Part shown: positions 1 through 64,000 of the stretch, in pieces | How the letters are laid out: the number at the start of each line of letters is the position of its first letter | How positions within the stretch are numbered: the first letter of the stretch is position 1 | Assembly (NCBI GenBank): GCA_964611345.1 | Contig: CAZSYU010000004.1 | Span: forward strand, 17,620 to 81,619 | Direction of reading: 5' to 3' | Source of the DNA: an uncultured Pseudomonadales bacterium | GTDB lineage: Bacteria; Pseudomonadota; Gammaproteobacteria; Pseudomonadales; Azotimanducaceae | DNA length: 64,000 bases | Position numbers and translations under genes: made by a program | Notes under the pieces: model-generated | Told to the model about the DNA's origin: nothing | What the model saw: only the letters and a program-made list of their open reading frames with translations | Database searches by the model: none

Positions 1-3
1 TTT

Positions 4-732
4 TTGTCCGCACCCCACACGAACCGACTCATCTCGGGCCGTGCCGCTAATACCCGGTTTGGCAGCGCAAGCGCTGATGCAGCGAAAAACATAGAGGCTG
101 TGACTTTGGCAGACGGGCGCGAGCTGTATGCGCAACAATTCATTTTCACCGCCGGCGCTGGTAACAGCGAGTTTTGCACTGCGCTCAAACAGGCTGGGCA
201 TGCCCACGCCCCAGCGACACAATTGCGCCCTCTGCATCAGGCCTTTGTCAAACACCCCGACCTAACAGAGTTATTCGCACACTGTCTGACAGGCATACGC
301 GGCGCCGAACCCCGCTTAACCATCACTACCCATCCACTTGAGAGTACTGAACCGAAAACCAGCAACACTCACGGTTGGTACATTGGCGGGCACCTGGCTA
401 CGGCGGGCGTAAAACGCACGACCGCCAACCAGATAGACGTCACCCGGCGCGAACTCACTGCCACCCTGCCCTGGATCGACTGGCAGGCAGCGGACATCAC
501 CACGCTGCGAATTGATCGTGCGGAACCACGCCAGCAACTGGGCGCGAAACCTGATGAAGCGTGCCTCGTGCGGTGCGGCAATGCACTGCTTTGTTGGCCC
601 ACCAAACTAAGTCTGGTTCCCGACCTGGGTGATCAGGTACTCAATGCACTCGATCCACCTGCGGGCGCAGCAGTACAGGATAATCTGCCGCCAAGTCATC
701 TCAATATCGCCCGTGCTCCTTGGCTTTTATAA
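4..732 (+). CDS. FAD-dependent oxidoreductase-like protein, C-terminal part (5' end outside window)
   Basis: The frame is open from the window edge to TAA 730-732, so the N-terminus is missing. The family call rests on weak by-eye similarity to the DAO/glycine-oxidase-type substrate domain. Confidence 0.4.
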   Translation: MSAPHTNRLISGRAANTRFGSASADAAKNIEAVTLADGRELYAQQFIFTAGAGNSEFCTALKQAGHAHAPATQLRPLHQAFVKHPDLTELFAHCLTGIRGAEPRLTITTHPLESTEPKTSNTHGWYIGGHLATAGVKRTTANQIDVTRRELTATLPWIDWQAADITTLRIDRAEPRQQLGAKPDEACLVRCGNALLCWPTKLSLVPDLGDQVLNALDPPAGAAVQDNLPPSHLNIARAPWLL

Positions 733-756
733 GAGCTTTAATAGGGGCTCTTATAA
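727..756. terminator. Perfect 10-bp inverted repeat (TTATAAGAGC / GCTCTTATAA) with a 10-nt loop, overlapping the stop codon of the first ORF
   Basis: Read directly: arms at 727-736 and 747-756. The stem is AT-rich and no T-tract follows, so a terminator role is uncertain. Confidence 0.25.
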
Positions 757-779
757 GGGCTTAGTTAGGGTATTCACGC

Positions 780-1577
780 ATGACATCAAACACACCAGCC
801 ACTGACATAACTGTGCCGCAGCGAGCACTAGGCGACACCGGCCTAAGCGTGTCACTGCTCGGCCTCGGACTCGTTAAAATTGGCCGCAACGCTGATGTGA
901 AGTACCCCAAAGCATTCGACCTGCCCAGTGACGAAACCGTCATTCAACTGCTAGAGGAAGCCCAGCACCTTGGCGTAACCCTGCTCGATACCGCACCGGC
1001 ATACGGCACTAGTGAAGAACGCCTGGGCCGTGCACTGCAACAACTGCCGGAATATGCAAAACGCTGCGTTATCAGCACCAAAGTTGGCGAAAGCTGGGGG
1101 ACAACTGGCTCCACCTTCGACTTCTCTGCCGATGCGATCAACCGCAGTGTAGAACGCTCGTTGCGGCGCCTGCAACGCGATCAACTCGACATAGTGCTGC
1201 TACATTCCAGTGGTGCAGATACAGAGATTCTTACTCAACACCAGCCGTTGGCTACACTGCAAGAACTGCAGCAACAAGGTTTGATCACTGCCTGTGGATT
1301 CTCTGGCAAATCCCTGGCAGGTGGTCGCCTGGCCTTGCAGGAAGGTGCCAAGGTGTTAATGGTGACCTACAACAGCGATGAAACGGAGCAACTGCCATTG
1401 TTAAGTGACGCAGCAAAACATGGCGCTGGTGTATTGATTAAAAAACCCCTGGCGAGCGGCTACGCACCCCCCGGTGGCCTGCTGGATATCGCGACTTTGT
1501 CGGGTGTGTCGGCGGTAGTGAGTGGCACCTGTAATCCTGACCACTTGCGTGCAAACGCGACACTGTTAGTTCACTGA
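780..1577 (+). CDS. Aldo/keto reductase family oxidoreductase
   Basis: 265-aa ORF with an ATG start. It has AKR-like motifs (LDTAPAYG with the catalytic Asp/Tyr region, ISTKVG, a LLHS segment). Confidence 0.75.
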   Translation: MTSNTPATDITVPQRALGDTGLSVSLLGLGLVKIGRNADVKYPKAFDLPSDETVIQLLEEAQHLGVTLLDTAPAYGTSEERLGRALQQLPEYAKRCVISTKVGESWGTTGSTFDFSADAINRSVERSLRRLQRDQLDIVLLHSSGADTEILTQHQPLATLQELQQQGLITACGFSGKSLAGGRLALQEGAKVLMVTYNSDETEQLPLLSDAAKHGAGVLIKKPLASGYAPPGGLLDIATLSGVSAVVSGTCNPDHLRANATLLVH

Positions 1578-1585
1578 AAAGGTCG

Positions 1586-3043
1586 TCAACCGCGCAGCTG
1601 ATCGACAATCTTTGTGGTTGAGACACCATCAACCAGCGACAACACCGCCACTTCACCACCGTAACCCTGAACAATCTCAGCACCGACCACGGTGTCGGTG
1701 GTGTAGTCACCACCTTTCACCAGCACTTCAGGCTGCAGCGCACGCAACAAATTCTCTGGCGTATCTTCGGCAAACGCGACTACCCAATCTACTGAACTTA
1801 GAGCGGCCAGCACAGCGGCACGACGTTCAAGTGAGTTTACCGGCCGGCCTTCGCCCTTCAGACGGGTTACCGAATCGTCTGCATTGATAGCGACAACCAG
1901 TCTGTCGCCAAGTGCACGCGCCTCTTCCAGGTAAGCGACATGACCCGCATGCAAAATATCAAAACAGCCATTGGTAAACACTATTGTTTGCTTATCCGCA
2001 CGAGCGCGCTGAGCAAACTCGAGCAGCTGCTCGGGCATGAGTAAACCACGATCAGCGCGACCCTCTTGCTGCGCGAGCGCTCGCAGTTCGGGTGCAGAAA
2101 CCGCCACAGTCCCGGTTCGGGTCACTGCAATGCTGGCCGCCAGGTTCGCAAGCCTGGCAGCGGGCCGCACCCCAAGCCCGCCCGCGATGGCAGCAGCCAG
2201 TGTCGCTGCCACCGTGTCACCAGCACCGGTCACATCGAATACATCCACCCGTCTTGCCGGAACCTGTAAGGGCACTGCCGCGCCATCGGCTACTACTATT
2301 CCCACCGATCCGCGTGTCACTACCAGGGCACCAATATCGTATTCGTTGCGCAACCGTTCGAGCTCTGCGGGCAGCTCGGCATCGCTCGGCCAGTGCTCGA
2401 GCCACCGCCGTAGCTCCTGCTCGTTGGGTTTAACGACGGCTGCACCAGCCCAGGCCGATAACGGCTTGTGTTTAGGATCCACAATAACCGGGAACTGCGC
2501 CTGGTCTGCCTGTTCGATCAGAGACTGCGGATCAACCAGGGTGCCTTTCTCGTAATCTTCGAGTACCAACGCATTCACTGCGCGATCTTCCTGCGCGGCG
2601 ATGTGGAGCACACTGGCCAAGCGGTAGGCGACATCATCTGCCACCATGCGAGGTACAGTGGTTTCGAAATCTGCACGCAATACCTGTTGCTGCTGGGCGA
2701 TCACCCGCACTTTAGTGATGGTCGCGAATTCCTGCGCGACGACGAACTCACAGTTCACACCCGCAGCGCTGAGTGTCTGGCGCAAACTTTCCGCCGCCGC
2801 GTCATCGCCAACAACACCTATCAGTGTGCAGGCGGCACCCAGAGCGGCGACGTTGAGGGCAACGTTGGCAGCGCCACCTGGCCGATCCTCGACGTGGCCA
2901 ATGTCCATCACCGGCACCGGTGCTTCCTGCGAGACACGCGTGGCATCACCATGCCAATAGCGATCCACCATGACATCGCCCACGACTACTACGTGAGCGT
3001 TGTTAAGATTAGGCAGACTGGGGAGCGCGCTGGTTGAGCTCAC
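1586..3043 (-). CDS. hldE: Bifunctional D-beta-D-heptose 7-phosphate kinase / D-beta-D-heptose 1-phosphate adenylyltransferase
   Basis: N-terminal ribokinase-like domain (VVVVGDVMVDRYWHG, DVTGAGDTV) plus C-terminal cytidylyltransferase domain (FTNGCFDILHAGHVAYL), collinear with E. coli HldE. Start placed at GTG 3043, preceded by AAGAGG. The track ORF extends to 3103. Confidence 0.9.
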   Translation of the reverse strand: MSSTSALPSLPNLNNAHVVVVGDVMVDRYWHGDATRVSQEAPVPVMDIGHVEDRPGGAANVALNVAALGAACTLIGVVGDDAAAESLRQTLSAAGVNCEFVVAQEFATITKVRVIAQQQQVLRADFETTVPRMVADDVAYRLASVLHIAAQEDRAVNALVLEDYEKGTLVDPQSLIEQADQAQFPVIVDPKHKPLSAWAGAAVVKPNEQELRRWLEHWPSDAELPAELERLRNEYDIGALVVTRGSVGIVVADGAAVPLQVPARRVDVFDVTGAGDTVAATLAAAIAGGLGVRPAARLANLAASIAVTRTGTVAVSAPELRALAQQEGRADRGLLMPEQLLEFAQRARADKQTIVFTNGCFDILHAGHVAYLEEARALGDRLVVAINADDSVTRLKGEGRPVNSLERRAAVLAALSSVDWVVAFAEDTPENLLRALQPEVLVKGGDYTTDTVVGAEIVQGYGGEVAVLSLVDGVSTTKIVDQLRG

Positions 3044-3223
3044 TGGACACCTCTTGTGCTGACAGGACGGACTAACGGCGCACAGTAGCAGCCCATCGCC
3101 CAAGTATCATCAGCCAGCGCCTAGGGTGGGTATGCGGGGTGTGGTATACGGTGTGTGGTGTTGCCGGCTGGTCCCCGCTAAGGTTCGTAACCTGAGATTA
3201 CCCCAACAGGAACGCCACTCCCT
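3044..3223. promoter_or_regulatory. Divergent intergenic region between hldE (-) and the lpxL-family gene (+)
   Basis: About 120-180 nt of non-coding spacer between divergently oriented LPS genes. Individual -35/-10 boxes were not assigned. Confidence 0.3.
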
Positions 3224-4171
3224 TTGAGTTCACGATCTCGTCATCAACCGCGACCGTTATGGCACCCCGCGCTATGGCCAGCCTGGGTTGCATTCGGAGG
3301 CGCCTGGCTAATCGTGCGCCTGCCCACCCACACCCTGACGGCAATAGGTGCGCGCCTTGGGCGTTGGTTTGCAAAACTGGCGCCCGCGAGACGCCACATC
3401 GCTGCCACTAACCTGCAGTTGTGCTTTCCGCACCTCAACGCCAGCGAGCAGCGCGTCCTGCAAACCAGGGTATTCGAGTCTATGGGTATCGCGTTAGTGG
3501 AAACCATGTGGACCTGGCTGGGCAACAAGCACAAAGACCCGGCTCATCTTTCGCGTTGCGACTTTACCGGGCTGGAAATTCTTGAAGCCGCGCATCGCGA
3601 AGGCAGAGGGGTGCTACTGGTGGGTGCTCACTTGATGGCACTGGATGCCATTACTCCGGCATTGTCCGCCGCTATGCAAAAATCTGTCGTTGGCCAAATC
3701 GATGTGATTTATCGCTACAACAAGAATCCACTCTTCGAGCGCACCATGGTGCGTGGCCGTGGCAGGCTGTTTCCACGAGTTATCGAACGCGAGGACGCAC
3801 GCGGCATACTGCAGAGCTTGCAGGACGGCCGGGTGCTTTGGTACGCCGCCGACCAGGACTACGGCGCCAAACACTCAGTGTTTGCCGAGTTCTTTGGAGT
3901 TCCGGCAGCAACAATCACCGGTACCGCGAGGCTGGCACGGTTTCGCAATTCTCCCGTTGTGGTAATGAGTCAGTATCGGGACGTAGCCAACCATCGCTGG
4001 TCAGTGCAATTCGAACCCGGGCCCGCAAACTTCCCAACGGGCGATCAAATCGCTGACGCAACGGCGATCAATGAACTTATCGAAACCGCCGTGCGACGGG
4101 CACCCGAACAGTACTTATGGCTCCATCGTCGCTTCAAGACGCGACCAGAGGGTGAAGCCAGGATCTATTAG
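3224..4171 (+). CDS. lpxL: Lipid A biosynthesis (Kdo)2-lipid IVA lauroyl/myristoyl acyltransferase family protein
   Basis: N-terminal hydrophobic anchor (LWHPALWPAWVAFGGAWLIVRLP) aligns with E. coli LpxL [23 protein letters not shown]. It also has an HLMALD-type acyltransferase motif and the C-terminal PEQYLWLHRRFK signature. TTG start. Confidence 0.85.
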   Translation: MSSRSRHQPRPLWHPALWPAWVAFGGAWLIVRLPTHTLTAIGARLGRWFAKLAPARRHIAATNLQLCFPHLNASEQRVLQTRVFESMGIALVETMWTWLGNKHKDPAHLSRCDFTGLEILEAAHREGRGVLLVGAHLMALDAITPALSAAMQKSVVGQIDVIYRYNKNPLFERTMVRGRGRLFPRVIEREDARGILQSLQDGRVLWYAADQDYGAKHSVFAEFFGVPAATITGTARLARFRNSPVVVMSQYRDVANHRWSVQFEPGPANFPTGDQIADATAINELIETAVRRAPEQYLWLHRRFKTRPEGEARIY

Positions 4172-4213
4172 CCAGGTTCTATTTACCAGGTTCTATTAGC
4201 CAGGTTCTAATAG
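4158..4213. repeat. Four tandem copies of a 14-bp unit (CCAGGTTCTATTAG and variants)
   Basis: Copies at 4158-4171, 4172-4185, 4186-4199 and 4200-4213. The first copy encodes the last codons and the TAG stop of the lpxL-family gene. The array fills the convergent gap to the next gene. Confidence 0.9.
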
Positions 4214-4224
4214 ACTGCAGCAGA

Positions 4225-5244
4225 CTACGCTGTAGCAATATCTTGCAGACGCTTCGCAGTGGCAGCAATGGAAAATTCTTGCTCAGCACGCGCTCTACCT
4301 ACCGCGCGATCTCGGACAGCGGCGTGCAGCGCCGCGGCTACGCTTGCCGCTTCATCGCGGTCGAAATAGGCAGCACTATCCCCCAATACCCAAGCCGGTC
4401 CAGGTGCGCGGCTGGCCACGACAGGAACCTCCGCCAGCATCGCCTCCAGTGCGACCATGCCAAAGGCCTCGGCAGCGGAAGCCGGGAACAACAGGATATC
4501 GAATGCCCGCAAGTACCGGGTGGCATCGGCCACAAAGCCGGTAAAGGTCGCAGCCAAGCCCAGTTCTCTTGCTGTGCGCTCCAACCGCGGTCGCAATGGT
4601 CCATCACCCACCACCAGCAGCCTGACAGGCTTGTCATAACTGCGCTGAAACTCCCCAAAACCTTCGAGGGCGAGCAATGTATTTTTCTTGCGATGCAGCC
4701 GACCAAGCACACCAACCACCAGCTCATCGCCAGCAACACCCAGATGCTGTCGCGCTACCTCGCGTGATACCCGATGCCGATCCTGTTCTGCAACCTCTAG
4801 TGCGTTTGGCAGCACCAAACTTGCGCCAATTTCTTCCGTAACGGCCGGCGATACACCTGCCCGTAGCAATTTGCGCTCTAGAAGTGCCATACGCAATCGC
4901 CGCCATCTGGAATCAAATAAGCCGAACTCATGGGCGAGCAACAACTCGCGGGGAGCTCGCAACCCGGCGCGACGCGCAACGCGTAGACTTCGATAGCGAT
5001 GCATGATGCAGAGTTTTTGTGGCGCCAGATTACGCAGATGGTGCAATCCAGCGGGATCTTCCGGGCCATCCATGTAGTAACGATCATCTTCAACCGGTGA
5101 AAACTGCGCCCGTCGATCGGGTGAATGCAAGAACACCGTGTGGCTGGTCCAGCCCATTGACCGGGCGGCGGCCGAGTGCGCGCGACAAATTTCTCGAAAC
5201 GGAGCCTTGTCGTAGGGACAGATTTGCAGCAAATCTACGTCCAT
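4225..5244 (-). CDS. Glycosyltransferase family 1 (GT-B fold) LPS core glycosyltransferase
   Basis: C-terminal GT4-type motifs (VGVLGRLHRKKN, FPASAAEAFGMVALEAMLAEVPVV, i.e. EX7E). Its start overlaps the stop of the upstream carbamoyltransferase by 1 nt (TGATG). Confidence 0.8.
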   Translation of the reverse strand: MDVDLLQICPYDKAPFREICRAHSAAARSMGWTSHTVFLHSPDRRAQFSPVEDDRYYMDGPEDPAGLHHLRNLAPQKLCIMHRYRSLRVARRAGLRAPRELLLAHEFGLFDSRWRRLRMALLERKLLRAGVSPAVTEEIGASLVLPNALEVAEQDRHRVSREVARQHLGVAGDELVVGVLGRLHRKKNTLLALEGFGEFQRSYDKPVRLLVVGDGPLRPRLERTARELGLAATFTGFVADATRYLRAFDILLFPASAAEAFGMVALEAMLAEVPVVASRAPGPAWVLGDSAAYFDRDEAASVAAALHAAVRDRAVGRARAEQEFSIAATAKRLQDIATA

Positions 5245-6980
5245 CAGGCGCTCTCACCCGGCTTAGTGACCAGATAGTCTTCGAGCACCAGGTATTCCAG
5301 ATCAGAGCCGTAAAACATATTCAGTGCATCATCAGGAGTACAAACCACTGGTTCGCCCCGGCGATTCAGCGAGGTGTTTAACACCACGCCATTACCCGTG
5401 CGTACTTCCATGGCCTTAAGCAATGCATGATAACGCGGGTGGGCAGCCTCGGTCACGATCTGCACGCGGGCCGTGCCATCCTCGTGAACCACTTCGGGAA
5501 TTCGGGATTTCCAGGCGTCGTTAACGTCAAAGGTAATTGTCATAAAGGGCGCAGGATGATCGGTTTGGATAATGTCTGCAGCCACTTCGTCGAGCACGCT
5601 GGGACAAAACGGACGCCAGCGCTCGCGAAACTTGATTTGCTCGTTGATGCGATCGGCGATGCCGGGCGCATTGGGACACCCAAGAATGCTGCGCCCACCC
5701 AACGCGCGCGGGCCAAACTCCATGCGGCCCTGAAACCAGGCCACCGGATTACCCGCGGCGAGTATGTCCGCCGTGTCGTTCACGACATCCGTGAGCTTGA
5801 CCCAGGTCGGCTTTTCGCGCCGCGCCTCAAGCGCCCGCAGACACTCATCCAGGGCGTAGGCAGGCCCAAGATAGACATGGTCCATTCGTGAAAGTGTATC
5901 GCCACGCTCCGCCGCAACCCAGGTGGCGGCCCCCAGCGAGGTACCCGAGTCTCCCGAGGCTGGCTGGACGAACAACTCCTGGATATCGTCGCGAGCCACA
6001 ATCCGCTGGTTCAGCTTCACGTTCAGCGCTCCACCACCGGCAAAGGCAAGTTTGCCGGTCGCTTTCAGGGTGTCTCCCAGATACCGCTCAAGCAACTTAA
6101 GGCATACCTCTTCAAAGATCTGCTGCATGGATGCCGCATAGTCAATGTAAGGCTCATCGGCAATGTCACCATGCCGACGCGGACCCAGCCAGTCGATCAG
6201 CTTGTCAGAAAAATAGAAACTCTTGTCGTTGTCTTTGTGCCGGCGCAAGCCAACGGTGTTGACCAAGGTCGTGTCCACTTCAAAGCCATCTGGCGTGATC
6301 CGAATCAGTCGTGACAGGTCGTGCTTGGTCGGGTCACCATAGGGTGCCATGCCCATGACCTTGTACTCGCCGTCGAGCATTTCAAAACCAAGAAACTCCG
6401 TGATCGCGCCATAGACCCCACTCACCGAATCAGGGTCGTAAAACTCTTTCAGGCGATGAATCTTGCCACTCTCGCCATAACCAAAAAACGTTGTGGCGTA
6501 CTCACCCTTGCCGTCAACGGTCATAATTGCCGTCTTGTCCTTAAAACCGCTGAGATGGTAGGCGGAGGAGGCATGTGCCAAATGATGTTCAACGGGCACA
6601 AACTCAGTGGTATTCCAGTTGATACCAAGTGATTCACCAAGCTCAAGCACTCGCTTGCGGTTGCGCCGAAAGCGCCGGTTACCGTTAAAGAGTGCGTCGA
6701 GTGCCCGATCAGGGGCATACCAGTAACGCCTGGCATAGTGCCAGCGGGCCGGAGAAGACAGTGGAATGGCTGCATAAGGGAATGCAACACAGTGGATTTG
6801 GTCGGCAGCAACACCGCCCTCGCGCAGGCAATAGCGGGCGGCTTCGAGCGGCAGCTTGTTCTTCGCGTGCTTGTCGCGAATGAAGCGTTCTTCTTCGGCA
6901 GCAGCAACCACCTCACCATCGATCAGCAGCGCCGCCGACGAGTCGTGGTTTAAGGCACCAGATAAACCCAGAATGATCAA
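5244..6980 (-). CDS. Carbamoyltransferase (NodU/CmcH family)
   Basis: N-terminus (M)IILGLSGALNHDSSAALLIDGEVVAAAEEERFIRDKH is typical of the family, as is the ~578-aa length. Its position matches the carbamoyltransferase of the Pseudomonas core-OS locus. TTG start. Confidence 0.9.
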   Translation of the reverse strand: MIILGLSGALNHDSSAALLIDGEVVAAAEEERFIRDKHAKNKLPLEAARYCLREGGVAADQIHCVAFPYAAIPLSSPARWHYARRYWYAPDRALDALFNGNRRFRRNRKRVLELGESLGINWNTTEFVPVEHHLAHASSAYHLSGFKDKTAIMTVDGKGEYATTFFGYGESGKIHRLKEFYDPDSVSGVYGAITEFLGFEMLDGEYKVMGMAPYGDPTKHDLSRLIRITPDGFEVDTTLVNTVGLRRHKDNDKSFYFSDKLIDWLGPRRHGDIADEPYIDYAASMQQIFEEVCLKLLERYLGDTLKATGKLAFAGGGALNVKLNQRIVARDDIQELFVQPASGDSGTSLGAATWVAAERGDTLSRMDHVYLGPAYALDECLRALEARREKPTWVKLTDVVNDTADILAAGNPVAWFQGRMEFGPRALGGRSILGCPNAPGIADRINEQIKFRERWRPFCPSVLDEVAADIIQTDHPAPFMTITFDVNDAWKSRIPEVVHEDGTARVQIVTEAAHPRYHALLKAMEVRTGNGVVLNTSLNRRGEPVVCTPDDALNMFYGSDLEYLVLEDYLVTKPGESA

Positions 6981-7021
6981 CGCGGCCTCAACTCAGAGCA
7001 TAGTACTTACAACGGCGCGTA

Positions 7022-8587
7022 CTATAGCCCAAGCGTTCCACGAAAACGCCGCTGCAATTCGGGCGTTGCAGCAAAATTACGAAGTAGCCGCCGACGATCG
7101 CGTTTCTGGCCGGACAATCGGGCGCTGACCCGTGCTGGCATGCGCATGGCGTCAAGATCAATCACGGCCAACTGTAGGCTCGTCGCATCCCAGAGAAAAT
7201 TACTGGCCTTCGTATCATTATGCACGAGACCTTCGGCACCCAGTCGTTCGAGCACGGCGACAAGCCGCTGACACAAATCCTCGTTACCATCGAGGAGCGT
7301 GGCATCCAGCTCAACTCCCGCATGTGCCTCCATAACCAGATAGGTCGGACCGCCAAGTCGAGTTCGCAATAAAGCCACAGCATGGGCCGTGGGAATGCCA
7401 ACAAAGCGCAAGGTGTGGGCATACACCCAGCTATTGAGCCCGCGATTTGCCCGCAGTAATCGGCGTAGCCGATGCCACACAGACTTATTGTTGTAACGCT
7501 TGATCACCAACTCTCGGCCCAGCCAGCTGGCGCGAATTACTGTTGCCGTGTTACCCGCTTTGAGGAGCTCGACATCACGAGGAGCATCGGGCCCGGCCTC
7601 GCCTACAAACAAATCTGGCAATCCATCCAGCCAGCTCAACAGCTCGCGCACAGAATCTGGCTGCGGCGTTTGTGGCGTATCTCCAAGCCAGCCACGATCA
7701 ACCAACGCTTGTCCCAATAATGTACGCCGCAGGGCAAAGGCCGAACAGGTGCGCCGGGTTTTAGCCTGAAAATGCACAACCCTCGCGCGTCGAGCCTTGG
7801 CATAGCTACTTTGCAACGCACTGCGCCCAAGGCGCTCGACCGGCCAGTTACAGGCACGGCAGTAGTGGGCCCAATGAGTCTGCAGCTCAGCACTGCTCAT
7901 GGTTTGCCGGGCCTGCGCCGCAAGCTGGGCAAAGGCGTGCAGGCCGGTTGATTCGGCCACAGGACCGTTGCGCAATTGGGTAACCGCATCACCATCGATA
8001 AGCCACAACCGTGGTGCAGCGCCTTGATCCGACAAACACAGGAGATTACTGAAGTGCAGATCGTTGTGGACAACACCGGCAAGGTTGAGCTGCGCGAGCA
8101 GTTTCCACAGCGCGACCCAAAGCTCTGGTTGATGCTCGAGCAGTTCATCACTGAGCTCTTGAGCATCAGCGAGATAGGTGAACACAAGGACACACGCGCC
8201 GTCAGTGTCTGCCATTGCAGGCACTCGCCAACTGGCAAGCAATTCAGGCGATGGCACCGCAGCTCTTTGCATAGCGGTAAAACCCTGACGCTCGCGTTCG
8301 GCATAGCGCAGCGCATCAGCACCAAAAAACCATTTTACAACCACCTGTTGATCGTCCGGCCCCAACCTTCCCACACAGACGAGCCGACGCCCGGGTAATA
8401 CCCGCAATCGTTCGGTCAGTCGCAACACTTGATTACCCTGCGCACCAGACAGATTTAACATGAGGGGATCTGTGCCGGCCTCAAGCGACCAGGTCAGCAC
8501 ATCAGCCAACGAGACTTCTACTTCGGTCATAGGCGGTGACGCGGACCCGGCGTCTGCTCCCGCTGCGCGTGGAGAGAGATCAGACAT
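7022..8587 (-). CDS. Two-domain lipopolysaccharide kinase (Kdo/WaaP family) protein
   Basis: Two kinase-like modules. The N-terminal one has VVHNDLHFSNLL ... WLIDGD; the C-terminal one has LVHNDTKASNFLW ... AVIDLD. ATG 8587 overlaps the waaP stop by 8 nt. The track ORF starts at 8608. Confidence 0.7.
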   Translation of the reverse strand: MSDLSPRAAGADAGSASPPMTEVEVSLADVLTWSLEAGTDPLMLNLSGAQGNQVLRLTERLRVLPGRRLVCVGRLGPDDQQVVVKWFFGADALRYAERERQGFTAMQRAAVPSPELLASWRVPAMADTDGACVLVFTYLADAQELSDELLEHQPELWVALWKLLAQLNLAGVVHNDLHFSNLLCLSDQGAAPRLWLIDGDAVTQLRNGPVAESTGLHAFAQLAAQARQTMSSAELQTHWAHYCRACNWPVERLGRSALQSSYAKARRARVVHFQAKTRRTCSAFALRRTLLGQALVDRGWLGDTPQTPQPDSVRELLSWLDGLPDLFVGEAGPDAPRDVELLKAGNTATVIRASWLGRELVIKRYNNKSVWHRLRRLLRANRGLNSWVYAHTLRFVGIPTAHAVALLRTRLGGPTYLVMEAHAGVELDATLLDGNEDLCQRLVAVLERLGAEGLVHNDTKASNFLWDATSLQLAVIDLDAMRMPARVSARLSGQKRDRRRLLRNFAATPELQRRFRGTLGL

Positions 8588-9410
8588 CAAACGGATCCGG
8601 TAAAACATGCAGACGCTTCCGCCGAGCCTCTACGTGCAGGCGGGAAGCTCGACTGCGCACCGCCGACCAAAAGGCCAGCCGTTTAGGTTCACCAAGCTCG
8701 GCGCGTAGTGACCGCCCTGAATAGCGCCGAATGAATCGATACGCATCACGTTGCGTCGGTTTCGCATCCGCAGCAGAAAACCACAGCGCACCCAGGTCCT
8801 TTATCAGCCACCGGCGTGGCACAGAGAGACGAACCTGTGCTCGATGTAAGTCAATAAGAGTCAACTCCGGATCACTCGCCAAAGTGTCCGGCCGGAGCAA
8901 AAAATGGCAGATATAGAGATCCCGATGATTGACGCCGGCCGAGTGCAGAGCAGCCACAGTATCTGCAACCGCCTGAACCAGTCCCCAGCGTTGCCCCGGG
9001 GTAGGCGGTACTTGCAACCATTCTGCAGCCAGCGCTTCCAGCGAGATGTTGGGCTCGATAGCCTCCGACAGCAAAAAGGACTCCCGTTGGGCAGGGTTAT
9101 CGCCGGCCTCTGCGTACGCCACGGGTTCTGGTACCGATACGCCCTCCGCCAGCAACACGCGAGCCGCTCGAAATTCATCACCGGCCCCAAGCACCGGCCA
9201 GCGGAGCAGCACCAGGTTCTTGAGAATTTCAGCCCAACCCACGCCATGATGGCGTTTCAAAAAGAAGGGCTTACCTAACACCTTAACGCGCAGGGTGCGC
9301 CTGGCAGCGACCGATCGATAAACTCGTCCCTGCAGACGATCCACTTGCAGAAACGGATCAAGATCACCCCAATGAGCCGCAATATCATCACGCAAATAGA
9401 GCTTACTCAC
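8580..9410 (-). CDS. waaP: Lipopolysaccharide core heptose(I) kinase
   Basis: WaaP/RfaP-like sequence (FFLKRHHGVGWAEILKNL, GVNHRDLYICHFLL, LIDLHRAQ). The GTG start overlaps the waaG stop (GTGA). Confidence 0.85.
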   Translation of the reverse strand: MSKLYLRDDIAAHWGDLDPFLQVDRLQGRVYRSVAARRTLRVKVLGKPFFLKRHHGVGWAEILKNLVLLRWPVLGAGDEFRAARVLLAEGVSVPEPVAYAEAGDNPAQRESFLLSEAIEPNISLEALAAEWLQVPPTPGQRWGLVQAVADTVAALHSAGVNHRDLYICHFLLRPDTLASDPELTLIDLHRAQVRLSVPRRWLIKDLGALWFSAADAKPTQRDAYRFIRRYSGRSLRAELGEPKRLAFWSAVRSRASRLHVEARRKRLHVLPDPFDV

Positions 9411-11683
9411 CCATCCACTCCAACAGACCGACGCTCAGTAGCTGCCGCAGCAATAAAATCTACCGCGCGCTTCTGCAGATCAAAAATATCAGCATGCTCA
9501 CCATACTGCAGTCCATTCGCAGAAAATTCTGCCAATCGCGACCTGTCATCCAGCAGCTCGACTAACCGGGCCACGTAATCATCCTGCGAGAAAGGTTCGG
9601 GCAACAGCTCACCACCCTGCGCCAGAGTTACATGATTTGCGTAGCCGCACACCTCACTCGCCAGCACTGGCAGACCATTGATCAGGGCCTCAAGCAAAAC
9701 AATACCGCCGCTTTCAGAATAAGCGGGGTGCAGCAGTAAATCGGCCGCTTGCAGAAACCTCGGCACATCATCTCGGCCACCCAAAAAGACCACGGCGTCA
9801 GTGATTTCGAGACGTTGCGCCAGCCGCTGGTAGAGCGCCGGATCGTCCTGTCCAACTACCAGCAAGCGCACGGTGGTCTGCAGACGCGCAGGCAATGCCG
9901 CCAGCGCCTCTAATGTTCTATCGAGCCCTTTGGTAGCAAACCCCGACCCAATAGCCAGCAACAGGCACTGCCTTGCGCCGGACAAAAACTCCTCACGCAC
10001 CGCGCTACGAGCGTCATTAGGATCAGGATCTGGTAACCGATCCCGCCCTACACCTGGCGGTAACACCGTCATACGTTGAGCACTCGTGCCATAAAACCGG
10101 GCGAAGTCCTCGCGCTGCCGTTCTGTCAACAGCAGGGTTTGCGTAGCACTGGGCTCCGCGAACACGGCTCGCTCAGCGTTGGCAAAAAATCGGTAGCGAG
10201 GGGTATGCCGATAAAGACTGCTACGCATCGACTGCGCCTTGGCTTCGAAGCAGGCATCCGCGGCAAAATAGACGTCGAGGCCCGGCATTTTATTAAAACC
10301 CACAACCAGCGCAGGCTGCACACGCTGCAACTCATGACCTACCCACTCGATGTAGTACTTGTAGCGCACGTGGTTCGTAAGACCACGATCCGGCACAAGC
10401 ACGATATCAAAGTCTGCCGGTACCGCACCTTCCCAGCCAAGCGTATACACACGGACGGCAAAGCCCTGTTCTGCACAGCCCTGGGCAATACGCAAAAAGT
10501 CGCGCTGCAAGCCACCAAAAGGAAAGTACTTGAACAAACAGAATGCAATGACGCCGTTTCTCTGGCGTTGCGCGAACTTTTCCAACAGGTTCGCCGCCGT
10601 GGGCACCAGAGCGAATATTTCCGCTTCATCCGCAACCCGCCCTGCAGCCACCCCGGTAGCTGCAAGGTCGTCGTCAAACAGCATGGAATGCAAGGCGGCA
10701 TCAAGATTCGCCTGCTCGAATGGTTCAGGCACTACTCGCCCGGCGTTAAAACGCTCTACCCAGACTGCGTAGCCACAGTTAGCCGTGGTTAGCACTGGCA
10801 GCGCTGCAACCATCGACTCTAGTATTACGGTGCCGGTGTTTTCATCATACGCGGGCAGCAATAACAGATCTGCAGCAAAGAAAAATCGTGGGACGTCGTC
10901 CCTGCCAGAGAAAAAGCGTACGCGATGAGCCACACCCAGCCGCTTGGCCATGCGCTCGAAGGGATCAAAGTTGTCCGCTCCCAGTACAAACAGCCAAGTC
11001 TTAGTTAACTGCTCGCTCGATAAGCTGGCCAGACTTCGCAGCGCACGGTCCAAACCCTTTTTCCTAAAGCCAGAACCAACAAACAGCAACAGACTTTCAT
11101 CGCTGGGCACCGAGAATTCAGCGCGTAGTTCTGCGCCTATCTCGGTCGCGTTGGCAGGCGCTATCCGACTCGGATCGATACCCGGCGGCAAGGCATGCAG
11201 ACGCTCGTTAGGCGTGCGGTAGTAACGTTGAAACAACGGTGTTTGCAGATCTGAGATGGTTAAGATCTGGGTTGCACCCAGTCGCCGAAATACCGCGCGC
11301 TCGGTAGCCGCAAAAAATCGATAGCGCGGCATCTGTCGATACCACCAGCCGCGCTGTGTACGCGCCTTCTCCTCATAGCACGAATCGCCGGCAAAGTAGG
11401 CGTCAAGCCCGGTCATCTTATTCAGACCAAAAACCAACTGCACAGGATGCCCATTGAGATGCTGCTGCACCCATTGCTGGTAACGCTCATACAAGGTGTG
11501 CCGCGTTACTCCTTTCACCGGCACCTGCACAAACTCAATCCAGTCGGGTAGCACGCCGTCCCACGTGAGCGCATAAAACCGAACCCGATGACCCTTGGCA
11601 ACCAATGCCTCGGCAATCCGATAACCGTCGCGCTGAATACCCCCAAACGGGAAGTACTTGTAGAGGCAAAACGCAAACTGCAT
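9407..11683 (-). CDS. waaG: Tandem-duplicated, fused WaaG-like LPS core alpha-glucosyltransferase (two GT4 modules)
   Basis: Both halves start with the WaaG signature (FAFCLYKYFPFGGIQRD and IAFCLFKYFPFGGLQRD). They also share PRYRFFA-ERAVF, GRDDVPRF and an EX7E region. The junction is near nt 10555. ATG 11683 overlaps the waaC stop by 1 nt. Confidence 0.85.
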   Translation of the reverse strand: MQFAFCLYKYFPFGGIQRDGYRIAEALVAKGHRVRFYALTWDGVLPDWIEFVQVPVKGVTRHTLYERYQQWVQQHLNGHPVQLVFGLNKMTGLDAYFAGDSCYEEKARTQRGWWYRQMPRYRFFAATERAVFRRLGATQILTISDLQTPLFQRYYRTPNERLHALPPGIDPSRIAPANATEIGAELRAEFSVPSDESLLLFVGSGFRKKGLDRALRSLASLSSEQLTKTWLFVLGADNFDPFERMAKRLGVAHRVRFFSGRDDVPRFFFAADLLLLPAYDENTGTVILESMVAALPVLTTANCGYAVWVERFNAGRVVPEPFEQANLDAALHSMLFDDDLAATGVAAGRVADEAEIFALVPTAANLLEKFAQRQRNGVIAFCLFKYFPFGGLQRDFLRIAQGCAEQGFAVRVYTLGWEGAVPADFDIVLVPDRGLTNHVRYKYYIEWVGHELQRVQPALVVGFNKMPGLDVYFAADACFEAKAQSMRSSLYRHTPRYRFFANAERAVFAEPSATQTLLLTERQREDFARFYGTSAQRMTVLPPGVGRDRLPDPDPNDARSAVREEFLSGARQCLLLAIGSGFATKGLDRTLEALAALPARLQTTVRLLVVGQDDPALYQRLAQRLEITDAVVFLGGRDDVPRFLQAADLLLHPAYSESGGIVLLEALINGLPVLASEVCGYANHVTLAQGGELLPEPFSQDDYVARLVELLDDRSRLAEFSANGLQYGEHADIFDLQKRAVDFIAAAATERRSVGVDG

Positions 11684-12723
11684 CAAGGTGACGCCTTGGC
11701 AAGCAGGTCAGCTGCAGCGGCCGCTACGCGATCAGGGTCTAGCTCCGCGTAACATGCAGGCACTACGGGTGAGCCTGCCAACAACTGTTGAGGGCCGGTG
11801 TAACTACACTCGCGACGCAAGCACGGTGCGCAGGCAAAGCCACTCGCAAGATTAATCGCGTTAGGGCCACGCGCACCAGTTCGCACCTCGTTAGTTGATC
11901 CATACAAGCCTACAACCGGCCGACCAAGCACCGCTGCGAGATGTGTCAGGCCGCTATCTACACCAATAACAAGACGTGCAGAGCGTATCTGCTCATAGGC
12001 TGATAACAACGAACCTGGCGCCTGGGCAGAGACATTCGCCTGCGCACCCGCCAACTGCTGAGCGAACTCATGCTCTTTTGCGCTGCCCGATAAGATGACT
12101 AGCTGATGATTTGCCGCCAGCAAATTCTCGATCACGCCACGCCAGACAACTTCCGGCAACTCTTTGCTTGGCCAGGTCGTGCCGTGAACCAACACCGTCG
12201 CCGCTGACCGCATCGCCTCGGGAGACGCGGACAATCTGGTCTGCGCAGGCTCAGCAAGATCAATGCTGTAACCCAATGACTGAGCAAACAACTCGCGGAG
12301 TCGATCGATTGCATGCAGGTCCCAACTCACTTGCGCTGCTCGATTGTAAAAAAAACTGGCCGCACCTTCCCGCGCCGACTTGCGAGCAAGCCCCATTCGC
12401 ACAGGCGCGCCCGTCGCTCTGGTAATAAATGCACTCTTGAGCAAACCCTGAGCATCCAGCACCTGCTCGTAGTTCAAGGCCCGTAGCTCACGTATAAAGT
12501 GCGAAAGCGCTGGCAAACCCGTCGCGAGCTGCTTGCGCCAACGGCGTAAACCAAACGGGATCACGCGATCTACCGCTGGATGTTGCGCCGCAAGGTCTGC
12601 AAAAGCTTCTTCTACCACCCAATCAAATCGATGCCCTACCTGCATGGCGTCGCTGAGCGCAGGAAAGCTGTGAACCACATCTCCCATCGAACTCAGCTTT
12701 ACCAACAAAACGTTACTGGCCAT
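11683..12723 (-). CDS. waaC: Lipopolysaccharide heptosyltransferase I
   Basis: N-terminus MASNVLLVKLSSMGDVVH aligns with E. coli WaaC MRVLIVKTSSMGDVLH. It is a GT9 family member lying between waaF and waaG. Confidence 0.9.
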   Translation of the reverse strand: MASNVLLVKLSSMGDVVHSFPALSDAMQVGHRFDWVVEEAFADLAAQHPAVDRVIPFGLRRWRKQLATGLPALSHFIRELRALNYEQVLDAQGLLKSAFITRATGAPVRMGLARKSAREGAASFFYNRAAQVSWDLHAIDRLRELFAQSLGYSIDLAEPAQTRLSASPEAMRSAATVLVHGTTWPSKELPEVVWRGVIENLLAANHQLVILSGSAKEHEFAQQLAGAQANVSAQAPGSLLSAYEQIRSARLVIGVDSGLTHLAAVLGRPVVGLYGSTNEVRTGARGPNAINLASGFACAPCLRRECSYTGPQQLLAGSPVVPACYAELDPDRVAAAAADLLAKASP

Positions 12724-12725
12724 AT

Positions 12726-13805
12726 TCAAAGTAGCCCAAGATTACCCAGCGCAGCTTCTACCTGTTGCGGCGTGAGTAAACGCAAACAATCACCATGGCC
12801 AAACTGACATTCGCGTTCAAAACAGGGCTGACAAGCAAGCTTATTAGCGCCGTCGTCTAACGTTACCAGCGTAAGTGCGATCGCATCTTTGTGCAGCGGC
12901 GGCGTAAAACCAGGCGATGTTGAACCATAAAGGGCAATGGCAGGTGTATTGACCGCACTGGCCAGGTGCATCAAGCCAGAGTCGTTACACACCACCGCGA
13001 CCGCGGCAGCCAACAGATCCACCGCGTCAGTTAACATGGTTTGGCCAGCCAGGTTCACCAGGACATTGTCAGGCAGCGCTTGTGAGTGGGCTCGCACTGA
13101 CTGGGCAATTGCTGAGCATACAGGCGCATCCGCTGGTCCTCCCAACAGCCACACCTGTCGCCCTGCGGTCACCAAGCTCGCCGCTACGCTTGCAAAGTGT
13201 TCCGCGGGCCAACGCTTCGCCTGACCAAACTCAGCGCCCGGACAAAGCGCCACCGCACCACCCATGGTGTCAAGTTTGAAGGAGTTGAGTAACTCTTGTT
13301 GGCGCTGGCCATCTATCTGCAACAGCGGATTGGGATGAGGCGTGGCTAACGCACTCTCCTGCCCAGAGCTGGTGTAACGAGCAATGTCCTGTAAAGCCAT
13401 AAAACGCTCAATCATCAACGGCAAACGCTCACTCGGCAGGTGCTGCGTATCGTTGAGCAATCCCCACCGCGCCTCACCTAACCAACCGCTGCGACGCGGT
13501 ATACGCGCAAAAAACGGCACCAGCGCCGACTTCCAACTGTTTGGCAACACGTAGCAGCGCGCAAAACCATGCCGGGCAAGCGCGCGTCCCACGCGCCAGC
13601 GTTTGCCCAGGCCAAACTCACCATGGCCAATATCCAGAGTATGTACCTGTGCAACCTCGGCCATGCGCGTCCCAATTGGGGCGGTAGCGGGCGGTGCAAG
13701 CAGGTGAATTGGCGCATCAGGTTCAGCCCGGTGAATGCCCTGCACAAGACAGTGGGCCATAACCATGTCGCCGATCCACGCCGGAGCGACAACGAGGCTG
13801 CTCAT
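12726..13805 (-). CDS. waaF: ADP-heptose:LPS heptosyltransferase II
   Basis: N-terminus MSSLVVAPAWIGDMVMAH aligns with E. coli WaaF MKILVIGPSWVGDMMMS. It carries the C-terminal GT9 motif NDSGLMHLA. Confidence 0.9.
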   Translation of the reverse strand: MSSLVVAPAWIGDMVMAHCLVQGIHRAEPDAPIHLLAPPATAPIGTRMAEVAQVHTLDIGHGEFGLGKRWRVGRALARHGFARCYVLPNSWKSALVPFFARIPRRSGWLGEARWGLLNDTQHLPSERLPLMIERFMALQDIARYTSSGQESALATPHPNPLLQIDGQRQQELLNSFKLDTMGGAVALCPGAEFGQAKRWPAEHFASVAASLVTAGRQVWLLGGPADAPVCSAIAQSVRAHSQALPDNVLVNLAGQTMLTDAVDLLAAAVAVVCNDSGLMHLASAVNTPAIALYGSTSPGFTPPLHKDAIALTLVTLDDGANKLACQPCFERECQFGHGDCLRLLTPQQVEAALGNLGLL

Positions 13806-13815
13806 TCAGTCTGCT

Positions 13816-14748
13816 CTAAACGGCAGCGTGCCATTCGGGATGCTCCGCCGTGTTGCCCCGCACCTGATCAAAATACCCGGTTTGCAGTTTTTCAGTGATC
13901 GGTCCGCGACTACCGTTGCCTATCATTCGCCCGTCCACTTGCCGCACAGGCAGCACTTCGGCAGCAGTTCCGGTTAAAAACACCTCATCAGCGATGTACA
14001 CCTCGTCGCGCGTGATACGTCGTTCCTTTATAGGCATACCCATCTCGCGGGCCATCGTCATGACAGTATCGCGTGTGATGCCAGCCAAACAGCTGGTCAA
14101 TTCGGGCGTGTGTAGCACACCGTTCGTGATCAGGAAAATATTCTCGCCGCTTCCCTCTGCAACGTAACCTTCGTTGTCTAGCAGCATGGCCTCATCAACA
14201 CCGGCATCGATCGCCTCACGCAGCGCAAGTATGGAGTTGATGTAATTACCATTGGCCTTCGCCTTGCACATAGTTATGTTCACATGATGCCGTGTGTAGG
14301 AGGAGGTCTGCATGCGAATACCCTGGTCTACGGCTTCGGGCGACATGTACGAAGGCCAGGGCCAGGCAGCAACCATGACATTCACCGACAGGCCTTCAGC
14401 ACGAAGACCCATACCTTCAGAACCCAAAAATGCCATGGGGCGCAGATAGCCTTCCTCGAGTGAGTTCGCCCGCAATACCTCAATATGTGCAGCGTTGATT
14501 TGCTCGGGTGTGTACGGCATATCCAAGCGTAGAATCTTGGCCGAGTTGAACAGTCGCGCAGTGTGATCGGCGAGCCGGAACACTTCTGTACCACGGGTTG
14601 TCTTGTAGGCACGCACGCCCTCAAACACCCCAACGCCGTAATGGAAGGTATGAGTTAAAACATGCACCTTGGCATCGCGCCAGGCAATCAGTTCGCCATT
14701 AATCCAGATGTGTCCATCACGATCCGCCAGATTGTCTACTACGGTCAT
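13816..14748 (-). CDS. ilvE: Branched-chain amino acid aminotransferase
   Basis: 310-aa class IV aminotransferase with HYGVGVFEGVRAY, an EGSGENIF motif and a TRDTV segment. Confidence 0.95.
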   Translation of the reverse strand: MTVVDNLADRDGHIWINGELIAWRDAKVHVLTHTFHYGVGVFEGVRAYKTTRGTEVFRLADHTARLFNSAKILRLDMPYTPEQINAAHIEVLRANSLEEGYLRPMAFLGSEGMGLRAEGLSVNVMVAAWPWPSYMSPEAVDQGIRMQTSSYTRHHVNITMCKAKANGNYINSILALREAIDAGVDEAMLLDNEGYVAEGSGENIFLITNGVLHTPELTSCLAGITRDTVMTMAREMGMPIKERRITRDEVYIADEVFLTGTAAEVLPVRQVDGRMIGNGSRGPITEKLQTGYFDQVRGNTAEHPEWHAAV

Positions 14749-14802
14749 TGTGTTCGCTGTTCTCTCTTTCTATCTATCTATACATCTATTTGGTTTGGCT
14801 AG

Positions 14803-17712
14803 TCAGGCGATGGTCTCGGGCGTCTGACCCTGAATCATCAACGCCTGCCAAAGCCGCGCCACCCGTTCGCGCCGCCGCTCTATATCATGAGCATCCGGTA
14901 CCACTACCGCGCTACTAACTGGCCCACCCTCGGCCTCAGTGTGGGACGAGACACCCCAGCCTATCACCAGTAGTTGGCCGCTATGACGCAGCGCGGCGTA
15001 GTCTGCAATAAGTTGCTGCGCGATGTTTTTTCCAAGCACTCCACTATCGCTCGCCTGTTCGAGAATGCGCGCATTGTCCGGAAAATCGAGCAGCGACGGA
15101 TACTCGGCGGCCCAGCCGAGCACAAGGTATTGCACCATAAATTCAATATCCACGATACCGCCGGGCCCGTGCTTTATTCTGCCGCCGGGCTCGGTCGCCG
15201 AAATGCTGTCCCGCATGCGCTCGCGCATCGCAACTATCTGCGCCCTAACCTCATCGCGATCTCGCCGGGCCACCAAAATCTGGCGCCGCAGTGACGAAAA
15301 CGCCGCCGCGAGCTGGGTGCAGCCGGCCACGGGACGAGCACGCACCAACGCCTGATGCTCCCACAGCCAGGCGGAGTCTTTTTGATAGTTGGCAAAGCCA
15401 TTGAGCGAACTCACCATGGTGCCATCCCGGCCCGCAGGTCGAAGTCGGATATCGACCTCGTAGAGTTGGCCAAAATAGGTGTGAACCGCCAAATAATTTA
15501 ATACTCGCCGGGCAAGCTGGTGGAGCACCCGGTGCTCGGCAAGATTCCAGTCATGCACCAGCACCACATCCAGATCAGACCCCACACCGAGTTCAAACCC
15601 TCCGAGTTTGCCATAGCCAAGTACAGTGAAGTCATGCAACTGCGCATCAGGCGTCGGTGCCACCGCGCGCCAGGCCCAGCTCACCACCACATTAATCACG
15701 CTTTCGGCCAGACAGGTCAAATAATCAGCCAACTGCATTACCGTGAGATCACCACGCGCCAATGCAAGCGCAGCCCGGAACTGATGTTGACTCTTATATT
15801 GAGCAAGTAGATCAAAGTGTTGTTGCTGTAGATCATCGGCAACCTTGGCCGGCAATAGTACGGCCAATTCAGTACGCAGGTCGGTTTGCAATTGCGAATA
15901 CATTTCTTCCTGGGAATAAACTGCATCCGCGAGTGCACGCAAGCTAACGCGTTGAAACAACTCTTCAAGCAACGCAGGGTGCTTGGCCAATAGGGCAGTA
16001 AAGTAGTTACCTTGTAACGCGAGCCGTGCAAGCTCGCTGCGCACACCCTCGTTCTCACTCAACAACACCAGATAGGCGGAGCGGCGTAAGACATTCTTTA
16101 ACAATGCCTCCAGCCGCAGGAGCGCCTCGTCCACTGGAGCGGTTGTTCCAGCAGCTCTCAGCAAGTCGTCGAGCAATCTGGGTAGCAGAGTGTCTATCCG
16201 TTCAAGCACTATGCCTTCAGGATTGCGTTGTGCTGCCGCGCGGAGATCGAGCAACACTTGCAGTGATCGTCCCGGGACCGTTTCAAGAAAGCCCACTACC
16301 CCAGCAGGTCGGTCATCGCCTTCGCTGATGGCGCGCCACAAGACAACGCCATCGTCGAGAATCTCAGCGGCGTCAGCATCATCAGCGCTCGACCCAGCTT
16401 CGGTTGCTGGTTGTGCCTCGAGCCACTTCGCCACACACTCAAGCACACTGGTTCGCGCGGCACCAAGCTGCGCTTCGAACGTAGCATAGCTGTCAAAACG
16501 CAATGCAATGGCAAGATGTTCACGCTCGACAGGCTGCTGTGGCAACAAATGTGTTTGCTCGTCACGAAAGGCCTGCAGACAGTGTTCTGTATTGCGAAAC
16601 AGCTCATAGGCGTGCCACAGCTGATCTCGGTCTTGGACTTCGAGTAACTGCTCATCTACCAACGCTTCAAGAGCGCGGGCCAGCGAGTTAGTTCGCAAGC
16701 TCGCCACGCGACCACCCCAGATCATCTGCAACATCTGGACCAGAAACTCGATATCACGGATACCGCCAGCGCCCAACTTTACGTTATCACTGTGGCTGCT
16801 CTGATCGCGCCGAATCAGCGCCCGCATCTCCCGCATGGCATCAATGGCGGCAAAATCCAGATAGCGTCGATAAACAAAAGGCCGCAAACGCTCGAGCAGT
16901 TCAGCCCCGGCCGCAACATTGCCTGCACAGGCTCGCGCCTTGATGAACGCGTAGCGCTCCCAGTCACGACCACTGGTTTCAAAATAGCGTTCCATCGCGG
17001 CAAAGGATTGCACAACGGGACCACTGTCACCGTAGGGACGCAGGCGCAGATCGATGCGAAAACCAAATCCATCGCCGGTCGTCTCGCCCAGCGCTTTCAG
17101 GAGCAGCTGTACAAGCGTCACAAAGAACTGCTGGTTGGTTTTTCCCGTAATCGAAGTTTTTCCCGACTCAGGATAAGCGCAGATCAGATCGATATCGCTG
17201 GAGAGATTAAGCTCAACACCCCCCAGCTTGCCAAGAGCAAACACTACAAGCTGTTGCTTTTCGCCGGTTTCGCTTACGGGTTCGCCTTCAATGCGCACGA
17301 GCGCTGCCTGGCACCAATCAAGTGCGGCACCCAATAGCTCATCTGCCATCGTCGAAAGCGCCACAACAGTTTCGTTAAGCGTTGCGCGACCCGCAAGCTG
17401 ACGCCAAACAACCGTGCGCTGCAACTCATATCGCAGCAACCGTAGTGCCCTTTGAAAATCGGCCATGTTGACGCGCTGCGCATCCGTCGGCGTAAACTCT
17501 TGTCGAAGCTGTGCAATTCTTGCACATACAAGCTCTGGAGTTAGCGCGGTTGTATAAGCGCGCTCGTCGAGATAGACCTGGAAACCTGAAGGGTCGCGCT
17601 GGGCGAGGCGGCAAAGAAACTCGGAGAGACCCAACGTGCGACGCTGCTCATCATCGTGGGCTATAACCCCTGCACGCTCGAGCGCCTGCTCGCAATGCTC
17701 GTGAAAGCTCAC
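14803..17712 (-). CDS. glnE: Bifunctional glutamine synthetase adenylyltransferase / adenylyl-removing enzyme
   Basis: 969 aa with two nucleotidyltransferase modules (GKLGGVELNLSSDIDLI and GKLGGFELGVGSDLDVV). GTG start. Confidence 0.95.
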   Translation of the reverse strand: MSFHEHCEQALERAGVIAHDDEQRRTLGLSEFLCRLAQRDPSGFQVYLDERAYTTALTPELVCARIAQLRQEFTPTDAQRVNMADFQRALRLLRYELQRTVVWRQLAGRATLNETVVALSTMADELLGAALDWCQAALVRIEGEPVSETGEKQQLVVFALGKLGGVELNLSSDIDLICAYPESGKTSITGKTNQQFFVTLVQLLLKALGETTGDGFGFRIDLRLRPYGDSGPVVQSFAAMERYFETSGRDWERYAFIKARACAGNVAAGAELLERLRPFVYRRYLDFAAIDAMREMRALIRRDQSSHSDNVKLGAGGIRDIEFLVQMLQMIWGGRVASLRTNSLARALEALVDEQLLEVQDRDQLWHAYELFRNTEHCLQAFRDEQTHLLPQQPVEREHLAIALRFDSYATFEAQLGAARTSVLECVAKWLEAQPATEAGSSADDADAAEILDDGVVLWRAISEGDDRPAGVVGFLETVPGRSLQVLLDLRAAAQRNPEGIVLERIDTLLPRLLDDLLRAAGTTAPVDEALLRLEALLKNVLRRSAYLVLLSENEGVRSELARLALQGNYFTALLAKHPALLEELFQRVSLRALADAVYSQEEMYSQLQTDLRTELAVLLPAKVADDLQQQHFDLLAQYKSQHQFRAALALARGDLTVMQLADYLTCLAESVINVVVSWAWRAVAPTPDAQLHDFTVLGYGKLGGFELGVGSDLDVVLVHDWNLAEHRVLHQLARRVLNYLAVHTYFGQLYEVDIRLRPAGRDGTMVSSLNGFANYQKDSAWLWEHQALVRARPVAGCTQLAAAFSSLRRQILVARRDRDEVRAQIVAMRERMRDSISATEPGGRIKHGPGGIVDIEFMVQYLVLGWAAEYPSLLDFPDNARILEQASDSGVLGKNIAQQLIADYAALRHSGQLLVIGWGVSSHTEAEGGPVSSAVVVPDAHDIERRRERVARLWQALMIQGQTPETIA

Positions 17713-17733
17713 GCGAGCAAATTCAATTGGCGA

Positions 17734-19623
17734 TCATTCAGCCTGTGACGCTGGTGCAACACGCAGCACTTCCGCAATGGTGGTATAACCGGCGCCCACT
17801 TTCTGCGCACCGGCAAGGCGCAGAGAACGCATGCCTTCCTTAAATCCCTGGGTGCGAAGAGCATCCAACGACAGCTCATCAACAACCGTAGCCTGCACTT
17901 TCTCAGTCATAGGCAACAGTTCATAAATACCCATCCGGCCGAGATAGCCGGTATCTCGACACTCAAGGCAACCTACAGGTCCAAACACGCGCTCTGGTGG
18001 TTTCGCTTTGAAGGGCTGGACCAGCAACTTCCAGGCTTCTTCATCAGGCGCCTCTGGTGCCTTGCAATGGGGACAGAGCGTACGCACCAGACGTTGCGCC
18101 ATAATGCCAAGCACCGTGGCCTTGATCATGTACGACGGTACACCAAGATCGAGCAACCGGGTTACCGCCGTGGGTGCATCATTGGTGTGCAGGGTAGAAA
18201 TCACCAGGTGTCCGGTCAGTGCAGCCTGAATGGCCATTTCGGCCGTTTCAAGATCGCGGATTTCGCCCACCATGATGATGTCAGGGTCTTGCCGCAGCAA
18301 TGCGCGCACACCACTGGCAAAACTCAACTCAATATTTTTTTGCACCTGCATTTGGTTAAACGCTGGCTCAACCATCTCGATGGGATCTTCGATGGTACAA
18401 ACGTTAACCTTCGAGGTAGCGAGCTGCTTCAACGTGGAGTAGAGCGTGGTTGTTTTTCCCGAACCCGTTGGCCCGGTTACGAGGATGATCCCGTTAGGCT
18501 GTCCCGTCATGTCCTTCCAGCGCTGTTGATCTTCGCCGGCCAAACCAAGCTCTTCCTGGGTCCGCAGCAGCACATCAGGATCAAAGATACGCATGACCAT
18601 CTTTTCGCCGAAGGCCGTTGGTAGTGTCGACAACCGCAGTTCGACTTCGTCATTCTCTGGATTTATGGTTTTAACCCGGCCGTCTTGCGGACGACGCTTT
18701 TCTGCAACGTCCATGCGACCCAGAATTTTCAGCCGGCTGGTAACCGCCGCGTTAACTACCGCAGGTAGTTCGTACACGTGATGCAATACGCCGTCAATAC
18801 GGAAGCGGATGAGGCCCATCTCGCGGCGCGGCTCGATGTGAATATCACTAGCCCGCTGCTCGAAAGCGTACTGCAACAACCAATCGACAATATTAACAAT
18901 ATGCGCATCGTTGGCCTCGGGGGACTTCATCTGTCCCAGCTCGAGCATTTGTTCGAGGTTGCCCACACCAGATAGCTCGAGTCCAGCATCCTTCGCCTGG
19001 GTGACGCTGCGCGCTACGGTATAAAACTCGAGTTGAAATCTGCTGATGTCAGCGGGATTCGCAATCACTCGAGTGATCAATCGACCACGCAAGGTCTGCG
19101 TCAACATGCCTTCCCAGCCATGCATGTAAGGCTGGGCAGAGGCAATAACCACCTCTTCATCATTTACCGCAACCGCGATAATGCTATGCCGCTGGGCAAA
19201 CGCGTAGGACATGACCTCAGTCACGCTGTTCACGTTGATTTTCAACGGGTCAATGTGAACAAATTCTTGCCCGGCTTGCAGCGCCAGTCGTTCGGTCAGG
19301 AGGTCGGTGGTTACCTTGTGGCCGGGCTTGTTGGCAAGATCGTACTCGCGTGCAGCCACAATCTCGAACGGGTGTTGCGAAAGTTCTTGCTTGGAGCGCG
19401 GAGCGATCAAGATGTCTTCTGCCTGACGCTGGGTGATCAGGCCCTCAATCACCAACTCTTCGAGCACCGTCGGCAAATCCAGCAGGCGTTCGGGGGCCGG
19501 CATCTTGTAGGTCGCGGCGCGTGGCTCGGCCTTGGGCGACGGCTCTACGGGGCTCTCGGAAATAGGTTCGGCCACAGGTATGGGCACCGGTTGAGTCAGT
19601 GAAATGTCAGTAAAATCCAACAC
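17734..19623 (-). CDS. GspE/PilB-family secretion or pilus-assembly ATPase (no partner genes in window)
   Basis: Walker A GPTGSGKTT, Walker B/Asp box DPDIIMVGEIRD, His box TGHLVISTLHTND and a C-terminal tetracysteine (CPHC ... CLEC). The N-terminal region is GSPII_E_N-like. GTG start 19623; alternative ATG at 19503. Confidence 0.85.
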   Translation of the reverse strand: MLDFTDISLTQPVPIPVAEPISESPVEPSPKAEPRAATYKMPAPERLLDLPTVLEELVIEGLITQRQAEDILIAPRSKQELSQHPFEIVAAREYDLANKPGHKVTTDLLTERLALQAGQEFVHIDPLKINVNSVTEVMSYAFAQRHSIIAVAVNDEEVVIASAQPYMHGWEGMLTQTLRGRLITRVIANPADISRFQLEFYTVARSVTQAKDAGLELSGVGNLEQMLELGQMKSPEANDAHIVNIVDWLLQYAFEQRASDIHIEPRREMGLIRFRIDGVLHHVYELPAVVNAAVTSRLKILGRMDVAEKRRPQDGRVKTINPENDEVELRLSTLPTAFGEKMVMRIFDPDVLLRTQEELGLAGEDQQRWKDMTGQPNGIILVTGPTGSGKTTTLYSTLKQLATSKVNVCTIEDPIEMVEPAFNQMQVQKNIELSFASGVRALLRQDPDIIMVGEIRDLETAEMAIQAALTGHLVISTLHTNDAPTAVTRLLDLGVPSYMIKATVLGIMAQRLVRTLCPHCKAPEAPDEEAWKLLVQPFKAKPPERVFGPVGCLECRDTGYLGRMGIYELLPMTEKVQATVVDELSLDALRTQGFKEGMRSLRLAGAQKVGAGYTTIAEVLRVAPASQAE

Positions 19624-19692
19624 TTAAGCATTTGCAAGGCAACTCAGGCAGCGGCTTACAAGGGTTAGACCCAGGTCACGAAACCATGCAGA

Positions 19693-20907
19693 ATGATTGC
19701 CCAACAGAGACAAATGCCCATGACTTCAGCTGCCCAGCCAAAGAGCCTGCCTCGGTTCGAACAGATGCTCGAAACGCTGGTGCAAACACCATCCGTGAGC
19801 TGCACCAACGCTCAGTACGATCGCAGCAACATAGAAGTAATCAACCATCTTGCCAATTGGTTGGCCGATATGGGCTTCGACACCCAGGTTCAGGAAGTGC
19901 CGGAAACACCCGGCAAAGCCAACCTCATCGCCACTGCCGGGCAGCAAAGCAGTGATGATCCGAGCACTCCGGCGACTGGCCTGGTATTGGCTGGACACAC
20001 AGATACCGTACCCTGCAACGAAGCGCAGTGGCAGCGTGAACCCTTCGCACTGACCAACGCGGACAACCGGTTTTACGGGCTCGGTAGCTGCGACATGAAG
20101 GGCTTCTTTCCAGTGGCTCTGCAGGCACTCGCCAGACACGACCTTAACCAACTCACCGCGCCCGTAACGGTCGTCGCCACCGCTGACGAGGAATCATCAA
20201 TGGCTGGTGCTCGCCACCTGCAAGCCAGTCGCGCCGTACAGGCTCGGGCCTGTGTTGTTGGTGAGCCCACCAGCCTGCAACCCGTTTATGGGCACAAAGG
20301 CGTCATCTTTATGAGCATTACGCTCCGCGGTGCCTCTGGCCACTCATCTAACCCCGCGCTTGGGGTAAATGCTTTGGATGCCATGCACGCTGTGATGGCC
20401 GAACTCATCGACTTTCGCCAGGAGCTTGCCAGCAAGTGGCAAAACCCGGGATTCGCAGTCAGCGTACCTACCTTAAACCTTGGGTGTATGAGCGCGGGCG
20501 ATAACCCCAATCGAATCTGCGATCACGCGCAGTTGCAGATCGATCTGCGCCTACTGCCTGGCATGGATGGCGACGCTATCGTTGCCGAGCTAAAGAAGCG
20601 CCTTAACACCGTGGCCGAACGCGAAAACACGCCTCTGACCTTAAACCAGTTCAACAACGCCCCGGCACTTGCCACACAGAGCGACAGCGAGCTTGTGCGC
20701 TATCTTGAAGGTGCCTCAAGCAAACAAGCTGGAACCGTTGCGTACGGTACCGAAGGCCCCTTCTTCGATGCGCTCGGCATGGACACCGTAGTGTTCGGTC
20801 CCGGCTCCATAGACCAGGCCCATCAGCCAAACGAGTACCTCGCCCACGAGCAGATCAGACCTGCGATAGACATGTTGGCTGGTCTCGTCAATCACTACTG
20901 TCGCTAA
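19693..20907 (+). CDS. argE: Acetylornithine deacetylase
   Basis: M20 family protein (LAGHTDTVP, ATADEES). The N-terminal LPRFEQMLETLVQTPSVSC parallels E. coli ArgE. The start could instead be ATG 19714 or 19720. Confidence 0.85.
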   Translation: MIAQQRQMPMTSAAQPKSLPRFEQMLETLVQTPSVSCTNAQYDRSNIEVINHLANWLADMGFDTQVQEVPETPGKANLIATAGQQSSDDPSTPATGLVLAGHTDTVPCNEAQWQREPFALTNADNRFYGLGSCDMKGFFPVALQALARHDLNQLTAPVTVVATADEESSMAGARHLQASRAVQARACVVGEPTSLQPVYGHKGVIFMSITLRGASGHSSNPALGVNALDAMHAVMAELIDFRQELASKWQNPGFAVSVPTLNLGCMSAGDNPNRICDHAQLQIDLRLLPGMDGDAIVAELKKRLNTVAERENTPLTLNQFNNAPALATQSDSELVRYLEGASSKQAGTVAYGTEGPFFDALGMDTVVFGPGSIDQAHQPNEYLAHEQIRPAIDMLAGLVNHYCR

Positions 20908-20927
20908 CTGACTGTGTTAACTCTATT

Positions 20928-22241
20928 GTGAAAAACTTCGCCAACTGGTTCAGGGAAACTACGCCCTACATTAGCGCGCACCGCGGCAAGACCTTTGTGG
21001 TGTCTTTGCCGGGCGAGGCTCTCGCGCATACCAACCTGACCAGCATCGTGCACGACATGGCCCTGCTTAGCGTTATCGGTGTTCGTATCGTTATAGTGCA
21101 TGGTGCCCGCCCCCAACTGGATGCGGTACTGGGCCCAACTGCCGCTGGTGCTGCGCGCATAACGCGTGAAGCTGATCTACCAGAGGTAACTACACAGATA
21201 GCGAAATTGCGAGCTCTACTTGAGGCAAGATTCTCGGCAGGTTTACCTGGTAGCCCGCTGCACAACACCCAAATCAACCTGGTGAGCGGAAACTTTGTTG
21301 TCGCCAAACCTGTGGGTGTGCGCGATGGTGTCAACCATGAGTTTACCGGCCAGGTGCGATCATTGAAGACAACTCCTATCAAGCAAGCGCTCGACAACGG
21401 TGCGATCGTGCTGCTTTCCCCTGCTGGCAATTCTCCCGCTGGTCAACTGTATAACTTGTCAGCTGAAGAACTCGCCGCCGAAACGGCAATGGCGCTTAAC
21501 GCCGATAAGCTCATCACCTTCGCAGAACAGGCGTACATAAGGGATAAAGCCGGCAACGATCTCGCAGAACTGACACCCGGCCAACTCGACACCCTGCTGG
21601 ATGATATGTCTGCAGATGATCCTGCCCGCCGGCGTCTCACGGCAATGCTCACCGCCTGCCGGCATGGTGTGCCACGCTGTCCGCAGGTGAGCTACGCCGA
21701 CGATGGCTCACTGCTCGCAGAGCTGTTCACCGCTGACGGCCGCGGTTCGCAACTTAGTGAAGAGCTGTACCGTTACGTTCGTTCTGCAACAGCGGATGAT
21801 CTATCCGCCATCGTTGCGCTGATTCGACCGCTGGAACAGCAAGGCCTGCTTGTTCGGCGTTCACGCGCAAAACTCGAACGCGATGTGGAATCCTTTTTAG
21901 TAGCGGAAGTCGACAGCGCCGTTGCAGGTTGCTGTGCGCTATATCCGTTCGCACCTGAACCGGGCGAGAAATCGGGCGGTATGATGGAACTCGCCTGCTT
22001 TGCCGCGCGCCCAAACCAACCCTTTGCGCGAGCGCCAGTTGGCGAACAGCTACTCGCCGCGGCAGAGAACCATGCGCAACAACAGGCCATGAGCGCCCTG
22101 TTTGTGCTCACCACCACCGCCCAGGACTGGTTCATAGAGCATGGCTTTACTCCGTGTGAATTAGCTGATCTGCCGCCGGAACGAATAAAAAACCATGACA
22201 ATTCGCGCGGCTCACACGCACTTGTGAAGACCCTAAAGTAA
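20928..22241 (+). CDS. argA: Amino-acid N-acetyltransferase (N-acetylglutamate synthase)
   Basis: N-terminus [18 protein letters not shown] matches the ArgA kinase-fold domain, and the C-terminus is a GNAT domain. GTG start. Confidence 0.9.
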
Positions 22242-22276
22242 CCATCCAAAGCATCACAAGAACCTACAAGAGAGCT

Positions 22277-23953
22277 ATGACAGACAACATGAAAGACAAA
22301 CGGAAATACTCAGCGAAGGTCGTCGATGGCATCGAGCAAGCACCGAGTCGGGCCATGCTGCACGCCGTAGGTTTTGAGACTGCGGATTTCGACAAGGTAC
22401 AGGTAGGTATTGCGTCAACCTGGAGCATGGTCACGCCGTGCAACATGCATATCAACGATCTCGCTGATGCAGCCTGCATGGGCGTGGACGAGGCCGGCGG
22501 TAAAAGCGTGCTGTTCAACACCATCACCGTATCTGACGGTATCTCTATGGGTACCCCAGGAATGCGTTATTCGCTGGTAAGCCGCGAGATTATCGCCGAT
22601 TCCATCGAGGCCGTTGTTGGCGCACAGGGCTTTGACGGCTATGTCGCACTCGGCGGCTGTGACAAAAACATGCCCGCTTGCGCAATTGCCATGGCTCGCA
22701 TGGATCGTCCCAGCGTGTTTGTTTACGGCGGCACCATTCAGATGGGTGCCGAGCGTCGCGACATCGTGTCGGTTTTTGAAGCTGTTGGCGGGCGCGCTGC
22801 AGGCAACGTGAGCGATAACGAACTAAAAGTTGTCGAGCAAACCGCGATTCCAGGGCCCGGTTCTTGCGGTGGTATGTATACCGCTAACAGCATGGCCTCC
22901 GCGATCGAAGCGCTGGGTCTGTCGCTCCCCGGTAGCTCAGCCCAGGAAGCCGTTTCGCAACAGAAACGCAACGACAGCTACAACGCGGGTGAAGCGGTGG
23001 TTAATCTCATCGAGAAAGACATCAAACCCAGCGATATTTTGACGCGCGAAGCGTTCGAGAATGCCATCACTGTTGTCATTGCGCTCGAAGGTTCAACAAA
23101 CGCGGTTCTGCACCTGCTGGCTATCGCCCACGCCGCCAAAGTTGAACTGTCTATCGATGACTTCACCCGAATTGGCAAGAACGTTCCTGTACTCGCCGAC
23201 ATGCGCCCAGCCGGTGAGTACTCAATGTCCGAACTCATCGAGGTTGGCGGCATTCAGCCATTAATGAAAATGCTGTTGGAAAAAGGCTTGCTGCACGGTG
23301 ACTGCATGACGGTCACCGGCAAAACTCTCGCTGAAAACCTGGCAAGCGTTCGCCATTACCCTGCTGACCAAAAAGTGATCCGCCCTTTTGACAACCCGGT
23401 AAAACCCGATAGCCACCTGGTTATCTTGTACGGCAACCTCGCCCCGGGCGGCGCCGTGGCCAAAATTACGGGCCATGAAGGTTTGCAGTTCACAGGTACC
23501 GCGCGCGTCTATCACGGCGAAGAGGCCGCAATGCAGGCCATCATGGATAGTAAAATTGGCAAAGGCGACATCGTTGTTGTGCGTTACGAAGGTCCAAAAG
23601 GCGGACCCGGCATGCGCGAGATGCTCTCACCAACCAGCGCGATCAATGGCCAGGGTCTGTCGCAAGATGTTGCGCTCATTACCGATGGTCGCTTCAGCGG
23701 GGGGTCACACGGATTTGTGATTGGTCACGTTACACCAGAAGCGTTTGAGGGTGGTCCCATTGCTCTGGTGGAAGAAGGTGACAAGATCACCGTCGACGCA
23801 GAGAAGTGTGAGATCAATGTTGCCGTTTCAGACGATGAACTCGCCGCCAGGAAAGCCAGGTGGCAGGCCCCGCCGGTCTACACGGATCGGGGTGCACTGG
23901 CGAAGTATGCAAAGCTTGTGAGTTCTGCGAGCACAGGCGCAGTGACGGACTAG
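22277..23953 (+). CDS. ilvD: Dihydroxy-acid dehydratase (short form)
   Basis: 558-aa ILVD/EDD family protein with GGCDKNMPA and [10 protein letters not shown] motifs. Confidence 0.95.
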
Positions 23954-23963
23954 GTTATTAGAT

Positions 23964-24500
23964 CTAGTCGCTACGTAAATAGCGCAATGCCTGCTCTTTT
24001 GCCGGGTGCTCAGACAGCCAGTCGCGAAATTCTTTCAGGCGTGACAAGTCGTCTCCGAACAGTGTTCGCAACCGCTCGTCGCGCATGGTCGCAACCGTCT
24101 GGGCTCGTACTGCCTTTTGCCAGGGGTCAGTCACAATGTCGGCCAGCTTACCCTGCAACTGCAATGCGCCAAGCAGTTGCCACTCGCCAGCATCGAGCCA
24201 GGCATCGTGGCACGTCATGCACACGTCGACCTTGTTGGCCGTTGCGCCACTGATACTGTACTTGGTCATAATGTGGGAACACTTGGTGCAAAGTAACGCC
24301 TGGGCATTGCCCTCGATCAGGCTCGCTGTCTCGCCTTCGCCATGCACAGGGTCCTCATCATCCACTCGCGTCTCGGCCCAATTGCGATAGGTTAATAGAT
24401 CAATCAGCACACCATGACAAACCGTACAGGTATACGCGGGCAAGCCAGCGTGTAATCGAGTAGGTTTTAGGGGCTGATCGGTGCAGGCAGGACAGTTCAT
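23964..24500 (-). CDS. Zinc-ribbon (TFIIB-type zf) domain protein
   Basis: Two CxxC...CxxC ribbons (CPAC...CTVCHG and CTKC...CMTCHDAWLDAGEW). Its start overlaps the stop of the upstream gene (ATGA). Confidence 0.55.
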   Translation of the reverse strand: MNCPACTDQPLKPTRLHAGLPAYTCTVCHGVLIDLLTYRNWAETRVDDEDPVHGEGETASLIEGNAQALLCTKCSHIMTKYSISGATANKVDVCMTCHDAWLDAGEWQLLGALQLQGKLADIVTDPWQKAVRAQTVATMRDERLRTLFGDDLSRLKEFRDWLSEHPAKEQALRYLRSD

Positions 24501-24862
24501 TTTTCGCCCTCGCCGGCGTCACTATCGTCATCAAAACTCACGAGCACCGCGGCATTGGCAATCACCATGGCATCGCTACCACGGTCGTCGGGCACCTCCA
24601 GGCCACCCTCGACTACCTTAACGCTCACCTGACCATGCGGGAGCTCTGCGGCAACGACCTCCTTGTCGACAGCTGCAGGATTCGGTACGCCAATGTTCAC
24701 CTCAACATGCATCTCGTCCACCGACTTGTTCAGCAAGCGAAAGAAACCAATGCTGCTATGTCGGATCGCATCGGAAACAGCGCGACAGGCTGCCCGCGTA
24801 TAGTCCCGACCGTGCACGTCCACACCCATGCCCATTTCAGTTAAACAGCGAACAAGCGCCAT
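24497..24862 (-). CDS. Lin0512-family conserved hypothetical protein
   Basis: 121 aa. The N-terminus EMGMGVDVHGRDYTRAACRAVSDAI resembles the Lin0512 family as I remember it. Function unknown. Confidence 0.5.
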   Translation of the reverse strand: MALVRCLTEMGMGVDVHGRDYTRAACRAVSDAIRHSSIGFFRLLNKSVDEMHVEVNIGVPNPAAVDKEVVAAELPHGQVSVKVVEGGLEVPDDRGSDAMVIANAAVLVSFDDDSDAGEGEK

Positions 24863-24889
24863 ACCCTTCTCCCCTATGGTGACCTGAAC

Positions 24890-25261
24890 CTATAGCCTAA
24901 CTATCCGCAAGAACAGGCGCCAAACTTTTTCGCCCCAAAAATGGTGCGCAAGCAAACCCATACTGATACCCAGCAAATCGATGCCAAAATCGCCCCACTC
25001 CGCTTGCCTGGCAGGTAAAAAACTCTGAGTGATCTCGAGAAAACCACCGTAGGCTGCCAGCAACAGCACAACAGCTCCTATAGACAATGGGACATGAGAA
25101 ATACGCAATGCGGCAGTCAGGTAAACGAATGCGAACAGGTGCAGGGTGATGTCACTCACCTTCGGCCCCACAGCGGGTAGACCTCGACCGAGCGCCGCCC
25201 AGGTACAAATCAAGAGGGGTAACCAGAACGCAATACGGCGCAACACCAGTTCTTTATTCAT
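24890..25261 (-). CDS. VanZ-like small membrane protein
   Basis: 123 aa with four predicted TM segments. The family call is from overall pattern only. Confidence 0.5.
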   Translation of the reverse strand: MNKELVLRRIAFWLPLLICTWAALGRGLPAVGPKVSDITLHLFAFVYLTAALRISHVPLSIGAVVLLLAAYGGFLEITQSFLPARQAEWGDFGIDLLGISMGLLAHHFWGEKVWRLFLRIVRL

Positions 25262-25288
25262 GCGCGCCGCCTTGGTTGAGCCCGGAGC

Positions 25289-26314
25289 CTAGCGAGCGCT
25301 CTGTTGTTGCACAAAGTCGACGAGGTGTTTGACGTTCGCTACCGGTGTTTCCGGAATAATGCCGTGCCCAAGGTTGAAGATGTGGCCTGGCCTGTTACCT
25401 ACCTCATCGAGAATCGCACCAGCTTGCGCCGACACGGTAGCCTTATCGGCGCAGAGCACGATGGGATCCATGTTGCCCTGAATCGCTCTACATCCCAGAC
25501 CATTCCAGGTCCTCGTTAACGGCGTACGCCAGTCGAGCGCCAATACATCTGGTGCCGCTTCGTTAAGGGCCTCGAGCAGGTGCCCGTTGCCCGTACCAAA
25601 ATAGATAATCGGTACTTGCCCGCGCAACTTATCGATCAATGCCTTGGTATGGGGCAATGCAAAACTCCGGAAATCTGCTACCGACAGACTGCCCACCCAG
25701 GTATCAAATATTTGAATGGCGTCAACGCCTGCATCAATCTGCAACTGCAAGTAGCTAGCCAACGAATCCGTCAGTTTTGCCATCAGTGCATGCCACGCAT
25801 CCGGAGCCTGATACATCAGCTTTTTAACGTGCACGTAGTTGCGCGAACCCTTGCCCTCCACCGCATATGACGCGAGCGTAAAAGGCGCGCCTGCAAAGCC
25901 AATGAGCGCAATTTCTGCGGGCAAATCACCAAGAATGTTGCTGACGGTATCCGCGATGTAGGGCGTTCCCTCACGCGCCTCAAGCATTCGCAGTGCCTCG
26001 ATATCTTTGGGTGTTCGCACCGGGTTATCAAATACCGGGCCCACTCCCTCCTTATACTCAAGATCCAGCCCCATCGGCACCAGAATTGGCAGTAAGTCAG
26101 CAAACATAATCGCCGCGTCAACCCCAAGTATGCGCTGGGCATCCAGGGTTGCCTGGGCAGACATTTCAGGGTTGGTAAAAAAGTCGAGGCTTTTAGTTTT
26201 ACCCTTTAGTGCGTGGTATTCGGGCATATACCGGCCCGCCTGGCGATTGAGCCATATCGGTGTATGTGGAACTTCGCGACCGTGACAGGCCTCGATAAAA
26301 ATTTTCTCTGACAT
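25289..26314 (-). CDS. hemE: Uroporphyrinogen decarboxylase
   Basis: URO-D signature PIWLNRQAGRYMPEY near the N-terminus; 341 aa. Confidence 0.95.
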   Translation of the reverse strand: MSEKIFIEACHGREVPHTPIWLNRQAGRYMPEYHALKGKTKSLDFFTNPEMSAQATLDAQRILGVDAAIMFADLLPILVPMGLDLEYKEGVGPVFDNPVRTPKDIEALRMLEAREGTPYIADTVSNILGDLPAEIALIGFAGAPFTLASYAVEGKGSRNYVHVKKLMYQAPDAWHALMAKLTDSLASYLQLQIDAGVDAIQIFDTWVGSLSVADFRSFALPHTKALIDKLRGQVPIIYFGTGNGHLLEALNEAAPDVLALDWRTPLTRTWNGLGCRAIQGNMDPIVLCADKATVSAQAGAILDEVGNRPGHIFNLGHGIIPETPVANVKHLVDFVQQQSAR

Positions 26315-26326
26315 AACAGAAGGGAT

Positions 26327-27622
26327 TCAGGCAATCGGCGTGCGCACCTTAGCAGACGGGCGAAAAACCCGCATCCGGGCGAAGCCTTTGAAGTCTTCAT
26401 AACTGGCAGAAAACTCAACGGTATTCACCTCTGCGAACTCGATCCTCACAAGATCAGGCAAGGGTGCTGATGCCACTCGCACGCCACCCTCACGGGCCAG
26501 CCCAGCCTCCAACAACAAACGCATGGTTAGCGGGCACAACACCATAGAGTCCGCCTGGCTGGTCGCCTGGAGGCGTTCTGCCAAAGCGACACAACTACCA
26601 ATTATAGTGTAAGCGCGTACATCGCTGGTGCCGCACTCGCCGAGCGAACAATAACCTGAGGCCAGGCCAACGCGCAGCTGCAGTTGTTGCTCGAGCCCAA
26701 AGCTGGCCCAGCGGTTGTTTAGTTCGGGCAACTGCGCCAGCAACTGATTGGCAAACCGCCAGGCGTTATGCGCCGCAACGCTACGATCTTGCTCAGGCAG
26801 AAAGAACAGCAAGGCGCCATCGCCCATAAACTTGTCGAGCGTGCCGCCACAACGCCCCGCCTGCACAACCACCGCGTCCAGCAGGTCATCGAGCACCAGA
26901 CTGACTAGCTCCGGCGGTAGCGGCGAGCTACGGACCGTGAACTCCACCAGGTCGATGATGACCACGGTCACCCAACAACGACTCTGTCCGATCGGCAGTC
27001 GGCGGGCTAACCCGTGGGGTACAAATGGCTGCAACGTAGCTAGTCGATCCCGCCACAGACTACGGTGATCATCGAGCTTTTGAGTCAGGCGAAAGGCGAC
27101 ATCACACAACGCCACAGCAAATGTGAGTAACAACAGTGTGCCAGGCAACCAATTTGAGATTCCCGTAACGCCCGGGAGCCGCTGCCAAAGCACAAGCACG
27201 TCTGGCGCACCAGCGAATGCAGCGAGCATGACAACAACCAACCCACTAGAGGCAAACGCAAGCAAAACACCCGGCACCACGCGGCCACCACCAAGCGCGA
27301 CATTTGCGGTGACCAGCGTGCCCAACACCGAAAGTGTCAGCGGCAAAGGCAACTGCATGCTCAACAATGCACCGGGAACCAGCAGCGTCTCCGCGCGCTG
27401 CAATTGCCGCACCGCCGTATCACTCGGTGGCGTACCACGAGGAGCCGAGAGAAGACGGACCACATCCAGCACACCTGCACCTAATACCGCAAGCAACAAC
27501 CCCGCAACAAGTTGCGAGTTAGACAGCTGGTGGGGCGGCAGTGCCACAAGCAGCATCGCAAACAGTCCCCAACCCAGCACCCGAAAGGGTCGTGCCTGAC
27601 GGTAAAGGTTTCGAACTGCCAT
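26327..27622 (-). CDS. Membrane-anchored class III adenylate/guanylate cyclase
   Basis: About 200 aa of N-terminal multi-TM region, then a CYCc-like domain (VTVVIIDLVEFT, KFMGDGALLFF). Confidence 0.8.
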   Translation of the reverse strand: MAVRNLYRQARPFRVLGWGLFAMLLVALPPHQLSNSQLVAGLLLAVLGAGVLDVVRLLSAPRGTPPSDTAVRQLQRAETLLVPGALLSMQLPLPLTLSVLGTLVTANVALGGGRVVPGVLLAFASSGLVVVMLAAFAGAPDVLVLWQRLPGVTGISNWLPGTLLLLTFAVALCDVAFRLTQKLDDHRSLWRDRLATLQPFVPHGLARRLPIGQSRCWVTVVIIDLVEFTVRSSPLPPELVSLVLDDLLDAVVVQAGRCGGTLDKFMGDGALLFFLPEQDRSVAAHNAWRFANQLLAQLPELNNRWASFGLEQQLQLRVGLASGYCSLGECGTSDVRAYTIIGSCVALAERLQATSQADSMVLCPLTMRLLLEAGLAREGGVRVASAPLPDLVRIEFAEVNTVEFSASYEDFKGFARMRVFRPSAKVRTPIA

Positions 27623-27732
27623 GGACGCAGCCTGCCAAACCCCTCGGCGGGTCAGAAGCGGCTATTGACTGTTGGCCACGACAGACGGACGATCTGGTTC
27701 TTGGCAGCTAATGCCCCACCAAGTGTCGAGAA

Positions 27733-29097
27733 CTAGACCACACCGTAGGCGTGCATTGCGTCGGCTACCTTAACGAACCCACCGACATTGGCTCCGCCAA
27801 CATAATCCACCGCACGACCTCGCTTGGCAGCGCCATGTTCTACGCATTGTTCATGAATGCCGCGCATGATGTCTTGCAGACGACCATCCACCTCGTTAGC
27901 AGTCCAGTTGATACGCATCGCATTTTGGCTTTGTTCCAAACCGGATACGGCAACACCACCCGCGTTCGATGCTTTGGCGGGCGCATACAAGGATCCGTTG
28001 TCGCGAAAGAGATGCTGCGCCTCAAGAGTGCAAGGCATGTTAGCTCCTTCGGCAATTACATTTACGCCGTTGCGTATCATCTTCTTCGCATCCGCTGCAT
28101 CGAGCTCATTCTGAGTGGCGCAGGGAAACGCCATATCGGCTTTAACACCCCAGGGCCGCTTGCCGGCGTGAAACTTCGTTTTCTTGTAGACAGTGGTGTA
28201 TTCCTTGATTCGCCCACGCCGCGCGAATTTCAACTCTTTAAGGTAATCGAGCTTGTCCTGGTCAAAACCCTCTGGATCGTGAATGAAGCCGGTAGAATCG
28301 GATAGCGTTATGGCTCGAGCTCCAAGGTGCAGCAACTTTTCGGCACAAAAAATGGCGACGTTGCCTGAGCCACTCACTAGCGCTGTCTTGCCATCAAAGC
28401 CATCATCAATACGGTTCAGCATGTTTTCGACAAAATACACTACACCGTAGCCAGTCGCCTCGGTGCGCCCAAGGCTGCCTCCAAACGACAACCCTTTGCC
28501 CGTTAACACACCCGTAAACTCGTTACGCACACGCTTATACTGGCCAAACAGATAACTGATTTCGCGACCACCCACGCCTATGTCGCCAGCGGGTACGTCG
28601 GTATCCGCGCCTACGTGACGGCTAAGTTCCGTCATCATAGATTGACAGAACCGCATCACTTCGCGATCACTCTTACCCTTGGGATTGAAGTTACTGCCAC
28701 CCTTTCCACCTCCCATAGGCAAGCCAGTAAGTGCGTTTTTGAAGGTCTGCTCAAAGCCTAAAAACTTCAGAACACTTTGATTAACTGAAGGATGAAACCG
28801 CAAACCACCCTTGTAGGGTCCAATAGAATTATTGAACTGTACCCGCCAAGCACGATTGGTTCGAATCGTCCCATCATCGGCCTCCCAGCAAACACGAAAA
28901 ATTACAATACGATCCGGCTCAGTCATGCGCTCGAGGATGGACATATCGGCATAGTCTTTGTGTGTGGCCATATAAGGCATGACAGTTTCGGCGACTTCCT
29001 GCACAGCCTGATGAAACTCTGGCTCACCCGGATTTCGCTTCACGAGTCCGTTCATAAAATTATCAAGCGCTTTGCGCGTTGCCTTATTCATAATCAC
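27733..29097 (-). CDS. gdhA: NADP-specific glutamate dehydrogenase
   Basis: 454 aa with the ELFV dehydrogenase active-site motif LPMGGGKGGSNFNPKG. Confidence 0.95.
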   Translation of the reverse strand: MIMNKATRKALDNFMNGLVKRNPGEPEFHQAVQEVAETVMPYMATHKDYADMSILERMTEPDRIVIFRVCWEADDGTIRTNRAWRVQFNNSIGPYKGGLRFHPSVNQSVLKFLGFEQTFKNALTGLPMGGGKGGSNFNPKGKSDREVMRFCQSMMTELSRHVGADTDVPAGDIGVGGREISYLFGQYKRVRNEFTGVLTGKGLSFGGSLGRTEATGYGVVYFVENMLNRIDDGFDGKTALVSGSGNVAIFCAEKLLHLGARAITLSDSTGFIHDPEGFDQDKLDYLKELKFARRGRIKEYTTVYKKTKFHAGKRPWGVKADMAFPCATQNELDAADAKKMIRNGVNVIAEGANMPCTLEAQHLFRDNGSLYAPAKASNAGGVAVSGLEQSQNAMRINWTANEVDGRLQDIMRGIHEQCVEHGAAKRGRAVDYVGGANVGGFVKVADAMHAYGVV

Positions 29098-29179
29098 AAT
29101 CTCCCTGATTGTTGTTTACTGATTAATATTTTTTAGTTGTTAGAAAAGCGCACGTTGCCTTCCCACTGAACGCATAAAA

Positions 29180-30235
29180 CTAGAATGACCCGTTCAGATA
29201 GAACCAACCTGCTCCCGCTGCGGCAACAACCACCACAGCAATCAAGACCCAGCGCATAGCACCGCCACTGGACCCACTACCTGCCTTTCCTGACTTCGCC
29301 TTCCTTGCTTTATTCTTACCAGCTGCAGCAGCACTACCTGGCAGCAGCAAGAGGGCCTTGGTACCACCAAATTCGATTACATCTTTGGAATTTAGGAAGC
29401 GTTTCAGCACCGCTTCACCATTCACGCGTGTTTTATTTGTCGACATCTGGTCATGTACCGACCACTTCGCGCCGCGACGCACCAATTTAGCGTGAAAATC
29501 AGAAACGCTTGGGTCTTCCAACACGATAGACAGCTCATGCTTGGAGCCATTTTTGCCGATGTTCCAGAAATTTAGGTCGCCTTCGCTCTTGAGCGATATA
29601 GGTTGACCATCACCAGAATCTCCAAGTAATACGAGGGTTGGGTCGGTGAACTGCGCCGCGAGAGCATCCGCATCGATGGCAAACTGATCGTTGGCTTCAC
29701 CGGGTTTCAGGATGATTGTGCCGGGGCTATCGTTCTGCCAGGAGCGCGGCAGGTTTTTGTTAACAGCCATCATCATGGTTTGGCCCATGGCTGCATTAGC
29801 GATATCGCTGTCGTCAGGCTGCCCACTAGGAGCTGGCGCCGGTACCGCGGCGCGAACCACCGTTGCGCCTGGATCCATCGACGCCGCATCCACTGCCGGC
29901 GCAGCAGCACCTTCCGAATCTGACAACGTTAATGTGTGGGTGTCGAACCGTATCTCATCACCGCCGACTGCCATAGTGGGTCCGGTCAGACGCTGATGAT
30001 TGATAAAGGTACCATTGGTCGAACCCAAATCAGTTACCAGCACACCTTCCGCCGCGGGCGCTAAGGTTGCGTGATTGCTCGAAACTGTAGAATGCGCTAG
30101 CTGTAGCACTTCGTCGTAGGAGACGCCTTGATGTTCGGCAGACGGCGCCCGCCCAACAATCACTGTGGTATCAAACTCCAATACTGCTGTACCCGCGTCA
30201 TCGCTCAGGGCAAATCGATTACCTGAAAGGCTCAC
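29180..30235 (-). CDS. Tail-anchored protein with two FHA domains
   Basis: FHA1 is canonical (VGRAP ... VSSNHATL ... STNGTFIN). FHA2 is semi-canonical (IGKNG ... VSDFHAKL ... STNKTRVNG). There is a Lys-rich linker and a C-terminal TM (WVLIAVVVVAAAGAGWFYL). GTG start preceded by GGAGA. Confidence 0.8.
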   Translation of the reverse strand: MSLSGNRFALSDDAGTAVLEFDTTVIVGRAPSAEHQGVSYDEVLQLAHSTVSSNHATLAPAAEGVLVTDLGSTNGTFINHQRLTGPTMAVGGDEIRFDTHTLTLSDSEGAAAPAVDAASMDPGATVVRAAVPAPAPSGQPDDSDIANAAMGQTMMMAVNKNLPRSWQNDSPGTIILKPGEANDQFAIDADALAAQFTDPTLVLLGDSGDGQPISLKSEGDLNFWNIGKNGSKHELSIVLEDPSVSDFHAKLVRRGAKWSVHDQMSTNKTRVNGEAVLKRFLNSKDVIEFGGTKALLLLPGSAAAAGKNKARKAKSGKAGSGSSGGAMRWVLIAVVVVAAAGAGWFYLNGSF

Positions 30236-30272
30236 TGTATTTCTCCATTCGTTTCCAATTCATGAATATATG

Positions 30273-31349
30273 TCATAACAGCCAGTAAACGAGCGCCACC
30301 AAAATCGCCAGCGCCAATGATGCAATAAGCAACTCAACATCAAACCCCTTCATACCAGACTTGTCTTTACCCGCAGATGCCTTCATCTGCTCATCGTCAA
30401 CACCTGAGATATCTGCAGCATTACTGCTGGCAATAGGCAGCGCCGCCTTTTTGGGCAGCGCAATCGTTGTCGCCGCAGCCACTCTAGGCGCGGGCGCAAC
30501 ACCTTCGAAGTCATCATTGCCCAACGGTGCGGGTTCAGCAGCGTCGTCATTGAGCCGCTTGTGACCTTGACCCGGCATGCGCTCAAAACGTTCACGCAAC
30601 TGCTCGACGCTAAGTACCGGCTGTAGCACCTCAATATCTTTAATTCGCAGACATACCACGCTAATGTTATCGAGAGCTTCGCCCAACAGAGTTTCTGCAA
30701 TCAGCGCGCCCACTGCGTCGGTAGGCTCAGGATTCGCCAGCAGCAGGTCGCTGATTTGATCATCCCGCATCTCGTCGTGTAAGCCATCGCTACAAAGCAA
30801 GATCATGTCACCGTTGTCGAGATCCAGACTTAACTCGGCGGGCACTGGTTCAGGGTCAGCGATGCCCAGGGCTTGCACAAGTACGTGCTTCTGGGGGTGA
30901 CCAAACGCATCTGCAGGATCCACCACACCAGACTCTAGTAACTGCTCGAGCAGCGAATGATCCCGGGTCAGCCGAATCAGCTGTTGCTTTCGCCACAGGT
31001 AAACACGGCTGTCGCCGCACCACCCGATTTCAGCTTTACTGCCCTTGATCCGCACCACAACAACAGTGCTGCCCATGTTTTCTGCGGAGCGACGCAGGCC
31101 CTCTGCAACAACCGCCGTATGGGCATCGAAAATCATCGCAGGTAACGCCGGTAGCTCAGAGTGGTCCATAACTGCGGCACTTCCTTGCAACAAGGATTGC
31201 TTAACAATCCGCGAGGCCACATCTCCACACGCATGGCCACCCATACCATCTGCCACCAGCCACACACCGGCGTCTTCAACCCAACCCAACGAATCCTCGT
31301 TGTGCTGGTAACGATTTCCCGGGTGCGACTCGGCAGCAAATTCAATCAC
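30273..31349 (-). CDS. Tail-anchored PP2C-family Ser/Thr protein phosphatase
   Basis: Motifs NEDS, VADGMGGHACGDVAS and LLCSDGLHD, with a C-terminal TM (LLIASLALAILVALVYWLL). Start placed at GTG 31349, 11 nt after the upstream stop. The track ORF extends to 31430. Confidence 0.85.
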   Translation of the reverse strand: MIEFAAESHPGNRYQHNEDSLGWVEDAGVWLVADGMGGHACGDVASRIVKQSLLQGSAAVMDHSELPALPAMIFDAHTAVVAEGLRRSAENMGSTVVVVRIKGSKAEIGWCGDSRVYLWRKQQLIRLTRDHSLLEQLLESGVVDPADAFGHPQKHVLVQALGIADPEPVPAELSLDLDNGDMILLCSDGLHDEMRDDQISDLLLANPEPTDAVGALIAETLLGEALDNISVVCLRIKDIEVLQPVLSVEQLRERFERMPGQGHKRLNDDAAEPAPLGNDDFEGVAPAPRVAAATTIALPKKAALPIASSNAADISGVDDEQMKASAGKDKSGMKGFDVELLIASLALAILVALVYWLL

Positions 31350-31359
31350 TAAACAACAC

Positions 31360-32709
31360 TCAAAAACTCCCCTGAACGGCCGCGGCAGCACGTTGGTAGG
31401 CTTTGGGCCGAAAGGTCTCATCATTGCCAAGACCAGAAAAGAGTCGGTCTAGCGAACTTGCGAGCTGGTCTGCCTCGCCGAGATATTCTGTCAACGTAAC
31501 AATGCTGAGCAGACCCTGTTCTGCTGTACCGTAGTCGACCATACGCCGAGACGCTGCCTGGCCAATCAGCCGCTTGCGTAACGCCCGCACCTTGGCGGTG
31601 CTCACATTTTGCACTTGCCACAGCGCTGACAGCTCATCGATGAGGCTTTGCAGTTGTGTGACTGAAGTGCCAAGTGCCCTGGGGTCACCCTGACCTGCAA
31701 CTACCAGTGCATCGATCGCCCGCTTCAATGCAGCTGTTTTATCTGGAGAAAGCTCTTCACTAATTAACTGTAGCGTACGAAAATGATGATCCGCCAGGCG
31801 TAAGCTGCCAGGCTCAACGCCCTGCTGCCGGCGCTCCTGATACCAGCGCAAGTCCTCCGGATCGAGCCCATGATGACAACTCTGACAGTCAAACATCGAA
31901 AACTCTGGGATAAACTTGGCGCCAGTAAAATAGTCACTACCTAACATTTTCAGAAACGCTCGAGATCCTTCCACCTGCCCGGTGAGCCACAACTGCACGC
32001 CCGCAAAGTTGCCCTTACGCTCTTTATAATCATCATCAACCGAAAAGTGCGGCGGCTGATTGGTCGTGAAATTCTCGAGTTCAAAACTCAACCTGGGATG
32101 GCCCGCGCCCATTATGCGGTGTGTGGTGAACTTATCCTGTGTGCCCAGATGACAACTCAAGCACAACTGCGCTCGCGCCGCTGGCTCCTCTGATGGGTAG
32201 AGGCCATTGGCGATATTATCGGCATGGGTATTGCCTGGATCATCATGGGTTTTAATCCAGTTTTCTGAACCGCCGTGGCACGCCTCGCAACCGACTCCAT
32301 CGTTCAGACTGAACTCCGGGCCACGTTTGTCCTGAGGGACATTGTCAGCATGACAATCCAAACAAATATCTGCGGTATGAGCACTGGCTAAGCCAAGTTT
32401 CGTCGCCATCAACTTGGATTCTGGTGACAACAAGGTCTTGTAGGCACGCGAATGGTAGTCCTGCGCTCGCCATATGCGATGCTCATTCAACCATACGGTG
32501 CGGTTGTCCTGACGACTCGATTTGCCGTGACACGCCCCTCCAGCACAGGACGACGCGCCATAGTGAATATTATCGTCAATGGTGGATACGTCAGCCGAGA
32601 CACTCATACCACACATAAGAATGGCACCAGCACAAATCCACAACGCCACATCACGAGCGGCCTGCCACTTGCTTTGGTATCGGTATTGGCACTGGTATCC
32701 ACCCTTCAC
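31360..32709 (-). CDS. Periplasmic multiheme c-type cytochrome (4x CXXCH + 1x CX4CH) with a helical C-terminal domain
   Basis: Signal-peptide-like N-terminus (ALWICAGAILMCGMSVSA). Motifs CAGGACH, CLDCH, CEACH, CLSCH and CQSCH. The GTG start shares 1 nt with the upstream TAG. Confidence 0.8.
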   Translation of the reverse strand: MKGGYQCQYRYQSKWQAARDVALWICAGAILMCGMSVSADVSTIDDNIHYGASSCAGGACHGKSSRQDNRTVWLNEHRIWRAQDYHSRAYKTLLSPESKLMATKLGLASAHTADICLDCHADNVPQDKRGPEFSLNDGVGCEACHGGSENWIKTHDDPGNTHADNIANGLYPSEEPAARAQLCLSCHLGTQDKFTTHRIMGAGHPRLSFELENFTTNQPPHFSVDDDYKERKGNFAGVQLWLTGQVEGSRAFLKMLGSDYFTGAKFIPEFSMFDCQSCHHGLDPEDLRWYQERRQQGVEPGSLRLADHHFRTLQLISEELSPDKTAALKRAIDALVVAGQGDPRALGTSVTQLQSLIDELSALWQVQNVSTAKVRALRKRLIGQAASRRMVDYGTAEQGLLSIVTLTEYLGEADQLASSLDRLFSGLGNDETFRPKAYQRAAAAVQGSF

Positions 32710-35700
32710 TATCTGGAACCCCCAGCACTAGTTGCGGTTGGCGTGGGTGCTTGTTCTGCGATAGCTTCATTACTGTCACCACCGCCAGCGCTACGCCCAC
32801 GTACGGCTGTACCAGTGCCTTCTGTATCCTGCACAAACCAGGGCTCGCCCGATTCATTGAGGTACAGCTTGTTCATGTCTTCACGGGAGAGTGGTCGAGA
32901 ACCACGGCGCCCAAACACCGCAATCTGTCCACCGGTTTCGTCTACACCCCGATCCCGATCAAGCCCTTTTGATAGTGCCAGTGCTGGCCGCTTGGTGGGA
33001 TAACTCGCGATTAGTTTGGGGTTTGGCTCGGGGCTAAAGCCATAGAAGTTCGGCTGCAGGGAGGGCGACGTCAACTGCACAACTTTCAACCCACCCGCGC
33101 CATCGGCAACGTAGGCAAATAGCGAAGCATTGGTGCTCGCTACGACAACATCATGTGCGTCGACAATCTTGCCACCATCGTTGTAGGTCTGGAGCAGGCG
33201 CATATTGTCGGGTTGAGTGACATCTACCACTGCGAGACCTTGTGCTCCTGCGGCAACATAGGCATAGGTTCGCGCCACGTACACGCGCTTGGCATCACTC
33301 AACGTAATCGTCGACGCTGATAATTTCGGTGCTTTGTTATTGGTGACATCAACGGTCTGCAATCCGTCTGCCGTCGTTACAAACAAATAGCGGAATTGCA
33401 GCGCCGTCGCTCGAGGGTCGCTCATGGGTATGCGGCTCACCAATTGCGGCTCCAGCGGATTCTGCAAAGACACCACCAATACTTCCGTTGGTAACGTCAG
33501 ATAGGCAATAGACCCCCCCAGTGTGATGTGACGAACACCATTTAGCAGACCGTCTGGGTTCCAGGTGAGTGCCCGGCTGAGGTTATTGTTGCGCAGCTCG
33601 CCGTCTTGCAGTGTATTAACGTCAACCAGAATCAAACCTTCTTGGGCATCTGTGATCACCGCGTAGTTGTAAATTGGATGGAAGGGCTGCTCCTGATTGG
33701 TGATACGCATCAGATCGCCTTCGTTCTTAAACGGTGCAATAGGTTGCGTAGACGGCAGCGCCATGCAGGTAGCGTTCTTCGACTTCACCTGTGTACCCTG
33801 ACCGAGCGGACTGAACGGCGTTGTCACAATGCGCTGCGAAAAGCCCTTGTTCGCAACGTTGGCAATGTCATAAACGCGCATTCCGTTTTTACCTTCGGCA
33901 ACGTACAAGTACTCGCCGCGCATTTGTAGACAGTTTGCAGGACCCGAACGATGCCCATACGCATGCTTCAGTACCCCGCCACGCGCTTCATGCTGCGCAA
34001 AGAAATCAGGGTAGGCGTACTTTTGCAGGTAACTGCCAATCACCGCCTGGGGCTCTTCCCACTCGGTTACTTGCACCGCAGAGACCTCGCCATCACCACC
34101 AACCCAGGCGTTATAGCCAACGAAGTTAACGAAGTTGGTTCCGAACATAAGTAGCTGGGCCATAATCGCGTTGTTATCGTTCTGTTCCGACAGATGACAA
34201 TCGCTGCAATTCTTGGTCTCTGATAATCGCACAGTGTGCGGGAAGTGAGGATTGAAGGCCTGCGAACTGAAACCTGAAGCGGCAACCGGTGGTTGCTGAA
34301 TATAGATTTTCTCACGGTTAGCATTTGTCGATGACAGTACCAACGCCGAGGTAGAGCGCACTGGCGCTATCTTGCCACCCTTGGCCGGACCCCTTCGTCC
34401 AAGCAGAAACATCTGATCCCGGGCAACCTGGGGGTTATAGCTGGCAAAGTTTCGACTCTTGCCCCCTTCATAGTGGTGTCGTTCGGTTTTCTTGTTCGCC
34501 TCAATGGGCAAGTGACAACCACCGCAGCTCGTTGTCCAGGACGTATGACAGGTGTAGCACTCCATTTCATCATAGGAATGGGCCAGATCAACACTGGCAA
34601 CCTGATTACCCCACTCCTGTGTTTCGGTGTTGTTAGACATGGTTTTGGCGCGCGCTGCCTTCGAGTTGTAATCCGAGTGTTTCGGATCGACCGCGTTCTT
34701 TACCAGACTGACTTTCCACTCAAGATTTTCATCGAGTGCTGAGCGCTGGTAGAGATCCCCGTTCACCCACTCGAAGCGAGGCCGCCCACCAGGCACCCGA
34801 AGCGACAGAAAATCTGTTCCGCCACCAATCGCAGCTGGTCCGGAGGCGTAGAGATTGGGCAGCTCTTTTGAGGTGCCGTGGCAGTCTTTGCAATCAACCT
34901 CAACAGCAAGTGCTACTTCTCCCTGAATGTGGCCGTTGCCGTGGTTGTCCTGGGCAAAGTGGCAATCAACACAGTGCATCCCCACATCCAGGTGAATCGA
35001 CGACATATGTACCGCCTTGTCGAATTTCTTGGGATCGTCGTTTTCAACCACGTTGTTCTTCGCATCGAGCAGATTACCCGTGCGATCACGTTTGAATACG
35101 GCTCGAAAGTTCCAGCCATGACCGTGATAGTCGGCGAACTGGGTATCATTTAATTCCGGATTCAGCTCAGATACTGCCTCCAGAAAATCCGTGTCCGCCC
35201 ATTTGCCACGGGGCGCTGCTCCTTCCGGATTGCGCTCCAACACTTCATGAATCTCTTCGCTGGTCGGATATTGTTGCTGCTCCGGCCACATCGCAGGCGC
35301 GTCCGATTCGTAGTCCCACATGGTGTAGCCCAGGTAACTGTTCACAAACATGTTCGGCTGGTGCATATGACAAATCATGCATTGTGATGTGGGTATCGCA
35401 TTGGTAAAGCTGTGCTTGATGGGATGCCCTGATTCGTTTTTTGGAATGGTCGGATCAAGCGTTGCGGTTTTACCAGTGTGGCCATGCTGGGCGTAACCGC
35501 CTGAATGTCGCGGATCACGGTCGTTGGCATACACAACGTGACAGGATGCGCAGCCAGAATTGCGATAATCACCCGGTTGATCGTTAGTGCCCATAAACCA
35601 GGTAAAAGGGTCATTCAGACGTGTTTTAGTGATATTGATTACGGGGACAGAAATGCGCGCACCCGTTGCCGGGCCACGGTTTGATTGACGAATATCAGGT

Positions 35701-36638
35701 CGACCCGGTTCCTCCAGACGTTGCACCAAGCCTAAGGAGTTGGGTATAGCCGTTTCCGGGAACAGGTTAATGATGTTGCGGCCGCCGCGCTCAAACACTC
35801 GAAACACATCACCGGGCTTGGTCGTTTCCCAGGCTGGCAAAGGCAACAGTTGCGGCAAAATACCTTTCTCATCTTTCAGCTGCTCCGCGAGCACCGTATC
35901 TAGCACCGGGCCTTTCAACACCGCTGGCTTACCGTCGGTGGTGTAAGATTCACCCAATATGTACTGCTTGAACGGCAAGATGCCGTTGTTGTAGGCCGCA
36001 CCGCCCCAAAGCATGGCGCCTGTGGCGTGCAACGACCGGACAGATTTCTCAATCTGATCCTGGTGACATGAACCACACGCCAGCTCAACGACACGATAGT
36101 CAGAAGGATTCACAAAACGCACAAACTCGCGGCTTTCTTTATTTAGCAGCGTGTACGTGCGCTCCGGATTGGCAGAATGCGGGTAGTGCCAAGCGTCAGG
36201 GTACTCCGGCAGTATGTGTGCCAACTCCTTAACCGCAATGTACTCATCCGACTGGTTGCCTTTAGGCAGACCATGACCGCCTTCGCCACCACTCTTGGCA
36301 TTACGCGGCACAAACTGACTGGCATCACCGCCGTGGCAATCGGTACAACCCAGATCCACGCCCGGCGCGTTGTGCATGGTTTTTTGATCAGATTCGGTAT
36401 GGCAAGATACGCAACCCGCACTCTTTTCACTGGCAGCAATAGCGCTTGGCTGATTTGCCGGGGCCGCAGGTGCCATGACGTAGTTACGCTCTACTTTTAT
36501 TACTGCCTCAGAAGCTTCAACCCCTTCGCTCCATATAGTACTGAAAACAAAGCCAGCACCGGTCACGCCAGCTGCTAACAAACTCAACGAAACCAGTAAG
36601 CCGCGCAACTTCTCAATTTTTCGCATCGAATTGTTCAT
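32709..36638 (-). CDS. Decaheme c-type cytochrome fused to a C-terminal LVIVD-like beta-propeller
   Basis: N-terminal signal/anchor helix. Ten CXXCH motifs between about nt 36416 and 34193, including a paired CYTCHTSWTTSCGGCH. The C-terminal ~350 aa (about nt 33940-32900) has repeated GMRVYDI, GLILVDVN, GLAVVDVT and GLKVVQLT strands. ATG 36638 is preceded by GAGGAG. Confidence 0.8.
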   Translation of the reverse strand: MNNSMRKIEKLRGLLVSLSLLAAGVTGAGFVFSTIWSEGVEASEAVIKVERNYVMAPAAPANQPSAIAASEKSAGCVSCHTESDQKTMHNAPGVDLGCTDCHGGDASQFVPRNAKSGGEGGHGLPKGNQSDEYIAVKELAHILPEYPDAWHYPHSANPERTYTLLNKESREFVRFVNPSDYRVVELACGSCHQDQIEKSVRSLHATGAMLWGGAAYNNGILPFKQYILGESYTTDGKPAVLKGPVLDTVLAEQLKDEKGILPQLLPLPAWETTKPGDVFRVFERGGRNIINLFPETAIPNSLGLVQRLEEPGRPDIRQSNRGPATGARISVPVINITKTRLNDPFTWFMGTNDQPGDYRNSGCASCHVVYANDRDPRHSGGYAQHGHTGKTATLDPTIPKNESGHPIKHSFTNAIPTSQCMICHMHQPNMFVNSYLGYTMWDYESDAPAMWPEQQQYPTSEEIHEVLERNPEGAAPRGKWADTDFLEAVSELNPELNDTQFADYHGHGWNFRAVFKRDRTGNLLDAKNNVVENDDPKKFDKAVHMSSIHLDVGMHCVDCHFAQDNHGNGHIQGEVALAVEVDCKDCHGTSKELPNLYASGPAAIGGGTDFLSLRVPGGRPRFEWVNGDLYQRSALDENLEWKVSLVKNAVDPKHSDYNSKAARAKTMSNNTETQEWGNQVASVDLAHSYDEMECYTCHTSWTTSCGGCHLPIEANKKTERHHYEGGKSRNFASYNPQVARDQMFLLGRRGPAKGGKIAPVRSTSALVLSSTNANREKIYIQQPPVAASGFSSQAFNPHFPHTVRLSETKNCSDCHLSEQNDNNAIMAQLLMFGTNFVNFVGYNAWVGGDGEVSAVQVTEWEEPQAVIGSYLQKYAYPDFFAQHEARGGVLKHAYGHRSGPANCLQMRGEYLYVAEGKNGMRVYDIANVANKGFSQRIVTTPFSPLGQGTQVKSKNATCMALPSTQPIAPFKNEGDLMRITNQEQPFHPIYNYAVITDAQEGLILVDVNTLQDGELRNNNLSRALTWNPDGLLNGVRHITLGGSIAYLTLPTEVLVVSLQNPLEPQLVSRIPMSDPRATALQFRYLFVTTADGLQTVDVTNNKAPKLSASTITLSDAKRVYVARTYAYVAAGAQGLAVVDVTQPDNMRLLQTYNDGGKIVDAHDVVVASTNASLFAYVADGAGGLKVVQLTSPSLQPNFYGFSPEPNPKLIASYPTKRPALALSKGLDRDRGVDETGGQIAVFGRRGSRPLSREDMNKLYLNESGEPWFVQDTEGTGTAVRGRSAGGGDSNEAIAEQAPTPTATSAGGSR

Positions 36639-36649
36639 CCCTGAGCTCC

Positions 36650-38629
36650 TCAAAACGCCAACACAAGGTTCATCTGGAAATAACCTGCTTCTTCATCCGG
36701 AAACAAATCCTTGAACCCCTTACCGGGAATCAGATGCGCATAGCTGGTGCGCACTACAATGTTCTGGGTTACCAGTGGTCGCCAGATTAGACTCAAGGAC
36801 AGGTCATGGCCGATCTCTTCGTCGATCGAGCCCTGGTTACGCACTGTTTCGAGCACCTGGGTGTGATCAAAGCGCATATAGTTGTAGTTGAAGCTCAATC
36901 GCAGTGATGGCAGGAGATCTGCATCGGCACCAATTCCAGCGAGTATCATCCCTGGATTGGTGAAGTTTGACTGGCCCTGTTCCTTGGACGATCGTAGATT
37001 GTTTAGCAGCCCATTCCGGGTAGACAAAGCAACGCGCCCCCCGCCAATCAACGGCACCGATTGCCGCAGCCAATAGCTGGTGTCTGAACCCGCGAATACA
37101 GGATTTTCGAATATGGCATCAAAGCCGGTTGCCCGATCGTCGAACGGGTCTTTATCACCACTGCCGTAGAGCAATGACCCACGAAGGCGCAACCAATCCA
37201 TATCAAAGCCGGCTTCAGCGGCAAAGAATCCAGCCCTGATATCAACCTTCCTCTCTTCGAACACACCCGGTTCAACGCTGCCTATCGCATAGTACGCAGA
37301 AGTTGTCAGATTAAGCCGACCAAAGTGGCCATCACCGTTGTAACCGAAGTACACCACATCGTATTTACGTGGCCGTTCGTCGCCAATGGAGGCGGGGCGA
37401 GCAATAAACTCGTTGTTGTCGAAGAAAAATTCATTGTCTTCCCGGTTACGGTTGTAAACAACGGTCGCCTGCGACACAAAACCAAGTTTCGGGAAGTCTT
37501 GCCAATAGAAGTTGGCTGCCACGACGTCGTCTTTGCGTAAATCTCGGGTAACGTCGTTCAACCCACTGTTAGTGTCCTTCTCGAGACGCCGGAAGTACGC
37601 AAGGTTGTACTGGAAGATGTTGTTATTGCGGTTACCAAACAGACGAACCCCTAGCTGGCTGTCCTGAAAAAGAAAGCCACGAAAATCGCTGTTAAACGGC
37701 TGAATACCAATTCGAAAACTGTCGAAATCGTATCGATCGCCTACGTTACGCAAGTGTCGATCATAGAACGCTGCCTGAATACCCAAGTGATGGTCAGTTC
37801 GTGACGTACCTCGGCTTGGTCGGGCGTTTACACCCTGAATCTCATCGAGATTTACATAGTTGATGCTCAGCACCGGCGTAAACCGAAACTCATGATCGGG
37901 AGGGCGAAACACCGTGTCGCCTTTCAGATACACAAATTCTGCAGCAAGATTTTGGTTAAAGAAGATTTGATCGGAAGTGCCAAAAATGTCGATGCCCCCG
38001 GGATCGTTAGTCGAGGACGCGCCCACAGGTGTCGGCACTTCGCGCACTTCCAATATACTGTCTGACAGCGCGTTAATGGAAAAGAACCATTCGTCGTCAT
38101 TGACGGGAATATCGCCCTTCAATACGTTGCGATTGTAGGGATCCCACCACGGATACTGATAACGAACCGAGTCATTGCCCACAACACCCCGGAACCCATC
38201 CAGGTTATCAACAATACGCCAGCGATCAGGCATGGCGAGCGTCACACAGTTCTGTGCACCCCCTTTGCAGTCTAGCGTCGGCGCCGCTGCCACACACTCG
38301 CTGCGGCCGGAACTGACGCAGGGCACTTTGGAAGGCGTATTTCTGCCACGTATCAGGCCATAGTCGAATACATTTTCTTCCCCGGCCGCACGCGCGGTCG
38401 AGCCTTCTACTCGATCGGCAGCGTTTTCTGCATCAGGACGCGGACACTCTACGCGTATGTAACCGGGTCGACGTCGATTGACTATGCGACCGCGATCGTC
38501 TGCGTAACAGACTTCAGCGGCTTCAACAGGCAGCGCGGACAGCATCAAGATCACCGTACCACCGGTGACACTGGCACCCAGCACGACCGCACATGACAGA
38601 GCTGCAGACAGTAATGATAGAACTTTCAT
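36650..38629 (-). CDS. Putative large outer-membrane beta-barrel (porin-like) protein with a Cys-rich N-terminal extension
   Basis: Signal peptide (MKVLSLLSAALSCAVVLGA...). Six Cys in the first ~100 mature residues. Long alternating aromatic/hydrophilic strands follow, with a C-terminal ...QMNLVLAF ending in Phe as in OMPs. The ATG directly abuts the upstream TAG. Confidence 0.6.
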   Translation of the reverse strand: MKVLSLLSAALSCAVVLGASVTGGTVILMLSALPVEAAEVCYADDRGRIVNRRRPGYIRVECPRPDAENAADRVEGSTARAAGEENVFDYGLIRGRNTPSKVPCVSSGRSECVAAAPTLDCKGGAQNCVTLAMPDRWRIVDNLDGFRGVVGNDSVRYQYPWWDPYNRNVLKGDIPVNDDEWFFSINALSDSILEVREVPTPVGASSTNDPGGIDIFGTSDQIFFNQNLAAEFVYLKGDTVFRPPDHEFRFTPVLSINYVNLDEIQGVNARPSRGTSRTDHHLGIQAAFYDRHLRNVGDRYDFDSFRIGIQPFNSDFRGFLFQDSQLGVRLFGNRNNNIFQYNLAYFRRLEKDTNSGLNDVTRDLRKDDVVAANFYWQDFPKLGFVSQATVVYNRNREDNEFFFDNNEFIARPASIGDERPRKYDVVYFGYNGDGHFGRLNLTTSAYYAIGSVEPGVFEERKVDIRAGFFAAEAGFDMDWLRLRGSLLYGSGDKDPFDDRATGFDAIFENPVFAGSDTSYWLRQSVPLIGGGRVALSTRNGLLNNLRSSKEQGQSNFTNPGMILAGIGADADLLPSLRLSFNYNYMRFDHTQVLETVRNQGSIDEEIGHDLSLSLIWRPLVTQNIVVRTSYAHLIPGKGFKDLFPDEEAGYFQMNLVLAF

Positions 38630-40822
38630 CTATAAGCCCTCGCAAGGTCGTTGAATGGAGGGATCAAACGAACCACCTTCCAGGAACGGCGATTGCGGAC
38701 ACTGGATGTAACGCAAGCGCGTATCGCGAGGCATGAGCTGGTCCGCACGTATTTCGGGTGGCGCGTTGTTTATGCTGCCCGTCTCAAGACCAGCCTCATG
38801 CAAGCCCAAAAACGAGATCATGTCGTCCTGATCTACGCCGTCACCGGATACGCCGATGCCACCTATGAGCATGTTGCCGCGATAGATAGGCACGCTGCCC
38901 GGAAAAATCTGAAAGCCATTAGCTACCCTGTTAGTCATCGCGGCCGGGCTGATAGATACCAGCCCGAGATCGATGAGCCCAGGCGTCGAGGTGCCCGGAT
39001 TAAACCCGGCACCGGCACACCCCTGGACCACATCTGGCGCGAGCGCCCCATCGGTGACGGAGAACAGCACATGTTGCACCAGAGCGTTAATCGCCAGATC
39101 GAGCTGCAAACCCGTCGAGAAAGGGCTCCACTCACCAGCTGGCTTGCTCAGTGGGCCAGCGCCTCGCTCATCAATACCATCAGGAAAAAATGGCCGCGAC
39201 AAATTGCCACCGGCTCGATCAGAAAACGCAAACGCGCCATTGGCCAGAGCCAGCGGATCTTCGAGGAAGTTACGCAGGTCGGTGACGTAATCACCGAGCG
39301 ACAGAACTTGAAACAACTCCGGGCCAGCATCTGTAAATCCAACATAATTAGTGGGCGGCAGAGCGTTCAAAAAGTCTGCGCTACTGGCGCTGGAAAAAAA
39401 TGCGGCGGTTCGTGCTTTTTGTAAGGAGACGTCCGCACCAAACACTGGAGCATCGCGAGTACGCACCATTCCCAGTATTTCACCATTGGTATCAACAACA
39501 GAGATAGTGACCCGGGCCGGTGAATTCAACGGCCGGCGAATCTGTGCACGCGCACTATTGGCTACCCTTAAGGCGTTACTCAACAGGGACTGGGTTTCCG
39601 CTACCGTAAGCTGATTACCGCCAGTTTCAACGGCGTCAGTGCCGGGTCGTGCCGGAAACCGATTGACATTGGCAGCGTTTACAAAAACAAACGCATCCTG
39701 ACCATCAAACCCACTTACCGCCGGCCTGATACCTGACGCTGGCGTACCGAAGGCCGTGCCGGCGCGAATGGTCCCGTCAAAATAGCCGGTAACATTAACA
39801 AGTGCACCCGTCGCGGTTGAGAACGCAGGCGCGTTGGCCGGATCACTCATCAGGTCTTCGACACCTGCATCACTGAAGCGAAAAGTCTTGCCATCTACGG
39901 TAATTCGATTGGCACGACGGTCGAGGGGCGCAGACCAACCGAAAGACGCAGCGACCGCAATCAGTTCGTCGATGTCTGTATCAATGTCACCAATGGCCGG
40001 GTCTATGCCATAGCGACCGTCCGCAATGACGCCCACGCCACCTACGGGCACACCGTTGCGATACAAAGGCAGGCCACCTGGATCAGCAGCCAAACCCAAT
40101 GGTGAACGATGGGGTCCTGGTTCTGCGGCTCCGCCACTAAAACGCTGTGAAAAGTCCGAACAGGAAAGCTGCGAAAACTGCACGCCAAACAGTGGTCCGG
40201 CCGGCTGGTTTAGCTCGCCGGGGTTAAAGTGCTCTTGCACGATCTGATTCGCGGTGCGAGTAGTAAACGCATTACCTTCACTCGATAGATAAGCGCCTGT
40301 TATAGCCTTAGCGATGGCACCAAGCTGGTCGATATTAAAGGGCACGGCTGCTGTAGGGAGCCGCAATCCCTCGAGGCCACCACTAATCAGCGGCGTCCCA
40401 TCGTCTGCCGTGGCAGTTGCAACCAGCATGGATCGATCCGCAGGATCACCCATGCGGAACACACCAAGCACATTACCCACCCGATCCGTTACCGCAATGG
40501 TGGCCTGGACATTTCGCGCCTGTGCCTCAGCCACACCTTGAGCGATGATTGTTTCTACATCAGCAACAGAGAGCGATTCGGGTACCGTTGTGCCGCACTC
40601 ACCAGAGCATGCCGGATCGGGACCGGTTACTCCTAGGGGTTCTTCCCGACCACCGCCGCCACAGCCACTAAATTGCGCAAGCACGAATACTGCGGCCGCA
40701 ATTTTTAGTTTCAGCGACGGTTTGTAACGGTCATTCCGTTTAAAGCGTTCATAACGTTTATAGGTTTCTTTGACAAAACCATGGCCCACACTCTGACCCT
40801 CTACCATCTTGGTTGCGTTCAT
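38630..40822 (-). CDS. Lipoprotein with two GlcG/HbpS-like (DUF336, heme-binding/degrading fold) modules
   Basis: Lipobox LAQFSGC. Module 1 has ATIAVTDRVGNVLGVFRMGD ... GGLPLYRNGVPVGGVGVIADG. Module 2 has VTISVVDTNGEILGMVRTRDAPVFGADVSLQKARTAAFF ... GSVPIYRGNMLIGGIGVSGDGVDQDD. The ATG overlaps the upstream TGA (ATGA) and is preceded by AGGAGG. Confidence 0.65.
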   Translation of the reverse strand: MNATKMVEGQSVGHGFVKETYKRYERFKRNDRYKPSLKLKIAAAVFVLAQFSGCGGGGREEPLGVTGPDPACSGECGTTVPESLSVADVETIIAQGVAEAQARNVQATIAVTDRVGNVLGVFRMGDPADRSMLVATATADDGTPLISGGLEGLRLPTAAVPFNIDQLGAIAKAITGAYLSSEGNAFTTRTANQIVQEHFNPGELNQPAGPLFGVQFSQLSCSDFSQRFSGGAAEPGPHRSPLGLAADPGGLPLYRNGVPVGGVGVIADGRYGIDPAIGDIDTDIDELIAVAASFGWSAPLDRRANRITVDGKTFRFSDAGVEDLMSDPANAPAFSTATGALVNVTGYFDGTIRAGTAFGTPASGIRPAVSGFDGQDAFVFVNAANVNRFPARPGTDAVETGGNQLTVAETQSLLSNALRVANSARAQIRRPLNSPARVTISVVDTNGEILGMVRTRDAPVFGADVSLQKARTAAFFSSASSADFLNALPPTNYVGFTDAGPELFQVLSLGDYVTDLRNFLEDPLALANGAFAFSDRAGGNLSRPFFPDGIDERGAGPLSKPAGEWSPFSTGLQLDLAINALVQHVLFSVTDGALAPDVVQGCAGAGFNPGTSTPGLIDLGLVSISPAAMTNRVANGFQIFPGSVPIYRGNMLIGGIGVSGDGVDQDDMISFLGLHEAGLETGSINNAPPEIRADQLMPRDTRLRYIQCPQSPFLEGGSFDPSIQRPCEGL

Positions 40823-42663
40823 TCCTTTCCACCTCCTGAGTCACCACCGGCGACTCTCCCCGCGTTGGTCGCCCACTGTTGCGCGCTTGCTTGCCCACCT
40901 AGTAAGGGTGCTCCATCAAAGCCCGCAAAGTTCCGCGGGTGATACGCGTGACAATCTATGCACGCCAATGCCACCTGAGATACACTATCGCGATCGCCAT
41001 GGCACTCATAACAGGTGGCCATCGTTGGCATAAGCAGATCGGTCGCACTGGCAGAATTCTTGGCGGCGTGACAGGTATCGCAGGCCTGATCACCCACCAA
41101 CAGCTCGCTACTTTCGCCATCACGCAACACCTGATGAGCGATATGATCGAATCGCGCATCGGGCACAAAATCCTGTGGCAGCTTCACTGGATGCACCCAG
41201 AACTGGTCTTCGATATCCTTCGAATCCTGGCGTTCAAACTGATGACACGCAGCACAGCCGATATCACCGGCAAACTGAGCTTCGACGATCTCTTTTAGTT
41301 CACGCTCCACACAGACGTCTGGCGCGTCAGTACAACCGGCCACTCGATCCGGACGATCTGGCAAACGGCGATAGGCAAACAGCTCACCCGTGTCATCAGG
41401 ATCGAAGTATTTTTTCAGTAACATGCCTTCAAGCGCCAACACCGCTTCTTTTAAACGCGCATGTGGCAAGCTCCGATCAGGGTCGGACTCATCAAAATCA
41501 AGTTGGTGACAATCCTGGCAATGCGCTTCCATGCTGACTGGCAAGAAATGTTCGCCGTCGATGCTCATGCTGTGGCAGGTTCCGCAAGTGAGAGCTTCAC
41601 CGGTTACTAAATCTGACACTTCGCCAACATCCAGATGAATATCGTGAGGAAACACAAGTTCCGAAGTTTCTGGCGAATTCGCTATCTCAGTTTCGCTGAC
41701 CGCTTCGATCCGCCATCCATCATCTTTCGATCCGGCAAACTCCTCGAGCGTGAAGCGCGGTAGCGAGTATTCGTAAACCGGATGGGTTTCTGGAGTGAAG
41801 CCCGTCACTGCTGCTAACGGATCTATATCGCGATGAATGCCACCACCAGAGTCAGTGCCTGCTGCGTGGCATTGCACACAGTCACCATCGGCGTCGCGAA
41901 CTAAAGTGCTCGGCTCGTTGTGCTCCCGATGACAGACGCCACAACGCTCATTTGCATTGGCACCGAAGTCGAGCCCGCCAGACCCAAGTTCGCCAGGCAC
42001 GGAGGTCGCGGCTAAAAACGCGCTGCTGACATGATCTTGAATTGAACCGTGGCACGCCTCACAAGCCTCGTTTTGAACACGTTCGAAGGGTTTGCCGTGA
42101 CAACCGGCACAATTTTCGCCCGTGACCAACTCATGCGCGGCATGCAGCTCACCAGACGTCCATACATGATCTGAAAAGAGCCCACTAACCGGCGCCTGGG
42201 TGGCGCGTTCGCCGGAAAACAGAAAGGGCACAATAAACATACCCAGTAACACAACCAGTGCACCAATCCATGCGAACGCACGTTTCGCTAAAAACGTATC
42301 AGCCAAGCTGAGTTTTTGTGTTGACAACACCGAAACATGATCTGCTGCACGACGCACTATCAACATGCCGTCAAAACCACCCGGCGCTTCTTCTACATGC
42401 ACGCTAGCACCAGGTAGCTCTATGAGATCGCCGGATCGCAAAACACAGCGCTTAACCACATTGCCGTTAACCTGCACACCATCACGAGTGGTGCTGCGCA
42501 AGACTAGCCCTTCTCGTCCCAGCTCAATACTCGCGTGGCGCAGTTCAAGCAGCGGTAGTTGCAGGTGCGCATCGTTAGCAGACCCGAGAATAACGCGATC
42601 AATCCCGTGTTCTTGGTCTATGTGGCCGCCTGCTTCCCTGGCGATGCGTATCAAGAGGTCCAT
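40819..42663 (-). CDS. FHA-like domain / single TM / periplasmic decaheme c-type cytochrome fusion protein
   Basis: The N-terminal ~100 aa are FHA-like (RVILGS...LRHASIEL...TRDGVQVNGNVV...GDLIELPG). One TM (AFAWIGALVVLLGMFIVPFLF). Then ten CXXCH motifs (CAGCH, CEACH, CGVCH, CVQCH, CGTCH, CQDCH, CAACH, CDTCH, CYECH, CIDCH). ATG 42663 lies 4 nt after the upstream TAA. The track ORF starts at 42693. Confidence 0.8.
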   Translation of the reverse strand: MDLLIRIAREAGGHIDQEHGIDRVILGSANDAHLQLPLLELRHASIELGREGLVLRSTTRDGVQVNGNVVKRCVLRSGDLIELPGASVHVEEAPGGFDGMLIVRRAADHVSVLSTQKLSLADTFLAKRAFAWIGALVVLLGMFIVPFLFSGERATQAPVSGLFSDHVWTSGELHAAHELVTGENCAGCHGKPFERVQNEACEACHGSIQDHVSSAFLAATSVPGELGSGGLDFGANANERCGVCHREHNEPSTLVRDADGDCVQCHAAGTDSGGGIHRDIDPLAAVTGFTPETHPVYEYSLPRFTLEEFAGSKDDGWRIEAVSETEIANSPETSELVFPHDIHLDVGEVSDLVTGEALTCGTCHSMSIDGEHFLPVSMEAHCQDCHQLDFDESDPDRSLPHARLKEAVLALEGMLLKKYFDPDDTGELFAYRRLPDRPDRVAGCTDAPDVCVERELKEIVEAQFAGDIGCAACHQFERQDSKDIEDQFWVHPVKLPQDFVPDARFDHIAHQVLRDGESSELLVGDQACDTCHAAKNSASATDLLMPTMATCYECHGDRDSVSQVALACIDCHAYHPRNFAGFDGAPLLGGQASAQQWATNAGRVAGGDSGGGKE

Positions 42664-42667
42664 AGGC

Positions 42668-43543
42668 TTACCAGTACCAAAACACGACGACAATATGGAT
42701 AACGAGAGCGAACAAAACAGCTATGGAAAGCGGCACATGAATATACAACCAGGCCTGCAACAAGCCCTGCATTTGCACATCCCGACGCACGCGCCGCAAC
42801 AAATCCTGACGGCGCGCAGTGAGGGACATCAGATGGCGCAACGCTGTTGTTTCTTTTCCATCGCTCGCTTGCGTTGCAGCCTCCGATAGAAAGCGCAACA
42901 GATTACGTTGATCAAAATTGCTGCGGTGCTGATTGCCTTCAGAGCTGGCTTCCTGGAACGTAGATCGATCGCTGCCCAGCAGCTGCCGGAGAAAACCACC
43001 TCCGACTCGGGTTTGGTCCAAGGCCGAGCGCACTGTATTGTTTATATCGTCAGAGCAATCCGCCGCTCGCTCGAGGCTCGCCAGCTCAAGACTTTCCAAC
43101 TCTTCAATATTCTCTGCTCGACTGCGCGTTTTACGCACCGACGATAATCGTCGCGGCAGCGAGAGGTAGACAAACATGCCAAACACGCCGCTGGCGATCA
43201 CCGCCATCATTAACCAGAAGAACAGCGAATGAATGTTCCAGCCGAGTTGCCCAGCGCTATGGAACAGGCTTACCCCGATGAGTGCAGTACCCAGATAAAC
43301 GTGCGCACTTACCCAACCTTTTAGCGACCCACCTCGCCCATAGCGGCGCTTGCGCACTCCCAGATAGTTCAACCAAAAGATGAGCAATCCAGCAATGATG
43401 CCAAGCGTCAGTCCTTGCCAGGTACCGCCACTAGGTGGAGTCGTTGCGTCTTGCAGCCAATACAGTCCAAAGCTGATCGCAAGCAATCCAAGCGCTACCC
43501 ACAGATACCGACCGCCTGCATGTTGCAACGCGTTCTGACTCAT
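42668..43543 (-). CDS. Five-TM inner-membrane protein with two His pairs (candidate di-heme b electron carrier)
   Basis: Four N-terminal TMs, a ~130-aa hydrophilic loop and a C-terminal TM. His81/His95 lie on TM3 and His269/His283 on TM5, each pair spaced i/i+14. The ATG overlaps the upstream TGA (ATGA). Confidence 0.55.
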   Translation of the reverse strand: MSQNALQHAGGRYLWVALGLLAISFGLYWLQDATTPPSGGTWQGLTLGIIAGLLIFWLNYLGVRKRRYGRGGSLKGWVSAHVYLGTALIGVSLFHSAGQLGWNIHSLFFWLMMAVIASGVFGMFVYLSLPRRLSSVRKTRSRAENIEELESLELASLERAADCSDDINNTVRSALDQTRVGGGFLRQLLGSDRSTFQEASSEGNQHRSNFDQRNLLRFLSEAATQASDGKETTALRHLMSLTARRQDLLRRVRRDVQMQGLLQAWLYIHVPLSIAVLFALVIHIVVVFWYW

Positions 43544-46086
43544 AGCGCGTCTCGCTCAATAATGCGCACAAAGTCTTTTGGACTGACGCGTTGCGCCGCG
43601 CCGGTCGGACAAGCGGATACACAGGCAGGACCACCGGTAACATCAAAGCAGGCATCACACTTCTTGGCCTTTTTCACCTGCCCTTCGGGTCCCTTCGCAG
43701 CTTTATCTTCGCCAGGACCAGACCCCATGCCAAACAACAGCCAGCTGAACAAACCCGGCTTCGCCGGCGCCTCAGGCGCCATCCGAATCACATCGTACGG
43801 GCAGTTACTCTGGCAGTTGCCGCAGCCAATACAGGAATCATCGATAAACACTTCGCCATCACTCGCCCGGTGAATGGCATTAGGGGGGCAATCCTTCATG
43901 CAGTGCGGTTGCTGACAGTGACGACACGATATGGGTATATGAACGTGGGCCATCGTACTGCCTGATTTCCGGTCGAGCCGCGAAATACCGTCGTGTGTTT
44001 CAGCACACGCGGTCTCACAGTTATCGCAACCGACGCAGAGATATTCATCGATAATGAGAGCGTTAGTGGCCTCTCCCAAACCGTCGCCCAACATAAATTC
44101 CAAAACCTGAGAAGACTCACGACGAGTTTCCCACTGCGAGTACTTCATCAAATCGCGACTCGCCCGCGCATCGACAATATCTTCCTGCTCCATATCGAAC
44201 ATCATCAAGCGTCGATACTGTTCCTCAGTGATCTCCAGCGTTTCAGTTAACACCGACGCCTCAGCAACATTGGTTCGTGCGTTCTGGTTGTACATGGCCA
44301 TAAAACCGACCATTTCTCCGGCCCGTTCTTCGGCGATCAGATTTCGCTGTTCATCAATTTCGTTGAATATCAACACGGTGCCGGAGCGAATGAGATGCAG
44401 ACTGTTACTGTCATCCCCAGGTTCCCACAAGCGTTGACCCGCTTTAAAACTATGCTGCTGAATCTCATCCGCAATGGGGCGCAGCTCCTCAACCGTCGCC
44501 GCCGGAGCAAAGTGGCGCTGCAACTCGCGCACAATGAACACCCAGTCAATGCCTTCGCGCACCGCATCATTGGAGGCGATGAGTTTCAAAATGGTTCGGC
44601 GTGGTGTTTCGAGAACAATGCAGTTGTCGCCCGCCATGGCTGTCTCGGGTCTGGGCTGGCCAGCAATAAGACTCATTTCCCCGAAGAACTCACCCCGCCC
44701 AAGGCGTCGTTCACCACCAGCAAAACTCGACGACCCAAGCACCACTTCGCCGTCGAGTACCGTATAAAACGACACACCAAAGTCACCTTCGGTATAAAAC
44801 TCATGTCCTTTTGGAATAACTTTGGTCACACTGGGCTGGGCCTTTGAATACGCCTCATCGCCAGAAATTTTTCGTTCCACGTCCACAAGCGACAGCTCCG
44901 CGTCCTCGATGCTGTCTTCGTCAGGCAGCCCGACATACAGCGAGCTTTCAATCACCATCTCGCGAAATGCCAGCACACTAAGCTGACGAAACATCGGAAT
45001 CCGTGACATGAACAGACTAATGAGTTCGTCGGCATCCCGATCATAGGGCAGGCCAGCAAACTGAAACTCAATCAGCTCATGATCTGCCGGTTTGACGAAA
45101 TTGCCATTCGCAAACTCGACAACATCATAGCCCTGGTTCATCGCCTGCTTGATGAGTGGGCACCCTGCCAACGCACCGACCACATAAAGGCCTGGCACAC
45201 TACTTTCGTAGTGTTCGCTCAATACCGGCAACGCATCAGCGCCAGCGTGGCTCATCGTCATGCCGCAGCCTTCGAGAAAACCACGGGGGGGAATAGAACC
45301 AAGCCGGGCAATAATGCGATCGGCCTCAATCAACTCTTCGCCTTCTGCGGTGGCGATGGTCACCTTCAGGTCCGGACCTGTACCGTCACCCGCAACGATG
45401 CTGTCGATTGAGGCGGAATACAAACACCCCAGGCTAACGTCATCATTGTTCGCGGCTGCGAGAATGGCGTTTAGGTTACCTTCTTTAGCGCGGGCAAATT
45501 CCGCCTTGCGATTTAGAATGTACACCTGGTTTTGCTCAGACAGCGCCAACGCATTTTCAATCGCGGAATCGCCAGCCCCAACCACAATTATGGTCTCGTT
45601 GCTGTATTCGCCTGGATCGTCCAGCTGATACTGAATATTCGGCAGCTCTTCGCCAGTTACTCCCAAGCGGCGAGGGTTACCCTGGGTGCCGATCCCGAGC
45701 ACAACGTTTGCCGCTGTTACCGTCTGACCATTGGCAAGCTTTATCTCAAAACCGCCGCGCTCACCCTGAATACCAGTAACTTCGGCGCCGTATTGCACAT
45801 GCAGTGCTTGATCTTCGGCCGCGGTGTCCCAAATACCTAGAATTTCTTCGCGCTTGCCGGCATCAAATCCCACATCACTACGCAAACGCAAATAGCCCGG
45901 CTCGGCCATAACGTGCTTGCCTTTCTGATACCGATAGATGGTCTTGGAGAGATGATCGAAGCCTTCAAGCAGCACATAGCTGGGAGTGGTCGCGCCACTT
46001 TGCTTGTCACGCGCTGCTGCGCGCGCTGCTGCCGACAACCCCGCTGGTCCAGAACCAACGATAGCTAACTGATATTGCACTTCCAT
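43540..46086 (-). CDS. Fusion protein: FAD/NAD(P)-binding pyridine nucleotide-disulfide oxidoreductase + two cyclic-nucleotide-binding domains + 4Fe-4S ferredoxin domain
   Basis: Two Rossmann motifs (LAIVGSGPAGLSAA and IIVVGAGDSAIENA). cNMP phosphate-binding cassettes FFGEMSLIAGQPRPETAMA and AGEMVGF...ARTNVAEA. Four Cys-cluster motifs (CVGCDNCETAC, CRHCQQPHCMKDCP, CIGCGNCQSNCP, CDAC...CVSACP). No signal peptide. ATG 46086 is preceded by GGGGAGA. The track ORF starts at TTG 46092. Confidence 0.85.
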   Translation of the reverse strand: MEVQYQLAIVGSGPAGLSAAARAAARDKQSGATTPSYVLLEGFDHLSKTIYRYQKGKHVMAEPGYLRLRSDVGFDAGKREEILGIWDTAAEDQALHVQYGAEVTGIQGERGGFEIKLANGQTVTAANVVLGIGTQGNPRRLGVTGEELPNIQYQLDDPGEYSNETIIVVGAGDSAIENALALSEQNQVYILNRKAEFARAKEGNLNAILAAANNDDVSLGCLYSASIDSIVAGDGTGPDLKVTIATAEGEELIEADRIIARLGSIPPRGFLEGCGMTMSHAGADALPVLSEHYESSVPGLYVVGALAGCPLIKQAMNQGYDVVEFANGNFVKPADHELIEFQFAGLPYDRDADELISLFMSRIPMFRQLSVLAFREMVIESSLYVGLPDEDSIEDAELSLVDVERKISGDEAYSKAQPSVTKVIPKGHEFYTEGDFGVSFYTVLDGEVVLGSSSFAGGERRLGRGEFFGEMSLIAGQPRPETAMAGDNCIVLETPRRTILKLIASNDAVREGIDWVFIVRELQRHFAPAATVEELRPIADEIQQHSFKAGQRLWEPGDDSNSLHLIRSGTVLIFNEIDEQRNLIAEERAGEMVGFMAMYNQNARTNVAEASVLTETLEITEEQYRRLMMFDMEQEDIVDARASRDLMKYSQWETRRESSQVLEFMLGDGLGEATNALIIDEYLCVGCDNCETACAETHDGISRLDRKSGSTMAHVHIPISCRHCQQPHCMKDCPPNAIHRASDGEVFIDDSCIGCGNCQSNCPYDVIRMAPEAPAKPGLFSWLLFGMGSGPGEDKAAKGPEGQVKKAKKCDACFDVTGGPACVSACPTGAAQRVSPKDFVRIIERDAL

Positions 46087-46092
46087 GGCCAA

Positions 46093-46212
46093 TCTCCCCA
46101 GATCAACGCTTAGTGTTGTCCGTAACCTACATTCATGACAACCTTTTTATTCTCGATTTCGATAACCTATTCTTGCCGCAGTTTGACTACTGCCATTACG
46201 CAGGTTTTGACC
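46093..46212. promoter_or_regulatory. Divergent control region between the cytochrome operon (-) and the TM-FHA gene (+)
   Basis: 120-nt AT-richer spacer. It carries a direct repeat of TAACCTA at 46123-46129 and 46163-46169 (40-bp period). No promoter boxes were assigned. Confidence 0.35.
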
Positions 46213-46836
46213 ATGGCTTTTTTCGACGAACTTAAACGCCGTAAAGTGTTTCGTGTCACCAGCCTCTACGCTGTGACTGCGTGGGGAGCATCCATGGGTG
46301 CGGCCGAACTCTTCCCCACCTTTGGCCTGCCCGATGAATCGGTGCGCTGGTTCGTTGTGGGTGCCTTCGGCTTGCTGCCAGTTGTCGCATTGCTTGCCTG
46401 GCTTTACGAACTGACACCCGGGGGTATCGAACGTGACGCCGCCGATTGTCCCGACACTACCACGCACCTGGCACCCCAGCGCGCCGCCAACGAGTTGACT
46501 GCGAGCTGGCGCGACAAAAACTGGACCTTTCAGAACACCTTCACCATCGGCCGCGATATCACCTGTGACTTGCATATCGACGATCCGAAAATATCGCGTC
46601 GCCATGCTCGGGTAGTCGCTCAACATCAGCATTGGTACCTCGAAGACCTGGGCAGCAGCAATGGCACCAGCGTCAACGGCGAACTCATTACGCGAACCAG
46701 TCTCTCGGGCTCGGCCAAAGTTACGCTTTACGAGGGCGGCGACGAGATCACCTTGAGCATCAAAGTTCCGGGTGGCGTCGCCACTGTGCTCGCAGACCCC
46801 CCTCCGAACAATGCGATCACCCAACGTGATACCTAA
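46213..46836 (+). CDS. Membrane-anchored FHA-domain protein
   Basis: N-terminus MAFFDELKRRKVFRV, then two TMs, then a canonical FHA domain (TIGRD ... ISRRHARV ... GSSNGTSVNG). Start at ATG 46213. The track ORF starts at 46135. Confidence 0.8.
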   Translation: MAFFDELKRRKVFRVTSLYAVTAWGASMGAAELFPTFGLPDESVRWFVVGAFGLLPVVALLAWLYELTPGGIERDAADCPDTTTHLAPQRAANELTASWRDKNWTFQNTFTIGRDITCDLHIDDPKISRRHARVVAQHQHWYLEDLGSSNGTSVNGELITRTSLSGSAKVTLYEGGDEITLSIKVPGGVATVLADPPPNNAITQRDT

Positions 46837-46856
46837 GCAGCACCCTGTATTAGCCA

Positions 46857-49800
46857 CTAGAAGGTTTTCTCGTAGCGCATGCCAAAGGACACCTCGTTCA
46901 GTTCGAGATCGTTGTAACCTTCGGTGGCCTGGTAGGTGACAAATCCGGAGAATCCCCGGATGAACTGCGCCGACGCTCCCACCGACCAGACGAAATAATT
47001 CTCATCAGGTTGTTCTGTGCGCACAATAATGGGCGCAGATGGATTGGTTGGATCGTTGGCAAAAGGGTCTGCGGCGAACCGAATACCAACTTCTTCAACA
47101 CTGTCTTCGAACTCATGAACCCAATCGATCCGGGCGTTGGGTATGAGCACACCCCACTTCGTGTTAATCACCCAGCTGGCATGGCCACCGGCGTTCACGG
47201 TAAGCGACTTGGCATCCTGGTCACCGATGTTGAGGTTAAGCCCGCCGGCGCCACTTTCTGTGTAGGAATCAACATCAACGTCGTCGTAGTAAACACCGAG
47301 ATTCGGTCCAAACGTCAATGGCCCGCGATTAAAATCAAAGCCGGTGCCAAAACCGACGGTGAATATGGTGCCGTCCGTTGATCCGGTGGCTGTACGATCT
47401 ATAGCGCCACCAGAGTCGGTATAGCTAATGCGCCGATCCGATTCATAGTCAGTTGTGCCGTAACTAACCAGACCGTCCAGGTAGTAGCTGTCTGCCAAAA
47501 AGAAGGTGCTGTAGAGCGAGCCGCGATAGCTGTCGAAGTCGAGTCCTCCACCACCCGCAAAGTCAACATCGGCATTGGCATAGCCAAAGGCACCACCCAG
47601 GAAGAAGTTGTCGCGCACCCGGTAGTCGGCACCAACGGTAATTGTGCTGGAGTCGAAGTCGTAGCCGTTGTTTGCTTCGCTTGCGTCACGGTCACCAAAG
47701 TCGACCTTGCCATCAACAAAGAAACCCCAGCGACCAAAATCTGACTCGCCACCCACAGCCCCCCACGTGAGCCCGTGCAGCATTTCTTCGAGTGCCGCAC
47801 CGGAGATTTGTTGGCCGCTTACGCTGACTGACAAGCCCGACAGGTCGATGCCTGTTGCCCCCGAACGCAGACCATTAAGTCGCCGTTGCAGGTTGCCGTG
47901 CTGATCGCCAAGCAAACGCAGAGTCGTTATCGCAGCAGTCGCAAGCTCTTCTGCGTTGATCGCATCAAGCGCATCGCGTACCTGGTCGTCAGTGGTATTA
48001 ACGCTACGCAGATTGCCACAAATGCCAGCGAGGTCTTGTTGATCGGCGTTGGTGGGGTTAGAGGCTATCAATCGCTCACAATTAGTATCGAACCAGGCCG
48101 CGACTTCGCGTTGATTGGCAGACAGCCCGGGAATGCCCGCAATGTCTCGCCCAAGGTCACTAATAGAAATGGTGACCTGGGCGGGTGTGCCCAGGGTTAC
48201 CCCCACGGGGTTTTGCAAGATCACCGAAAAATTCTCAACGCCTTCAATGACCAAAGGTGCGACCACGCCCGATTTGTTCGAGTTTTTATCGTTGGCTGAC
48301 CTGACCGAACCATTGGAACTGGTTGAAAAATCAGAACTGGTCGAAAAATCACCCGGACCCCCGAAGGGCGCATCGGGATCAGGAATCAGTTCTATGCTGA
48401 TTGTGCGCGGATCGGAATCACCCGCTGGCCAGGTCAACACACCGCTGGTGCCGGTAAAGTCCTCACCGTCGGTCGCGGTATCTTCGACGGTCAAAAACTC
48501 GACACTCGCATCACCGTCGGAACCATTGATACGCGTTACTTCGAGAGTGATTGTGCCGTCGCCCTCGTTAACAGCGAGCTCCTCAACGGCAAACTGCACA
48601 GTTCCTGGCGAGCTGATGACTGGTGGCAGCCCACTGTCGTCGTCATTAATGGTGACTATCGCCAGCGAGTCACCGGTAGACACAACCCCGCCAACAGGGT
48701 CGAACAGTTCCACCTGAAACTCTTCATCTCCTTCAACATCCTGGTCATCCAGAATAGTGACCGTCGCGAAAGCGGGGCCGGCCTCGCCTGGAGCAAAAAC
48801 CACAGTACCGGTGATCGCTTCAAAGTCTGCGCCAGCCGTTGCGGTGCCACCGCCCAGCGTCTGAAAAGAGACCTGGCCGGAGTTACTGAGATCGCCCGTA
48901 CGCTGGATCTGCAGATCTATGCTGCCTTGTCCTTCGTCAATATTTGACCCAACAACAGCAAATCCAAACTCCGTTGTGGAGGTTGTGGCCGTTTCTGCGA
49001 TCAGGGTGACAAACACCACGGCAGGGGGCGGAAAATCAATTTCGTCGACAATCCCGTCCTCGAACCTCTGACCGTCGACAGCATTGGCTGGAATAACTGC
49101 ACTATAGGTAACTGTGGCCGGCTGTGCTCCTGTAATCGTGAGATCCGAGAAGGCTTGCTCGGTAGCGAAGGCGCTCGTGTCCTGAGTGACGTCCACAGTA
49201 AAGGTCACTGTGGAACCCGGCGCGCCCCTCAGAGTGACATCCGAACTGACACCCGTGTCGTCATCTTGAATGGCTACCACTCCCGTATCGCCATTGTTGA
49301 GCGTCGCGCCAACCGCATCGCTTAGAACAACGTCAAACACTTCCTGGCCCTCATCATCGCTGTCATTCATCAGCGGAATCATGATTGTCTGTGGTCCCTG
49401 CGCACCAGCTGGAAACGTCAGTGTGCCGGACACTGCGATATAGTCAGCGGGACTGTCCGCGTTGCCGTCTACCGTCGTAAAATCGACCGTTACATCGGCC
49501 ACGGGTGCTGCAGACGGAACAACCTCCAGGATCGCAAAGGGGGCACTCTCCCGGAAGAAAACGAGATCGTCGACAAACTCCAAATTCACATCTACTGCTG
49601 TTACCGGCCCGCCACCGCCTTGGCCAACATCGTTGTCTTCAATAGTGACAACCGCTGTACCGGGTTGAACTGCAGTCAGCACCGGAAACCCGTTACTAAA
49701 AGCACTAATCGATGTTATTGATACCGAAAAGGTCTCATCACTCTCAACATCAGCATCGTCAACAATCGACACCTCCACCACAGCGTCCGGATTGTTGACA

Positions 49801-50459
49801 TTGAGTGCAAAGCTCTGTGACAACGCATCATAGTCGTCACCCGCGCTCGCCGTGCCATCTGCGGTGGCAACGACCACGTCCGCGGTAACTGCAGCGGCTG
49901 GGCCTGGATTGAGCGTTAGCAGCGACACACTGGCAATGTCCGCATCTTCAGCAACCGACACATCCGGACCAATCGACACCTGTAATGGATCGTCATCACT
50001 AATGAGGAGATCAACCGCAAGATCAGGCACGGGCTGGTTAAAGCACGCAGGGCTGTTAGTGGCATCAACGAACAGCGCAAAGCCTTCCTGCATAGCTTCG
50101 ACTTCCGCATCGTCCGAAATGGGTATGGTTACCACCTCGGTGGTAGATACATCAGAGTTCGTTGATGCTGGGAGTGAAAGCGCAACGGATGTAGCCACTG
50201 ATGTGTAGTCCACGTCTTCGGTTGCGGGGGCAACGGTAGCCGGAGCAACGTCATCCGTTGTGACAACCACGCTTACATCACAAGTACCGTTTGCCGATTC
50301 CATCTCTGTTGCCGACAAGCTGAGAGTGATTTCCAACGCACCACCATTCTCCGTTATCGTTGTATTCCCCAGTGCTTCAAACGTGATCGCCTGAGCAAGC
50401 GGCGCTCCAAAGAATGCGCAAGACAGCACCAGACTACCCGCGAGTTTTGCTAATTTCAC
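46857..50459 (-). CDS. Autotransporter with a Calx-beta-repeat passenger
   Basis: Signal peptide MKLAKLAGSLVLSCAFFGAPLAQA. Repeated ~100-aa modules end in D-rich motifs (TIEDNDVG, AIQDDDTG, TILDDQDVEGDEEF, TINDDDSG). The C-terminal ~280 aa look like an autotransporter beta-domain ending in ...MRYEKTF. GTG start preceded by AGGAGG. Confidence 0.8.
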   Translation of the reverse strand: MKLAKLAGSLVLSCAFFGAPLAQAITFEALGNTTITENGGALEITLSLSATEMESANGTCDVSVVVTTDDVAPATVAPATEDVDYTSVATSVALSLPASTNSDVSTTEVVTIPISDDAEVEAMQEGFALFVDATNSPACFNQPVPDLAVDLLISDDDPLQVSIGPDVSVAEDADIASVSLLTLNPGPAAAVTADVVVATADGTASAGDDYDALSQSFALNVNNPDAVVEVSIVDDADVESDETFSVSITSISAFSNGFPVLTAVQPGTAVVTIEDNDVGQGGGGPVTAVDVNLEFVDDLVFFRESAPFAILEVVPSAAPVADVTVDFTTVDGNADSPADYIAVSGTLTFPAGAQGPQTIMIPLMNDSDDEGQEVFDVVLSDAVGATLNNGDTGVVAIQDDDTGVSSDVTLRGAPGSTVTFTVDVTQDTSAFATEQAFSDLTITGAQPATVTYSAVIPANAVDGQRFEDGIVDEIDFPPPAVVFVTLIAETATTSTTEFGFAVVGSNIDEGQGSIDLQIQRTGDLSNSGQVSFQTLGGGTATAGADFEAITGTVVFAPGEAGPAFATVTILDDQDVEGDEEFQVELFDPVGGVVSTGDSLAIVTINDDDSGLPPVISSPGTVQFAVEELAVNEGDGTITLEVTRINGSDGDASVEFLTVEDTATDGEDFTGTSGVLTWPAGDSDPRTISIELIPDPDAPFGGPGDFSTSSDFSTSSNGSVRSANDKNSNKSGVVAPLVIEGVENFSVILQNPVGVTLGTPAQVTISISDLGRDIAGIPGLSANQREVAAWFDTNCERLIASNPTNADQQDLAGICGNLRSVNTTDDQVRDALDAINAEELATAAITTLRLLGDQHGNLQRRLNGLRSGATGIDLSGLSVSVSGQQISGAALEEMLHGLTWGAVGGESDFGRWGFFVDGKVDFGDRDASEANNGYDFDSSTITVGADYRVRDNFFLGGAFGYANADVDFAGGGGLDFDSYRGSLYSTFFLADSYYLDGLVSYGTTDYESDRRISYTDSGGAIDRTATGSTDGTIFTVGFGTGFDFNRGPLTFGPNLGVYYDDVDVDSYTESGAGGLNLNIGDQDAKSLTVNAGGHASWVINTKWGVLIPNARIDWVHEFEDSVEEVGIRFAADPFANDPTNPSAPIIVRTEQPDENYFVWSVGASAQFIRGFSGFVTYQATEGYNDLELNEVSFGMRYEKTF

Positions 50460-50490
50460 AAAGACCTCCTGTGTCTTTTTAACGTAGTTG

Positions 50491-52437
50491 TTACTTCAAA
50501 CTCTTAGGTAGGAAGAAAAAGTCACCAACTTCGTGCCCCGCCGTTTTAATTGTTTTAAACTCCGGTCGTTGATCAAAACTTGCCGTTTTGGCGAGAGCTT
50601 CGACTCGATCACGGATGCGTAAAAACAATCCCGGGCTCGACAACAATCCTTTGTTGCCTTCCAATTCATCAAGAAACGCTCGGGCAAACACCGAGCTACC
50701 ATCACCGCCGCCATCCAAAACCGGGCGATCACCACCCGAGGTCAGCAACAAGCGAGATTTTTTGGCCAACTTAAACTCCAAAAAGTCCTGGTTGGCGTAA
50801 TTTGCTTCGTTTTGCCCCAGCAGCAAAAAACTGGGTTCGCGCGATAACAACCCGGCGTAGCATGAATCTGCCACCACTAGTATCCGTTTCGCTTTTAGCC
50901 GGGCCAGATGCCCGGTAACAAACTCGTTTGGCACCCAGAAAGTATTACGCGGGGGCTGTTCGGCGTTGGTTGGCAACCAGTAACCTACTTCTGACTTACC
51001 CTGATTCAGACGAGAACCGTGCCCTGCGTAGAACAACAGCAGATTATCCTCTGGCTTTAACACTTTGTTTAAATCGTTAATGGCCTGCATCACTGCAATG
51101 TTGTCGCCATCAGAAACTGTAAAAACCTTAAAGCCGTATTTGTCGCGCAGCACTTGCTCGGCGCGCGCGATATCCGAACGCGGCGTATCGAGATCTTCGA
51201 GGTAGGCGTAGTCAGCGTTACCAATGAGCAGTGCAAAGTAACGACCGAGCTTGAGATTTTTGTACGATCGTTGGCTGGCACCTGCCTCAGTCAGCTCAGG
51301 CAAGACAGGGGTTGCCTGAGCTGACCCCAGCGGTTCTCTGGTTTTGGGGCCACTGGATGCGACGACCACAGAGTCAGAGTCATTTGCGCTGGGGGTGCTG
51401 GGCGGTGGCAGTTTCGCAAGCTGCACGGCGCTCTCTTTCGCCTGATCTTCCAGCTGGCTAATCAGCCCTTGCAAGGTTTGGGTTTCGAGCGCCGCCTGCT
51501 CAGCGGATGCCGCACTGTCCGCCAATTGCTTTTTCAGCGCATCGAGCTGTTTGCGCAGCAACTCCACCTGCTGGTTCTTCTGTTCTATCGCAGCCGCGAG
51601 TTGCTCCCGCAGCTCGGCAGTTTCGCGCGCGGCGGCAGAGGCAAACATTAGATCGTCTTCGCCAATACCCCAGGCGCGCCGATACCAGTTAAGCGCCTCA
51701 AGTTGATTGGCCTCAACACCAAAGCCCTGCTCGTAGAGCGTGCCAAGATTGAACTGTGCCCGGGTATTGTTTTGCGCCGCGGACTTGCGATACCACACCA
51801 GGGCGGCTGTGTAGTTCGGCTCGCCGCCGAGACCACGTTCGAAAATTTCACCCACGGTGTTCTGCGCGTCAGCGTCCCCGGCCTCAGCAGCAGGCAGCCA
51901 AACATTTAATGCGGTTTTGTAGTCTGCGCGGTCAAACTCAACGTATTCACCACCGCGAATCCGGCAATCGGCAGCGGTGGTCTTTATCGGCCGCCGAGCT
52001 GTAAGGTAAGTGCGATTGCCCAGCCGTCGAACCTGACCCGGCAGCAGGCAGTCGACAACGTGCAGGTCAGCGACTTCGCGATAGCCTTCGAGCTCTTTGC
52101 CCGGCTTTTTCCCTTTATTTTTTTTGGCATCGACCGCCGGTGCGCCAACGACGAGCGCTGCAATCGCCAGGCCCAAGACTAGAGTCAAAGCGGGGGACCG
52201 CCAGAGGCGGCCTGACACGGTGCTGTGTGACGGTGCTATCACGAGAGGGTGAATTCCTTTCCAAAAAGCAAACCAACTGGCTGAATAGCGCCCTTTTTCG
52301 CGGCTGCAGTGCAATTGGTGCACCTGCGAGAAAAATGGACTCGGTCTACTCTGCCAGTTAACCGGTGTCTTCCTTGACATCACCCAGCGTCGAAACGCTG
52401 CAAGCGGCATTCTAGAGTCGAATGGCCCCAAGTTCAA
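50491..52437 (-). CDS. Exported Sel1-repeat / coiled-coil / caspase-like (peptidase C14) protein
   Basis: Sel1 repeats (AEAGDADAQNTVGEIFERGLG, AAQNNTRAQFNLGTLYEQGFG, ALNWYRRAW), a Gln/Ala/Leu-rich coiled coil, and a caspase His/Cys dyad (FYAGHGS and VVADSCYAG). Start uncertain: TTG 52437, ATG 52380, or GTG 52218 just before a signal-peptide-like LTLVLGLAIAALVVGAPAVDA. Confidence 0.75.
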   Translation of the reverse strand: MNLGPFDSRMPLAAFRRWVMSRKTPVNWQSRPSPFFSQVHQLHCSREKGRYSASWFAFWKGIHPLVIAPSHSTVSGRLWRSPALTLVLGLAIAALVVGAPAVDAKKNKGKKPGKELEGYREVADLHVVDCLLPGQVRRLGNRTYLTARRPIKTTAADCRIRGGEYVEFDRADYKTALNVWLPAAEAGDADAQNTVGEIFERGLGGEPNYTAALVWYRKSAAQNNTRAQFNLGTLYEQGFGVEANQLEALNWYRRAWGIGEDDLMFASAAARETAELREQLAAAIEQKNQQVELLRKQLDALKKQLADSAASAEQAALETQTLQGLISQLEDQAKESAVQLAKLPPPSTPSANDSDSVVVASSGPKTREPLGSAQATPVLPELTEAGASQRSYKNLKLGRYFALLIGNADYAYLEDLDTPRSDIARAEQVLRDKYGFKVFTVSDGDNIAVMQAINDLNKVLKPEDNLLLFYAGHGSRLNQGKSEVGYWLPTNAEQPPRNTFWVPNEFVTGHLARLKAKRILVVADSCYAGLLSREPSFLLLGQNEANYANQDFLEFKLAKKSRLLLTSGGDRPVLDGGGDGSSVFARAFLDELEGNKGLLSSPGLFLRIRDRVEALAKTASFDQRPEFKTIKTAGHEVGDFFFLPKSLK

Positions 52438-52459
52438 ATTGTAAAACGAAGTTACAATT
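52437..52459. promoter_or_regulatory. 8-bp inverted repeat AATTGTAA-N7-TTACAATT between the kinase and caspase genes
   Basis: Read directly. It is either an operator-like palindrome or a weak hairpin. It overlaps the longest possible start of the caspase ORF. Confidence 0.2.
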
Positions 52460-52560
52460 CAAGCCGCGAAGACGGAACCGTCCCAATTTTCCGGTCATGT
52501 TGCCCGGTCGCGGCCAAATTTTTAGATTAAGTCAATTAATTCATGGCCTTAAGCGACTTA

Positions 52561-54168
52561 TTAAAGAGCCTTAAGCTGTTCGAGCGCATCGCGCAGAACT
52601 GCATTGCGGCGCAGAAAATCATCCTTATCCGCCAAATCACGAATATTCTCCGCCAGTCCGGCGCGTATCTGGGGATCTGTCTCAGCGGCGGCCAACTCAA
52701 GCAACGGCGCCATCAAATCCTCGAGCCGGGCCACCACCTCGGGATTTCTTGGATGAGCCTCGTAAGCTATCAGGTACTCGCCATAGGCTAAATTTAGCGC
52801 GTTAAAACTCAGCCACTTGTCGCCATCGCTTAGTCGCCGCGTGACTTCCGCCTGGACCTCCGGTGCCAGCTCAGCAAACGGAACATCAGGCTTGGCCACC
52901 TCCAGCTGCACGGACTGATCCCAGCCCAAATAACCAGCGGTCCCGATCAACAGCACCAACGTTGCCGCCAGGGCAAGGCGCGTGCGTGTTTTACCATCGA
53001 GATCAGACAGATATTCCGCTGCGTGCTGGCTGCGATCTTCCCGGTCAAAGGCCAGCCCTTTCACAATGGCCTTCCAGTGCCGCCGCGGCAAACCCGGAAT
53101 GGGTTCGGGCACCATGCCGGCATCACGTGCGGCCGGCGCGGGTGCATTACCAAACGGGTGCTTGCCGGTCAGCAATTCATAGTGGGTGAGCGCCAGCGCA
53201 TACACATCGTCGGCCGGATGGGGCTCTTTGCCTTCGAACATTTCACAGGTGGCGTACGCCGGAGTAAGTGCACCCAGCGAGCCGGCATCAAACACTGTGT
53301 CGTTCGAATCTGTCGACTCTAGTGGCGCCGAGCGGCTGTACTTTTGTAAATTAGCACTGCCGAAGGTGCCGGCTGGTGCTGCGCGAGCAATGCCAAAGTC
53401 CAATACCTTCGTGCGGCCGTCTTCGGTTAGAAAAACGTTCCCGGGCTTGAAATCGGAATGAATAATGTTTTTGTTGTGCGCGTACGCCAGTCCGAGACAC
53501 ATACCCCGCACAATCTCAAACGCTTTTTGCGCCGGCATACCGTTGGGATTCGAGCTAACCACGTCATCAACGGGCTGACCTTCGAGCACCTCCATCGTGA
53601 GGTACACCCGATCGCCTTCACGGTCAAAATCATAGACGGTGGCAATTGCCGGGTGCGCCAGTGTTTGCGCCTTGCGCGCTTCGCGCTGCAACGCTACCAC
53701 CATGCGCGGGTCCCGCCGAAACGCCTCACCCAACACTTTTACCGCCACGTAAGGGTCGCGGTCTTCAGTCTCTTCCTTGCGCAAATCGCGCGCCCGATAC
53801 ACCACGCCCATACCGCCGCGACCGATGATTTTATCAATCACAAAGCGGTCTTTTAGCACGTCACCAACATTGAGGTCGTCAGTGGCATCATCTTCTTCAT
53901 CGGTTTGTTCGGCGGCTTGTTCTGCGCCGGCGTTTGCGGCCACTGATACCTGAGTGCCTGTTGCGCCGCTACCAACGGCTATCGCTGTTTGACTGCCCAG
54001 CACTATCGTGCTTTTTGCACTGTTAGCATCAGGAGCACCCGGAGTGTCCGAACCACCGGGACGAACGATTTCAGTCTCGGCCTGGGTACTCCCCGTGACC
54101 AGGGTCTGTTGTGCATCGTCACGCACCTGGGTGGCGTCATCGCGAAGCCGGGTAGCGTCGTCACGCAC
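52561..54168 (-). CDS. Hanks-type Ser/Thr protein kinase with one TM and a periplasmic helical domain
   Basis: G-loop GRGGMGVVY, VAVKVL Lys, catalytic loop HSDFKPGNVF, DFGIA, TPAYATCE. TM LALAATLVLLIGTAGYLGW, then ~130 aa C-terminal to it. First canonical start is GTG 54168. An AAGGAGG at 54220-54226 suggests the real start may lie further upstream. Confidence 0.9.
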   Translation of the reverse strand: MRDDATRLRDDATQVRDDAQQTLVTGSTQAETEIVRPGGSDTPGAPDANSAKSTIVLGSQTAIAVGSGATGTQVSVAANAGAEQAAEQTDEEDDATDDLNVGDVLKDRFVIDKIIGRGGMGVVYRARDLRKEETEDRDPYVAVKVLGEAFRRDPRMVVALQREARKAQTLAHPAIATVYDFDREGDRVYLTMEVLEGQPVDDVVSSNPNGMPAQKAFEIVRGMCLGLAYAHNKNIIHSDFKPGNVFLTEDGRTKVLDFGIARAAPAGTFGSANLQKYSRSAPLESTDSNDTVFDAGSLGALTPAYATCEMFEGKEPHPADDVYALALTHYELLTGKHPFGNAPAPAARDAGMVPEPIPGLPRRHWKAIVKGLAFDREDRSQHAAEYLSDLDGKTRTRLALAATLVLLIGTAGYLGWDQSVQLEVAKPDVPFAELAPEVQAEVTRRLSDGDKWLSFNALNLAYGEYLIAYEAHPRNPEVVARLEDLMAPLLELAAAETDPQIRAGLAENIRDLADKDDFLRRNAVLRDALEQLKAL

Positions 54169-54236
54169 TTGGGTTGCATTATTCTCTTCGCTCTTCTCTT
54201 CGTCCTTGATAGTCTCAGTCCTCCTTAACTAGGCTG

Positions 54237-55424
54237 CTATGCTGAGCGCAGGCCGAGTGGGGAAACCTCCGCATCGTAGTCAACGCCATCAAATCCAAAC
54301 CCGAAGATCCGCAAAAAATCTTCGCGAAACCCCGCAAGGTCGGATAGCTCCAAAACATTTTCCGTGTTCACGCGCGGCCAGAGTTCTCTAACCGCGTCCT
54401 GAACTTTGTCGGTGAGCTCCCAATCGTCGTTGCGAATTCGACCCGCATCATCAAACTGGCCGCGCATCGCACCAAAAAGCTTTTCTCGAAACAACCGATC
54501 AATGTGCGCAATAACAGATTCATGCACACCCTGATCTTTCATTACCTTAAATACCAGAGATGCGTAGAGTGGCACAACCGGTATCGCCGAACTCGCCTGG
54601 GTAACCACCGCCTTTAGCGTCGCCACGCGCGCATCACCATTCACATTCGTCAGCCGCTCGCGCAGAGCACTCGCAGCACGATCGAGATCTTCCTTCGCCT
54701 TACCCAGCGTACCGTGCCAGTAAATTGGCCATGTCAGGTCACTGCCGATGTAGTTGTACGACACCGTGGAAAAGCCATCGGCCAGTACACCCGCTGCATT
54801 TAGCGCATCAACCCAAAACTCCCAGTCTTCGCCGCCCATCACTGCAACGGTATTAGCGGTCTCTTCTTCATCAGCCGGTTCAAAGTCGGTCTCGTACACC
54901 TCGCCTTTTTCGACGTTAATCGTTTTAACGTGGTGCGTTTCTCCCAGCGGCTTAATCACCGACCGATGCAACACTCCCGTTTTAGGGTGCTGGCGAACTG
55001 GCGATGCCAGGCTGTATACCAGCAGATCGATCTGCCCAAGGTCAGCCTTGATTAAATCGACAACAGACTGCTTCATCTCGTCGCCAAAGGCATCACCATC
55101 GAGCGTTTTGGCATACAACCCAGCCTCTTTGGCCTCTGCATCGAAGGCCGCGTTGTTGTACCAGCCTGCAGTTCCTGTTTTCTTTTCAGTGGGTGCTTTC
55201 TCAAATGACACGCCGATGGTTGCAGCACCCGCACCAAAACCACTCACCACCCGTGAGGCGAGACCGTAACCACCAGAACACCCCAACACCAAAACACGCT
55301 TGGGACCATCTGCCAGCACCCCGTTGGCCTGCACAGTTTTAATTTGTTCGTTAACGCTGGCAGCACAGCCCGTTGGATGGGCCGTTGTGCAAATAAAGCC
55401 GCGGATGCGTGGTTTGATAATCAT
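54237..55424 (-). CDS. fabV: Enoyl-[acyl-carrier-protein] reductase FabV (trans-2-enoyl-CoA reductase family)
   Basis: The N-terminus MIIKPRIRGFICTTAHPTGC is diagnostic of FabV/TER; 395 aa. The ATG overlaps the upstream TGA. Confidence 0.9.
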   Translation of the reverse strand: MIIKPRIRGFICTTAHPTGCAASVNEQIKTVQANGVLADGPKRVLVLGCSGGYGLASRVVSGFGAGAATIGVSFEKAPTEKKTGTAGWYNNAAFDAEAKEAGLYAKTLDGDAFGDEMKQSVVDLIKADLGQIDLLVYSLASPVRQHPKTGVLHRSVIKPLGETHHVKTINVEKGEVYETDFEPADEEETANTVAVMGGEDWEFWVDALNAAGVLADGFSTVSYNYIGSDLTWPIYWHGTLGKAKEDLDRAASALRERLTNVNGDARVATLKAVVTQASSAIPVVPLYASLVFKVMKDQGVHESVIAHIDRLFREKLFGAMRGQFDDAGRIRNDDWELTDKVQDAVRELWPRVNTENVLELSDLAGFREDFLRIFGFGFDGVDYDAEVSPLGLRSA

Positions 55425-56491
55425 AGAGAGTCCTTAGTAAGCGCGGCCATAATACCCACGTCGGTCGCGTAACGCATGGTTGCCGTCAGGTCGGGTACCC
55501 ACGGTCCATCACGAGACAGCTGCACCCGGGCGACACCAGTTTCTGCAAGTTTGTGGTCCCGATCGCCATCACAGGCAATCACACCCGGGCCCTGAAACAA
55601 CACAGGCAAGCCAAAGGGTGTAATGTGCCAGTCGTCTATACCTACAGTGGCGAACAAACCTGGCGACAGAGGTGCATGCACAGTGCTCGCTGCAGTAGCT
55701 GCGGGCGCAAGATGTACGACCATGCCGGCATCTGCGGACTCGTCAACCACTTTTATGTATCCGCCAATCGGCGACATGCCCACCGCTTCGGGTTCTGCTC
55801 GCGATAAAAACAGCTGGGCAATCTTTGCTGCATCAAACGGCAGCAGGTTACCCGTGTGATCGCGGCGCATAAGCACCGCATCAATCAACGCAACGTCAGT
55901 GTCTCCATCTGGCAGTGTTAAATGCAAAACCTTGGAACGTTGCGCCAATGGCTTTGACTCCCCGCCCGCCTGAGTCACCGCCGAGCCAGGCGGTGGTAGC
56001 TGATCGCCCGCATAGAGGCCGGCAACCATTCCAGCGATCGTCGGCTCCGCTAGCAGCGGATAAACGTTATTGGTGCCGGTAGACAGTGGCACGAGTACAA
56101 CGTCTGCGTATTCCGGGTGTTTGTTCTGCTCACACAACAAGGCCCGCACCAATGCTCTATTAGTACCGTCACCACCCAGCGATACAAAACTGCGGCAGCC
56201 CGCTGCTAAATACGCAGCCAGGCTCTGTTCAGTATCGAGAGCCGTGTTTGTGAGAGGATGATCAACAACGTGTACCCGCGCCTGCAAGGGAATCTGTTCC
56301 AGGGCCGCAGCGGCAATGCGGAACGGCTCGCGTGTTACAAAAATATCGGTAACGCCCATGGCGTCAGCGCCGGTTGCGATGCGCGCAACAATGTCACGCT
56401 TTGCCTCATGCGTCATGGTACTCGCACGCCCGGCAAGGCGCCGCACATCGCGTCCAGACATTGGGTTAACGCAAATGCCCAGCGCCCGCAT
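55421..56491 (-). CDS. ATP-NAD kinase family protein (AcoX-like)
   Basis: GGDGT motif (SLGGDGTNRAL) and overall NAD-kinase/DAG-kinase-like pattern. The ATG shares 1 nt with the folA stop. Confidence 0.65.
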   Translation of the reverse strand: MRALGICVNPMSGRDVRRLAGRASTMTHEAKRDIVARIATGADAMGVTDIFVTREPFRIAAAALEQIPLQARVHVVDHPLTNTALDTEQSLAAYLAAGCRSFVSLGGDGTNRALVRALLCEQNKHPEYADVVLVPLSTGTNNVYPLLAEPTIAGMVAGLYAGDQLPPPGSAVTQAGGESKPLAQRSKVLHLTLPDGDTDVALIDAVLMRRDHTGNLLPFDAAKIAQLFLSRAEPEAVGMSPIGGYIKVVDESADAGMVVHLAPAATAASTVHAPLSPGLFATVGIDDWHITPFGLPVLFQGPGVIACDGDRDHKLAETGVARVQLSRDGPWVPDLTATMRYATDVGIMAALTKDSL

Positions 56492-57036
56492 TAGCCCGCG
56501 GCCATTACTCTGCAGTAATGCAAAAAACTATACGCATAGGCGTGCCGATCGTCTGGCTGAAAAGATTCCTCGCCGATGCATGTCCAGGCCGCGAGATCGA
56601 ACTCCGGGAAAAACACATCACCCTCAATAGAGGCATCCACCTGGGTGACAAAGAGCTCATCTGCGAGCGCCAGACCTGCTGCATAGATTGCGCTGCCACC
56701 GCAAATGAAGCAGCGCTCACGCCCATCTTTCGCCGCTTGCGCCTTCGCTAGCACCACCGCCTCATCCAGGCTGCGCGCCAATAGCACATGACCCAAGCGA
56801 TCGGCAGCACCACCAAGATCACCAGAGGTGACGATGATGTTGGTTCGCCCAGGTAAGGCACCCCCCGTCGACTCGTAGGTGTTGCGCCCCATGATGATGG
56901 GCTGACCAAGTGTGGTGCGCTTAAAGTGCCGCAAATCTGCGGGCAAATGCCAGGGCAGCTTGTTGTCTTTGCCTATGACCCGGTTACGGCTCATGGCCCA
57001 GATCATCGCAACGCTCACATCAGCACTCTCTGTCAC
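56491..57036 (-). CDS. folA: Dihydrofolate reductase
   Basis: IWAMSRNRVIGKDNKLPWHLPADLRHFK aligns with E. coli FolA. The likely start is an internal GTG at 57018 rather than 57036. Confidence 0.9.
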   Translation of the reverse strand: MTESADVSVAMIWAMSRNRVIGKDNKLPWHLPADLRHFKRTTLGQPIIMGRNTYESTGGALPGRTNIIVTSGDLGGAADRLGHVLLARSLDEAVVLAKAQAAKDGRERCFICGGSAIYAAGLALADELFVTQVDASIEGDVFFPEFDLAAWTCIGEESFQPDDRHAYAYSFLHYCRVMAAG

Positions 57037-57055
57037 AGTTATTCAGCCCAGCTCG

Positions 57056-57850
57056 CTAAACCGCGATAGGCGCCTTGATGCCTGGGTCGGACGTATAGTT
57101 TTCAAGCGTAATATCGTCATAAGTGAAATCGTTGATCTCCCGGATGGCCGGATTCAACGTAAGCGTAGGCAACGCATGCGGGGAGCGCGCTAGCTGGCGA
57201 TCGGCCTGCTCCAGATGATTGGCGTACAGGTGCGCATCACCCAACGTGTGCACAAAATCGCCAGGCTCAAGGTCACAGACCTGGGCCACCATCAATAGCA
57301 GTAGTGCGTAGGATGCGATGTTAAAGGGTACGCCCAAAAATACATCAGCACTGCGCTGATAGAGCTGACAACTCAACTTGCCGTTCGCCACATAAAACTG
57401 AAACATGGTGTGGCACGGCGGCAACGCCATGTCATTCACCTCAGCGACATTCCACGCGCTAACGATATGGCGACGGGAGTCGGGATTGTTTCGAATGCTG
57501 TCGATCACCAGGGCAATCTGATCAATGTGCTCGCCAGCGGGTGTGGGCCAGGATCGCCATTGCGAACCATAAACAGGCCCAAGGTCACCGTTTTCGTCGG
57601 CCCACTCGTCCCAAATATGCACATTGTGCTCAAGCAAGTAACCAATGTTGGTTGCACCCTGCAGAAACCACAACAGTTCGTGCACGATGCCTTTCATGAA
57701 AACCTTCTTGGTGGTCACCAGCGGAAATCCTGCACTCAGATCGAACCGCATCTGATGCCCAAACACGCTATAGGTGCCTGTACCCGTGCGGTCAGATTTA
57801 AAGGTGCCTGTGTCGCGAATGGTGCGCATCAGGTCTAGGTATTGTTTCAT
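57056..57850 (-). CDS. thyA: Thymidylate synthase
   Basis: 264 aa from ATG 57850 ([15 protein letters not shown]...) with the catalytic ALPPCH motif. The 105-codon upstream extension in the track overlaps lgt and is not ThyA-like. Confidence 0.95.
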
Positions 57851-58686
57851 GCAGAACCTTGTAACGGCTGGGCGCGGCTGCGCAGCAGCAGCACAATACC
57901 AGCGATAACCATGGGGATCGATAACAGCTGACCCATGGATAACCAGTCGAAGGCGACAAAGCCAATGCCAAAATCGGGCTGCCGGAAAAACTCCGTACTG
58001 AACCGGAACACCCCATACCCGAGCAAGAACAGCCCGCTGATAGCACCCCGGCGGCGCGGTGCGCGGCTGAACCACCAGAGCAACAAAAACAGCAAGAGAC
58101 CCTCCGTAAACGCCTGATAAAGCGGCGATGGATGACGCAGCACCTGTTCCCATTGGCCGGTGCATGACAGATTGAGGTTGTGGACCGCAGTGCAGGGGTA
58201 ATAGAAGCCAAATGCAGAGTCGGTCACCCGTCCTGGCAGCTCTGTATTAATGAAATTCGCCATCCGGCCAAACCCGATCCCCGGCGGGCACAGCGGCGCC
58301 ATGAAATCGGCAACCTGCAAAAAGCTGCGGCCGGTTTTGCGGCCAAACAGGAAAAACCCGGTCAGCACACCCAACAGCCCGCCATGGAACGACATGCCAC
58401 CATCCCAGACCCGAAACAGCCACAGCGGATCCTCGAGAAAGCGCTCGAAGCCATAGAAGAAGACAAACCCAAGACGCCCACCCAGCACCGCGCCAAGGGC
58501 GCCATAAAACACCAGATCACCTACCTCATCTTTTGACCAGGCCTCACCGGTCGCCGATAGCCGCGCAGCGCGACCTGTGCCTAACCACCAGCACAATGCA
58601 AAACCTGCCAGGTAAGACAGTCCGTACCAGCGGATAGCGAGCGGGCCCAGGCTCACAATCACGTTGTCCATTAAGGGGTAGTACAT
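57847..58686 (-). CDS. lgt: Prolipoprotein diacylglyceryl transferase
   Basis: [14 protein letters not shown] and [11 protein letters not shown] motifs. The stop overlaps the thyA ATG (ATGA). Confidence 0.95.
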
Positions 58687-58745
58687 GGGCGCTTTGCCTC
58701 CCGGCAGGCTAAACTGCGCCGCTATTTGTTACACGGTACGCAGAT

Positions 58746-59534
58746 GTGTGCTTAATCCTGTTGTCGTTTCAACCCGACGCACCTCAACCGCTGGTGGTGG
58801 CCGCTAATCGTGATGAATTCTACGCGCGACCGGCATTGGGCGCACACTACTGGAGCGATAACACAGACATATTTGCTGGCAGAGACTTAACGGCTGGTGG
58901 CACCTGGCTCGGCACCACCAAAAGCGGCCGGTTCGCCGCCCTGACCAATTTCTCGGCCGGCGACCCCCCGCGCGACTATCCCCAGTCGCGAGGCGCCCTG
59001 GTTGCCGATTTTCTGGGTTCGGCACAAAGCGCAGAAGCGTACGTTGCCGGGCTAAAGGGCGAACAGTATGCAGGCTTCAACCTGTTGGTGTTTGACGGTA
59101 CAACCCTGTGCTACGCCAACAACAAAGGCTTCGACAATCAGGTGCTGGCACCGGGCGCCTATGGACTGAGTAATGCAGAGCTGAGCGCCGCATGGCCCAA
59201 GGCCGCAGAGGGCGCCGCCGCACTTGGCGATCTGGTAAACACTCCGGGCGACAAACACGACCCAGACATCCCGGCACTGCTCGCTGTGCTTGGCGACACC
59301 ACACCACCGCCTGACCACCGCCTGCCGCAGCGGCAACACTTGCAGGATGCGCCAATCGAAACCCGCAGGGCGTTGGCGGCTCGCTTTATCGAGGGTGACG
59401 ACTACGGTACCCGCGCAATGTCCATTCTAAAATTCTCTGCCGCCCATACTGATGTCTATGAACAACAGGTTGGACCGCACGGGAAGCTCGGTGGCGCTGT
59501 ATTTGCCCGCGTACCACGCTCCCACGCACCCTGA
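58746..59534 (+). CDS. NRDE-family (TANGO2-like, DUF833) protein
   Basis: N-terminus MCLILLSF...VVAANRDEFYARP is the family hallmark. Confidence 0.8.
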   Translation: MCLILLSFQPDAPQPLVVAANRDEFYARPALGAHYWSDNTDIFAGRDLTAGGTWLGTTKSGRFAALTNFSAGDPPRDYPQSRGALVADFLGSAQSAEAYVAGLKGEQYAGFNLLVFDGTTLCYANNKGFDNQVLAPGAYGLSNAELSAAWPKAAEGAAALGDLVNTPGDKHDPDIPALLAVLGDTTPPPDHRLPQRQHLQDAPIETRRALAARFIEGDDYGTRAMSILKFSAAHTDVYEQQVGPHGKLGGAVFARVPRSHAP

Positions 59535-59544
59535 GCGAACGCTG

Positions 59545-60408
59545 GTGCGAGTCTGCACTTATAACTGCATGAACCTGTTCGCCTGGACGGCCGAGCCACA
59601 AGAGCCCGTTAACCCGGCCAAGCCCCAGCGCGAAGTGAACGCACTGGCCAAAACTATCGACTGGGTAAACCCTGACCTGTTGTGCTTGCAAGAGGTGGGT
59701 TCACTTACTGCGCTGGAGGATATCAACAGCCTGCTCAAGCGCCCATTCCCCGAGGTTCGGCTGGCGGAAACCAACAGCAACCGGGGTATCCATCTGGGCT
59801 TTATGAGTCGCTACCCGTTGCGCCTGCATAGCCATCGCGACCTGCCGCTGCTGGACGAGACGCAACAGCCCTTGAGCGATCTCGCAAGCCCAACGGCCAC
59901 CGAGTTTTCAGAGTTAAAGCTACAGCGCGATATCGCCGTGGCCGAACTGGCACTTTCCCACCAACCCCCCGTGTTTGCGGCTAATCTGCACCTGAAGTCT
60001 GCTGGTAAACGGGCCTGGCAAACCTTGTCTCCATTAACCGTGCGTACCGCCGAATGTCAGGTGCTGGCTCAGGTTATTCGCAACTATCAAACACAGGCGC
60101 CCGACAGCCCGCTACTGGTCATGGGAGATTTCAATGACAATCCGACGAGCAGCGCCTTTGCAGCATTGGATAAACTGCCTGCGGGCACGCTGTTCGACCC
60201 GCTAATGCGCGAACTGGTGCCTGCGAACCCCAGGCTAAGCACGTATTGGCCCCGGCGTCGCACTCGCATAGATCGCATACTATTAAACGCGGTAGCAAAG
60301 CAGAGTTACCAGCTTGGCAGCATTAGACTGTGGGGCAATAAGCGCGCCGAGGTGGCGTCCGATCACTTTCCACTCAGCATTGACCTACGCTTTGATACGG
60401 GTTATTGA
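59545..60408 (+). CDS. Endonuclease/exonuclease/phosphatase (EEP) family protein
   Basis: (M)RVCTYNCMNLF N-terminus, LLCLQEV, MGDFND and SDHFPL motifs. GTG 59545 avoids the 83-nt overlap created by the track start at ATG 59452. Start uncertain. Confidence 0.75.
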   Translation: MRVCTYNCMNLFAWTAEPQEPVNPAKPQREVNALAKTIDWVNPDLLCLQEVGSLTALEDINSLLKRPFPEVRLAETNSNRGIHLGFMSRYPLRLHSHRDLPLLDETQQPLSDLASPTATEFSELKLQRDIAVAELALSHQPPVFAANLHLKSAGKRAWQTLSPLTVRTAECQVLAQVIRNYQTQAPDSPLLVMGDFNDNPTSSAFAALDKLPAGTLFDPLMRELVPANPRLSTYWPRRRTRIDRILLNAVAKQSYQLGSIRLWGNKRAEVASDHFPLSIDLRFDTGY

Positions 60409-60418
60409 CCTCTGCCCA

Positions 60419-60445
60419 GATAATGTTCTTGATAATGTTATTGAT
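60419..60445. promoter_or_regulatory. Fur-box-like hexamer array GATAAT-GTTCTT-GATAAT-GTTATT-GAT upstream of the prolyl oligopeptidase gene
   Basis: Read directly. It resembles the GATAAT-repeat interpretation of the Fur box and ends 27 nt before ATG 60472. Binding is not established. Confidence 0.25.
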
Positions 60446-60471
60446 GCTGACAAACCACCGGAACTCTCCTA

Positions 60472-62724
60472 ATGAAACCAATCGTCTCCCATTTTCACAG
60501 TTGGCAATCGAACTCTACCGGCAGGTGTGCACAAGCTATTACGCTGGCGTTTTTTGGCACGGCCGCCAGCTTGGCCGGCTGCAGCGGCGTGCCCACAACA
60601 CCGAGCGAAACTACACCGAGCGAAACTCAAGCACTCGCTGCTGCGCAGATCGCAACAGGCACGGTAGAAGATAACTACCACGGCACGCTGGTGGCCGACC
60701 CTTATCGCTGGCTGGAAGACGACGTCCGCGAAAGTGCCAGTGTGGCGACCTTCGTCGAAACTCAAAATGCGCGCAGCAGCAGCTATCTTGGCAAACTGCC
60801 GGGTCGCAGCGCCATCGAAGAGCGGATGACCAAGCTTTGGAACTACGCGCGGAGCTCGACGCCCAGAAAAAAGGGCGGCCGCTATTGGTACAGCCACAAT
60901 GACGGACTGGCTAATCAGAGCCGTGTGCTGGCCGCTTCAATTGCCAATACCGATGGCGAGGTTATGCTCGACCCAAACCGTTGGTCTGATGATGGCACTG
61001 TTGCGCTTGCTGGCTACTGGCCAGACAACTCGGGCAGATACGTCGCCTATACCATTCAGGACGGCGGCACAGACTGGCGCATCGCCAAGGTGCGCGATTT
61101 GCGCACGGGTGAAGACACCACAGACGAACTACGCTGGTTAAAGTTCACGGCATTGGCATGGGCGGCGGATGGCTCAGGTTTTTACTACAGTCGCTACCCC
61201 GAACCAGATACATCTCAGCAGTTTCAATCTACTAATCTGAACAAGGCGGTGTACTTTCACACCCTTGGCACTGCGCAAGTCGACGATGAGCTGGTTTACG
61301 AAGACCCCGCGCACCCAGAACGCGGGTTCTTCCCGCAGCTTACAACAGACGGCAATTTTCTGGTAATCGTCTCATCCGTCGGCACCGATGATCGCTACGA
61401 AGTGTTTGTAGAAGATCTGCGCACAGGAGCCACTACTACCGGGGCCAAGAATCGCTCAAAACGGAATATTCGCAAGCTTGTCACTGGCTTCGAGTACGAC
61501 TACACATTGATAGGTAATCGCGGTGGCACGTTGTACTTCAGATCGAACAAGAGCGCACCGCTCGGTTCTGTGCTGGCCTTTGACCTCGATTCGCCGGATC
61601 AGACCCAACAGGGTGTTGTGGTGATTCCAGAAAGCACAGCCACACTGCAAGGCGGTTCTCTCGTAGACGATACGCTGGTCTTAAACTATCTGGTCGACGC
61701 CGCGTCGACGGTAAAGCTGTTCGATCTTGAAGCCGAAACCGCCAGTACGCTTGAACTGCCGGGCATCGGTAGCGTTTCGGGGTTTCCCAACAATACAGAC
61801 GGCGCCGAGACATTCTACAGCTTCTCCAGCATGACCACGCCGCCTTCAACCTTTCGGCTCGACGTTGCAACCGGCAAGTCCACACTGGTTCGCCAGCCCG
61901 AACTCGCGTTTGATCCAGAGGATTATCAGGTACAGCAAACGTTCTACACTTCCAAGGATGGAACCAGAGTTCCGCTGTACATTGCGAGCAAAAAAACGAC
62001 AGCGCTCAAAAATGCACCTACTCTTTTGTACGGTTACGGCGGGTTCAATATTTCGCTGACGCCCAGGTTTTCTGTGACTCAACTCGCCTGGATGGAGTTG
62101 GGCGGTGTCTACGCTCAGGCCAACCTGCGCGGCGGCGGCGAATACGGCGAAGCCTGGCATAAGGCTGGAACAAAACTGCAGAAGCAGAATGTGTTTGACG
62201 ACTTCATCGCAGCCGCGCAGCACCTGATCCAAGAGGGCATCACCACACCAGCCAGGCTGGGTATTCACGGCCGCAGCAACGGCGGTCTACTCGTCGGCGC
62301 TGTGGTTAACCAACGACCTGAACTATTCGGCGCCGCACTACCGGGCGTAGGTGTAATGGACATGCTGCGGTTTCATCAATTCACAGCAGGGCGATTCTGG
62401 ACGGACGATTACGGCTCTGCGGACAATCCGGAAGAATTTAAGGCTCTATTTGCCTATTCCCCATATCACAACATTACTGCCGGCAAGACCTACCCCCCGA
62501 TACTCGTTACCACGGCAGATACTGATGATCGAGTCGTACCGGGGCACAGTTTCAAGTACGCCGCACGGCTACAGGCGACCGATACCGGAGACGCACCTGC
62601 GCTATTGCGTATCGAAACACGTTCGGGTCATGGCGCAGGCAAGCCAACAAGCAAACGTATTGCCGAGTTTGCCGACATGTGGGCTTTCCTGGCATTTCAT
62701 CTCGACTTAAAAATCGACGAATAG
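60472..62724 (+). CDS. Prolyl oligopeptidase (S9A) lipoprotein
   Basis: Lipobox LAGC. N-terminal propeller region, catalytic GRSNGGLL serine motif, and a C-terminal DDRV ... GHG region. Confidence 0.9.
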   Translation: MKPIVSHFHSWQSNSTGRCAQAITLAFFGTAASLAGCSGVPTTPSETTPSETQALAAAQIATGTVEDNYHGTLVADPYRWLEDDVRESASVATFVETQNARSSSYLGKLPGRSAIEERMTKLWNYARSSTPRKKGGRYWYSHNDGLANQSRVLAASIANTDGEVMLDPNRWSDDGTVALAGYWPDNSGRYVAYTIQDGGTDWRIAKVRDLRTGEDTTDELRWLKFTALAWAADGSGFYYSRYPEPDTSQQFQSTNLNKAVYFHTLGTAQVDDELVYEDPAHPERGFFPQLTTDGNFLVIVSSVGTDDRYEVFVEDLRTGATTTGAKNRSKRNIRKLVTGFEYDYTLIGNRGGTLYFRSNKSAPLGSVLAFDLDSPDQTQQGVVVIPESTATLQGGSLVDDTLVLNYLVDAASTVKLFDLEAETASTLELPGIGSVSGFPNNTDGAETFYSFSSMTTPPSTFRLDVATGKSTLVRQPELAFDPEDYQVQQTFYTSKDGTRVPLYIASKKTTALKNAPTLLYGYGGFNISLTPRFSVTQLAWMELGGVYAQANLRGGGEYGEAWHKAGTKLQKQNVFDDFIAAAQHLIQEGITTPARLGIHGRSNGGLLVGAVVNQRPELFGAALPGVGVMDMLRFHQFTAGRFWTDDYGSADNPEEFKALFAYSPYHNITAGKTYPPILVTTADTDDRVVPGHSFKYAARLQATDTGDAPALLRIETRSGHGAGKPTSKRIAEFADMWAFLAFHLDLKIDE

Positions 62725-62752
62725 AAGCTACGGGCGGTTTCAGGCGCATACT

Positions 62753-63586
62753 TCAAGCACAGAGCCCACCATCGATCACCAATTCGGTGCCGGTCATGTA
62801 GGAGGACTCGTCGCTCGCGAGAAACAAAACGCCATTCGCAATGTCTTCAGGCTGACCGAGGAGGCCGTTTGGCACTGTCTGGGCCATTGCATCAAGGTCA
62901 ACTGTGTTTTGACCGTCGGTGTGGAACTCCGGATTCACCTTGTCCCATATAGGCGTATTGATGATGCCGGGGTGCACCGAGTTCACTCGCACATTCCAGC
63001 GATTTTGCGCGCACTCGAGCGCAACGCCTTTGGTCAGCAAGCGCACTCCACCTTTGGTTGCATTATAGGCGGCGAGATTTGCTGCACCTTTTATACCTGC
63101 GACCGATGAAATATTAATAATGGATCCGCCGCCGCTATCACGCATAACGGGGATGCTGTGCTTGAGACCAAGAAACACACCATCCAGATTAATAGCCTGT
63201 TGACGTTGCCAGTCAGCGAGCGACATCTCGATGATGCTGCCGCCAACACCAATGCCTGCATTATTTACGAGAATATCAAGGCGGGAGTACCTGGCCTGGG
63301 TGCTTGCCACAACGGCTTGCCAGGCTGACTCATTGGTCACATCGTGTTCAATAAAGAGTGCATCGCCACCAGCAGCGGTTAGTGCGGCAGCAACTTCAGT
63401 GCCAGCTGTACTTTGAATATCGGTGATAACAACGGCGGCACCCTCAGCGACAAGGCGGCTGGCGCAGCTTAGGCCAATTCCAGAGGCTCCGCCGGTAACA
63501 ATGGCTACCTTTCCGGCGACCCTTCCAACTTCCTTTTTCTGCGCTTTCGGTTTTTTCAACTTCTGCACTCCTCGAACTTTGCTCAA
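62753..63586 (-). CDS. Short-chain dehydrogenase/reductase
   Basis: VAIVTGGASGIG, NNAGI and YNATKGG (YxxxK) motifs. The Lys-rich N-terminal extension and TTG start are uncertain; in-frame GTG and TTG alternatives lie a few codons in. Confidence 0.85.
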   Translation of the reverse strand: MSKVRGVQKLKKPKAQKKEVGRVAGKVAIVTGGASGIGLSCASRLVAEGAAVVITDIQSTAGTEVAAALTAAGGDALFIEHDVTNESAWQAVVASTQARYSRLDILVNNAGIGVGGSIIEMSLADWQRQQAINLDGVFLGLKHSIPVMRDSGGGSIINISSVAGIKGAANLAAYNATKGGVRLLTKGVALECAQNRWNVRVNSVHPGIINTPIWDKVNPEFHTDGQNTVDLDAMAQTVPNGLLGQPEDIANGVLFLASDESSYMTGTELVIDGGLCA

Positions 63587-63610
63587 AGAGGGAGTGTGCC
63601 AAAGAATAGT

Positions 63611-63808
63611 TTAGGGCGCGCCCCTGGACTCGCCGCTGCCTTTTTGCTCTTTCTTAATGCGCTCGTAAATCTCTTCACGATGAACTTCTACTTCACGCGG
63701 CGCATCAACACCAATTCGAACTTGATTACCATTGACACCAAATACCGTAATAACGACATCTTCGCCAACTCGAACTCGCTCGCCTGGCTTTCTGGTCAGT
63801 ATCAGCAT
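63611..63808 (-). CDS. csrA: Carbon storage regulator (translational repressor)
   Basis: [51 protein letters not shown] 63808 is preceded by GAGGAGG. The track ORF is 11 codons longer. Confidence 0.95.
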
Positions 63809-64000
63809 TAAACCTCCTCGCAAGTACGTAACATATCGCACCCGGAATTTACTTGAGTAGAGTGGATTCCCAAGATCTTACGCAAACCCTAACTACATTA
63901 AATGTTAGTCGAGGTTAGCGAAGGGTTAGATAAGAACGTGTAAAGCGGAAAAAATACAGGTGAATATCGCAGTTAGTGCGTAGTTTTTACGAATACTATT

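Follow-up and report, generated by a model that had tools for sequence, protein, structure and literature searches.

A cytoplasmic FHA fold at the N-terminus, a single transmembrane (TM) helix and a periplasmic domain are found together in SctD/YscD/PrgH, proteins of the inner-membrane ring of type III secretion systems (T3SS). The FHA domain of these proteins lacks the canonical phosphothreonine (pThr)-binding residues and provides, independently of pThr, a platform on which cytoplasmic components dock. Multiheme c-type cytochromes that are anchored in the inner membrane and face the periplasm include CbcL and ImcH of Geobacter, CymA and NrfH (NapC/NirT), and ActA of Alternative Complex III. 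CbcL pairs nine c hemes with a diheme cytochrome b that resembles FdnI and HydC. In NOX/ferric-reductase domains, in MsrQ-Fre and in FdnI, which is fed by the four-cluster FdnH, the flavin or FeS donor lies on one face of the membrane.

Proteins that join an FHA domain to a multiheme cytochrome have appeared in two reports. Cluster 403 of a 2023 Gallionellaceae pangenome is given in Table 1 as "Forkhead-associated protein, 10 CXXCH" (PMC9900912), and section 6.3.2 of a May 2026 preprint briefly treats "NHC", a nonaheme cytochrome c of Ferrigenium straubiae (bioRxiv 10.64898/2026.01.22.701106). The preprint found the Ferrigenium three-gene core to be expressed under all conditions tested there and proposes quinone reduction. 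In these proteins one TM helix connects a cytosolic FHA domain with a multiheme domain in the periplasm; NHC is adjoined by a 5-TM protein and a [4Fe-4S] protein, and signal peptides are absent.

We analyzed a protein of this kind encoded in a 64,000-nucleotide stretch of DNA (the window) from an uncultured Pseudomonadales bacterium. Matched by description, NHC and cluster 403 almost certainly belong to its family. Nine hemes were reported for NHC, compared with ten here, and the Ferrigenium description covers only a three-gene core with nirK and SHP genes next to it. In the window, by contrast, the core is followed by genes for HbpS-like, barrel-like, LVIVD-decaheme and c554-like proteins and accompanied by PP2C, kinase and FHA genes (Table 1). 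For the 5-TM protein, the preprint reports no redox motif, whereas we found conserved H-x13-H pairs. These pairs, the four conserved [4Fe-4S] Cys motifs of the flavoprotein, and the downstream likely outer-membrane barrel with two more multiheme proteins are new relative to the literature.

Table 1. Genes and protein segments of the locus, in window coordinates.
Feature	Coordinates	Strand	Basis or remark
351-aa two-FHA protein, C-terminal TM	29180..30235	-	First domain canonical (G-R, S-x-x-H, T-N-G)
PP2C Ser/Thr phosphatase, C-terminal TM anchor	30273..31430	-	Clade-specific accessory
449-aa secreted cytochrome c554-like multiheme protein	31360..32709	-	4 CXXCH + 1 variant motif
1314-aa secreted protein	32709..36653	-	Ten CXXCH + LVIVD beta-propeller repeats
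659-aa secreted protein, no family match	36650..38629	-	Signal peptide, ends ...NLVLAF; synteny
730-aa protein, HbpS-like (DUF336) repeats, lipoprotein-like N-terminus	38630..40822	-	Start overlaps stop of FHA-TM-decaheme gene by 4 nt; synteny conserved
FHA-TM-decaheme cytochrome c gene	40819..42663	-	614 aa
Periplasmic decaheme domain, residues 151-580	40924..42213	-	CXXCH motifs, Pfam, PDB profile matches
Single TM helix / signal anchor, residues 129-150	42214..42279	-	Hydropathy, AF2 helix, conservation
Linker, residues 106-128, ending K127-R128	42280..42348	-	Conservation
Cytoplasmic FHA-fold domain, residues 1-105	42349..42663	-	Pfam, family profile, AF2, Foldseek, dN/dS
291-aa 5-TM protein, probable diheme cytochrome b	42668..43543	-	His pattern, AF2, upstream in 79/79 loci
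850-aa cytoplasmic flavoprotein	43540..46092	-	TrxR/YpdA-like FAD/NAD(P)H domain, two cNMP-binding domains, four-[4Fe-4S] ferredoxin domain
Small FHA-domain protein, divergent from operon	46135..46836	+	PF00498 E=2.4e-18
Membrane-anchored Ser/Thr protein kinase	52561..54168	-	Clade-specific accessory

The N-terminal domain has an FHA fold with an altered phosphate site

A first-pass annotation, made by reading the translation, had proposed an FHA-like domain in the cytoplasm, followed by a single TM helix and, in the periplasm, ten CXXCH motifs. This architecture was borne out by the evidence for each of its parts. The FHA family PF00498 was not listed when the whole protein was scanned against Pfam (E≤0.01); residues 1-128 alone matched it with E=2.5e-5 and 25.0 bits (curated cut-off 20.7). 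Of 26 family N-domains, 23 individually matched PF00498 and 22 matched Yop-YscD_cpl, the Pfam family of the T3SS YscD cytoplasmic domain. A profile of the 26 domains matched the FHA domain of GarA with E=4.9e-13. The AF2 model shows 11 beta strands, and its pLDDT for residues 1-100 is 83-94. All 50 of the 50 matches listed by Foldseek against the PDB were FHA-type folds, T3SS cytoplasmic FHA-like domains (4d9v) included, and the best of them had TM-scores on the target of 0.6-0.73.

The best sequence and structure matches of the N-domain were to GarA/OdhI, the FHA domain of Rv1747 and FhaA. Of the FHA signature, G, H, N-G and G-D are kept (G27, His43, N66-G67, G78-D79), whereas the phosphate-binding Arg and Ser are not: in the GarA alignment, G-R becomes G27-S28, and the Ser of S-R-R-H becomes E40 (E-L-R-H43). 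Both pThr-contacting residues are thus replaced, as had been noticed in the first reading. Unlike the FHA domains of the canonical regulators, which are soluble or belong to a transporter, this one is joined to a membrane cytochrome. We assessed conservation in 167 diverse relatives, representatives at the 50% identity level. G27 is retained in 166 of them and the canonical Arg of G-R in 107 (64%). Position 40 is mostly Ala, with Ser in only 8 and lost in 159. Binding of phosphorylated or acidic ligands may be the ancestral mode of this FHA domain.

The annotated start codon is real. Public collections already contain the identical 614-aa product, codons 1-105 have a dN/dS of ~0.07 relative to two orthologues, G27 is nearly invariant, and the ATG lies 4 nt past the stop of the upstream gene. 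A start downstream of the TM helix had been raised as a possible flaw in the proposed architecture. The helix itself, placed earlier at nt 42279-42217, was found at about nt 42279-42214, in agreement with that reading, and is helical in the AF2 model. R128, at the end of the linker, is kept in 160 of 167 relatives, and the positive charge of the linker end lies on the cytoplasmic side; Pro146 in the helix and W168 beyond it are present in all 167.

The periplasmic domain is a decaheme cytochrome of a large family

All ten predicted CXXCH motifs were present in the translation, at residues 185, 201, 241, 262, 360, 382, 470, 528, 551 and 568. Their 30 defining residues are invariant across the 167 representatives, which excludes a chance origin of the motifs, and the full set of ten is present in 162 of 167. 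Exactly ten further His residues are conserved among the relatives (177, 211, 248, 294, 340, 343, 401, 507, 510 and 575), a pattern consistent with ten bis-His c hemes. The heme domain matched the Pfam families Cytochrome_C7, c3_2 and Paired_CXXCH, and the family profile matched GSU1996, ActA and Hmc in the PDB, with ActA (E=9e-7) aligned over the last three heme motifs. The match to NrfH was marginal (E=0.045), and no Pfam match to the NapC/NirT family was found in the protein. AF2 confidence was low across the heme domain.

The protein is not a one-off fusion. There were at least 1657 family clusters at 50% identity (E≤1e-30), and among the best 150 of these nearly every one was full length, beginning at residue 1. 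In 185,579 species genomes scanned, 442 relatives turned up, the majority from Gammaproteobacteria, with betaproteobacterial members such as one in a Nitrosomonas MAG. The architecture had already been noticed in the Gallionellaceae. No characterised example of it was found, in agreement with the first-pass annotation, and the earlier reports assign it no function.

The cytochrome is encoded with a 5-TM protein and a flavo-FeS protein

Throughout the operon, stops and starts overlap or are 4 nt apart. The cytochrome gene shows translational coupling to two partner genes and is rarely encoded without them: the 5-TM gene lies upstream in 79/79 loci, and 65/68 loci have the flavoprotein gene in the operon. 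At one locus, L084, the latter gene lies at the far end of the operon instead; at another, L004, the 5-TM gene comes first in the operon and no gene for the flavoprotein precedes it. The 16 Cys of the flavoprotein ferredoxin domain form four clusters that are conserved in 66/67 sequences, and the domain is similar to those of FdnH, DmsB, NrfC and AegA. Downstream, the c554-like gene is present in 54/58 loci, and the 659-aa protein is a candidate outer-membrane beta-barrel.

The 5-TM protein has two H-x13-H pairs, H81/H95 on TM3 and H269/H283 on TM5. H81, H95 and H105 are present in 79/79 sequences, and H269 and H283 in 78/79. AF2 predicted five TM helices (pLDDT 84.6) with a cytoplasmic domain of ~120 aa between TM4 and TM5, and the K/R-rich TM2-3 and TM4-5 loops indicate that both His-bearing helices run from inside to outside. 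The spacing of the pairs, the parallel TM3 and TM5, their in-to-out orientation and the polybasic TM2-3 loop recall NOX/ferric-reductase domains and MsrQ-Fre. All six members of the 5-TM family tested matched the prokaryotic cytochrome b561 family PF01292 (best E=3e-6); the score of the window protein was under the Pfam cut-off (14.6 vs 30.1 bits). Foldseek gave no significant PDB match (best E=0.1), and neither did hhalign against FdnI, MsrQ and YodB; no similarity to these proteins extended beyond one helix. The non-significant hhalign alignment does place H269/H283 on FdnI H155/H169. Given these scores, it is the His pattern that identifies the protein as a probable diheme cytochrome b.

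Proposed electron path and alternatives

The conserved gene set is suggestive of regulated electron transfer across the inner membrane. We favor, at about even chances, a reading in which the FHA-TM-decaheme protein is the periplasm-facing subunit of a conserved electron-transfer module and its FHA domain is a dock. Electrons would pass from NAD(P)H/FAD through four [4Fe-4S] clusters to a cytoplasmic-side heme b and a periplasmic-side heme b, stacked across the bilayer in the 5-TM protein, and on to the ten c hemes. From there they could reach the co-operonic secreted proteins: the HbpS-like lipoprotein, the probable outer-membrane barrel, the 10-heme LVIVD propeller protein and the c554-like cytochrome. 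Flow from cytoplasm to periplasm would be the thermodynamically easier direction. The first-pass annotation had seen the FHA domain as directly linked to an electron wire. The fusion is real; the FHA-TM helix carries no redox cofactor and is therefore not the link across the membrane, a path likely provided by the diheme b of the 5-TM protein, which had been overlooked.

The FHA-TM segment would be cofactor-free, with its helix packed against the b subunit and its FHA domain holding or positioning the flavo-FeS subunit, or else the b subunit's 120-aa cytoplasmic insert. A dock for the flavo-FeS protein would fit the near-obligate gene linkage, and the role would resemble that of SctD/YscD in anchoring cytoplasmic components to a transmembrane and periplasmic scaffold. 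With S28 and E40, docking in the window organism would probably be largely phospho-independent. Control might be exerted by cNMPs bound to the flavoprotein; in the window clade, the kinase, PP2C and canonical FHA proteins, all products of separate genes, might add to it. Unlike SctD/YscD/PrgH, the protein has a decaheme cytochrome in place of ring-building motifs, and its operon is without secretion-system genes. CbcL, ImcH, CymA/NrfH and ActA differ in having neither a cytoplasmic FHA domain nor a dedicated cytoplasmic flavo-FeS partner; moreover, the b and c parts here are on separate polypeptides, and the b subunit has five TM helices and the cytoplasmic insert. The FeS wire would be cytoplasmic, not periplasmic as in FdnH-FdnI, and electrons would go to a decaheme c, whereas NOX/ferric-reductase domains and MsrQ-Fre pass them to O2, a metal or MsrP.

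Alternatively, the 5-TM protein and the decaheme protein could form a quinol dehydrogenase or quinone reductase that connects periplasmic multihemes with the quinone pool, the flavo-FeS protein and FHA domain being regulators or an alternative input. We regard this as possible, though on the doubtful side. The weak, consistent similarity to FdnI/HydC-type cytochromes b, whose members carry quinone sites, the parallel with CbcL, the proposal made for Ferrigenium (bioRxiv 10.64898/2026.01.22.701106) and the L004 operon all speak for it. However, a full four-cluster FeS wire is hard to explain in a pure regulator, the flavoprotein gene is seldom missing from the operon, no quinone-site motif was identified, and the similarity to NapC/NirT and NrfH was absent or marginal.

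A different role for the FHA domain, which we consider unlikely, is to read pThr that the neighbouring membrane kinase places on itself, on the b subunit or on the flavoprotein, with PP2C reversing the mark, and so to gate electron flow. The kinase, PP2C, two-FHA and small FHA proteins are all encoded in the window, three of them membrane-anchored; the gene next after the operon encodes PP2C in 38/58 loci; most relatives keep the Arg, and His43 and N-G are conserved. In an exploratory comparison, Ser/Thr at b-subunit position 134 and flavoprotein positions 292 and 484 tracked the state of the Arg, but this covariation is weak and its statistics ignore phylogeny. Also against this role, S28 and E40 replace both phosphate-contacting residues, the acidic E40 should disfavor phosphate, and the Ser is lost in nearly all relatives. 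PP2C follows the operon in 30/34 loci with a G-S or G-G FHA domain and in only 1/12 with canonical G-R, a phylogenetically confounded comparison that runs counter to the earlier suggestion that the domain docks canonical FHA or kinase partners. The kinase, PP2C and FHA neighbours are clade-specific and outside the conserved core; because the PP2C linkage is clade-specific, such partners are unlikely as a conserved function of this FHA domain. Very improbable, in our judgment, is a redox receptor in which the ten-heme domain senses, the TM helix relays and the FHA domain recruits kinase, PP2C or cNMP machinery. FHA domains are typically signalling modules, and cNMP-binding domains, an adenylate cyclase, a kinase and PP2C occur at the locus. 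Ten invariant bis-His hemes linked to an FeS wire, a diheme-b-like protein and two multiheme proteins instead typify electron transfer chains, and many family loci are without signalling genes.

In locus L001 the small FHA gene was called as a 195-aa FHA gene. Against the reading that we favor, kinase, PP2C and FHA genes are unusually abundant at the window locus.

The N-terminal domain is translated and has an FHA fold

Translation of the minus-strand ORF at 40819-42663 gave a 614-amino acid protein, and an identical product is already recorded in public collections. Its ATG at 42663 comes 4 nt after the upstream gene has ended (stop at 42668). Codons 1-105, compared with two orthologues (80% and 69% identity), are under strong purifying selection (pN 0.14-0.21; pS about 0.72-0.74; dN/dS about 0.07). 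Based on the gene spacing, the recorded product and this selection, we conclude that the N-terminal domain is translated. A start 3' of the transmembrane (TM) helix, a possibility raised in the first-pass annotation, is thereby ruled out.

The same annotation had described the N-terminal domain as FHA-like, and both profile and structure comparisons bore this out. Residues 1-128 in isolation matched PF00498 (SMAD/FHA clan) above its curated cut-off (25.0 versus 20.7 bits; E = 2.5e-5). The absence of FHA from the Pfam scan of the whole protein (E ≤ 0.01) is a reporting or score-correction effect, since the isolated domain does match. Among 26 N-terminal domains from the family, 23 matched PF00498 (best E = 5e-12) and 22 matched the family of T3SS YscD cytoplasmic domains. 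A profile of these 26 domains matched the FHA domain of GarA with E = 4.9e-13, followed by Mb1858, Rv0020c, Rv1747 and OdhI. AF2, run on a 22-sequence alignment, placed 11 beta strands in residues 2-105 (pLDDT 83-94). All 50 of the PDB matches listed by Foldseek were FHA-type folds, with TM-scores on the target of up to 0.73; they include Ki67, Slr1951, GarA, Rv1747, Rv0020c, OdhI, DgcB, MDC1, kinesin-3 and a T3SS protein.

The alignment with GarA pairs its G-R with G27-S28 and its S-R-R-H-A with E40-L-R-H43-A. The Arg of G-R and the Ser of S-x-x-H, both of which contact phosphate, are thus absent from this FHA domain and replaced by S28 and E40, as had been proposed. The residues that support the FHA structure are all present, and are found in most of 167 representative relatives (one per 50%-identity cluster): G27 (166/167), H43 (131/167), N66 (121/167), G67 (126/167), G78 (145/167) and D79 (120/167). 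Position 28 is Arg in 107 and Ser in 41 of the 167 representatives; at position 40, 83 of them have Ala, 15 have Glu and just 8 have Ser. By these counts, the Ser has been lost nearly throughout the family and the Arg in the clade of the protein studied here.

Directly after the last FHA strand there is a family-specific P-x-G-F-D motif (residues 93-98; about 42370-42387 in the window). P94 is kept in 108, G96 in 139 and D98 in 124 of the 167 representatives. Generic FHA signatures do not include this motif, which is a candidate site of contact with a partner.

A conserved TM helix precedes a predicted periplasmic ten-heme domain

The sole strongly hydrophobic segment of the protein is at residues 129-150 (nt 42279-42214). 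It is not a generic anchor, because P146 (167/167), R128 (160/167), W132 (140/167), W168 (167/167) and G171 (166/167) are conserved in and around it. K127-R128 on the N side of the helix fit an N-in, C-out topology. Export of the heme domain to the periplasm is predicted from the single helix, these N-side residues and the lack of a second hydrophobic segment.

CXXCH motifs are found at residues 185, 201, 241, 262, 360, 382, 470, 528, 551 and 568, and all thirty CXXCH residues are invariant across the 167 representatives. The number of motifs is ten in 162 of these proteins and nine in five. Exactly ten additional His (177, 211, 248, 294, 340, 343, 401, 507, 510 and 575) are kept in 166-167 of 167. 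Ten motifs and ten further His are what ten bis-His hemes would require, and heme attachment is predicted.

Segments of the heme domain matched Cytochrome_C7, c3_2 and Paired_CXXCH_1 above the Pfam cut-offs, and the family profile gave weak matches among PDB sequences to GSU1996, ActA of Alternative Complex III and Hmc. We rejected membership in the MtrA/DmsE decaheme family (TIGR03508; 16.7 bits versus a cut-off of 192.2). Membership in NapC/NirT (CymA, NrfH) was also rejected: the Pfam scan had no match to it, and NrfH had E = 0.045 in the PDB profile search. The first heme motif is 35 residues past the TM helix, and no tetraheme NapC/NirT domain directly follows the anchor. The AF2 model of the heme domain was left out of fold comparison because of its low pLDDT (<50 over most of residues 151-295 and 531-614).

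The architecture defines a large family

A word-indexed homologue search found 24 relatives. An exhaustive HMM search and a genome scan showed that the apparent rarity of the protein was a sensitivity artefact. The representative of the 90% cluster to which the protein belongs is a 56-amino acid fragment. At E ≤ 1e-30 the exhaustive profile search recovered 1657 proteins, a number that rose to 10,698 at E ≤ 0.001. Almost all of the top 150 matches aligned from profile position 1, and therefore include the N-terminal domain. Scanning a single genome for each species gave 442 relatives, the closest of which (80% identity) were in Pseudomonadales MAGs. Halieaceae carriers were Parahaliea, Haliea, Halioglobus, Pseudohalioglobus and Kineobactrum, and further carriers were found in Steroidobacteraceae, Woeseiaceae, Granulosicoccus, Marinobacter, Wenzhouxiangella, Lysobacterales, Nitrosomonas and Methylococcales. 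Cultured carriers include Steroidobacter flavus, Parahaliea, Pseudohalioglobus lutimaris, Kineobactrum sediminis and Marinobacter sp. S6332. Judged from these searches, the FHA-TM-decaheme protein is not a one-off fusion and belongs to a large, essentially uncharacterised family.

The gene is part of a conserved operon

Gene order was nearly constant in 84 related loci (L003-L086): flavo-FeS protein, 5-TM protein, FHA-decaheme protein, HbpS-like protein, a protein of ~650 amino acids, LVIVD decaheme protein (~1300 amino acids) and c554-like cytochrome. Synteny was counted where the flanking sequence was long enough. The FHA-decaheme gene has the 5-TM gene immediately upstream in 79/79 loci and the HbpS-like gene directly downstream in most. 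The flavoprotein gene is present in 65/68 loci, and the c554-like gene in 54/58. In one locus (L084) the flavoprotein gene is found instead at the operon's far end. The three-gene core stands alone in some loci, including L005 and, by its description, the locus of Ferrigenium. Successive operon genes in the window overlap or abut at their stops and starts.

Genes of the operon and its surroundings in the window
Feature	Position	Strand	Length (aa)	Characteristics
Zinc-ribbon protein	23964-24500	-	178	N-terminal TFIIB-type zinc ribbon
Uroporphyrinogen decarboxylase	25289-26314			
Adenylate/guanylate cyclase	26327-27622	-		4 TM
Glutamate dehydrogenase	27733-29097	-		
Two-FHA protein	29180-30235	-		hydrophobic helix near C-terminus
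PP2C	30273-31430	-		hydrophobic helix near C-terminus
LVIVD decaheme protein	32709-36653	-	1314	ten CXXCH; LVIVD propeller repeats
659-aa protein	36650-38629	-	659	signal peptide; C-terminus ...YFQMNLVLAF
HbpS-like protein	38630-40822	-	730	three HbpS-like (DUF336) stretches; N-terminus ending ...FSGC
FHA-decaheme protein	40819-42663	-	614	FHA, TM helix, ten CXXCH
5-TM protein	42668-43543	-	291	putative diheme cytochrome b
Flavoprotein	43540-46092	-	850	FAD/NAD(P)H domain; 16 Cys in four clusters
FHA-domain protein	46135-46836	+		PF00498, E = 2.4e-18; divergent from flavoprotein gene
Antisense ORF	46147-46857	-		probably spurious; no family match
Calx-beta autotransporter	46857-50459	-		
Sel1-repeat/caspase (C14) protein	50491-52437	-		
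Kinase	52561-54168	-		hydrophobic helix near C-terminus

AF2 predicted five TM helices in the 5-TM protein, with a cytoplasmic insert of ~120 amino acids between TM4 and TM5 (pLDDT 84.6). Two His pairs, H81/H95 in TM3 and H269/H283 in TM5 (spacing of 14 residues in each pair), and also H105 are kept in 78-79 of 79 sequences. TM3 and TM5 are both predicted to run from inside to outside because of the K/R-rich TM2-3 loop (invariant VRKRRY) and the TM4-5 insert. In this orientation, H81 with H269 could ligate a cytoplasmic-side b heme, and H95 with H283 a periplasmic-side one. Such a diheme arrangement is that of cytochrome b, NOX/ferric-reductase domains and FdnI. All six members of the 5-TM family tested matched PF01292 (cytochrome b561 / FdnI-HydC) below threshold (best E = 3e-6); the protein in the window reached 14.6 bits against a cut-off of 30.1, in the last helix only. 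An hhalign comparison of the family with E. coli FdnI was non-significant (E = 0.034; probability 1.5%; one helix), and this non-significant alignment put H269/H283 on the FdnI heme ligands H155/H169. There was no match to E. coli MsrQ or YodB by hhalign, nothing significant in a Foldseek search of the PDB with the model (best E = 0.1), and nothing meaningful in a PDB sequence profile search with the family. We infer, with good motivation, that the 5-TM protein is a diheme cytochrome b. We did not assign it to a named cytochrome b family because the comparisons with FdnI, MsrQ and YodB were non-significant.

The flavoprotein combines a TrxR/YpdA-like FAD/NAD(P)H domain with two cNMP-binding domains. 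Its Cys clusters, kept in 66/67 sequences, resemble those of the four-cluster FeS subunits FdnH, DmsB, NrfC and AegA. On the other side of the FHA-decaheme gene, the N-terminus of the HbpS-like protein resembles a lipoprotein signal. Domains of the HbpS type are binders of heme or other tetrapyrroles. The 659-amino acid protein had no match in Pfam or NCBIfam; its C-terminus is typical of outer-membrane beta-barrels, and it may be one. MtrB-type porins are of similar size, which suggests a porin-cytochrome arrangement with the LVIVD decaheme protein. The latter matched ExtM below threshold in NCBIfam (63 bits; E = 1.4e-17; cut-off 800); ExtM is the c-type cytochrome encoded in the Geobacter operon for selenite/tellurite reduction.

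Phospho-signalling genes accompany a degenerate FHA domain

The phospho-signalling genes are outside the conserved core, and the kinase/PP2C module is clade-specific. In 38/58 loci a PP2C gene comes directly after the operon. This gene is found in 22/26 loci with G-S and 8/8 with G-G at FHA positions 27-28 (together 30/34), and in only 1/12 with G-R, although this count is confounded by phylogeny. PP2C, often with the kinase, thus travels with the degenerate and not the canonical FHA. Despite the confounding, this is the opposite of the simple prediction that the FHA domain reads a local kinase. Separate FHA proteins and a membrane kinase are found in the clade of the protein studied here, and may have taken over phospho-control. 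The canonical G-R/S-x-x-H/T-N-G was found in the first domain of the two-FHA protein, the one checked. The orthologue of the plus-strand FHA gene in a related locus (L001) was called as a 195-amino acid FHA protein; we take this gene, and not the equally long ORF antisense to it, to be real.

The kinase, PP2C and two-FHA protein each have one hydrophobic helix close to the C-terminus; the entire signalling set is thus membrane-tethered. Tandem RDDAT-like repeats at the N-terminus of the kinase (RDDATRL, RDDATQV, RDDAQQT) could be phospho-acceptor sites. Ser/Thr positions that track the state of the FHA Arg (134 and 141 in the b subunit; 292 and 484 in the flavoprotein) were considered as pThr ligands and were not used as evidence, as phylogeny was uncorrected.

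Possible functions of the complex

The FHA-TM-decaheme architecture described in the first-pass annotation stands. The FHA-TM segment has no cofactor and so cannot itself pass electrons over the membrane. The conserved neighbours make a continuous route plausible, in which electrons would go from FAD to four [4Fe-4S] clusters, all cytoplasmic, then to two membrane-spanning b hemes, ten c hemes and the secreted multiheme proteins. We reason that outward flow would be favoured by the membrane potential and the potential of NAD(P)H. The FHA domain would then be best explained as a cytoplasmic docking or assembly module for the b/c/flavo-FeS complex. The closest architectural analogue is SctD/YscD, which likewise has an FHA domain, a TM helix and a periplasmic domain, and whose FHA docks cytoplasmic parts independently of pThr. 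A second control input, besides phospho-control, may come from cNMP binding to the flavoprotein together with the nearby adenylate cyclase, which could feed this protein.

Docking is not the only role to consider. A true pThr switch by the FHA domain is possible for family members with G-R and unlikely for the protein studied here. A broader suggestion, which we make tentatively and consider rather improbable, is that the three-gene core is an unrecognised NOX-like system with a far longer wire, exporting electrons of cytoplasmic NAD(P)H through two b and ten c hemes to a complex of outer-membrane barrel and multiheme propeller. The FHA domain would act as a clutch by which the cytoplasmic dehydrogenase is engaged or released. 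G-R members would have a phospho-dependent clutch, whereas in G-S members, including the protein studied here, separate kinase, PP2C and FHA proteins would have taken it over. If true, thousands of Gammaproteobacteria, most of them aerobic, would have a regulated conduit across the whole envelope. A quinone-linked b/c module of the CbcL or CymA kind, in which the flavoprotein is a regulator, seems to us possible but doubtful; quinone reduction is favoured by the authors of the Ferrigenium study (bioRxiv 10.64898/2026.01.22.701106). A redox-sensing receptor is unlikely, given that the ten-heme wire is invariant and the neighbours are electron-transfer genes.

Relation to previous work

The architecture has only recently been noticed. 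A preprint on Ferrigenium straubiae (May 2026) reports a "nonaheme cytochrome c (NHC)" that has one TM helix and, in the cytosol, an FHA domain; it has a 5-TM protein and a [4Fe-4S] protein as neighbours and is expressed in all conditions tested; its authors state that FHA with multiheme had not been reported earlier and that the function is unclear (bioRxiv 10.64898/2026.01.22.701106). A table in a Gallionellaceae pangenome study (2023) lists, without discussion, "Forkhead-associated protein, 10 CXXCH, 27 genomes" (PMC9900912). Literature searches on the extended operon (LVIVD/FHA with multiheme; Halieaceae, Woeseiaceae, Steroidobacter) found no description beyond these two papers. Our analysis confirms the architecture, partly supports its initial interpretation, and adds how large and taxonomically broad the family is, a likely diheme-b partner and a four-cluster FeS wire, the extension of the operon to trans-envelope components, and the association of a clade-specific kinase/PP2C module with degenerate and not canonical FHA.

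The proposed complex would add a different solution to inner-membrane electron crossing: a cytoplasmic NAD(P)H-linked FeS wire, then a diheme b, then a membrane-anchored decaheme. To our knowledge, few systems are known for such crossing to or from periplasmic multiheme wires (CymA, ImcH/CbcL, NetBCD and similar). It would also be the first case of a respiratory-type cytochrome with an integral FHA domain of the signalling type. Carriers of the family are very widespread (Halieaceae, Steroidobacteraceae, Woeseiaceae, Marinobacter, Lysobacterales, Nitrosomonas, Gallionellaceae), in groups that, as far as we know, are dominant in marine sediments and soils and are not regarded as electroactive. 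Because there are cultured carriers, the hypothesis is directly testable.

Other genes near the operon

Genes for glutamate dehydrogenase and the cyclase come right after those for PP2C and the two-FHA protein. In other species, a glutamate dehydrogenase gene is beside the operon in 11 of 51 loci with upstream sequence. Its position recalls actinobacteria, where glutamate metabolism is controlled by FHA proteins (GarA/OdhI). The Sel1/C14 and Calx-beta genes are between the kinase gene and the operon; in other genera, homologues recur on the upstream side of the operon (13/51 and 9/51 loci, respectively), and both may belong to the same accessory module. The zinc-ribbon protein has weak matches to multiheme cytochrome models, and its gene adjoins that for uroporphyrinogen decarboxylase.

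What the first reader, a model, noticed from the sequence alone, without database searches (positions are those of the whole stretch)
42668..43543. Small membrane protein with two His pairs at i/i+14 on two TM helices: candidate di-heme b link across the inner membrane
SEEN: I counted His81 and His95 within the helix WVSAHVYLGTALIGVSLFHS. His269 and His283 lie within LLQAWLYIHVPLSIAVLFALVIHIVVVFWYW. Each pair is separated by exactly 13 intervening residues. A ~130-aa charged loop separates TM4 from TM5. The gene overlaps the flavo-FeS gene by ATGA and ends 4 nt before the FHA-decaheme gene.

ESTABLISHED: paired His residues with 13-14-residue spacing on two helices ligate two stacked b-hemes in cytochrome b of bc1 and in other transmembrane electron carriers.

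INFERENCE: this protein would pass electrons from the cytoplasmic Fe-S domain to the periplasmic c-hemes.
Basis: partly seen in the sequence, partly recalled or inferred. Interest (0 to 1): 0.65.

Follow-up and report, generated by a model that had tools for sequence, protein, structure and literature searches.

The report
Putative two-haem membrane electron wire
This small five-helix membrane protein very probably holds two b-type haems and carries electrons across the inner membrane between a cytoplasmic NAD(P)H/iron-sulfur enzyme and a periplasmic ten-haem cytochrome. This class of protein, with the same motifs and the same idea, was already described from genomes in 2017 but has never been tested at the bench.

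Summary
The gene lies on the minus strand (42668-43543, 291 aa) with His81/His95 and His269/His283 as stated. It has an ATGA overlap upstream and a 4-nt gap downstream.

- **Conservation:** the four His, plus His105, G48/G62, G85 and S118-G119-x-x-G122, are near-invariant in hundreds of homologs.
- **Topology:** N-in, five TM helices. One His of each pair sits near each membrane face.
- **Synteny:** the order flavo/cNMP/4x[4Fe-4S] protein, then 5-TM protein, then TM-anchored decahaem recurs in about 80 gammaproteobacterial genomes and in Gallionellaceae. In a Magnetococcus MAG the first two are fused.
- **Family hits:** homologs give sub-threshold hits to three di-haem cytochrome b Pfam families. 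No curated family claims the window protein.
- **Structure:** Foldseek and PDB profile searches found nothing.

He et al. 2017 (PMC5566968) defined exactly this class: about 300 aa, five TM, WX3HX13H on TM3 and TM5, SGXXG on TM4, in PCC3/PCC4 porin-cytochrome clusters. They proposed two b haems. This is therefore a new member of a described but uncharacterised kind. What this analysis adds is evidence for a direct, possibly quinone-independent, NOX-like route from NAD(P)H to the c haems.

The parts
42668..43543 (-). Gene for the 291-aa five-TM protein, the putative di-haem cytochrome b (PCC3/PCC4-type inner-membrane protein)
   Evidence: ORF and translation. Homolog family. AF2 model pLDDT 81.6 with five TM helices.
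43457..43510 (-). TM1 (residues 12-29), running in to out; carries no conserved His
   Evidence: Hydropathy; AF2 helix 12-29.
43343..43420 (-). TM2 (residues 42-67), running out to in, with invariant G44, G48 and G62. G48 and G62 are 14 apart. It is followed by the cytoplasmic R64-K65-R66 patch.
   Evidence: Coevolution couples TM2 to both TM3 and TM5.
43256..43324 (-). TM3 (residues 74-96), running in to out, with motif W77-x3-H81-x13-H95 and invariant G85
   Evidence: The His81 codon is 43301-43303 and the His95 codon is 43259-43261.
43160..43234 (-). TM4 (residues 104-128), running out to in, with invariant H105 at the periplasmic end and the S118-G119-x-x-G122 (SGXXG) motif. H105 and G119 are 14 apart.
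   Evidence: The motif is named by He et al. 2017.
42770..43159 (-). Folded cytoplasmic domain between TM4 and TM5 (residues 129-258): helices plus a beta-hairpin. Conserved residues are G181, G182, Q187, D192, S194, N209, Q212, E231, R244 and R245. It is a candidate docking surface for the Fe-S domain (inference).
   Evidence: AF2 secondary structure and pLDDT; conservation.
42671..42769 (-). TM5 (residues 259-291), running in to out, with motif W265-x3-H269-x13-H283, P271 and a C-terminal F288-x-Y290-W291 in the periplasm
   Evidence: The His269 codon is 42737-42739 and the His283 codon is 42695-42697.
43540..46092 (-). Upstream partner, 850 aa: a TrxR-like FAD/NAD(P)H domain, two cNMP-binding domains and a HycB/PsrB-like domain with four Cys motifs for 4x[4Fe-4S]. 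It has no signal peptide or TM segment, so it is cytoplasmic. Its stop overlaps the 5-TM start (ATGA).
   Evidence: Pfam; NCBIfam; Cys motifs; PDB matches; synteny; fusion.
40819..42663 (-). Downstream partner, 614 aa: an FHA-like cytoplasmic N-terminus, one TM segment (about residues 124-142) and a periplasmic domain with 10 CXXCH motifs
   Evidence: Homologs carry FHA/Yop-YscD_cpl.
29180..40822 (-). Rest of the operon. Genes in order: a lipoprotein with two HbpS-like domains (38630-40822); a 659-aa candidate outer-membrane barrel (36650-38629); a 1314-aa protein with 10 CXXCH and an LVIVD repeat (32709-36653); a 449-aa protein with 4 CXXCH plus one CX4CH (31360-32709); a PP2C phosphatase (30273-31430); and a double-FHA protein (29180-30235).
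   Evidence: Pfam; haem counts. Synteny was tested for the HbpS-like, 659-aa and 1314-aa genes, which recur in most of 81 loci; the 449-aa, PP2C and double-FHA genes fell outside the 8-kb flanks fetched.

Best explanation
The 291-aa protein is an inner-membrane cytochrome b with two bis-His haems stacked across the bilayer.

**Proposed arrangement**
- The cytoplasmic-side haem is ligated by His81 (TM3) and His269 (TM5).
- The periplasmic-side haem is ligated by His95 (TM3) and His283 (TM5).
- TM2 and TM4 flank the haems, and their invariant glycines make room for the porphyrins.

**Proposed role**
The protein is the middle component of a conserved three-gene module.
1. NAD(P)H reduces the FAD of the cytoplasmic 850-aa protein.
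2. Electrons run along that protein's four [4Fe-4S] clusters to the inner haem b.
3. They cross the membrane to the outer haem b.
4. They enter the ten c haems of the TM-anchored cytochrome.
5. In this window they then pass to an outer-membrane porin/multihaem set.

In logic this is a NOX/ferric-reductase-like electron export that need not pass through the quinone pool. The two cNMP-binding domains and the FHA/PP2C/kinase genes would gate it.

**Status of each step**
- Shown: the motifs, their conservation, the topology prediction, the synteny and the fusion.
- Inferred: haem binding, the direct Fe-S to haem contact, the outward direction and the regulation.
For: - **His conservation:** the four His are invariant in 23 homologs. 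In 245 sequences they are 96-100% conserved. They are invariant in 85 diverse representatives at 30-45% identity. Two HX13H motifs occur in 351 of 363 members.
- **Other invariant residues:** G48, G62, G85, H105, G119, G122 and P130.
- **Topology:** five helices by hydropathy and AF2. The R64-K65-R66 patch and the large Arg/Lys-rich domain lie on one side, giving an N-in, C-out topology. This places one His of each pair near each face.
- **Helix packing:** coevolution (mfDCA, Meff 236) gives geometrically consistent antiparallel couplings for TM2-TM3, TM3-TM4 and TM2-TM5, with no credible TM3-TM5 coupling. That fits TM3 and TM5 lying diagonally with a cofactor between them.
- **Family-wise Pfam scan:** 59 of 85 members hit PF01292 (best 33.8 bits, above the 30.1 cutoff). 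15 of 85 hit DUF4405 and 6 of 85 hit Ferric_reduct.
- **Synteny:** the order flavoFeS, 5TM, multihaem c holds in almost all of 81 genome loci, in Granulosicoccus antarcticus and in Gallionella/Sideroxydans.
- **Coupling and fusion:** ATGA translational coupling. A natural fusion of flavoFeS and 5TM occurs in Magnetococcus sp. YQC-9. This also fixes the N-terminus in the cytoplasm.
- **Fe-S domain:** it aligns full-length to the 4x[4Fe-4S] wires HycB and HycB3/4 and has four complete Cys motifs; shorter stretches match PsrB and FdnH.
- **Literature:** an independent published proposal of two b haems for this motif class (PMC5566968).
Against: - There is no experimental haem evidence for any member.
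- The window protein itself reaches only 14.6 bits on PF01292, against a cutoff of 30.1.
- Profile searches against PDB sequences found nothing.
- Foldseek of the AF2 model against the PDB found no cytochrome b (best E = 0.48, unrelated folds).
- hhalign against an E. coli MsrQ profile and against YodB showed no relation.
- The conservation-moment test was inconclusive for TM3.
- The PF01292 match to TM5 would require the opposite helix orientation, so it may reflect motif convergence rather than homology.
- The fusion is known from a single MAG contig and could be an assembly or annotation artefact.
- PCC3-type clusters are described as porin, two multihaem cytochromes and the IMP, with no Fe-S gene listed (PMC5566968). 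At least some members of the motific class may therefore use another partner, possibly quinone.
Confidence: 0.62

Rival explanations
1. The protein is a quinone-coupled cytochrome b. It binds two b haems, but its job is to exchange electrons between the multihaem cytochrome and the membrane quinone pool. This is the model drawn by He et al. 2017 and resembles FdnI, HyaC or cytochrome b of bc1. The flavo-FeS protein would then be an alternative donor or acceptor, or a regulator.
For: - The most frequent sub-threshold family is PF01292, whose characterised members are quinone-reactive.
- He et al. 2017 proposed this model.
- PCC3 clusters are described with the IMP and no Fe-S gene.
- The invariant His105 and the conserved polar residues near the periplasmic face could form a quinol site.
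Against: - In this family the Fe-S flavoprotein gene is immediately upstream in nearly every locus with enough flank.
- The two genes are translationally coupled, and they are fused in one genome.
- No quinone-site motif was identified.
- The His distribution and helix orientation differ from PF01292.
Confidence: 0.22
2. The protein does not bind haem. It is a scaffold or anchor that holds the TM-anchored cytochrome and the cytoplasmic Fe-S protein together, as suggested for the Ferrigenium homolog. Alternatively, its TM histidines bind a metal ion (Fe, Cu or Zn) for sensing or transport.
For: - The Ferrigenium straubiae preprint found no redox motif and suggested a binding platform.
- No curated family, PDB sequence or fold match was found.
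- Two members gave weak CopD hits.
- There are five invariant His, not four.
Against: - Two WX3HX13H motifs at matched membrane depth on two helices, with flanking i/i+14 glycines, are the classic bis-His di-haem signature.
- A pure scaffold would not need four invariant intramembrane His.
- Hits to three di-haem b families recur across the family.
Confidence: 0.1
3. The protein handles haem for cytochrome c maturation. Its TM His pairs would bind and translocate or reduce haem for attachment to the adjacent multihaem apocytochromes, in the manner of CcsBA or CcmF.
For: - CcsBA and CcmF use conserved TM His to hold haem b (established knowledge).
- One member gave a weak PF01578 hit (E = 0.0033).
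- The operon encodes three multihaem proteins.
Against: - There is no WWD domain and no periplasmic His-flanked loop.
- The protein ends in the periplasm after only a few residues.
- Obligate pairing and fusion with an NAD(P)H/Fe-S enzyme fits electron transfer better than haem delivery.
- The Gallionellaceae module stands alone with a single cytochrome.
Confidence: 0.04

Closest known systems
Inner-membrane protein (IMP) of the PCC3/PCC4 porin-cytochrome gene clusters (He, Barco, Emerson and Roden 2017, Front Microbiol 8:1584; PMC5566968)
   Same: - About 300 aa with five TM helices.
- WX3HX13H on TM3 and on TM5, and SGXXG on TM4.
- Encoded beside multihaem cytochromes and a porin-like gene.
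- In PCC4 subgroup II a PF13247 Fe-S gene lies directly upstream and is sometimes annotated as one gene with the IMP.
- The authors proposed that it binds two b haems and carries electrons across the inner membrane.
   Different: - Orthology to their specific sequences could not be tested, because their tables are held only as images.
- They drew electron flow inward to the quinone pool.
- Here the partner is an 850-aa NAD(P)H/FAD, 2x cNMP, 4x[4Fe-4S] protein, and the adjacent cytochrome is itself membrane-anchored with an FHA-like cytoplasmic domain.
- The haem counts here (10, 10, 4+1) differ from PCC4 (4, 5, 10).
- In Gallionellaceae the three-gene core occurs without any porin.
Ferric reductase domain superfamily (PF01794: NOX, FRE, STEAP, MsrQ/YedZ)
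   Same: - His pairs spaced 13-14 residues apart on TM3 and TM5, both running from the cytoplasm outward.
- Two stacked b haems carrying electrons from a cytoplasmic NAD(P)H/flavin donor to an extracytoplasmic acceptor.
- The donor is fused in NOX and separate in MsrQ/Fre.
(Established knowledge, also noted.)
   Different: - Five TM helices rather than six.
- A 130-aa folded domain sits between TM4 and TM5.
- The Pfam HMM gives no hit for the window protein and only 6 of 85 sub-threshold hits in the family.
- hhalign against MsrQ shows no relation.
- The donor carries a four-cluster Fe-S wire, and the acceptor is a multihaem cytochrome c.
Prokaryotic cytochrome b561 / Ni-hydrogenase and formate dehydrogenase cytochrome b (PF01292: CybB, HyaC, FdnI)
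   Same: - A di-haem b membrane subunit that docks a four-cluster Fe-S protein, as FdnH docks FdnI.
- An H-x13-H pair on the last TM helix.
- It is the most frequent weak Pfam hit: 59 of 85 members, one above the cutoff.
   Different: - PF01292 proteins have four TM helices, with ligands on TM1, TM2 and TM4. Their last helix runs from outside to inside, and they react with quinone.
- Here the ligands would be two on TM3 and two on TM5, and TM5 runs from inside to outside.
- The window protein scores 14.6 bits against a cutoff of 30.1.
- hhalign against YodB shows no relation.
Tmc/Hmc-type transmembrane redox complexes of sulfate reducers (periplasmic multihaem c + membrane cytochrome b + cytoplasmic Fe-S protein)
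   Same: The three-layer logic is the same: periplasmic c haems, a membrane b haem subunit and a cytoplasmic Fe-S protein linked without an obligatory quinone step (established knowledge).
   Different: - The proteins are unrelated: NarI/HdrE-type cytochrome b and CCG-domain HdrD-like Fe-S proteins.
- Electron flow there runs inward, from periplasmic hydrogen oxidation.
- There is no flavin/NAD(P)H domain, no cNMP domain and no FHA domain.
Ferrigenium straubiae nonahaem 'NHC' three-gene neighbourhood (bioRxiv 10.64898/2026.01.22.701106)
   Same: The module is the same: an FHA-bearing single-TM multihaem cytochrome, a 5-TM protein and a [4Fe-4S] protein. The Gallionella/Sideroxydans subfamily, which I take to be equivalent, matches the window profile at E about 1e-60.
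   Different: Those authors reported that the 5-TM protein had no redox motif and treated it as a possible binding platform. They did not note the conserved His pairs.

Membership tests
PCC3/PCC4-type IMP (He et al. 2017) | Length about 300 aa with five predicted TM helices | tested here: met
   291 aa. Five helices by hydropathy and by AF2 (12-29, 42-67, 74-96, 104-137, 229-290).
PCC3/PCC4-type IMP (He et al. 2017) | Two WX3HX13H motifs, one on TM3 and one on TM5 | tested here: met
   W77-x3-H81-x13-H95 and W265-x3-H269-x13-H283. Present in 339 of 363 family members.
PCC3/PCC4-type IMP (He et al. 2017) | SGXXG motif on TM4 | tested here: met
   S118-G119-V-F-G122. G119 and G122 are invariant.
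PCC3/PCC4-type IMP (He et al. 2017) | Encoded in a cluster with multihaem cytochromes c and an outer-membrane porin | tested here: inconclusive
   Three multihaem genes are present. The 659-aa syntenic protein has a signal peptide and a C-terminal Phe but no Pfam hit. Its barrel fold was not tested.
PCC3/PCC4-type IMP (He et al. 2017) | PCC4 subgroup II: a PF13247 Fe-S gene immediately upstream of the IMP | tested here: met
   The upstream 850-aa protein hits PF13247 Fer4_11 at 2.3e-11.
PCC3/PCC4-type IMP (He et al. 2017) | Sequence homology to the published PCC3 or PCC4 IMP sequences | not testable with these tools
   The supplementary tables are images and give no sequences or usable ids.
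Pfam PF01292 Ni_hydr_CYTB (prokaryotic cytochrome b561) | Score above the Pfam gathering threshold (30.1 bits) | tested here: not met
   The window protein scores 14.6 bits, E = 0.029, over TM5 only. 59 of 85 homologs hit at E <= 0.1; P0125, the best of them, reaches 33.8 bits.
Pfam PF01292 Ni_hydr_CYTB (prokaryotic cytochrome b561) | Four TM helices with haem ligands on TM1, TM2 and two on TM4 | tested here: not met
   There are five TM helices. TM1 and TM2 carry no conserved His, and the His pairs are on TM3 and TM5. hhalign against E. coli YodB gave probability 0.2.
Pfam PF01794 Ferric_reduct (FRD superfamily) | HMM match above threshold (28 bits), or a profile-profile relation to a member | tested here: not met
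   The window protein gives no hit. 6 of 85 homologs give sub-threshold hits, best E = 1.9e-4. hhalign against a shallow MsrQ alignment gave probability 0.4.
Pfam PF01794 Ferric_reduct (FRD superfamily) | His pairs spaced 12-14 residues apart on TM3 and TM5, both running from cytoplasm to outside | tested here: met
   H81/H95 on TM3 and H269/H283 on TM5, with N-in topology from the positive-inside rule and from the fusion protein.
Pfam PF14358 DUF4405 | HMM match above threshold (26.7 bits) | tested here: not met
   The window protein gives no hit. 15 of 85 homologs give sub-threshold hits (best E = 4.1e-5), each matching a single His-pair helix.
b-type cytochrome (any) | Non-covalent haem b bound with bis-His ligation, with His N-epsilon atoms facing each other across a cavity | not testable with these tools
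   No coordinates are returned for the AF2 model. Biochemistry is needed.

The most novel reading that the evidence does not exclude
The three-gene core forms a self-contained, quinone-independent, NOX-like electron exporter. Its genes are the NAD(P)H/FAD, 2x cNMP, 4x[4Fe-4S] protein, the 5-TM di-haem b protein and the FHA-anchored decahaem c. It would move cytoplasmic NAD(P)H electrons straight across the inner membrane into a periplasmic haem wire. It would be switched by cyclic nucleotides and by Ser/Thr phosphorylation read through FHA domains. That would be a new class of regulated transmembrane electron-transfer complex. It would be widespread in Gamma- and Betaproteobacteria, including iron oxidisers, and distinct from CymA, ImcH, CbcL and Mtr-type routes.
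Probability: 0.4. Interest if true: 0.72.

Novelty: new member of a known kind. Interest (0 to 1): 0.42.

Why it matters
How electrons leave or enter the cytoplasmic membrane is the least understood step of extracellular electron transfer outside Shewanella and Geobacter.

- **Size of the family:** 3290 clusters at 50% identity match the profile. At least 556 hits in a collection holding one genome per species carry a relative.
- **Annotation gap:** the family has no Pfam or NCBIfam model. A 2026 study of an iron oxidiser treated its 5-TM protein as lacking any redox motif.
- **If the di-haem assignment and the direct Fe-S coupling hold:** many aerobic and facultative Proteobacteria would have a regulated route from NAD(P)H to periplasmic and outer-membrane cytochromes that bypasses quinones. 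That bears on redox balancing, metal reduction and the interpretation of 'iron oxidation' gene clusters.
- **Testability:** cultured hosts exist, namely Granulosicoccus antarcticus, Steroidobacter flavus, Tahibacter soli and Pseudoteredinibacter isoporae.

Tried and rejected
- **Pfam and NCBIfam on the window protein:** no family above threshold.
- **Profile against PDB sequences (A1 and A2):** only coiled-coil or designed-protein noise in the cytoplasmic domain.
- **AF2 model plus Foldseek against the PDB:** best E = 0.48 (TorS sensor and similar), with no cytochrome b. Coordinates are not returned, so His-His distances could not be measured.
- **hhalign of the family against E. coli MsrQ and YodB:** no relation. 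The MsrQ alignment has 83-86% identity to E. coli MsrQ, so this test has low sensitivity.
- **Conservation-moment (helical wheel) test:** the His lie on the conserved face for TM5. The test was uninformative for TM3, because residues 76-85 are uniformly conserved.
- **Full-length mfDCA:** dominated by gap artefacts. Only the TM-restricted run was usable, and it is noisy around D32, G72 and W291.
- **The search for related loci with the diverse alignment A2:** failed, as the alignment had no stretch conserved enough. A1 was used instead.
- **Tenderiales Uet cluster** (LVIVD plus multihaem): considered and rejected as a different system.
- **He et al. supplementary files:** searched for PCC4 members or sequences, but only images are held.
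- **Inward electron flow to NAD(P)+:** considered and rejected on thermodynamic reasoning, not on data. Such flow would run uphill in redox potential and against the membrane potential.
Full report
**Observation**

The ORF at 42668-43543 is on the minus strand and encodes 291 aa.
- His81 and His95 lie in one hydrophobic helix, and His269 and His283 lie in the last helix. Each pair is spaced i/i+14 (codons checked).
- The stop of the upstream 850-aa gene overlaps the start codon (ATGA).
- The stop TAA is followed by GCCT and then the ATG (42663) of a 614-aa protein with ten CXXCH motifs.
- Shuffling the protein gives two or more HX13H pairs in 1.2% of trials. The pattern alone is therefore only mildly unusual; conservation is what makes it significant.

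**Conservation**

- A word-indexed search found 2076 relatives, nearly all unnamed.
- An exhaustive profile search found 3290 representatives at 50% identity with E <= 1e-3, and 313 with E <= 1e-30.
- H81, H95, H105, H269 and H283 are invariant in 23 homologs and 96-100% conserved in 245 sequences. H81, H95, H269 and H283 are invariant, and H105 at least 90% conserved, in 85 representatives at 30-45% identity.
- Also invariant or nearly so are G48 and G62 on TM2 (14 apart), G85 on TM3, S118-G119-x-x-G122 on TM4 (H105 to G119 is also 14), P130, W77, W265 and P271.
- Across 363 full-length members, 351 have two HX13H motifs, 339 have two WX3HX13H motifs and 355 have [ST]GXXG.

**Topology and structure**

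- Hydropathy and an AF2 model (pLDDT 81.6, pTM 0.70) agree on five TM helices. A folded, mostly helical cytoplasmic domain of about 130 aa lies between TM4 and TM5.
- The R64-K65-R66 patch and the Arg/Lys-rich borders of the large domain put the N-terminus inside and the C-terminus outside.
- H81 and H269 then lie near the cytoplasmic face. H95, H283 and H105 lie near the periplasmic face.
- A TM-restricted mean-field DCA (Meff 236) gave antiparallel-consistent couplings:
  - TM2-TM3: 61-78 and 51-91.
  - TM3-TM4: 93-109, 86-120 and 88-116.
  - TM2-TM5: 59-273/274 and 44/45/49-291.
  - No credible TM3-TM5 coupling appeared. This fits a bundle in which the two His-bearing helices lie diagonally with something between them. 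I regard this as weak support only.
- Foldseek against the PDB gave no significant hit and no cytochrome b.
- PDB sequence-profile searches were empty.

**Family assignment**

- The window protein has no Pfam or NCBIfam assignment. Its best relevant hit is PF01292 at 14.6 bits against a cutoff of 30.1, over TM5 only.
- Scanning 85 homologs individually gave PF01292 in 59 (one member at 33.8 bits, above the cutoff), DUF4405 in 15 and Ferric_reduct in 6. To my knowledge all three belong to the same di-haem cytochrome b clan.
- The matches fall on the His-pair helices, or on TM1-TM4 for PF01292.
- The ligand distribution (two plus two on TM3 and TM5) and the in-to-out direction of TM5 do not fit PF01292. 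They do fit the ferric reductase domain.
- hhalign against MsrQ (a shallow profile) and against YodB showed nothing.
- I therefore do not file the protein in any Pfam family.

**Context**

The 850-aa upstream protein is cytoplasmic. It has three parts:
- a TrxR-like ferredoxin-NADP reductase/YpdA-type flavin domain;
- two PKA-R-like cNMP-binding domains;
- a C-terminal domain that aligns full-length with the 4x[4Fe-4S] wire proteins HycB and HycB3/4, more partially with PsrB and FdnH, and carries four complete Cys motifs.

The downstream protein has an FHA-like N-terminus. It is not detected by Pfam in this copy and shows BLASTP E = 0.002 to a neighbouring FHA domain. It also has one TM segment and ten c-haem sites.

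The operon continues with further genes:
- a lipoprotein with two HbpS-like domains;
- a 659-aa candidate outer-membrane protein;
- a 1314-aa ten-haem protein with an LVIVD repeat;
- a 449-aa four-to-five-haem protein;
- a PP2C phosphatase;
- a double-FHA protein.

The order flavoFeS, 5TM, multihaem c recurs widely:
- in Granulosicoccus antarcticus;
- in nearly all of 81 genome loci from Pseudomonadales, Steroidobacteraceae, Woeseiaceae, Lysobacterales, Halieaceae and others, usually with the HbpS-like, 659-aa and 1314-aa genes as well;
- in three loci, and in Gallionella/Sideroxydans, as the three-gene core alone.

In Magnetococcus sp. YQC-9 the flavo-FeS protein and the 5-TM protein form one 1110-aa polypeptide. 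This also confirms a cytoplasmic N-terminus.

**Mechanism**

The best-supported reading is a transmembrane wire: NAD(P)H, FAD, four [4Fe-4S] clusters, inner haem b (H81/H269), outer haem b (H95/H283), ten c haems, and then the outer-membrane components.
- Outward flow is favoured thermodynamically and by the membrane potential.
- Inward flow to NAD(P)+ would run uphill on both counts. This is reasoning, not data.
- Outward flow dissipates both reductant and proton-motive force. That would explain the heavy regulatory load: two cNMP domains, a nearby cyclase, FHA domains, PP2C and a Ser/Thr kinase at 52561-54168.
- The main rival keeps the two haems but couples them to quinone.

**Prior knowledge**

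- He et al. 2017 (PMC5566968) described the conserved inner-membrane protein of their PCC3 and PCC4 clusters. It is about 300 aa with five TM helices, SGXXG on TM4 and WX3HX13H on TM3 and TM5. They compared it to the ferric reductase domain and cytochrome b, and proposed two b haems relaying electrons across the inner membrane.
- Their PCC4 subgroup II has a PF13247 Fe-S gene directly upstream, once annotated as one gene with the IMP. The window protein meets every motif criterion.
- No experimental follow-up was found.
- A 2026 preprint on Ferrigenium straubiae described the same three-gene neighbourhood. It stated that the 5-TM protein has no redox motif.
- The Gallionellaceae pangenome lists the FHA decahaem protein only as an unclassified cluster.

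**Verdict**

This is a new member of a described yet uncharacterised kind. What this analysis adds:
- family-scale conservation;
- the flanking glycine pattern and His105;
- the stand-alone three-gene core;
- the fusion protein;
- the case for a direct, NOX-like NAD(P)H-to-cytochrome route.

Noticed in passing
window 52561-54168 (-), 30273-31430 (-), 29180-30235 (-), 46135-46836 (+), 26327-27622 (-): A eukaryote-like signalling set surrounds the electron-transfer operon. It comprises a Ser/Thr protein kinase, a PP2C phosphatase, a double-FHA protein with a C-terminal TM segment, a divergently transcribed TM-FHA protein and an adenylate/guanylate cyclase-domain protein. These add to the two cNMP-binding domains inside the flavo-FeS protein.
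   Followed up: partly
window 38630-40822 (-): A 730-aa predicted lipoprotein (lipobox ...FSGCGG) has two HbpS-like/GlcG haem-binding-type domains. It is conserved in synteny at 45-77% identity in most related loci. Its role in the conduit is unknown.
   Followed up: partly
window 36650-38629 (-): A 659-aa protein has a signal peptide and a C-terminal ...LVLAF, and hits no Pfam or NCBIfam family. It is strongly syntenic (50-88% identity). It is a candidate outer-membrane barrel or porin of the cluster, but its fold was not tested.
   Followed up: partly
window 32709-36653 (-) and 31360-32709 (-): A 1314-aa protein combines 10 CXXCH motifs with an LVIVD beta-propeller repeat. It is the most conserved protein of the cluster, at 52-91% identity in nearly all loci that cover it. 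It is followed by a 449-aa protein with 4 CXXCH and one CX4CH.
   Followed up: partly
window 40819-42663 (-), residues 1-110: The 'FHA' N-terminus of the decahaem protein is not detected by Pfam at E <= 1 in this copy. It lacks a clear canonical Arg/Ser phosphothreonine-binding pair, as judged by reading the sequence. The Sideroxydans homolog does hit FHA/Yop-YscD_cpl. The listed ORF start (TTG at 42693) overlaps the 5-TM gene, so the ATG at 42663 is the likelier start.
   Followed up: partly
P0254 (Magnetococcus sp. YQC-9, MEO5345780.1): A single 1110-aa polypeptide fuses the flavo/cNMP/Fe-S protein to the 5-TM protein. In this protein and in the Gallionellaceae subfamily the TM2-TM3 loop is about 30-40 residues longer and very basic.
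   Followed up: partly
L020 (Tahibacter sp.), L068, L070; L083-L086 (Gallionella/Sideroxydans-type contigs): Some genomes carry only the three-gene core (flavoFeS, 5TM, multihaem c). There are no HbpS-like, porin-like or large multihaem genes within 8 kb, and the flanking genes that were listed (L083-L086) look like housekeeping genes.
   Followed up: partly
window 46857-50459 (-) and 50491-52437 (-): Just upstream of the cluster lie a 1200-aa autotransporter with four Calx-beta domains and a 648-aa protein with Sel1 repeats and a caspase (Peptidase_C14) domain.
   Followed up: no
window 25289-26314 (-): Uroporphyrinogen decarboxylase (hemE, haem biosynthesis) lies about 3 kb downstream of the operon, after a glutamate dehydrogenase gene and the cyclase gene.
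   Followed up: no

Follow-up and report, generated by a model that had tools for sequence, protein, structure and literature searches.

The 848-aa protein is a candidate cytoplasmic electron-input head of a trans-envelope conduit that would bypass the quinone pool, with tandem cNMP-binding (CNB) domains acting as a gate. This reading is given about an even chance of being right. The protein joins a thioredoxin reductase (TrxR)-fold flavoprotein, two CNB domains, and a four-cluster ferredoxin module, and its gene heads a tightly packed, co-directional run in the window (the entire 64,000-nucleotide stretch of DNA analyzed). The gene, its domains, and its nearest upstream neighbor are located as follows.

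43540..46086, minus strand: 848-aa flavoprotein-CNB-CNB-4x[4Fe-4S] fusion (ORF analysis, domain scan, public gene calls)
45130..46074, minus strand: TrxR-fold FAD/NAD(P)H domain, aa 5-319 (Pfam, Foldseek, alignment)
44569..44820, minus strand: cNMP-binding domain 1 (CNB-1), aa 423-506 (Pfam; phosphate-binding cassette FFGEMSLIAGQPRPETA)
44176..44484, minus strand: cNMP-binding domain 2 (CNB-2), aa ~535-637 (Pfam, CRP match; cassette GFMAMYNQNARTNVA)
43573..44058, minus strand: four-cluster ferredoxin module of the HycB/HydN/ArrB/PsrB type, aa 677-838 (Pfam, structure matches)
46213..46836, plus strand: divergent 207-aa FHA-domain protein, the nearest gene upstream of the 848-aa gene

The reading frame at 43540-46086, described in the original prediction as the first gene of an operon encoding 850 aa, is a real minus-strand gene. 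An in-frame TTG at 46092 would add two residues and give that length. The ATG is preceded at 8 nt by a Shine-Dalgarno sequence (GGGGAGA), and the public annotation of the identical contig lists the same 848-aa product. Its position at the head of an operon is borne out by the packed co-directional genes: a 4-nt ATGA overlap links it to the next gene, and later junctions in the array range from -4 to +11 nt. The divergent FHA gene shares with it an intergenic region of 126 bp. Hydropathy analysis of the whole protein found no TM-level hydrophobic segment, and since the Rossmann fold begins at residue 5, a signal or Tat peptide is absent, as had been proposed. The protein is cytoplasmic. All of the motifs originally quoted are present, including GSGPAG (aa 11-16), GAGDSA (aa 170-175), FFGEMSL...PRPETAMA, and four Cys motifs, and the domain scan put forward as a check matched Pyr_redox, two cNMP_binding stretches, and Fer4 models.

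In the flavoprotein domain, aa 5-319 match Pyr_redox_3 and Pyr_redox_2 in the Pfam scan (E 2.5e-28 and 3.2e-21) and contain GxGxxG, GAGDxAxENA, and NRxxEFxRxK motifs. The NADPH-type motif N192-R193...E196-F197-x-R199-x-K201 is near-invariant in an alignment of 201 relatives, which underlies all residue conservation counts given here. The top Foldseek matches are YpdA/Bdr, TrxR-type ferredoxin-NADP+ reductases (FNRs), and IruO. The earlier description of the domain as thioredoxin-reductase-like holds for the fold but does not extend to the redox-active CxxC, which was not found in this domain: CAVC of Staphylococcus aureus TrxR aligns to YQ-LDDP, and Q152, Y153, L155, D157, and P158 are near-invariant at this site among the relatives. 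A TrxR fold with two dinucleotide motifs and no CxxC is the combination seen in TrxR-type FNRs, and an FNR-like mode of action is proposed because the redox-active cysteine pair is absent. YumC of Bacillus subtilis, FNR1/2 of B. cereus, Chlorobaculum tepidum FNR, and S. aureus IruO likewise have the TrxR fold without CxxC. These enzymes transfer electrons from NADPH one at a time to Fe-S or iron acceptors and rank among the best matches by fold and sequence, although at an identity of only 17-22%. They differ in being free-standing ~330-aa dimers with a flavin-capping C-terminal extension, in which an aromatic residue stacks on the flavin, where the 848-aa protein instead runs on into CNB-1 and the further CNB and Fe-S domains.

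Fer4_11, Fer4_7, and related models match aa 677-838. Four Cys motifs (C684/687/690/694, C721/724/729/733-P, C752/755/758/762-P, and C810/813/822/826-P) supply 16 cysteines in the canonical order of the Fer4_11 (HycB/DmsB/NrfC) type, and every one of them is kept in at least 199 of the 201 relatives. A conserved hydrophobic loop, KPGLFSWLLFGxGxGPGE, lies between the third and fourth motifs. The module resembles cytoplasmic or complex-bound four-cluster wires such as HycB, HDCR HycB3/4, ArrB, and PsrB. The AlphaFold2 model of this domain is poor (pLDDT <50).

The cNMP_binding model (PF00027) matches the two central stretches with an E value of 9e-29 and 99.7 bits against a gathering threshold of 27.5. 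No gaps are needed to align the CNB-1 cassette with that of PKA-R (FGELAL..PRAATV), and on sequence grounds, cyclic-nucleotide control of the 848-aa protein is plausible. One alternative, possible but on balance doubtful, keeps the same conduit and treats the CNB domains as a structural spacer or dimerization unit, or as binders of a different ligand, rather than as cyclic-nucleotide sensors. CRP/FNR-type domains in CooA, NtcA, and CprK bind other ligands. Both cassettes provide arguments for this alternative. CNB-1 reads R-P-E in the 848-aa protein instead of R-[AST]-A, so that the proline after the cassette arginine offers no backbone NH and glutamate occupies the +2 position of a near-universal alanine; the proline position is variable elsewhere. 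CNB-2 is degenerate, with phenylalanine replacing the ribose-binding glutamate, a position held across the relatives by Glu (123), Gln (42), Asp (24), or Phe (10). In addition, a count of homologues of the window's own cyclase over 80 loci places one within 10 kb in only three. Against the alternative, G469, E470, and R479 of CNB-1 are kept in all 201 relatives, and CNB-2 has G594 together with R604, the latter kept in 195. The best solved matches of the tandem domains, PKA-R and PKG, are genuine cAMP/cGMP binders, and canonical R-[SN]-A-T cassettes are seen in distant relatives without the flavoprotein domain, one of which adjoins a class III cyclase.

Downstream of the 848-aa gene, the array continues with five genes, listed with the number of the 80 loci in which each partner accompanies the 848-aa homologue.

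42668..43543, minus strand: 291-aa 5-TM protein, directly after the 848-aa gene (77/80)
40819..42663, minus strand: 614-aa FHA-anchored decaheme, 624 aa from an upstream TTG (domain scan; 73/80)
38630..40822, minus strand: 730-aa protein with three HbpS-like/GlcG repeats (Pfam, 3 stretches, E 9.5e-23; 62/80)
36650..38629, minus strand: 659-aa porin-like outer-membrane protein (54/80)
32709..36638, minus strand: 1309-aa decaheme cytochrome with C-terminal LVIVD repeats (domain scan; 55/80)

The 291-aa protein is a candidate di-heme b transmembrane wire, judged from its sequence. Its histidines H81 and H95 (TM3), H105, and H269 and H283 (TM5) are nearly invariant in the family and include two Hx13H pairs, in TM3 and TM5, for which K/R-rich loops place one histidine of each pair near each membrane face. 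A large cytoplasmic insert spans aa 128-258. The Pfam scan assigned no family to the protein and Foldseek gave no PDB fold match; fold and sequence searches likewise returned no significant match to solved heme b proteins. The ferric reductase/NOX transmembrane domain was considered and rejected: the protein has five TM helices and not six, it has no Foldseek match of this kind, and no match to PF01794 (Ferric_reduct) was found at E values up to 10. A relative of the 5-TM module scores 17.1 bits against this model, below its cut-off of 28. The arrangement of the His pairs resembles that of the ferric reductase/NOX domain.

The remaining members of the array would extend such a wire across the envelope. 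The 614-aa protein has its FHA domain at the N-terminus in the cytoplasm, followed by a single TM helix and, in the periplasm, a decaheme c domain with 10 CxxCH motifs. The 730-aa HbpS-like protein has a probable lipoprotein signal, and the 659-aa porin-like protein has a signal peptide and a C-terminal phenylalanine with no Pfam family. The 1309-aa LVIVD decaheme is the probable cell-surface terminus. The array also gives ExtM-like and MtrC-domain matches. The gene order (848-aa, 291-aa, decaheme, HbpS-like, porin, multiheme cytochrome) is kept in Gamma- and Alphaproteobacteria; essentially every sufficiently long locus has the six-gene array headed by the 848-aa homologue, and most absences of partners are contig ends. 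The gene after flavoprotein-less CNB-FeS relatives encodes a natural fusion between the 5-TM module and a pentaheme cytochrome; the N-terminus shows homology to the 291-aa module (E 9e-12 and 4e-9), and the C-terminus contains five CxxCH motifs. The six-gene synteny across the 80 loci, these fusions, and the separate ferredoxin and ferredoxin-reductase-type flavoprotein near one of them support the original proposal of electron exchange between the 848-aa protein and its downstream partners, the membrane protein and the heme chain.

In the proposed mechanism, NAD(P)H, probably NADPH, would reduce the FAD of the TrxR-fold domain, which may work as a TrxR-type FNR. Single electrons would then travel through the four [4Fe-4S] clusters of the C-terminal module, which is predicted to dock onto the cytoplasmic face of the 5-TM protein. 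There, two putative bis-His b hemes, one held by H81 and H269 on the cytoplasmic side and one by H95 and H283 on the periplasmic side, would pass electrons over the inner membrane to the membrane-anchored decaheme. The module of HbpS-like protein, porin, and LVIVD decaheme could deliver them to an extracellular acceptor. The tandem CNB domains, positioned between the flavin and the Fe-S wire, would most likely form a ligand-operated gate on flavin-to-cluster transfer. The earlier view of the protein as a cytoplasmic NAD(P)H entry or exit point is supported in part, by its location, its architecture, and its near-invariant NADPH-type motif; tuning by cNMP, the other part of that view, is plausible.

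Outward electron flow is favored on the grounds of thermodynamics and membrane potential. It is improbable that electrons instead enter from an extracellular donor (Fe(II), a cathode, or a partner cell) and that the 848-aa protein reduces NAD(P)+ or another cytoplasmic acceptor. Direction is not given by sequence alone, TrxR-type FNRs and Fe-S wires are reversible, and inward flow has a precedent in the porin-cytochrome systems MtoAB and PioAB, which run inward in iron oxidizers. However, the redox potential to be reached (up to -320 mV) and the negative-inside membrane potential would both oppose it, and most of the named hosts (Halieaceae, Steroidobacteraceae, Marinobacter, and Sphingobium) live as aerobic or facultative heterotrophs.

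A quinone-coupled enzyme has a similarly low probability. Here, the 848-aa and 5-TM proteins would act together either as an NAD(P)H:quinone reductase or as a branch that feeds quinol electrons to the cytochromes, and a Q site would be served by the b hemes, as in NarI, FdnI, and HyaC. A four-cluster protein docked on a di-heme b anchor is the standard design of NarGHI and FdnGHI. HycB, HydN, NarH, and the Fe-S module of the 848-aa protein all have four CxxC-type motifs and no Tat signal, and NarI and the predicted 5-TM partner both have two trans-membrane His pairs. Faint matches to the prokaryotic cytochrome b561 model PF01292, including precomputed ones for three homologues, agree with a quinone-coupled role. 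These matches are far below threshold, however, and neither sequence nor fold searches detected homology of the 291-aa anchor to NarI, FdnI, or HyaC. Moreover, relatives join the 5-TM module directly to a pentaheme domain of the c type, and a decaheme gene consistently follows the 5-TM gene (see the list above). Unlike NarH-NarI, FdnH-FdnI, and HycB/HydN, the window system has no catalytic molybdo- or hydrogenase subunit, and its output is a c-type multiheme chain, whereas anchors of the NarI/FdnI type have a quinone site.

A disulfide reductase of the thioredoxin or bacillithiol type, or a redox or second-messenger sensor without bulk electron flux, is very improbable: YpdA/Bdr is among the top fold matches, and the best NCBIfam matches are YpdA/Bdr bacillithiol-disulfide reductase (TIGR04018, 102.7 bits) and low-Mr thioredoxin reductase (TIGR01292, 59.2 bits), but both families are rejected at cut-offs of 339.9 and 343.45, respectively, the CxxC of the latter is missing, the position of the YpdA catalytic cysteine (which we take to be that of its GGGPCG motif) is A15 in the 848-aa protein and Ala or Gly in 195 of the 201 relatives (170 Ala, 25 Gly, and a single Cys), and the cluster cysteines together with translational coupling to a heme-type membrane protein favor a wire.

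The trans-envelope conduit resembles several known systems in part. MtrCAB, Geobacter Pcc/Ext, and PCC3 also combine a periplasmic decaheme, a porin-like barrel, and a surface multiheme cytochrome. Porin-cytochrome conduits are fed from quinol dehydrogenases such as CymA, ImcH, and CbcL, and neither a cytoplasmic NAD(P)H/Fe-S head nor a CNB domain nor an HbpS-like component is known to us from any of them. Genes of these three kinds go unmentioned in the PCC3 paper.

The sole earlier description found is of an uncharacterized operon, "ptd", reported in a preprint from marine Alpha- and Gammaproteobacteria with a suggested role in extracellular electron transfer. Likened by its published description only, PtdE-F-G has the same order of CNB/Fe-S protein, TM protein, and decaheme as the window, and in both cases a porin and additional multiheme cytochromes accompany this trio. 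The two differ in that the FAD/NAD(P) oxidoreductase PtdC is separate in ptd and the flavoprotein is fused in the 848-aa protein. The outer parts also differ, with PtdA (pentaheme and beta-sandwich), a porin, and the tetraheme PtdD in ptd, and the triple HbpS-like protein, porin, and LVIVD decaheme in the window. The preprint counts two clusters, whereas the 16 invariant cysteines indicate four in the 848-aa protein.

The logic of NOX/FRE enzymes (NADPH oxidase and ferric reductase), in which cytoplasmic NADPH reduces a flavin and then two stacked b hemes held by TM3/TM5 His pairs to reach an outside acceptor, would be shared by the window system. The latter divides it among separate subunits and interposes the four-cluster wire and the CNB domains. 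A tentative and rather speculative extension is that the system is a bacterial counterpart of NADPH oxidase/ferric reductase across two membranes, a second-messenger-gated and possibly phospho-regulated valve for quinone-independent export of cytoplasmic NAD(P)H electrons to the cell surface in hundreds of aerobic Proteobacteria of sea and soil.

To our knowledge, known extracellular electron-transfer pathways begin at the quinone pool. If correct, the proposed mechanism would add a new entry route in which electrons of NAD(P)H reach multiheme cytochromes directly by way of a flavin, four Fe-S clusters, and two b hemes, past a gate midway that binds a ligand. The host groups, which are not considered electroactive, abound in oxic oceans, sediments, and soils; because of this abundance, the system may influence the cycling of iron and manganese or the production of reactive oxygen in these habitats. 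On the speculative reading as a counterpart of NADPH oxidase, it could be the hitherto unrecognized origin of regulated Fe(III)/Mn reduction outside the cell, or of superoxide production, by heterotrophic bacteria. A nucleotide-gated, NADPH-coupled electron output would be useful in bioelectronic engineering. The prediction is directly testable because cultured hosts exist.

At least 586 species genomes, as well as metagenomic proteins in the thousands, share the architecture of the 848-aa protein, and the sole annotation of these homologues is "cyclic nucleotide-binding domain-containing protein". Hosts include Halieaceae, Steroidobacteraceae, Woeseiaceae, Marinobacter, Sphingobium, and marine Rhodospirillales. 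The two trios of the array, inner-membrane and outer-membrane, are modules, since Sphingobium encodes them in separate operons that converge. One flavoprotein-less locus has a ferredoxin gene directly upstream and an adjoining flavoprotein of the ferredoxin-reductase type.

The 848-aa fusion of a flavoprotein, two cNMP-binding (CNB) domains and a four-cluster Fe-S module, which opens the six-gene array, belongs to a system that is real and widespread. More than 6000 database proteins match it at E ≤1e-10, the best 120 all at full length, and an exhaustive search (E ≤1e-30) yields 480 clusters at 50% identity. When one genome per species was scanned, relatives turned up in at least 586 species, with hosts that include Steroidobacteraceae, Halieaceae, Woeseiaceae, Wenzhouxiangella, Marinobacter salexigens, Cognaticolwellia, Spectribacter and the alphaproteobacterium Oceanibacterium; an additional alphaproteobacterial branch has Zavarzinia and Nisaea among its members. 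Across the best 80 loci, the five downstream genes occur in the same order as in the window in 77, 73, 62, 54 and 55 cases, respectively, with gaps falling mostly at contig ends. Alphaproteobacterial contigs share this order and carry one extra small gene. In Sphingobium herbicidovorans, whose copy lies on a megaplasmid, the first three and last three genes form separate, convergent operons; the array therefore divides into two modules, one at the inner and one at the outer membrane. An apparently split version at metagenomic locus L090 (357-2866; a 328-aa flavoprotein and a 498-aa CNB-FeS protein) is a frameshifted full-length homologue, in which the first ORF ends in a meaningless out-of-frame tail and the second begins at the equivalent of residue 316; it was left out as evidence.

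The 848-aa protein is encoded on the minus strand (43540..46086) from an ATG preceded by a Shine-Dalgarno sequence (GGGGAGA), with an in-frame TTG two codons further up, and the identical product is called on a 175-kb metagenome scaffold that matches the window exactly. The original prediction of a multi-domain ORF is confirmed by motifs and a Pfam scan, which assigns Pyr_redox_3/Pyr_redox_2 to residues 5-319, cNMP_binding to two stretches and 4Fe-4S models to residues 677-838; every motif it quoted is present, and its domain reading agrees with Pfam and NCBIfam. Since hydrophobicity stays below transmembrane level in every 19-residue stretch and the Rossmann fold starts at residue 5, the protein is cytoplasmic. 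Of an AlphaFold2 (AF2) model, only the flavin and CNB domains can be used, pLDDT being 70-90 in the flavoprotein part and below 50 in the Fe-S part. Away from the clusters, two single cysteines are also conserved: C221, in the NAD(P)H domain (197/201 relatives in the conservation set), and C489, in the first CNB domain, CNB-1 (180/201). Promoter and terminator scans returned nothing beyond chance level, and Rfam gave no match across 25-56 kb of the window.

The flavoprotein domain scores best against YpdA (102.7 bits) and thioredoxin reductase (TrxR; 59.2 bits), neither of which comes near the curated cut-offs of about 340. In alignment with Staphylococcus aureus TrxR, the redox-active CAVC lies opposite a YQ-LDDP stretch that is nearly invariant across the 201 relatives, and the position of the YpdA catalytic cysteine is occupied by Ala or Gly. 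The AF2 model resembles YpdA/Bdr, CxxC-less TrxR-type ferredoxin-NADP+ reductases and IruO (E ~1e-20 to 1e-23). Following the second dinucleotide motif, an invariant N192-R193...E196-F197-x-R199-x-K201 aligns with the TrxR NADPH motif HRRDxFRA. Together, the missing cysteines, the fold matches and the NADPH motif indicate that the domain retains only the fold of TrxR: judged by its sequence, it is not a disulfide reductase and should function like an NAD(P)H:iron-sulfur or ferredoxin reductase.

NCBIfam groups the C-terminus with four-cluster proteins of the AegA, ArrB, DmsB, NrfC and HydN type, and the nearest solved sequences are formate hydrogenlyase HycB, HDCR HycB3/4, ArrB and PsrB. All 16 cysteines of the four motifs are retained in at least 199 of the 201 relatives. 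Between Cys motifs 3 and 4 lies a conserved hydrophobic loop, KPGLFSWLLFGxGxGPGE, which suggests a membrane- or partner-docking element.

The second gene encodes a 291-aa protein for which a confident AF2 model (pLDDT 81.7) shows five helices. Family-wide, H81, H95, H105, H269 and H283 are conserved at 97-99%, with Hx13H pairs on TM3 and TM5, and the K/R-rich loops (6 and 22 K+R vs 0) place one histidine of each pair near each membrane face. This arrangement is the signature expected for two stacked bis-His hemes. The protein belongs to no Pfam family, and neither Foldseek against the PDB with the AF2 model (best E 0.48) nor a profile search against PDB sequences gave a match; a ferric-reductase-like or cytochrome b561-like identity is therefore unsupported beyond sub-threshold Pfam matches. 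The third gene encodes the inner-membrane decaheme, with a cytoplasmic FHA domain (24.3 bits, over threshold when scanned alone), one transmembrane helix and ten CxxCH motifs, exactly ten being present in 66 of 73 homologues. The array is completed, in this order, by a triple HbpS-like protein, a porin-like barrel with a terminal Phe and a decaheme with LVIVD repeats. Two of its features are located as follows:

40819-42663, minus strand: cytoplasmic FHA domain in the N-terminal ~100 residues of the decaheme, before its single transmembrane helix
38630-40822, minus strand: 730-aa product carrying three HbpS-like/GlcG repeats, encoded between the genes for periplasmic decaheme and porin

On visual inspection, the Arg, Ser and Asn with which an FHA domain normally binds phosphothreonine look replaced here; the FHA match is also present in alphaproteobacterial decaheme homologues. 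The 730-aa protein is unusual as part of a porin-cytochrome module; the NCBI annotation of its Sphingobium counterpart is 'heme-binding protein'.

Two relatives without the flavoprotein domain, 474 and 506 residues long, are genuine proteins. In both loci, the next gene has an N-terminus homologous to the 291-aa protein (E 9e-12 and 4e-9) and five CxxCH motifs at its C-terminus, making it a natural fusion of the His-rich transmembrane module with a c-type cytochrome. One locus carries a 69-aa ferredoxin immediately upstream and a ferredoxin-reductase-type flavoprotein beside it, an equivalent input chain in separate pieces; a class III cyclase adjoins the other. These variant arrangements support the order flavoprotein, Fe-S wire, transmembrane hemes, c hemes.

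In a literature search, the sole description found of a comparable architecture was a preprint on the ptd operon of Alphaproteobacteria from oxygen-deficient zones, which gives its function as unknown; a paper on PCC3 and a survey of outer-membrane cytochrome diversity make no mention of the 848-aa architecture. The ptd operon comprises PtdE (CNB/4Fe-4S), PtdF (a ferric-reductase-like transmembrane protein), PtdG (a decaheme), a porin, two other cytochromes and a separate FAD/NAD(P) oxidoreductase, PtdC. Compared by published description, the inner trio and its order match those of the window, whereas ptd has another outer module and its flavoprotein is separate rather than fused. Gene order in the alphaproteobacterial relatives examined is that of the window, without the ptd outer module. 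The system is best placed among the porin-cytochrome electron conduits, as a new variant whose inner-membrane part would follow a NOX-like logic.

The original prediction that the 848-aa protein is an electron entry point now has comparative support, and the following mechanism is offered as the best-supported reading, which we infer throughout. NAD(P)H, probably NADPH, would reduce the FAD of the 848-aa protein, and electrons would then pass through the four Fe-S clusters to two b hemes of the 291-aa protein and on to the anchored decaheme, leaving via the outer module. Outward flow is favoured because it would be downhill and aided, not opposed, by the membrane potential, and because the named hosts are mostly aerobic heterotrophs. 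Candidate terminal acceptors include Fe(III), Mn oxides, humics and O2, the last giving superoxide. The CNB tandem lies between the flavin and the Fe-S wire, and a rearrangement there on ligand binding could act as a gate for the electrons.

This tandem can be aligned to the CNB-A/CNB-B pairs found in PKA regulatory subunits and in PKG. CNB-1 aligns with the PKA cassette without gaps, and Gly469, Glu470 and Arg479 are present in all 201 relatives; the residue after Arg479 is variable (Pro in the 848-aa protein), and the +2 residue is usually Glu, not Ala. The second domain, CNB-2, keeps Gly and Arg (195/201), and its ribose-binding Glu position holds E, Q or D in most relatives and Phe in the clade of the window protein (10/201). 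Fully canonical R-[SN]-A-T cassettes occur in distant relatives. Cassette conservation and these canonical relatives make cyclic-nucleotide binding likely ancestral and plausible for CNB-1 of the window protein, while its CNB-2 is probably impaired. Second-messenger control, as originally proposed, is a reasonable hypothesis. There is one cyclase candidate 16 kb downstream, encoded on the same strand:

26327-27622, minus strand: class III adenylate/guanylate cyclase domain protein (32.6 bits)

Its homologues are close to only 3 of the 80 loci, and it was therefore dropped as a systematic link. In the Sphingobium herbicidovorans pMSHV locus (L084), two calcineurin-like metallophosphoesterase genes (19236-20084 and 11119-11862) bracket the inner-membrane trio; one follows it directly and shares its strand. 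Class III cyclic-nucleotide phosphodiesterases are members of the calcineurin-like metallophosphoesterase superfamily.

Several other genes surround the operon in the window:

46213-46836, plus strand: divergent FHA-domain protein
52561-54168, 30273-31430 and 29180-30235, minus strand: between them a Ser/Thr kinase, a PP2C phosphatase and a further FHA protein
46857-50459, minus strand: Calx-beta autotransporter, upstream
50491-52437, minus strand: caspase (Peptidase_C14) and Sel1 protein, upstream
31360-32709, minus strand: 449-aa cytochrome c554-like protein with four CxxCH motifs and CAGGACH (Cx4CH)

The kinase, phosphatase and two FHA genes flank the operon, which suggests phospho-signalling control of the conduit besides the CNB domains; kinase homologues lie within 10 kb in 23 of the 80 related loci. 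Homologues of the Calx-beta autotransporter and the Peptidase_C14-Sel1 protein again stand beside the operon in about 16 of the 80. In alphaproteobacterial contigs, a homologue of the c554-like gene encoding ~450 residues lies divergently upstream of the operon.
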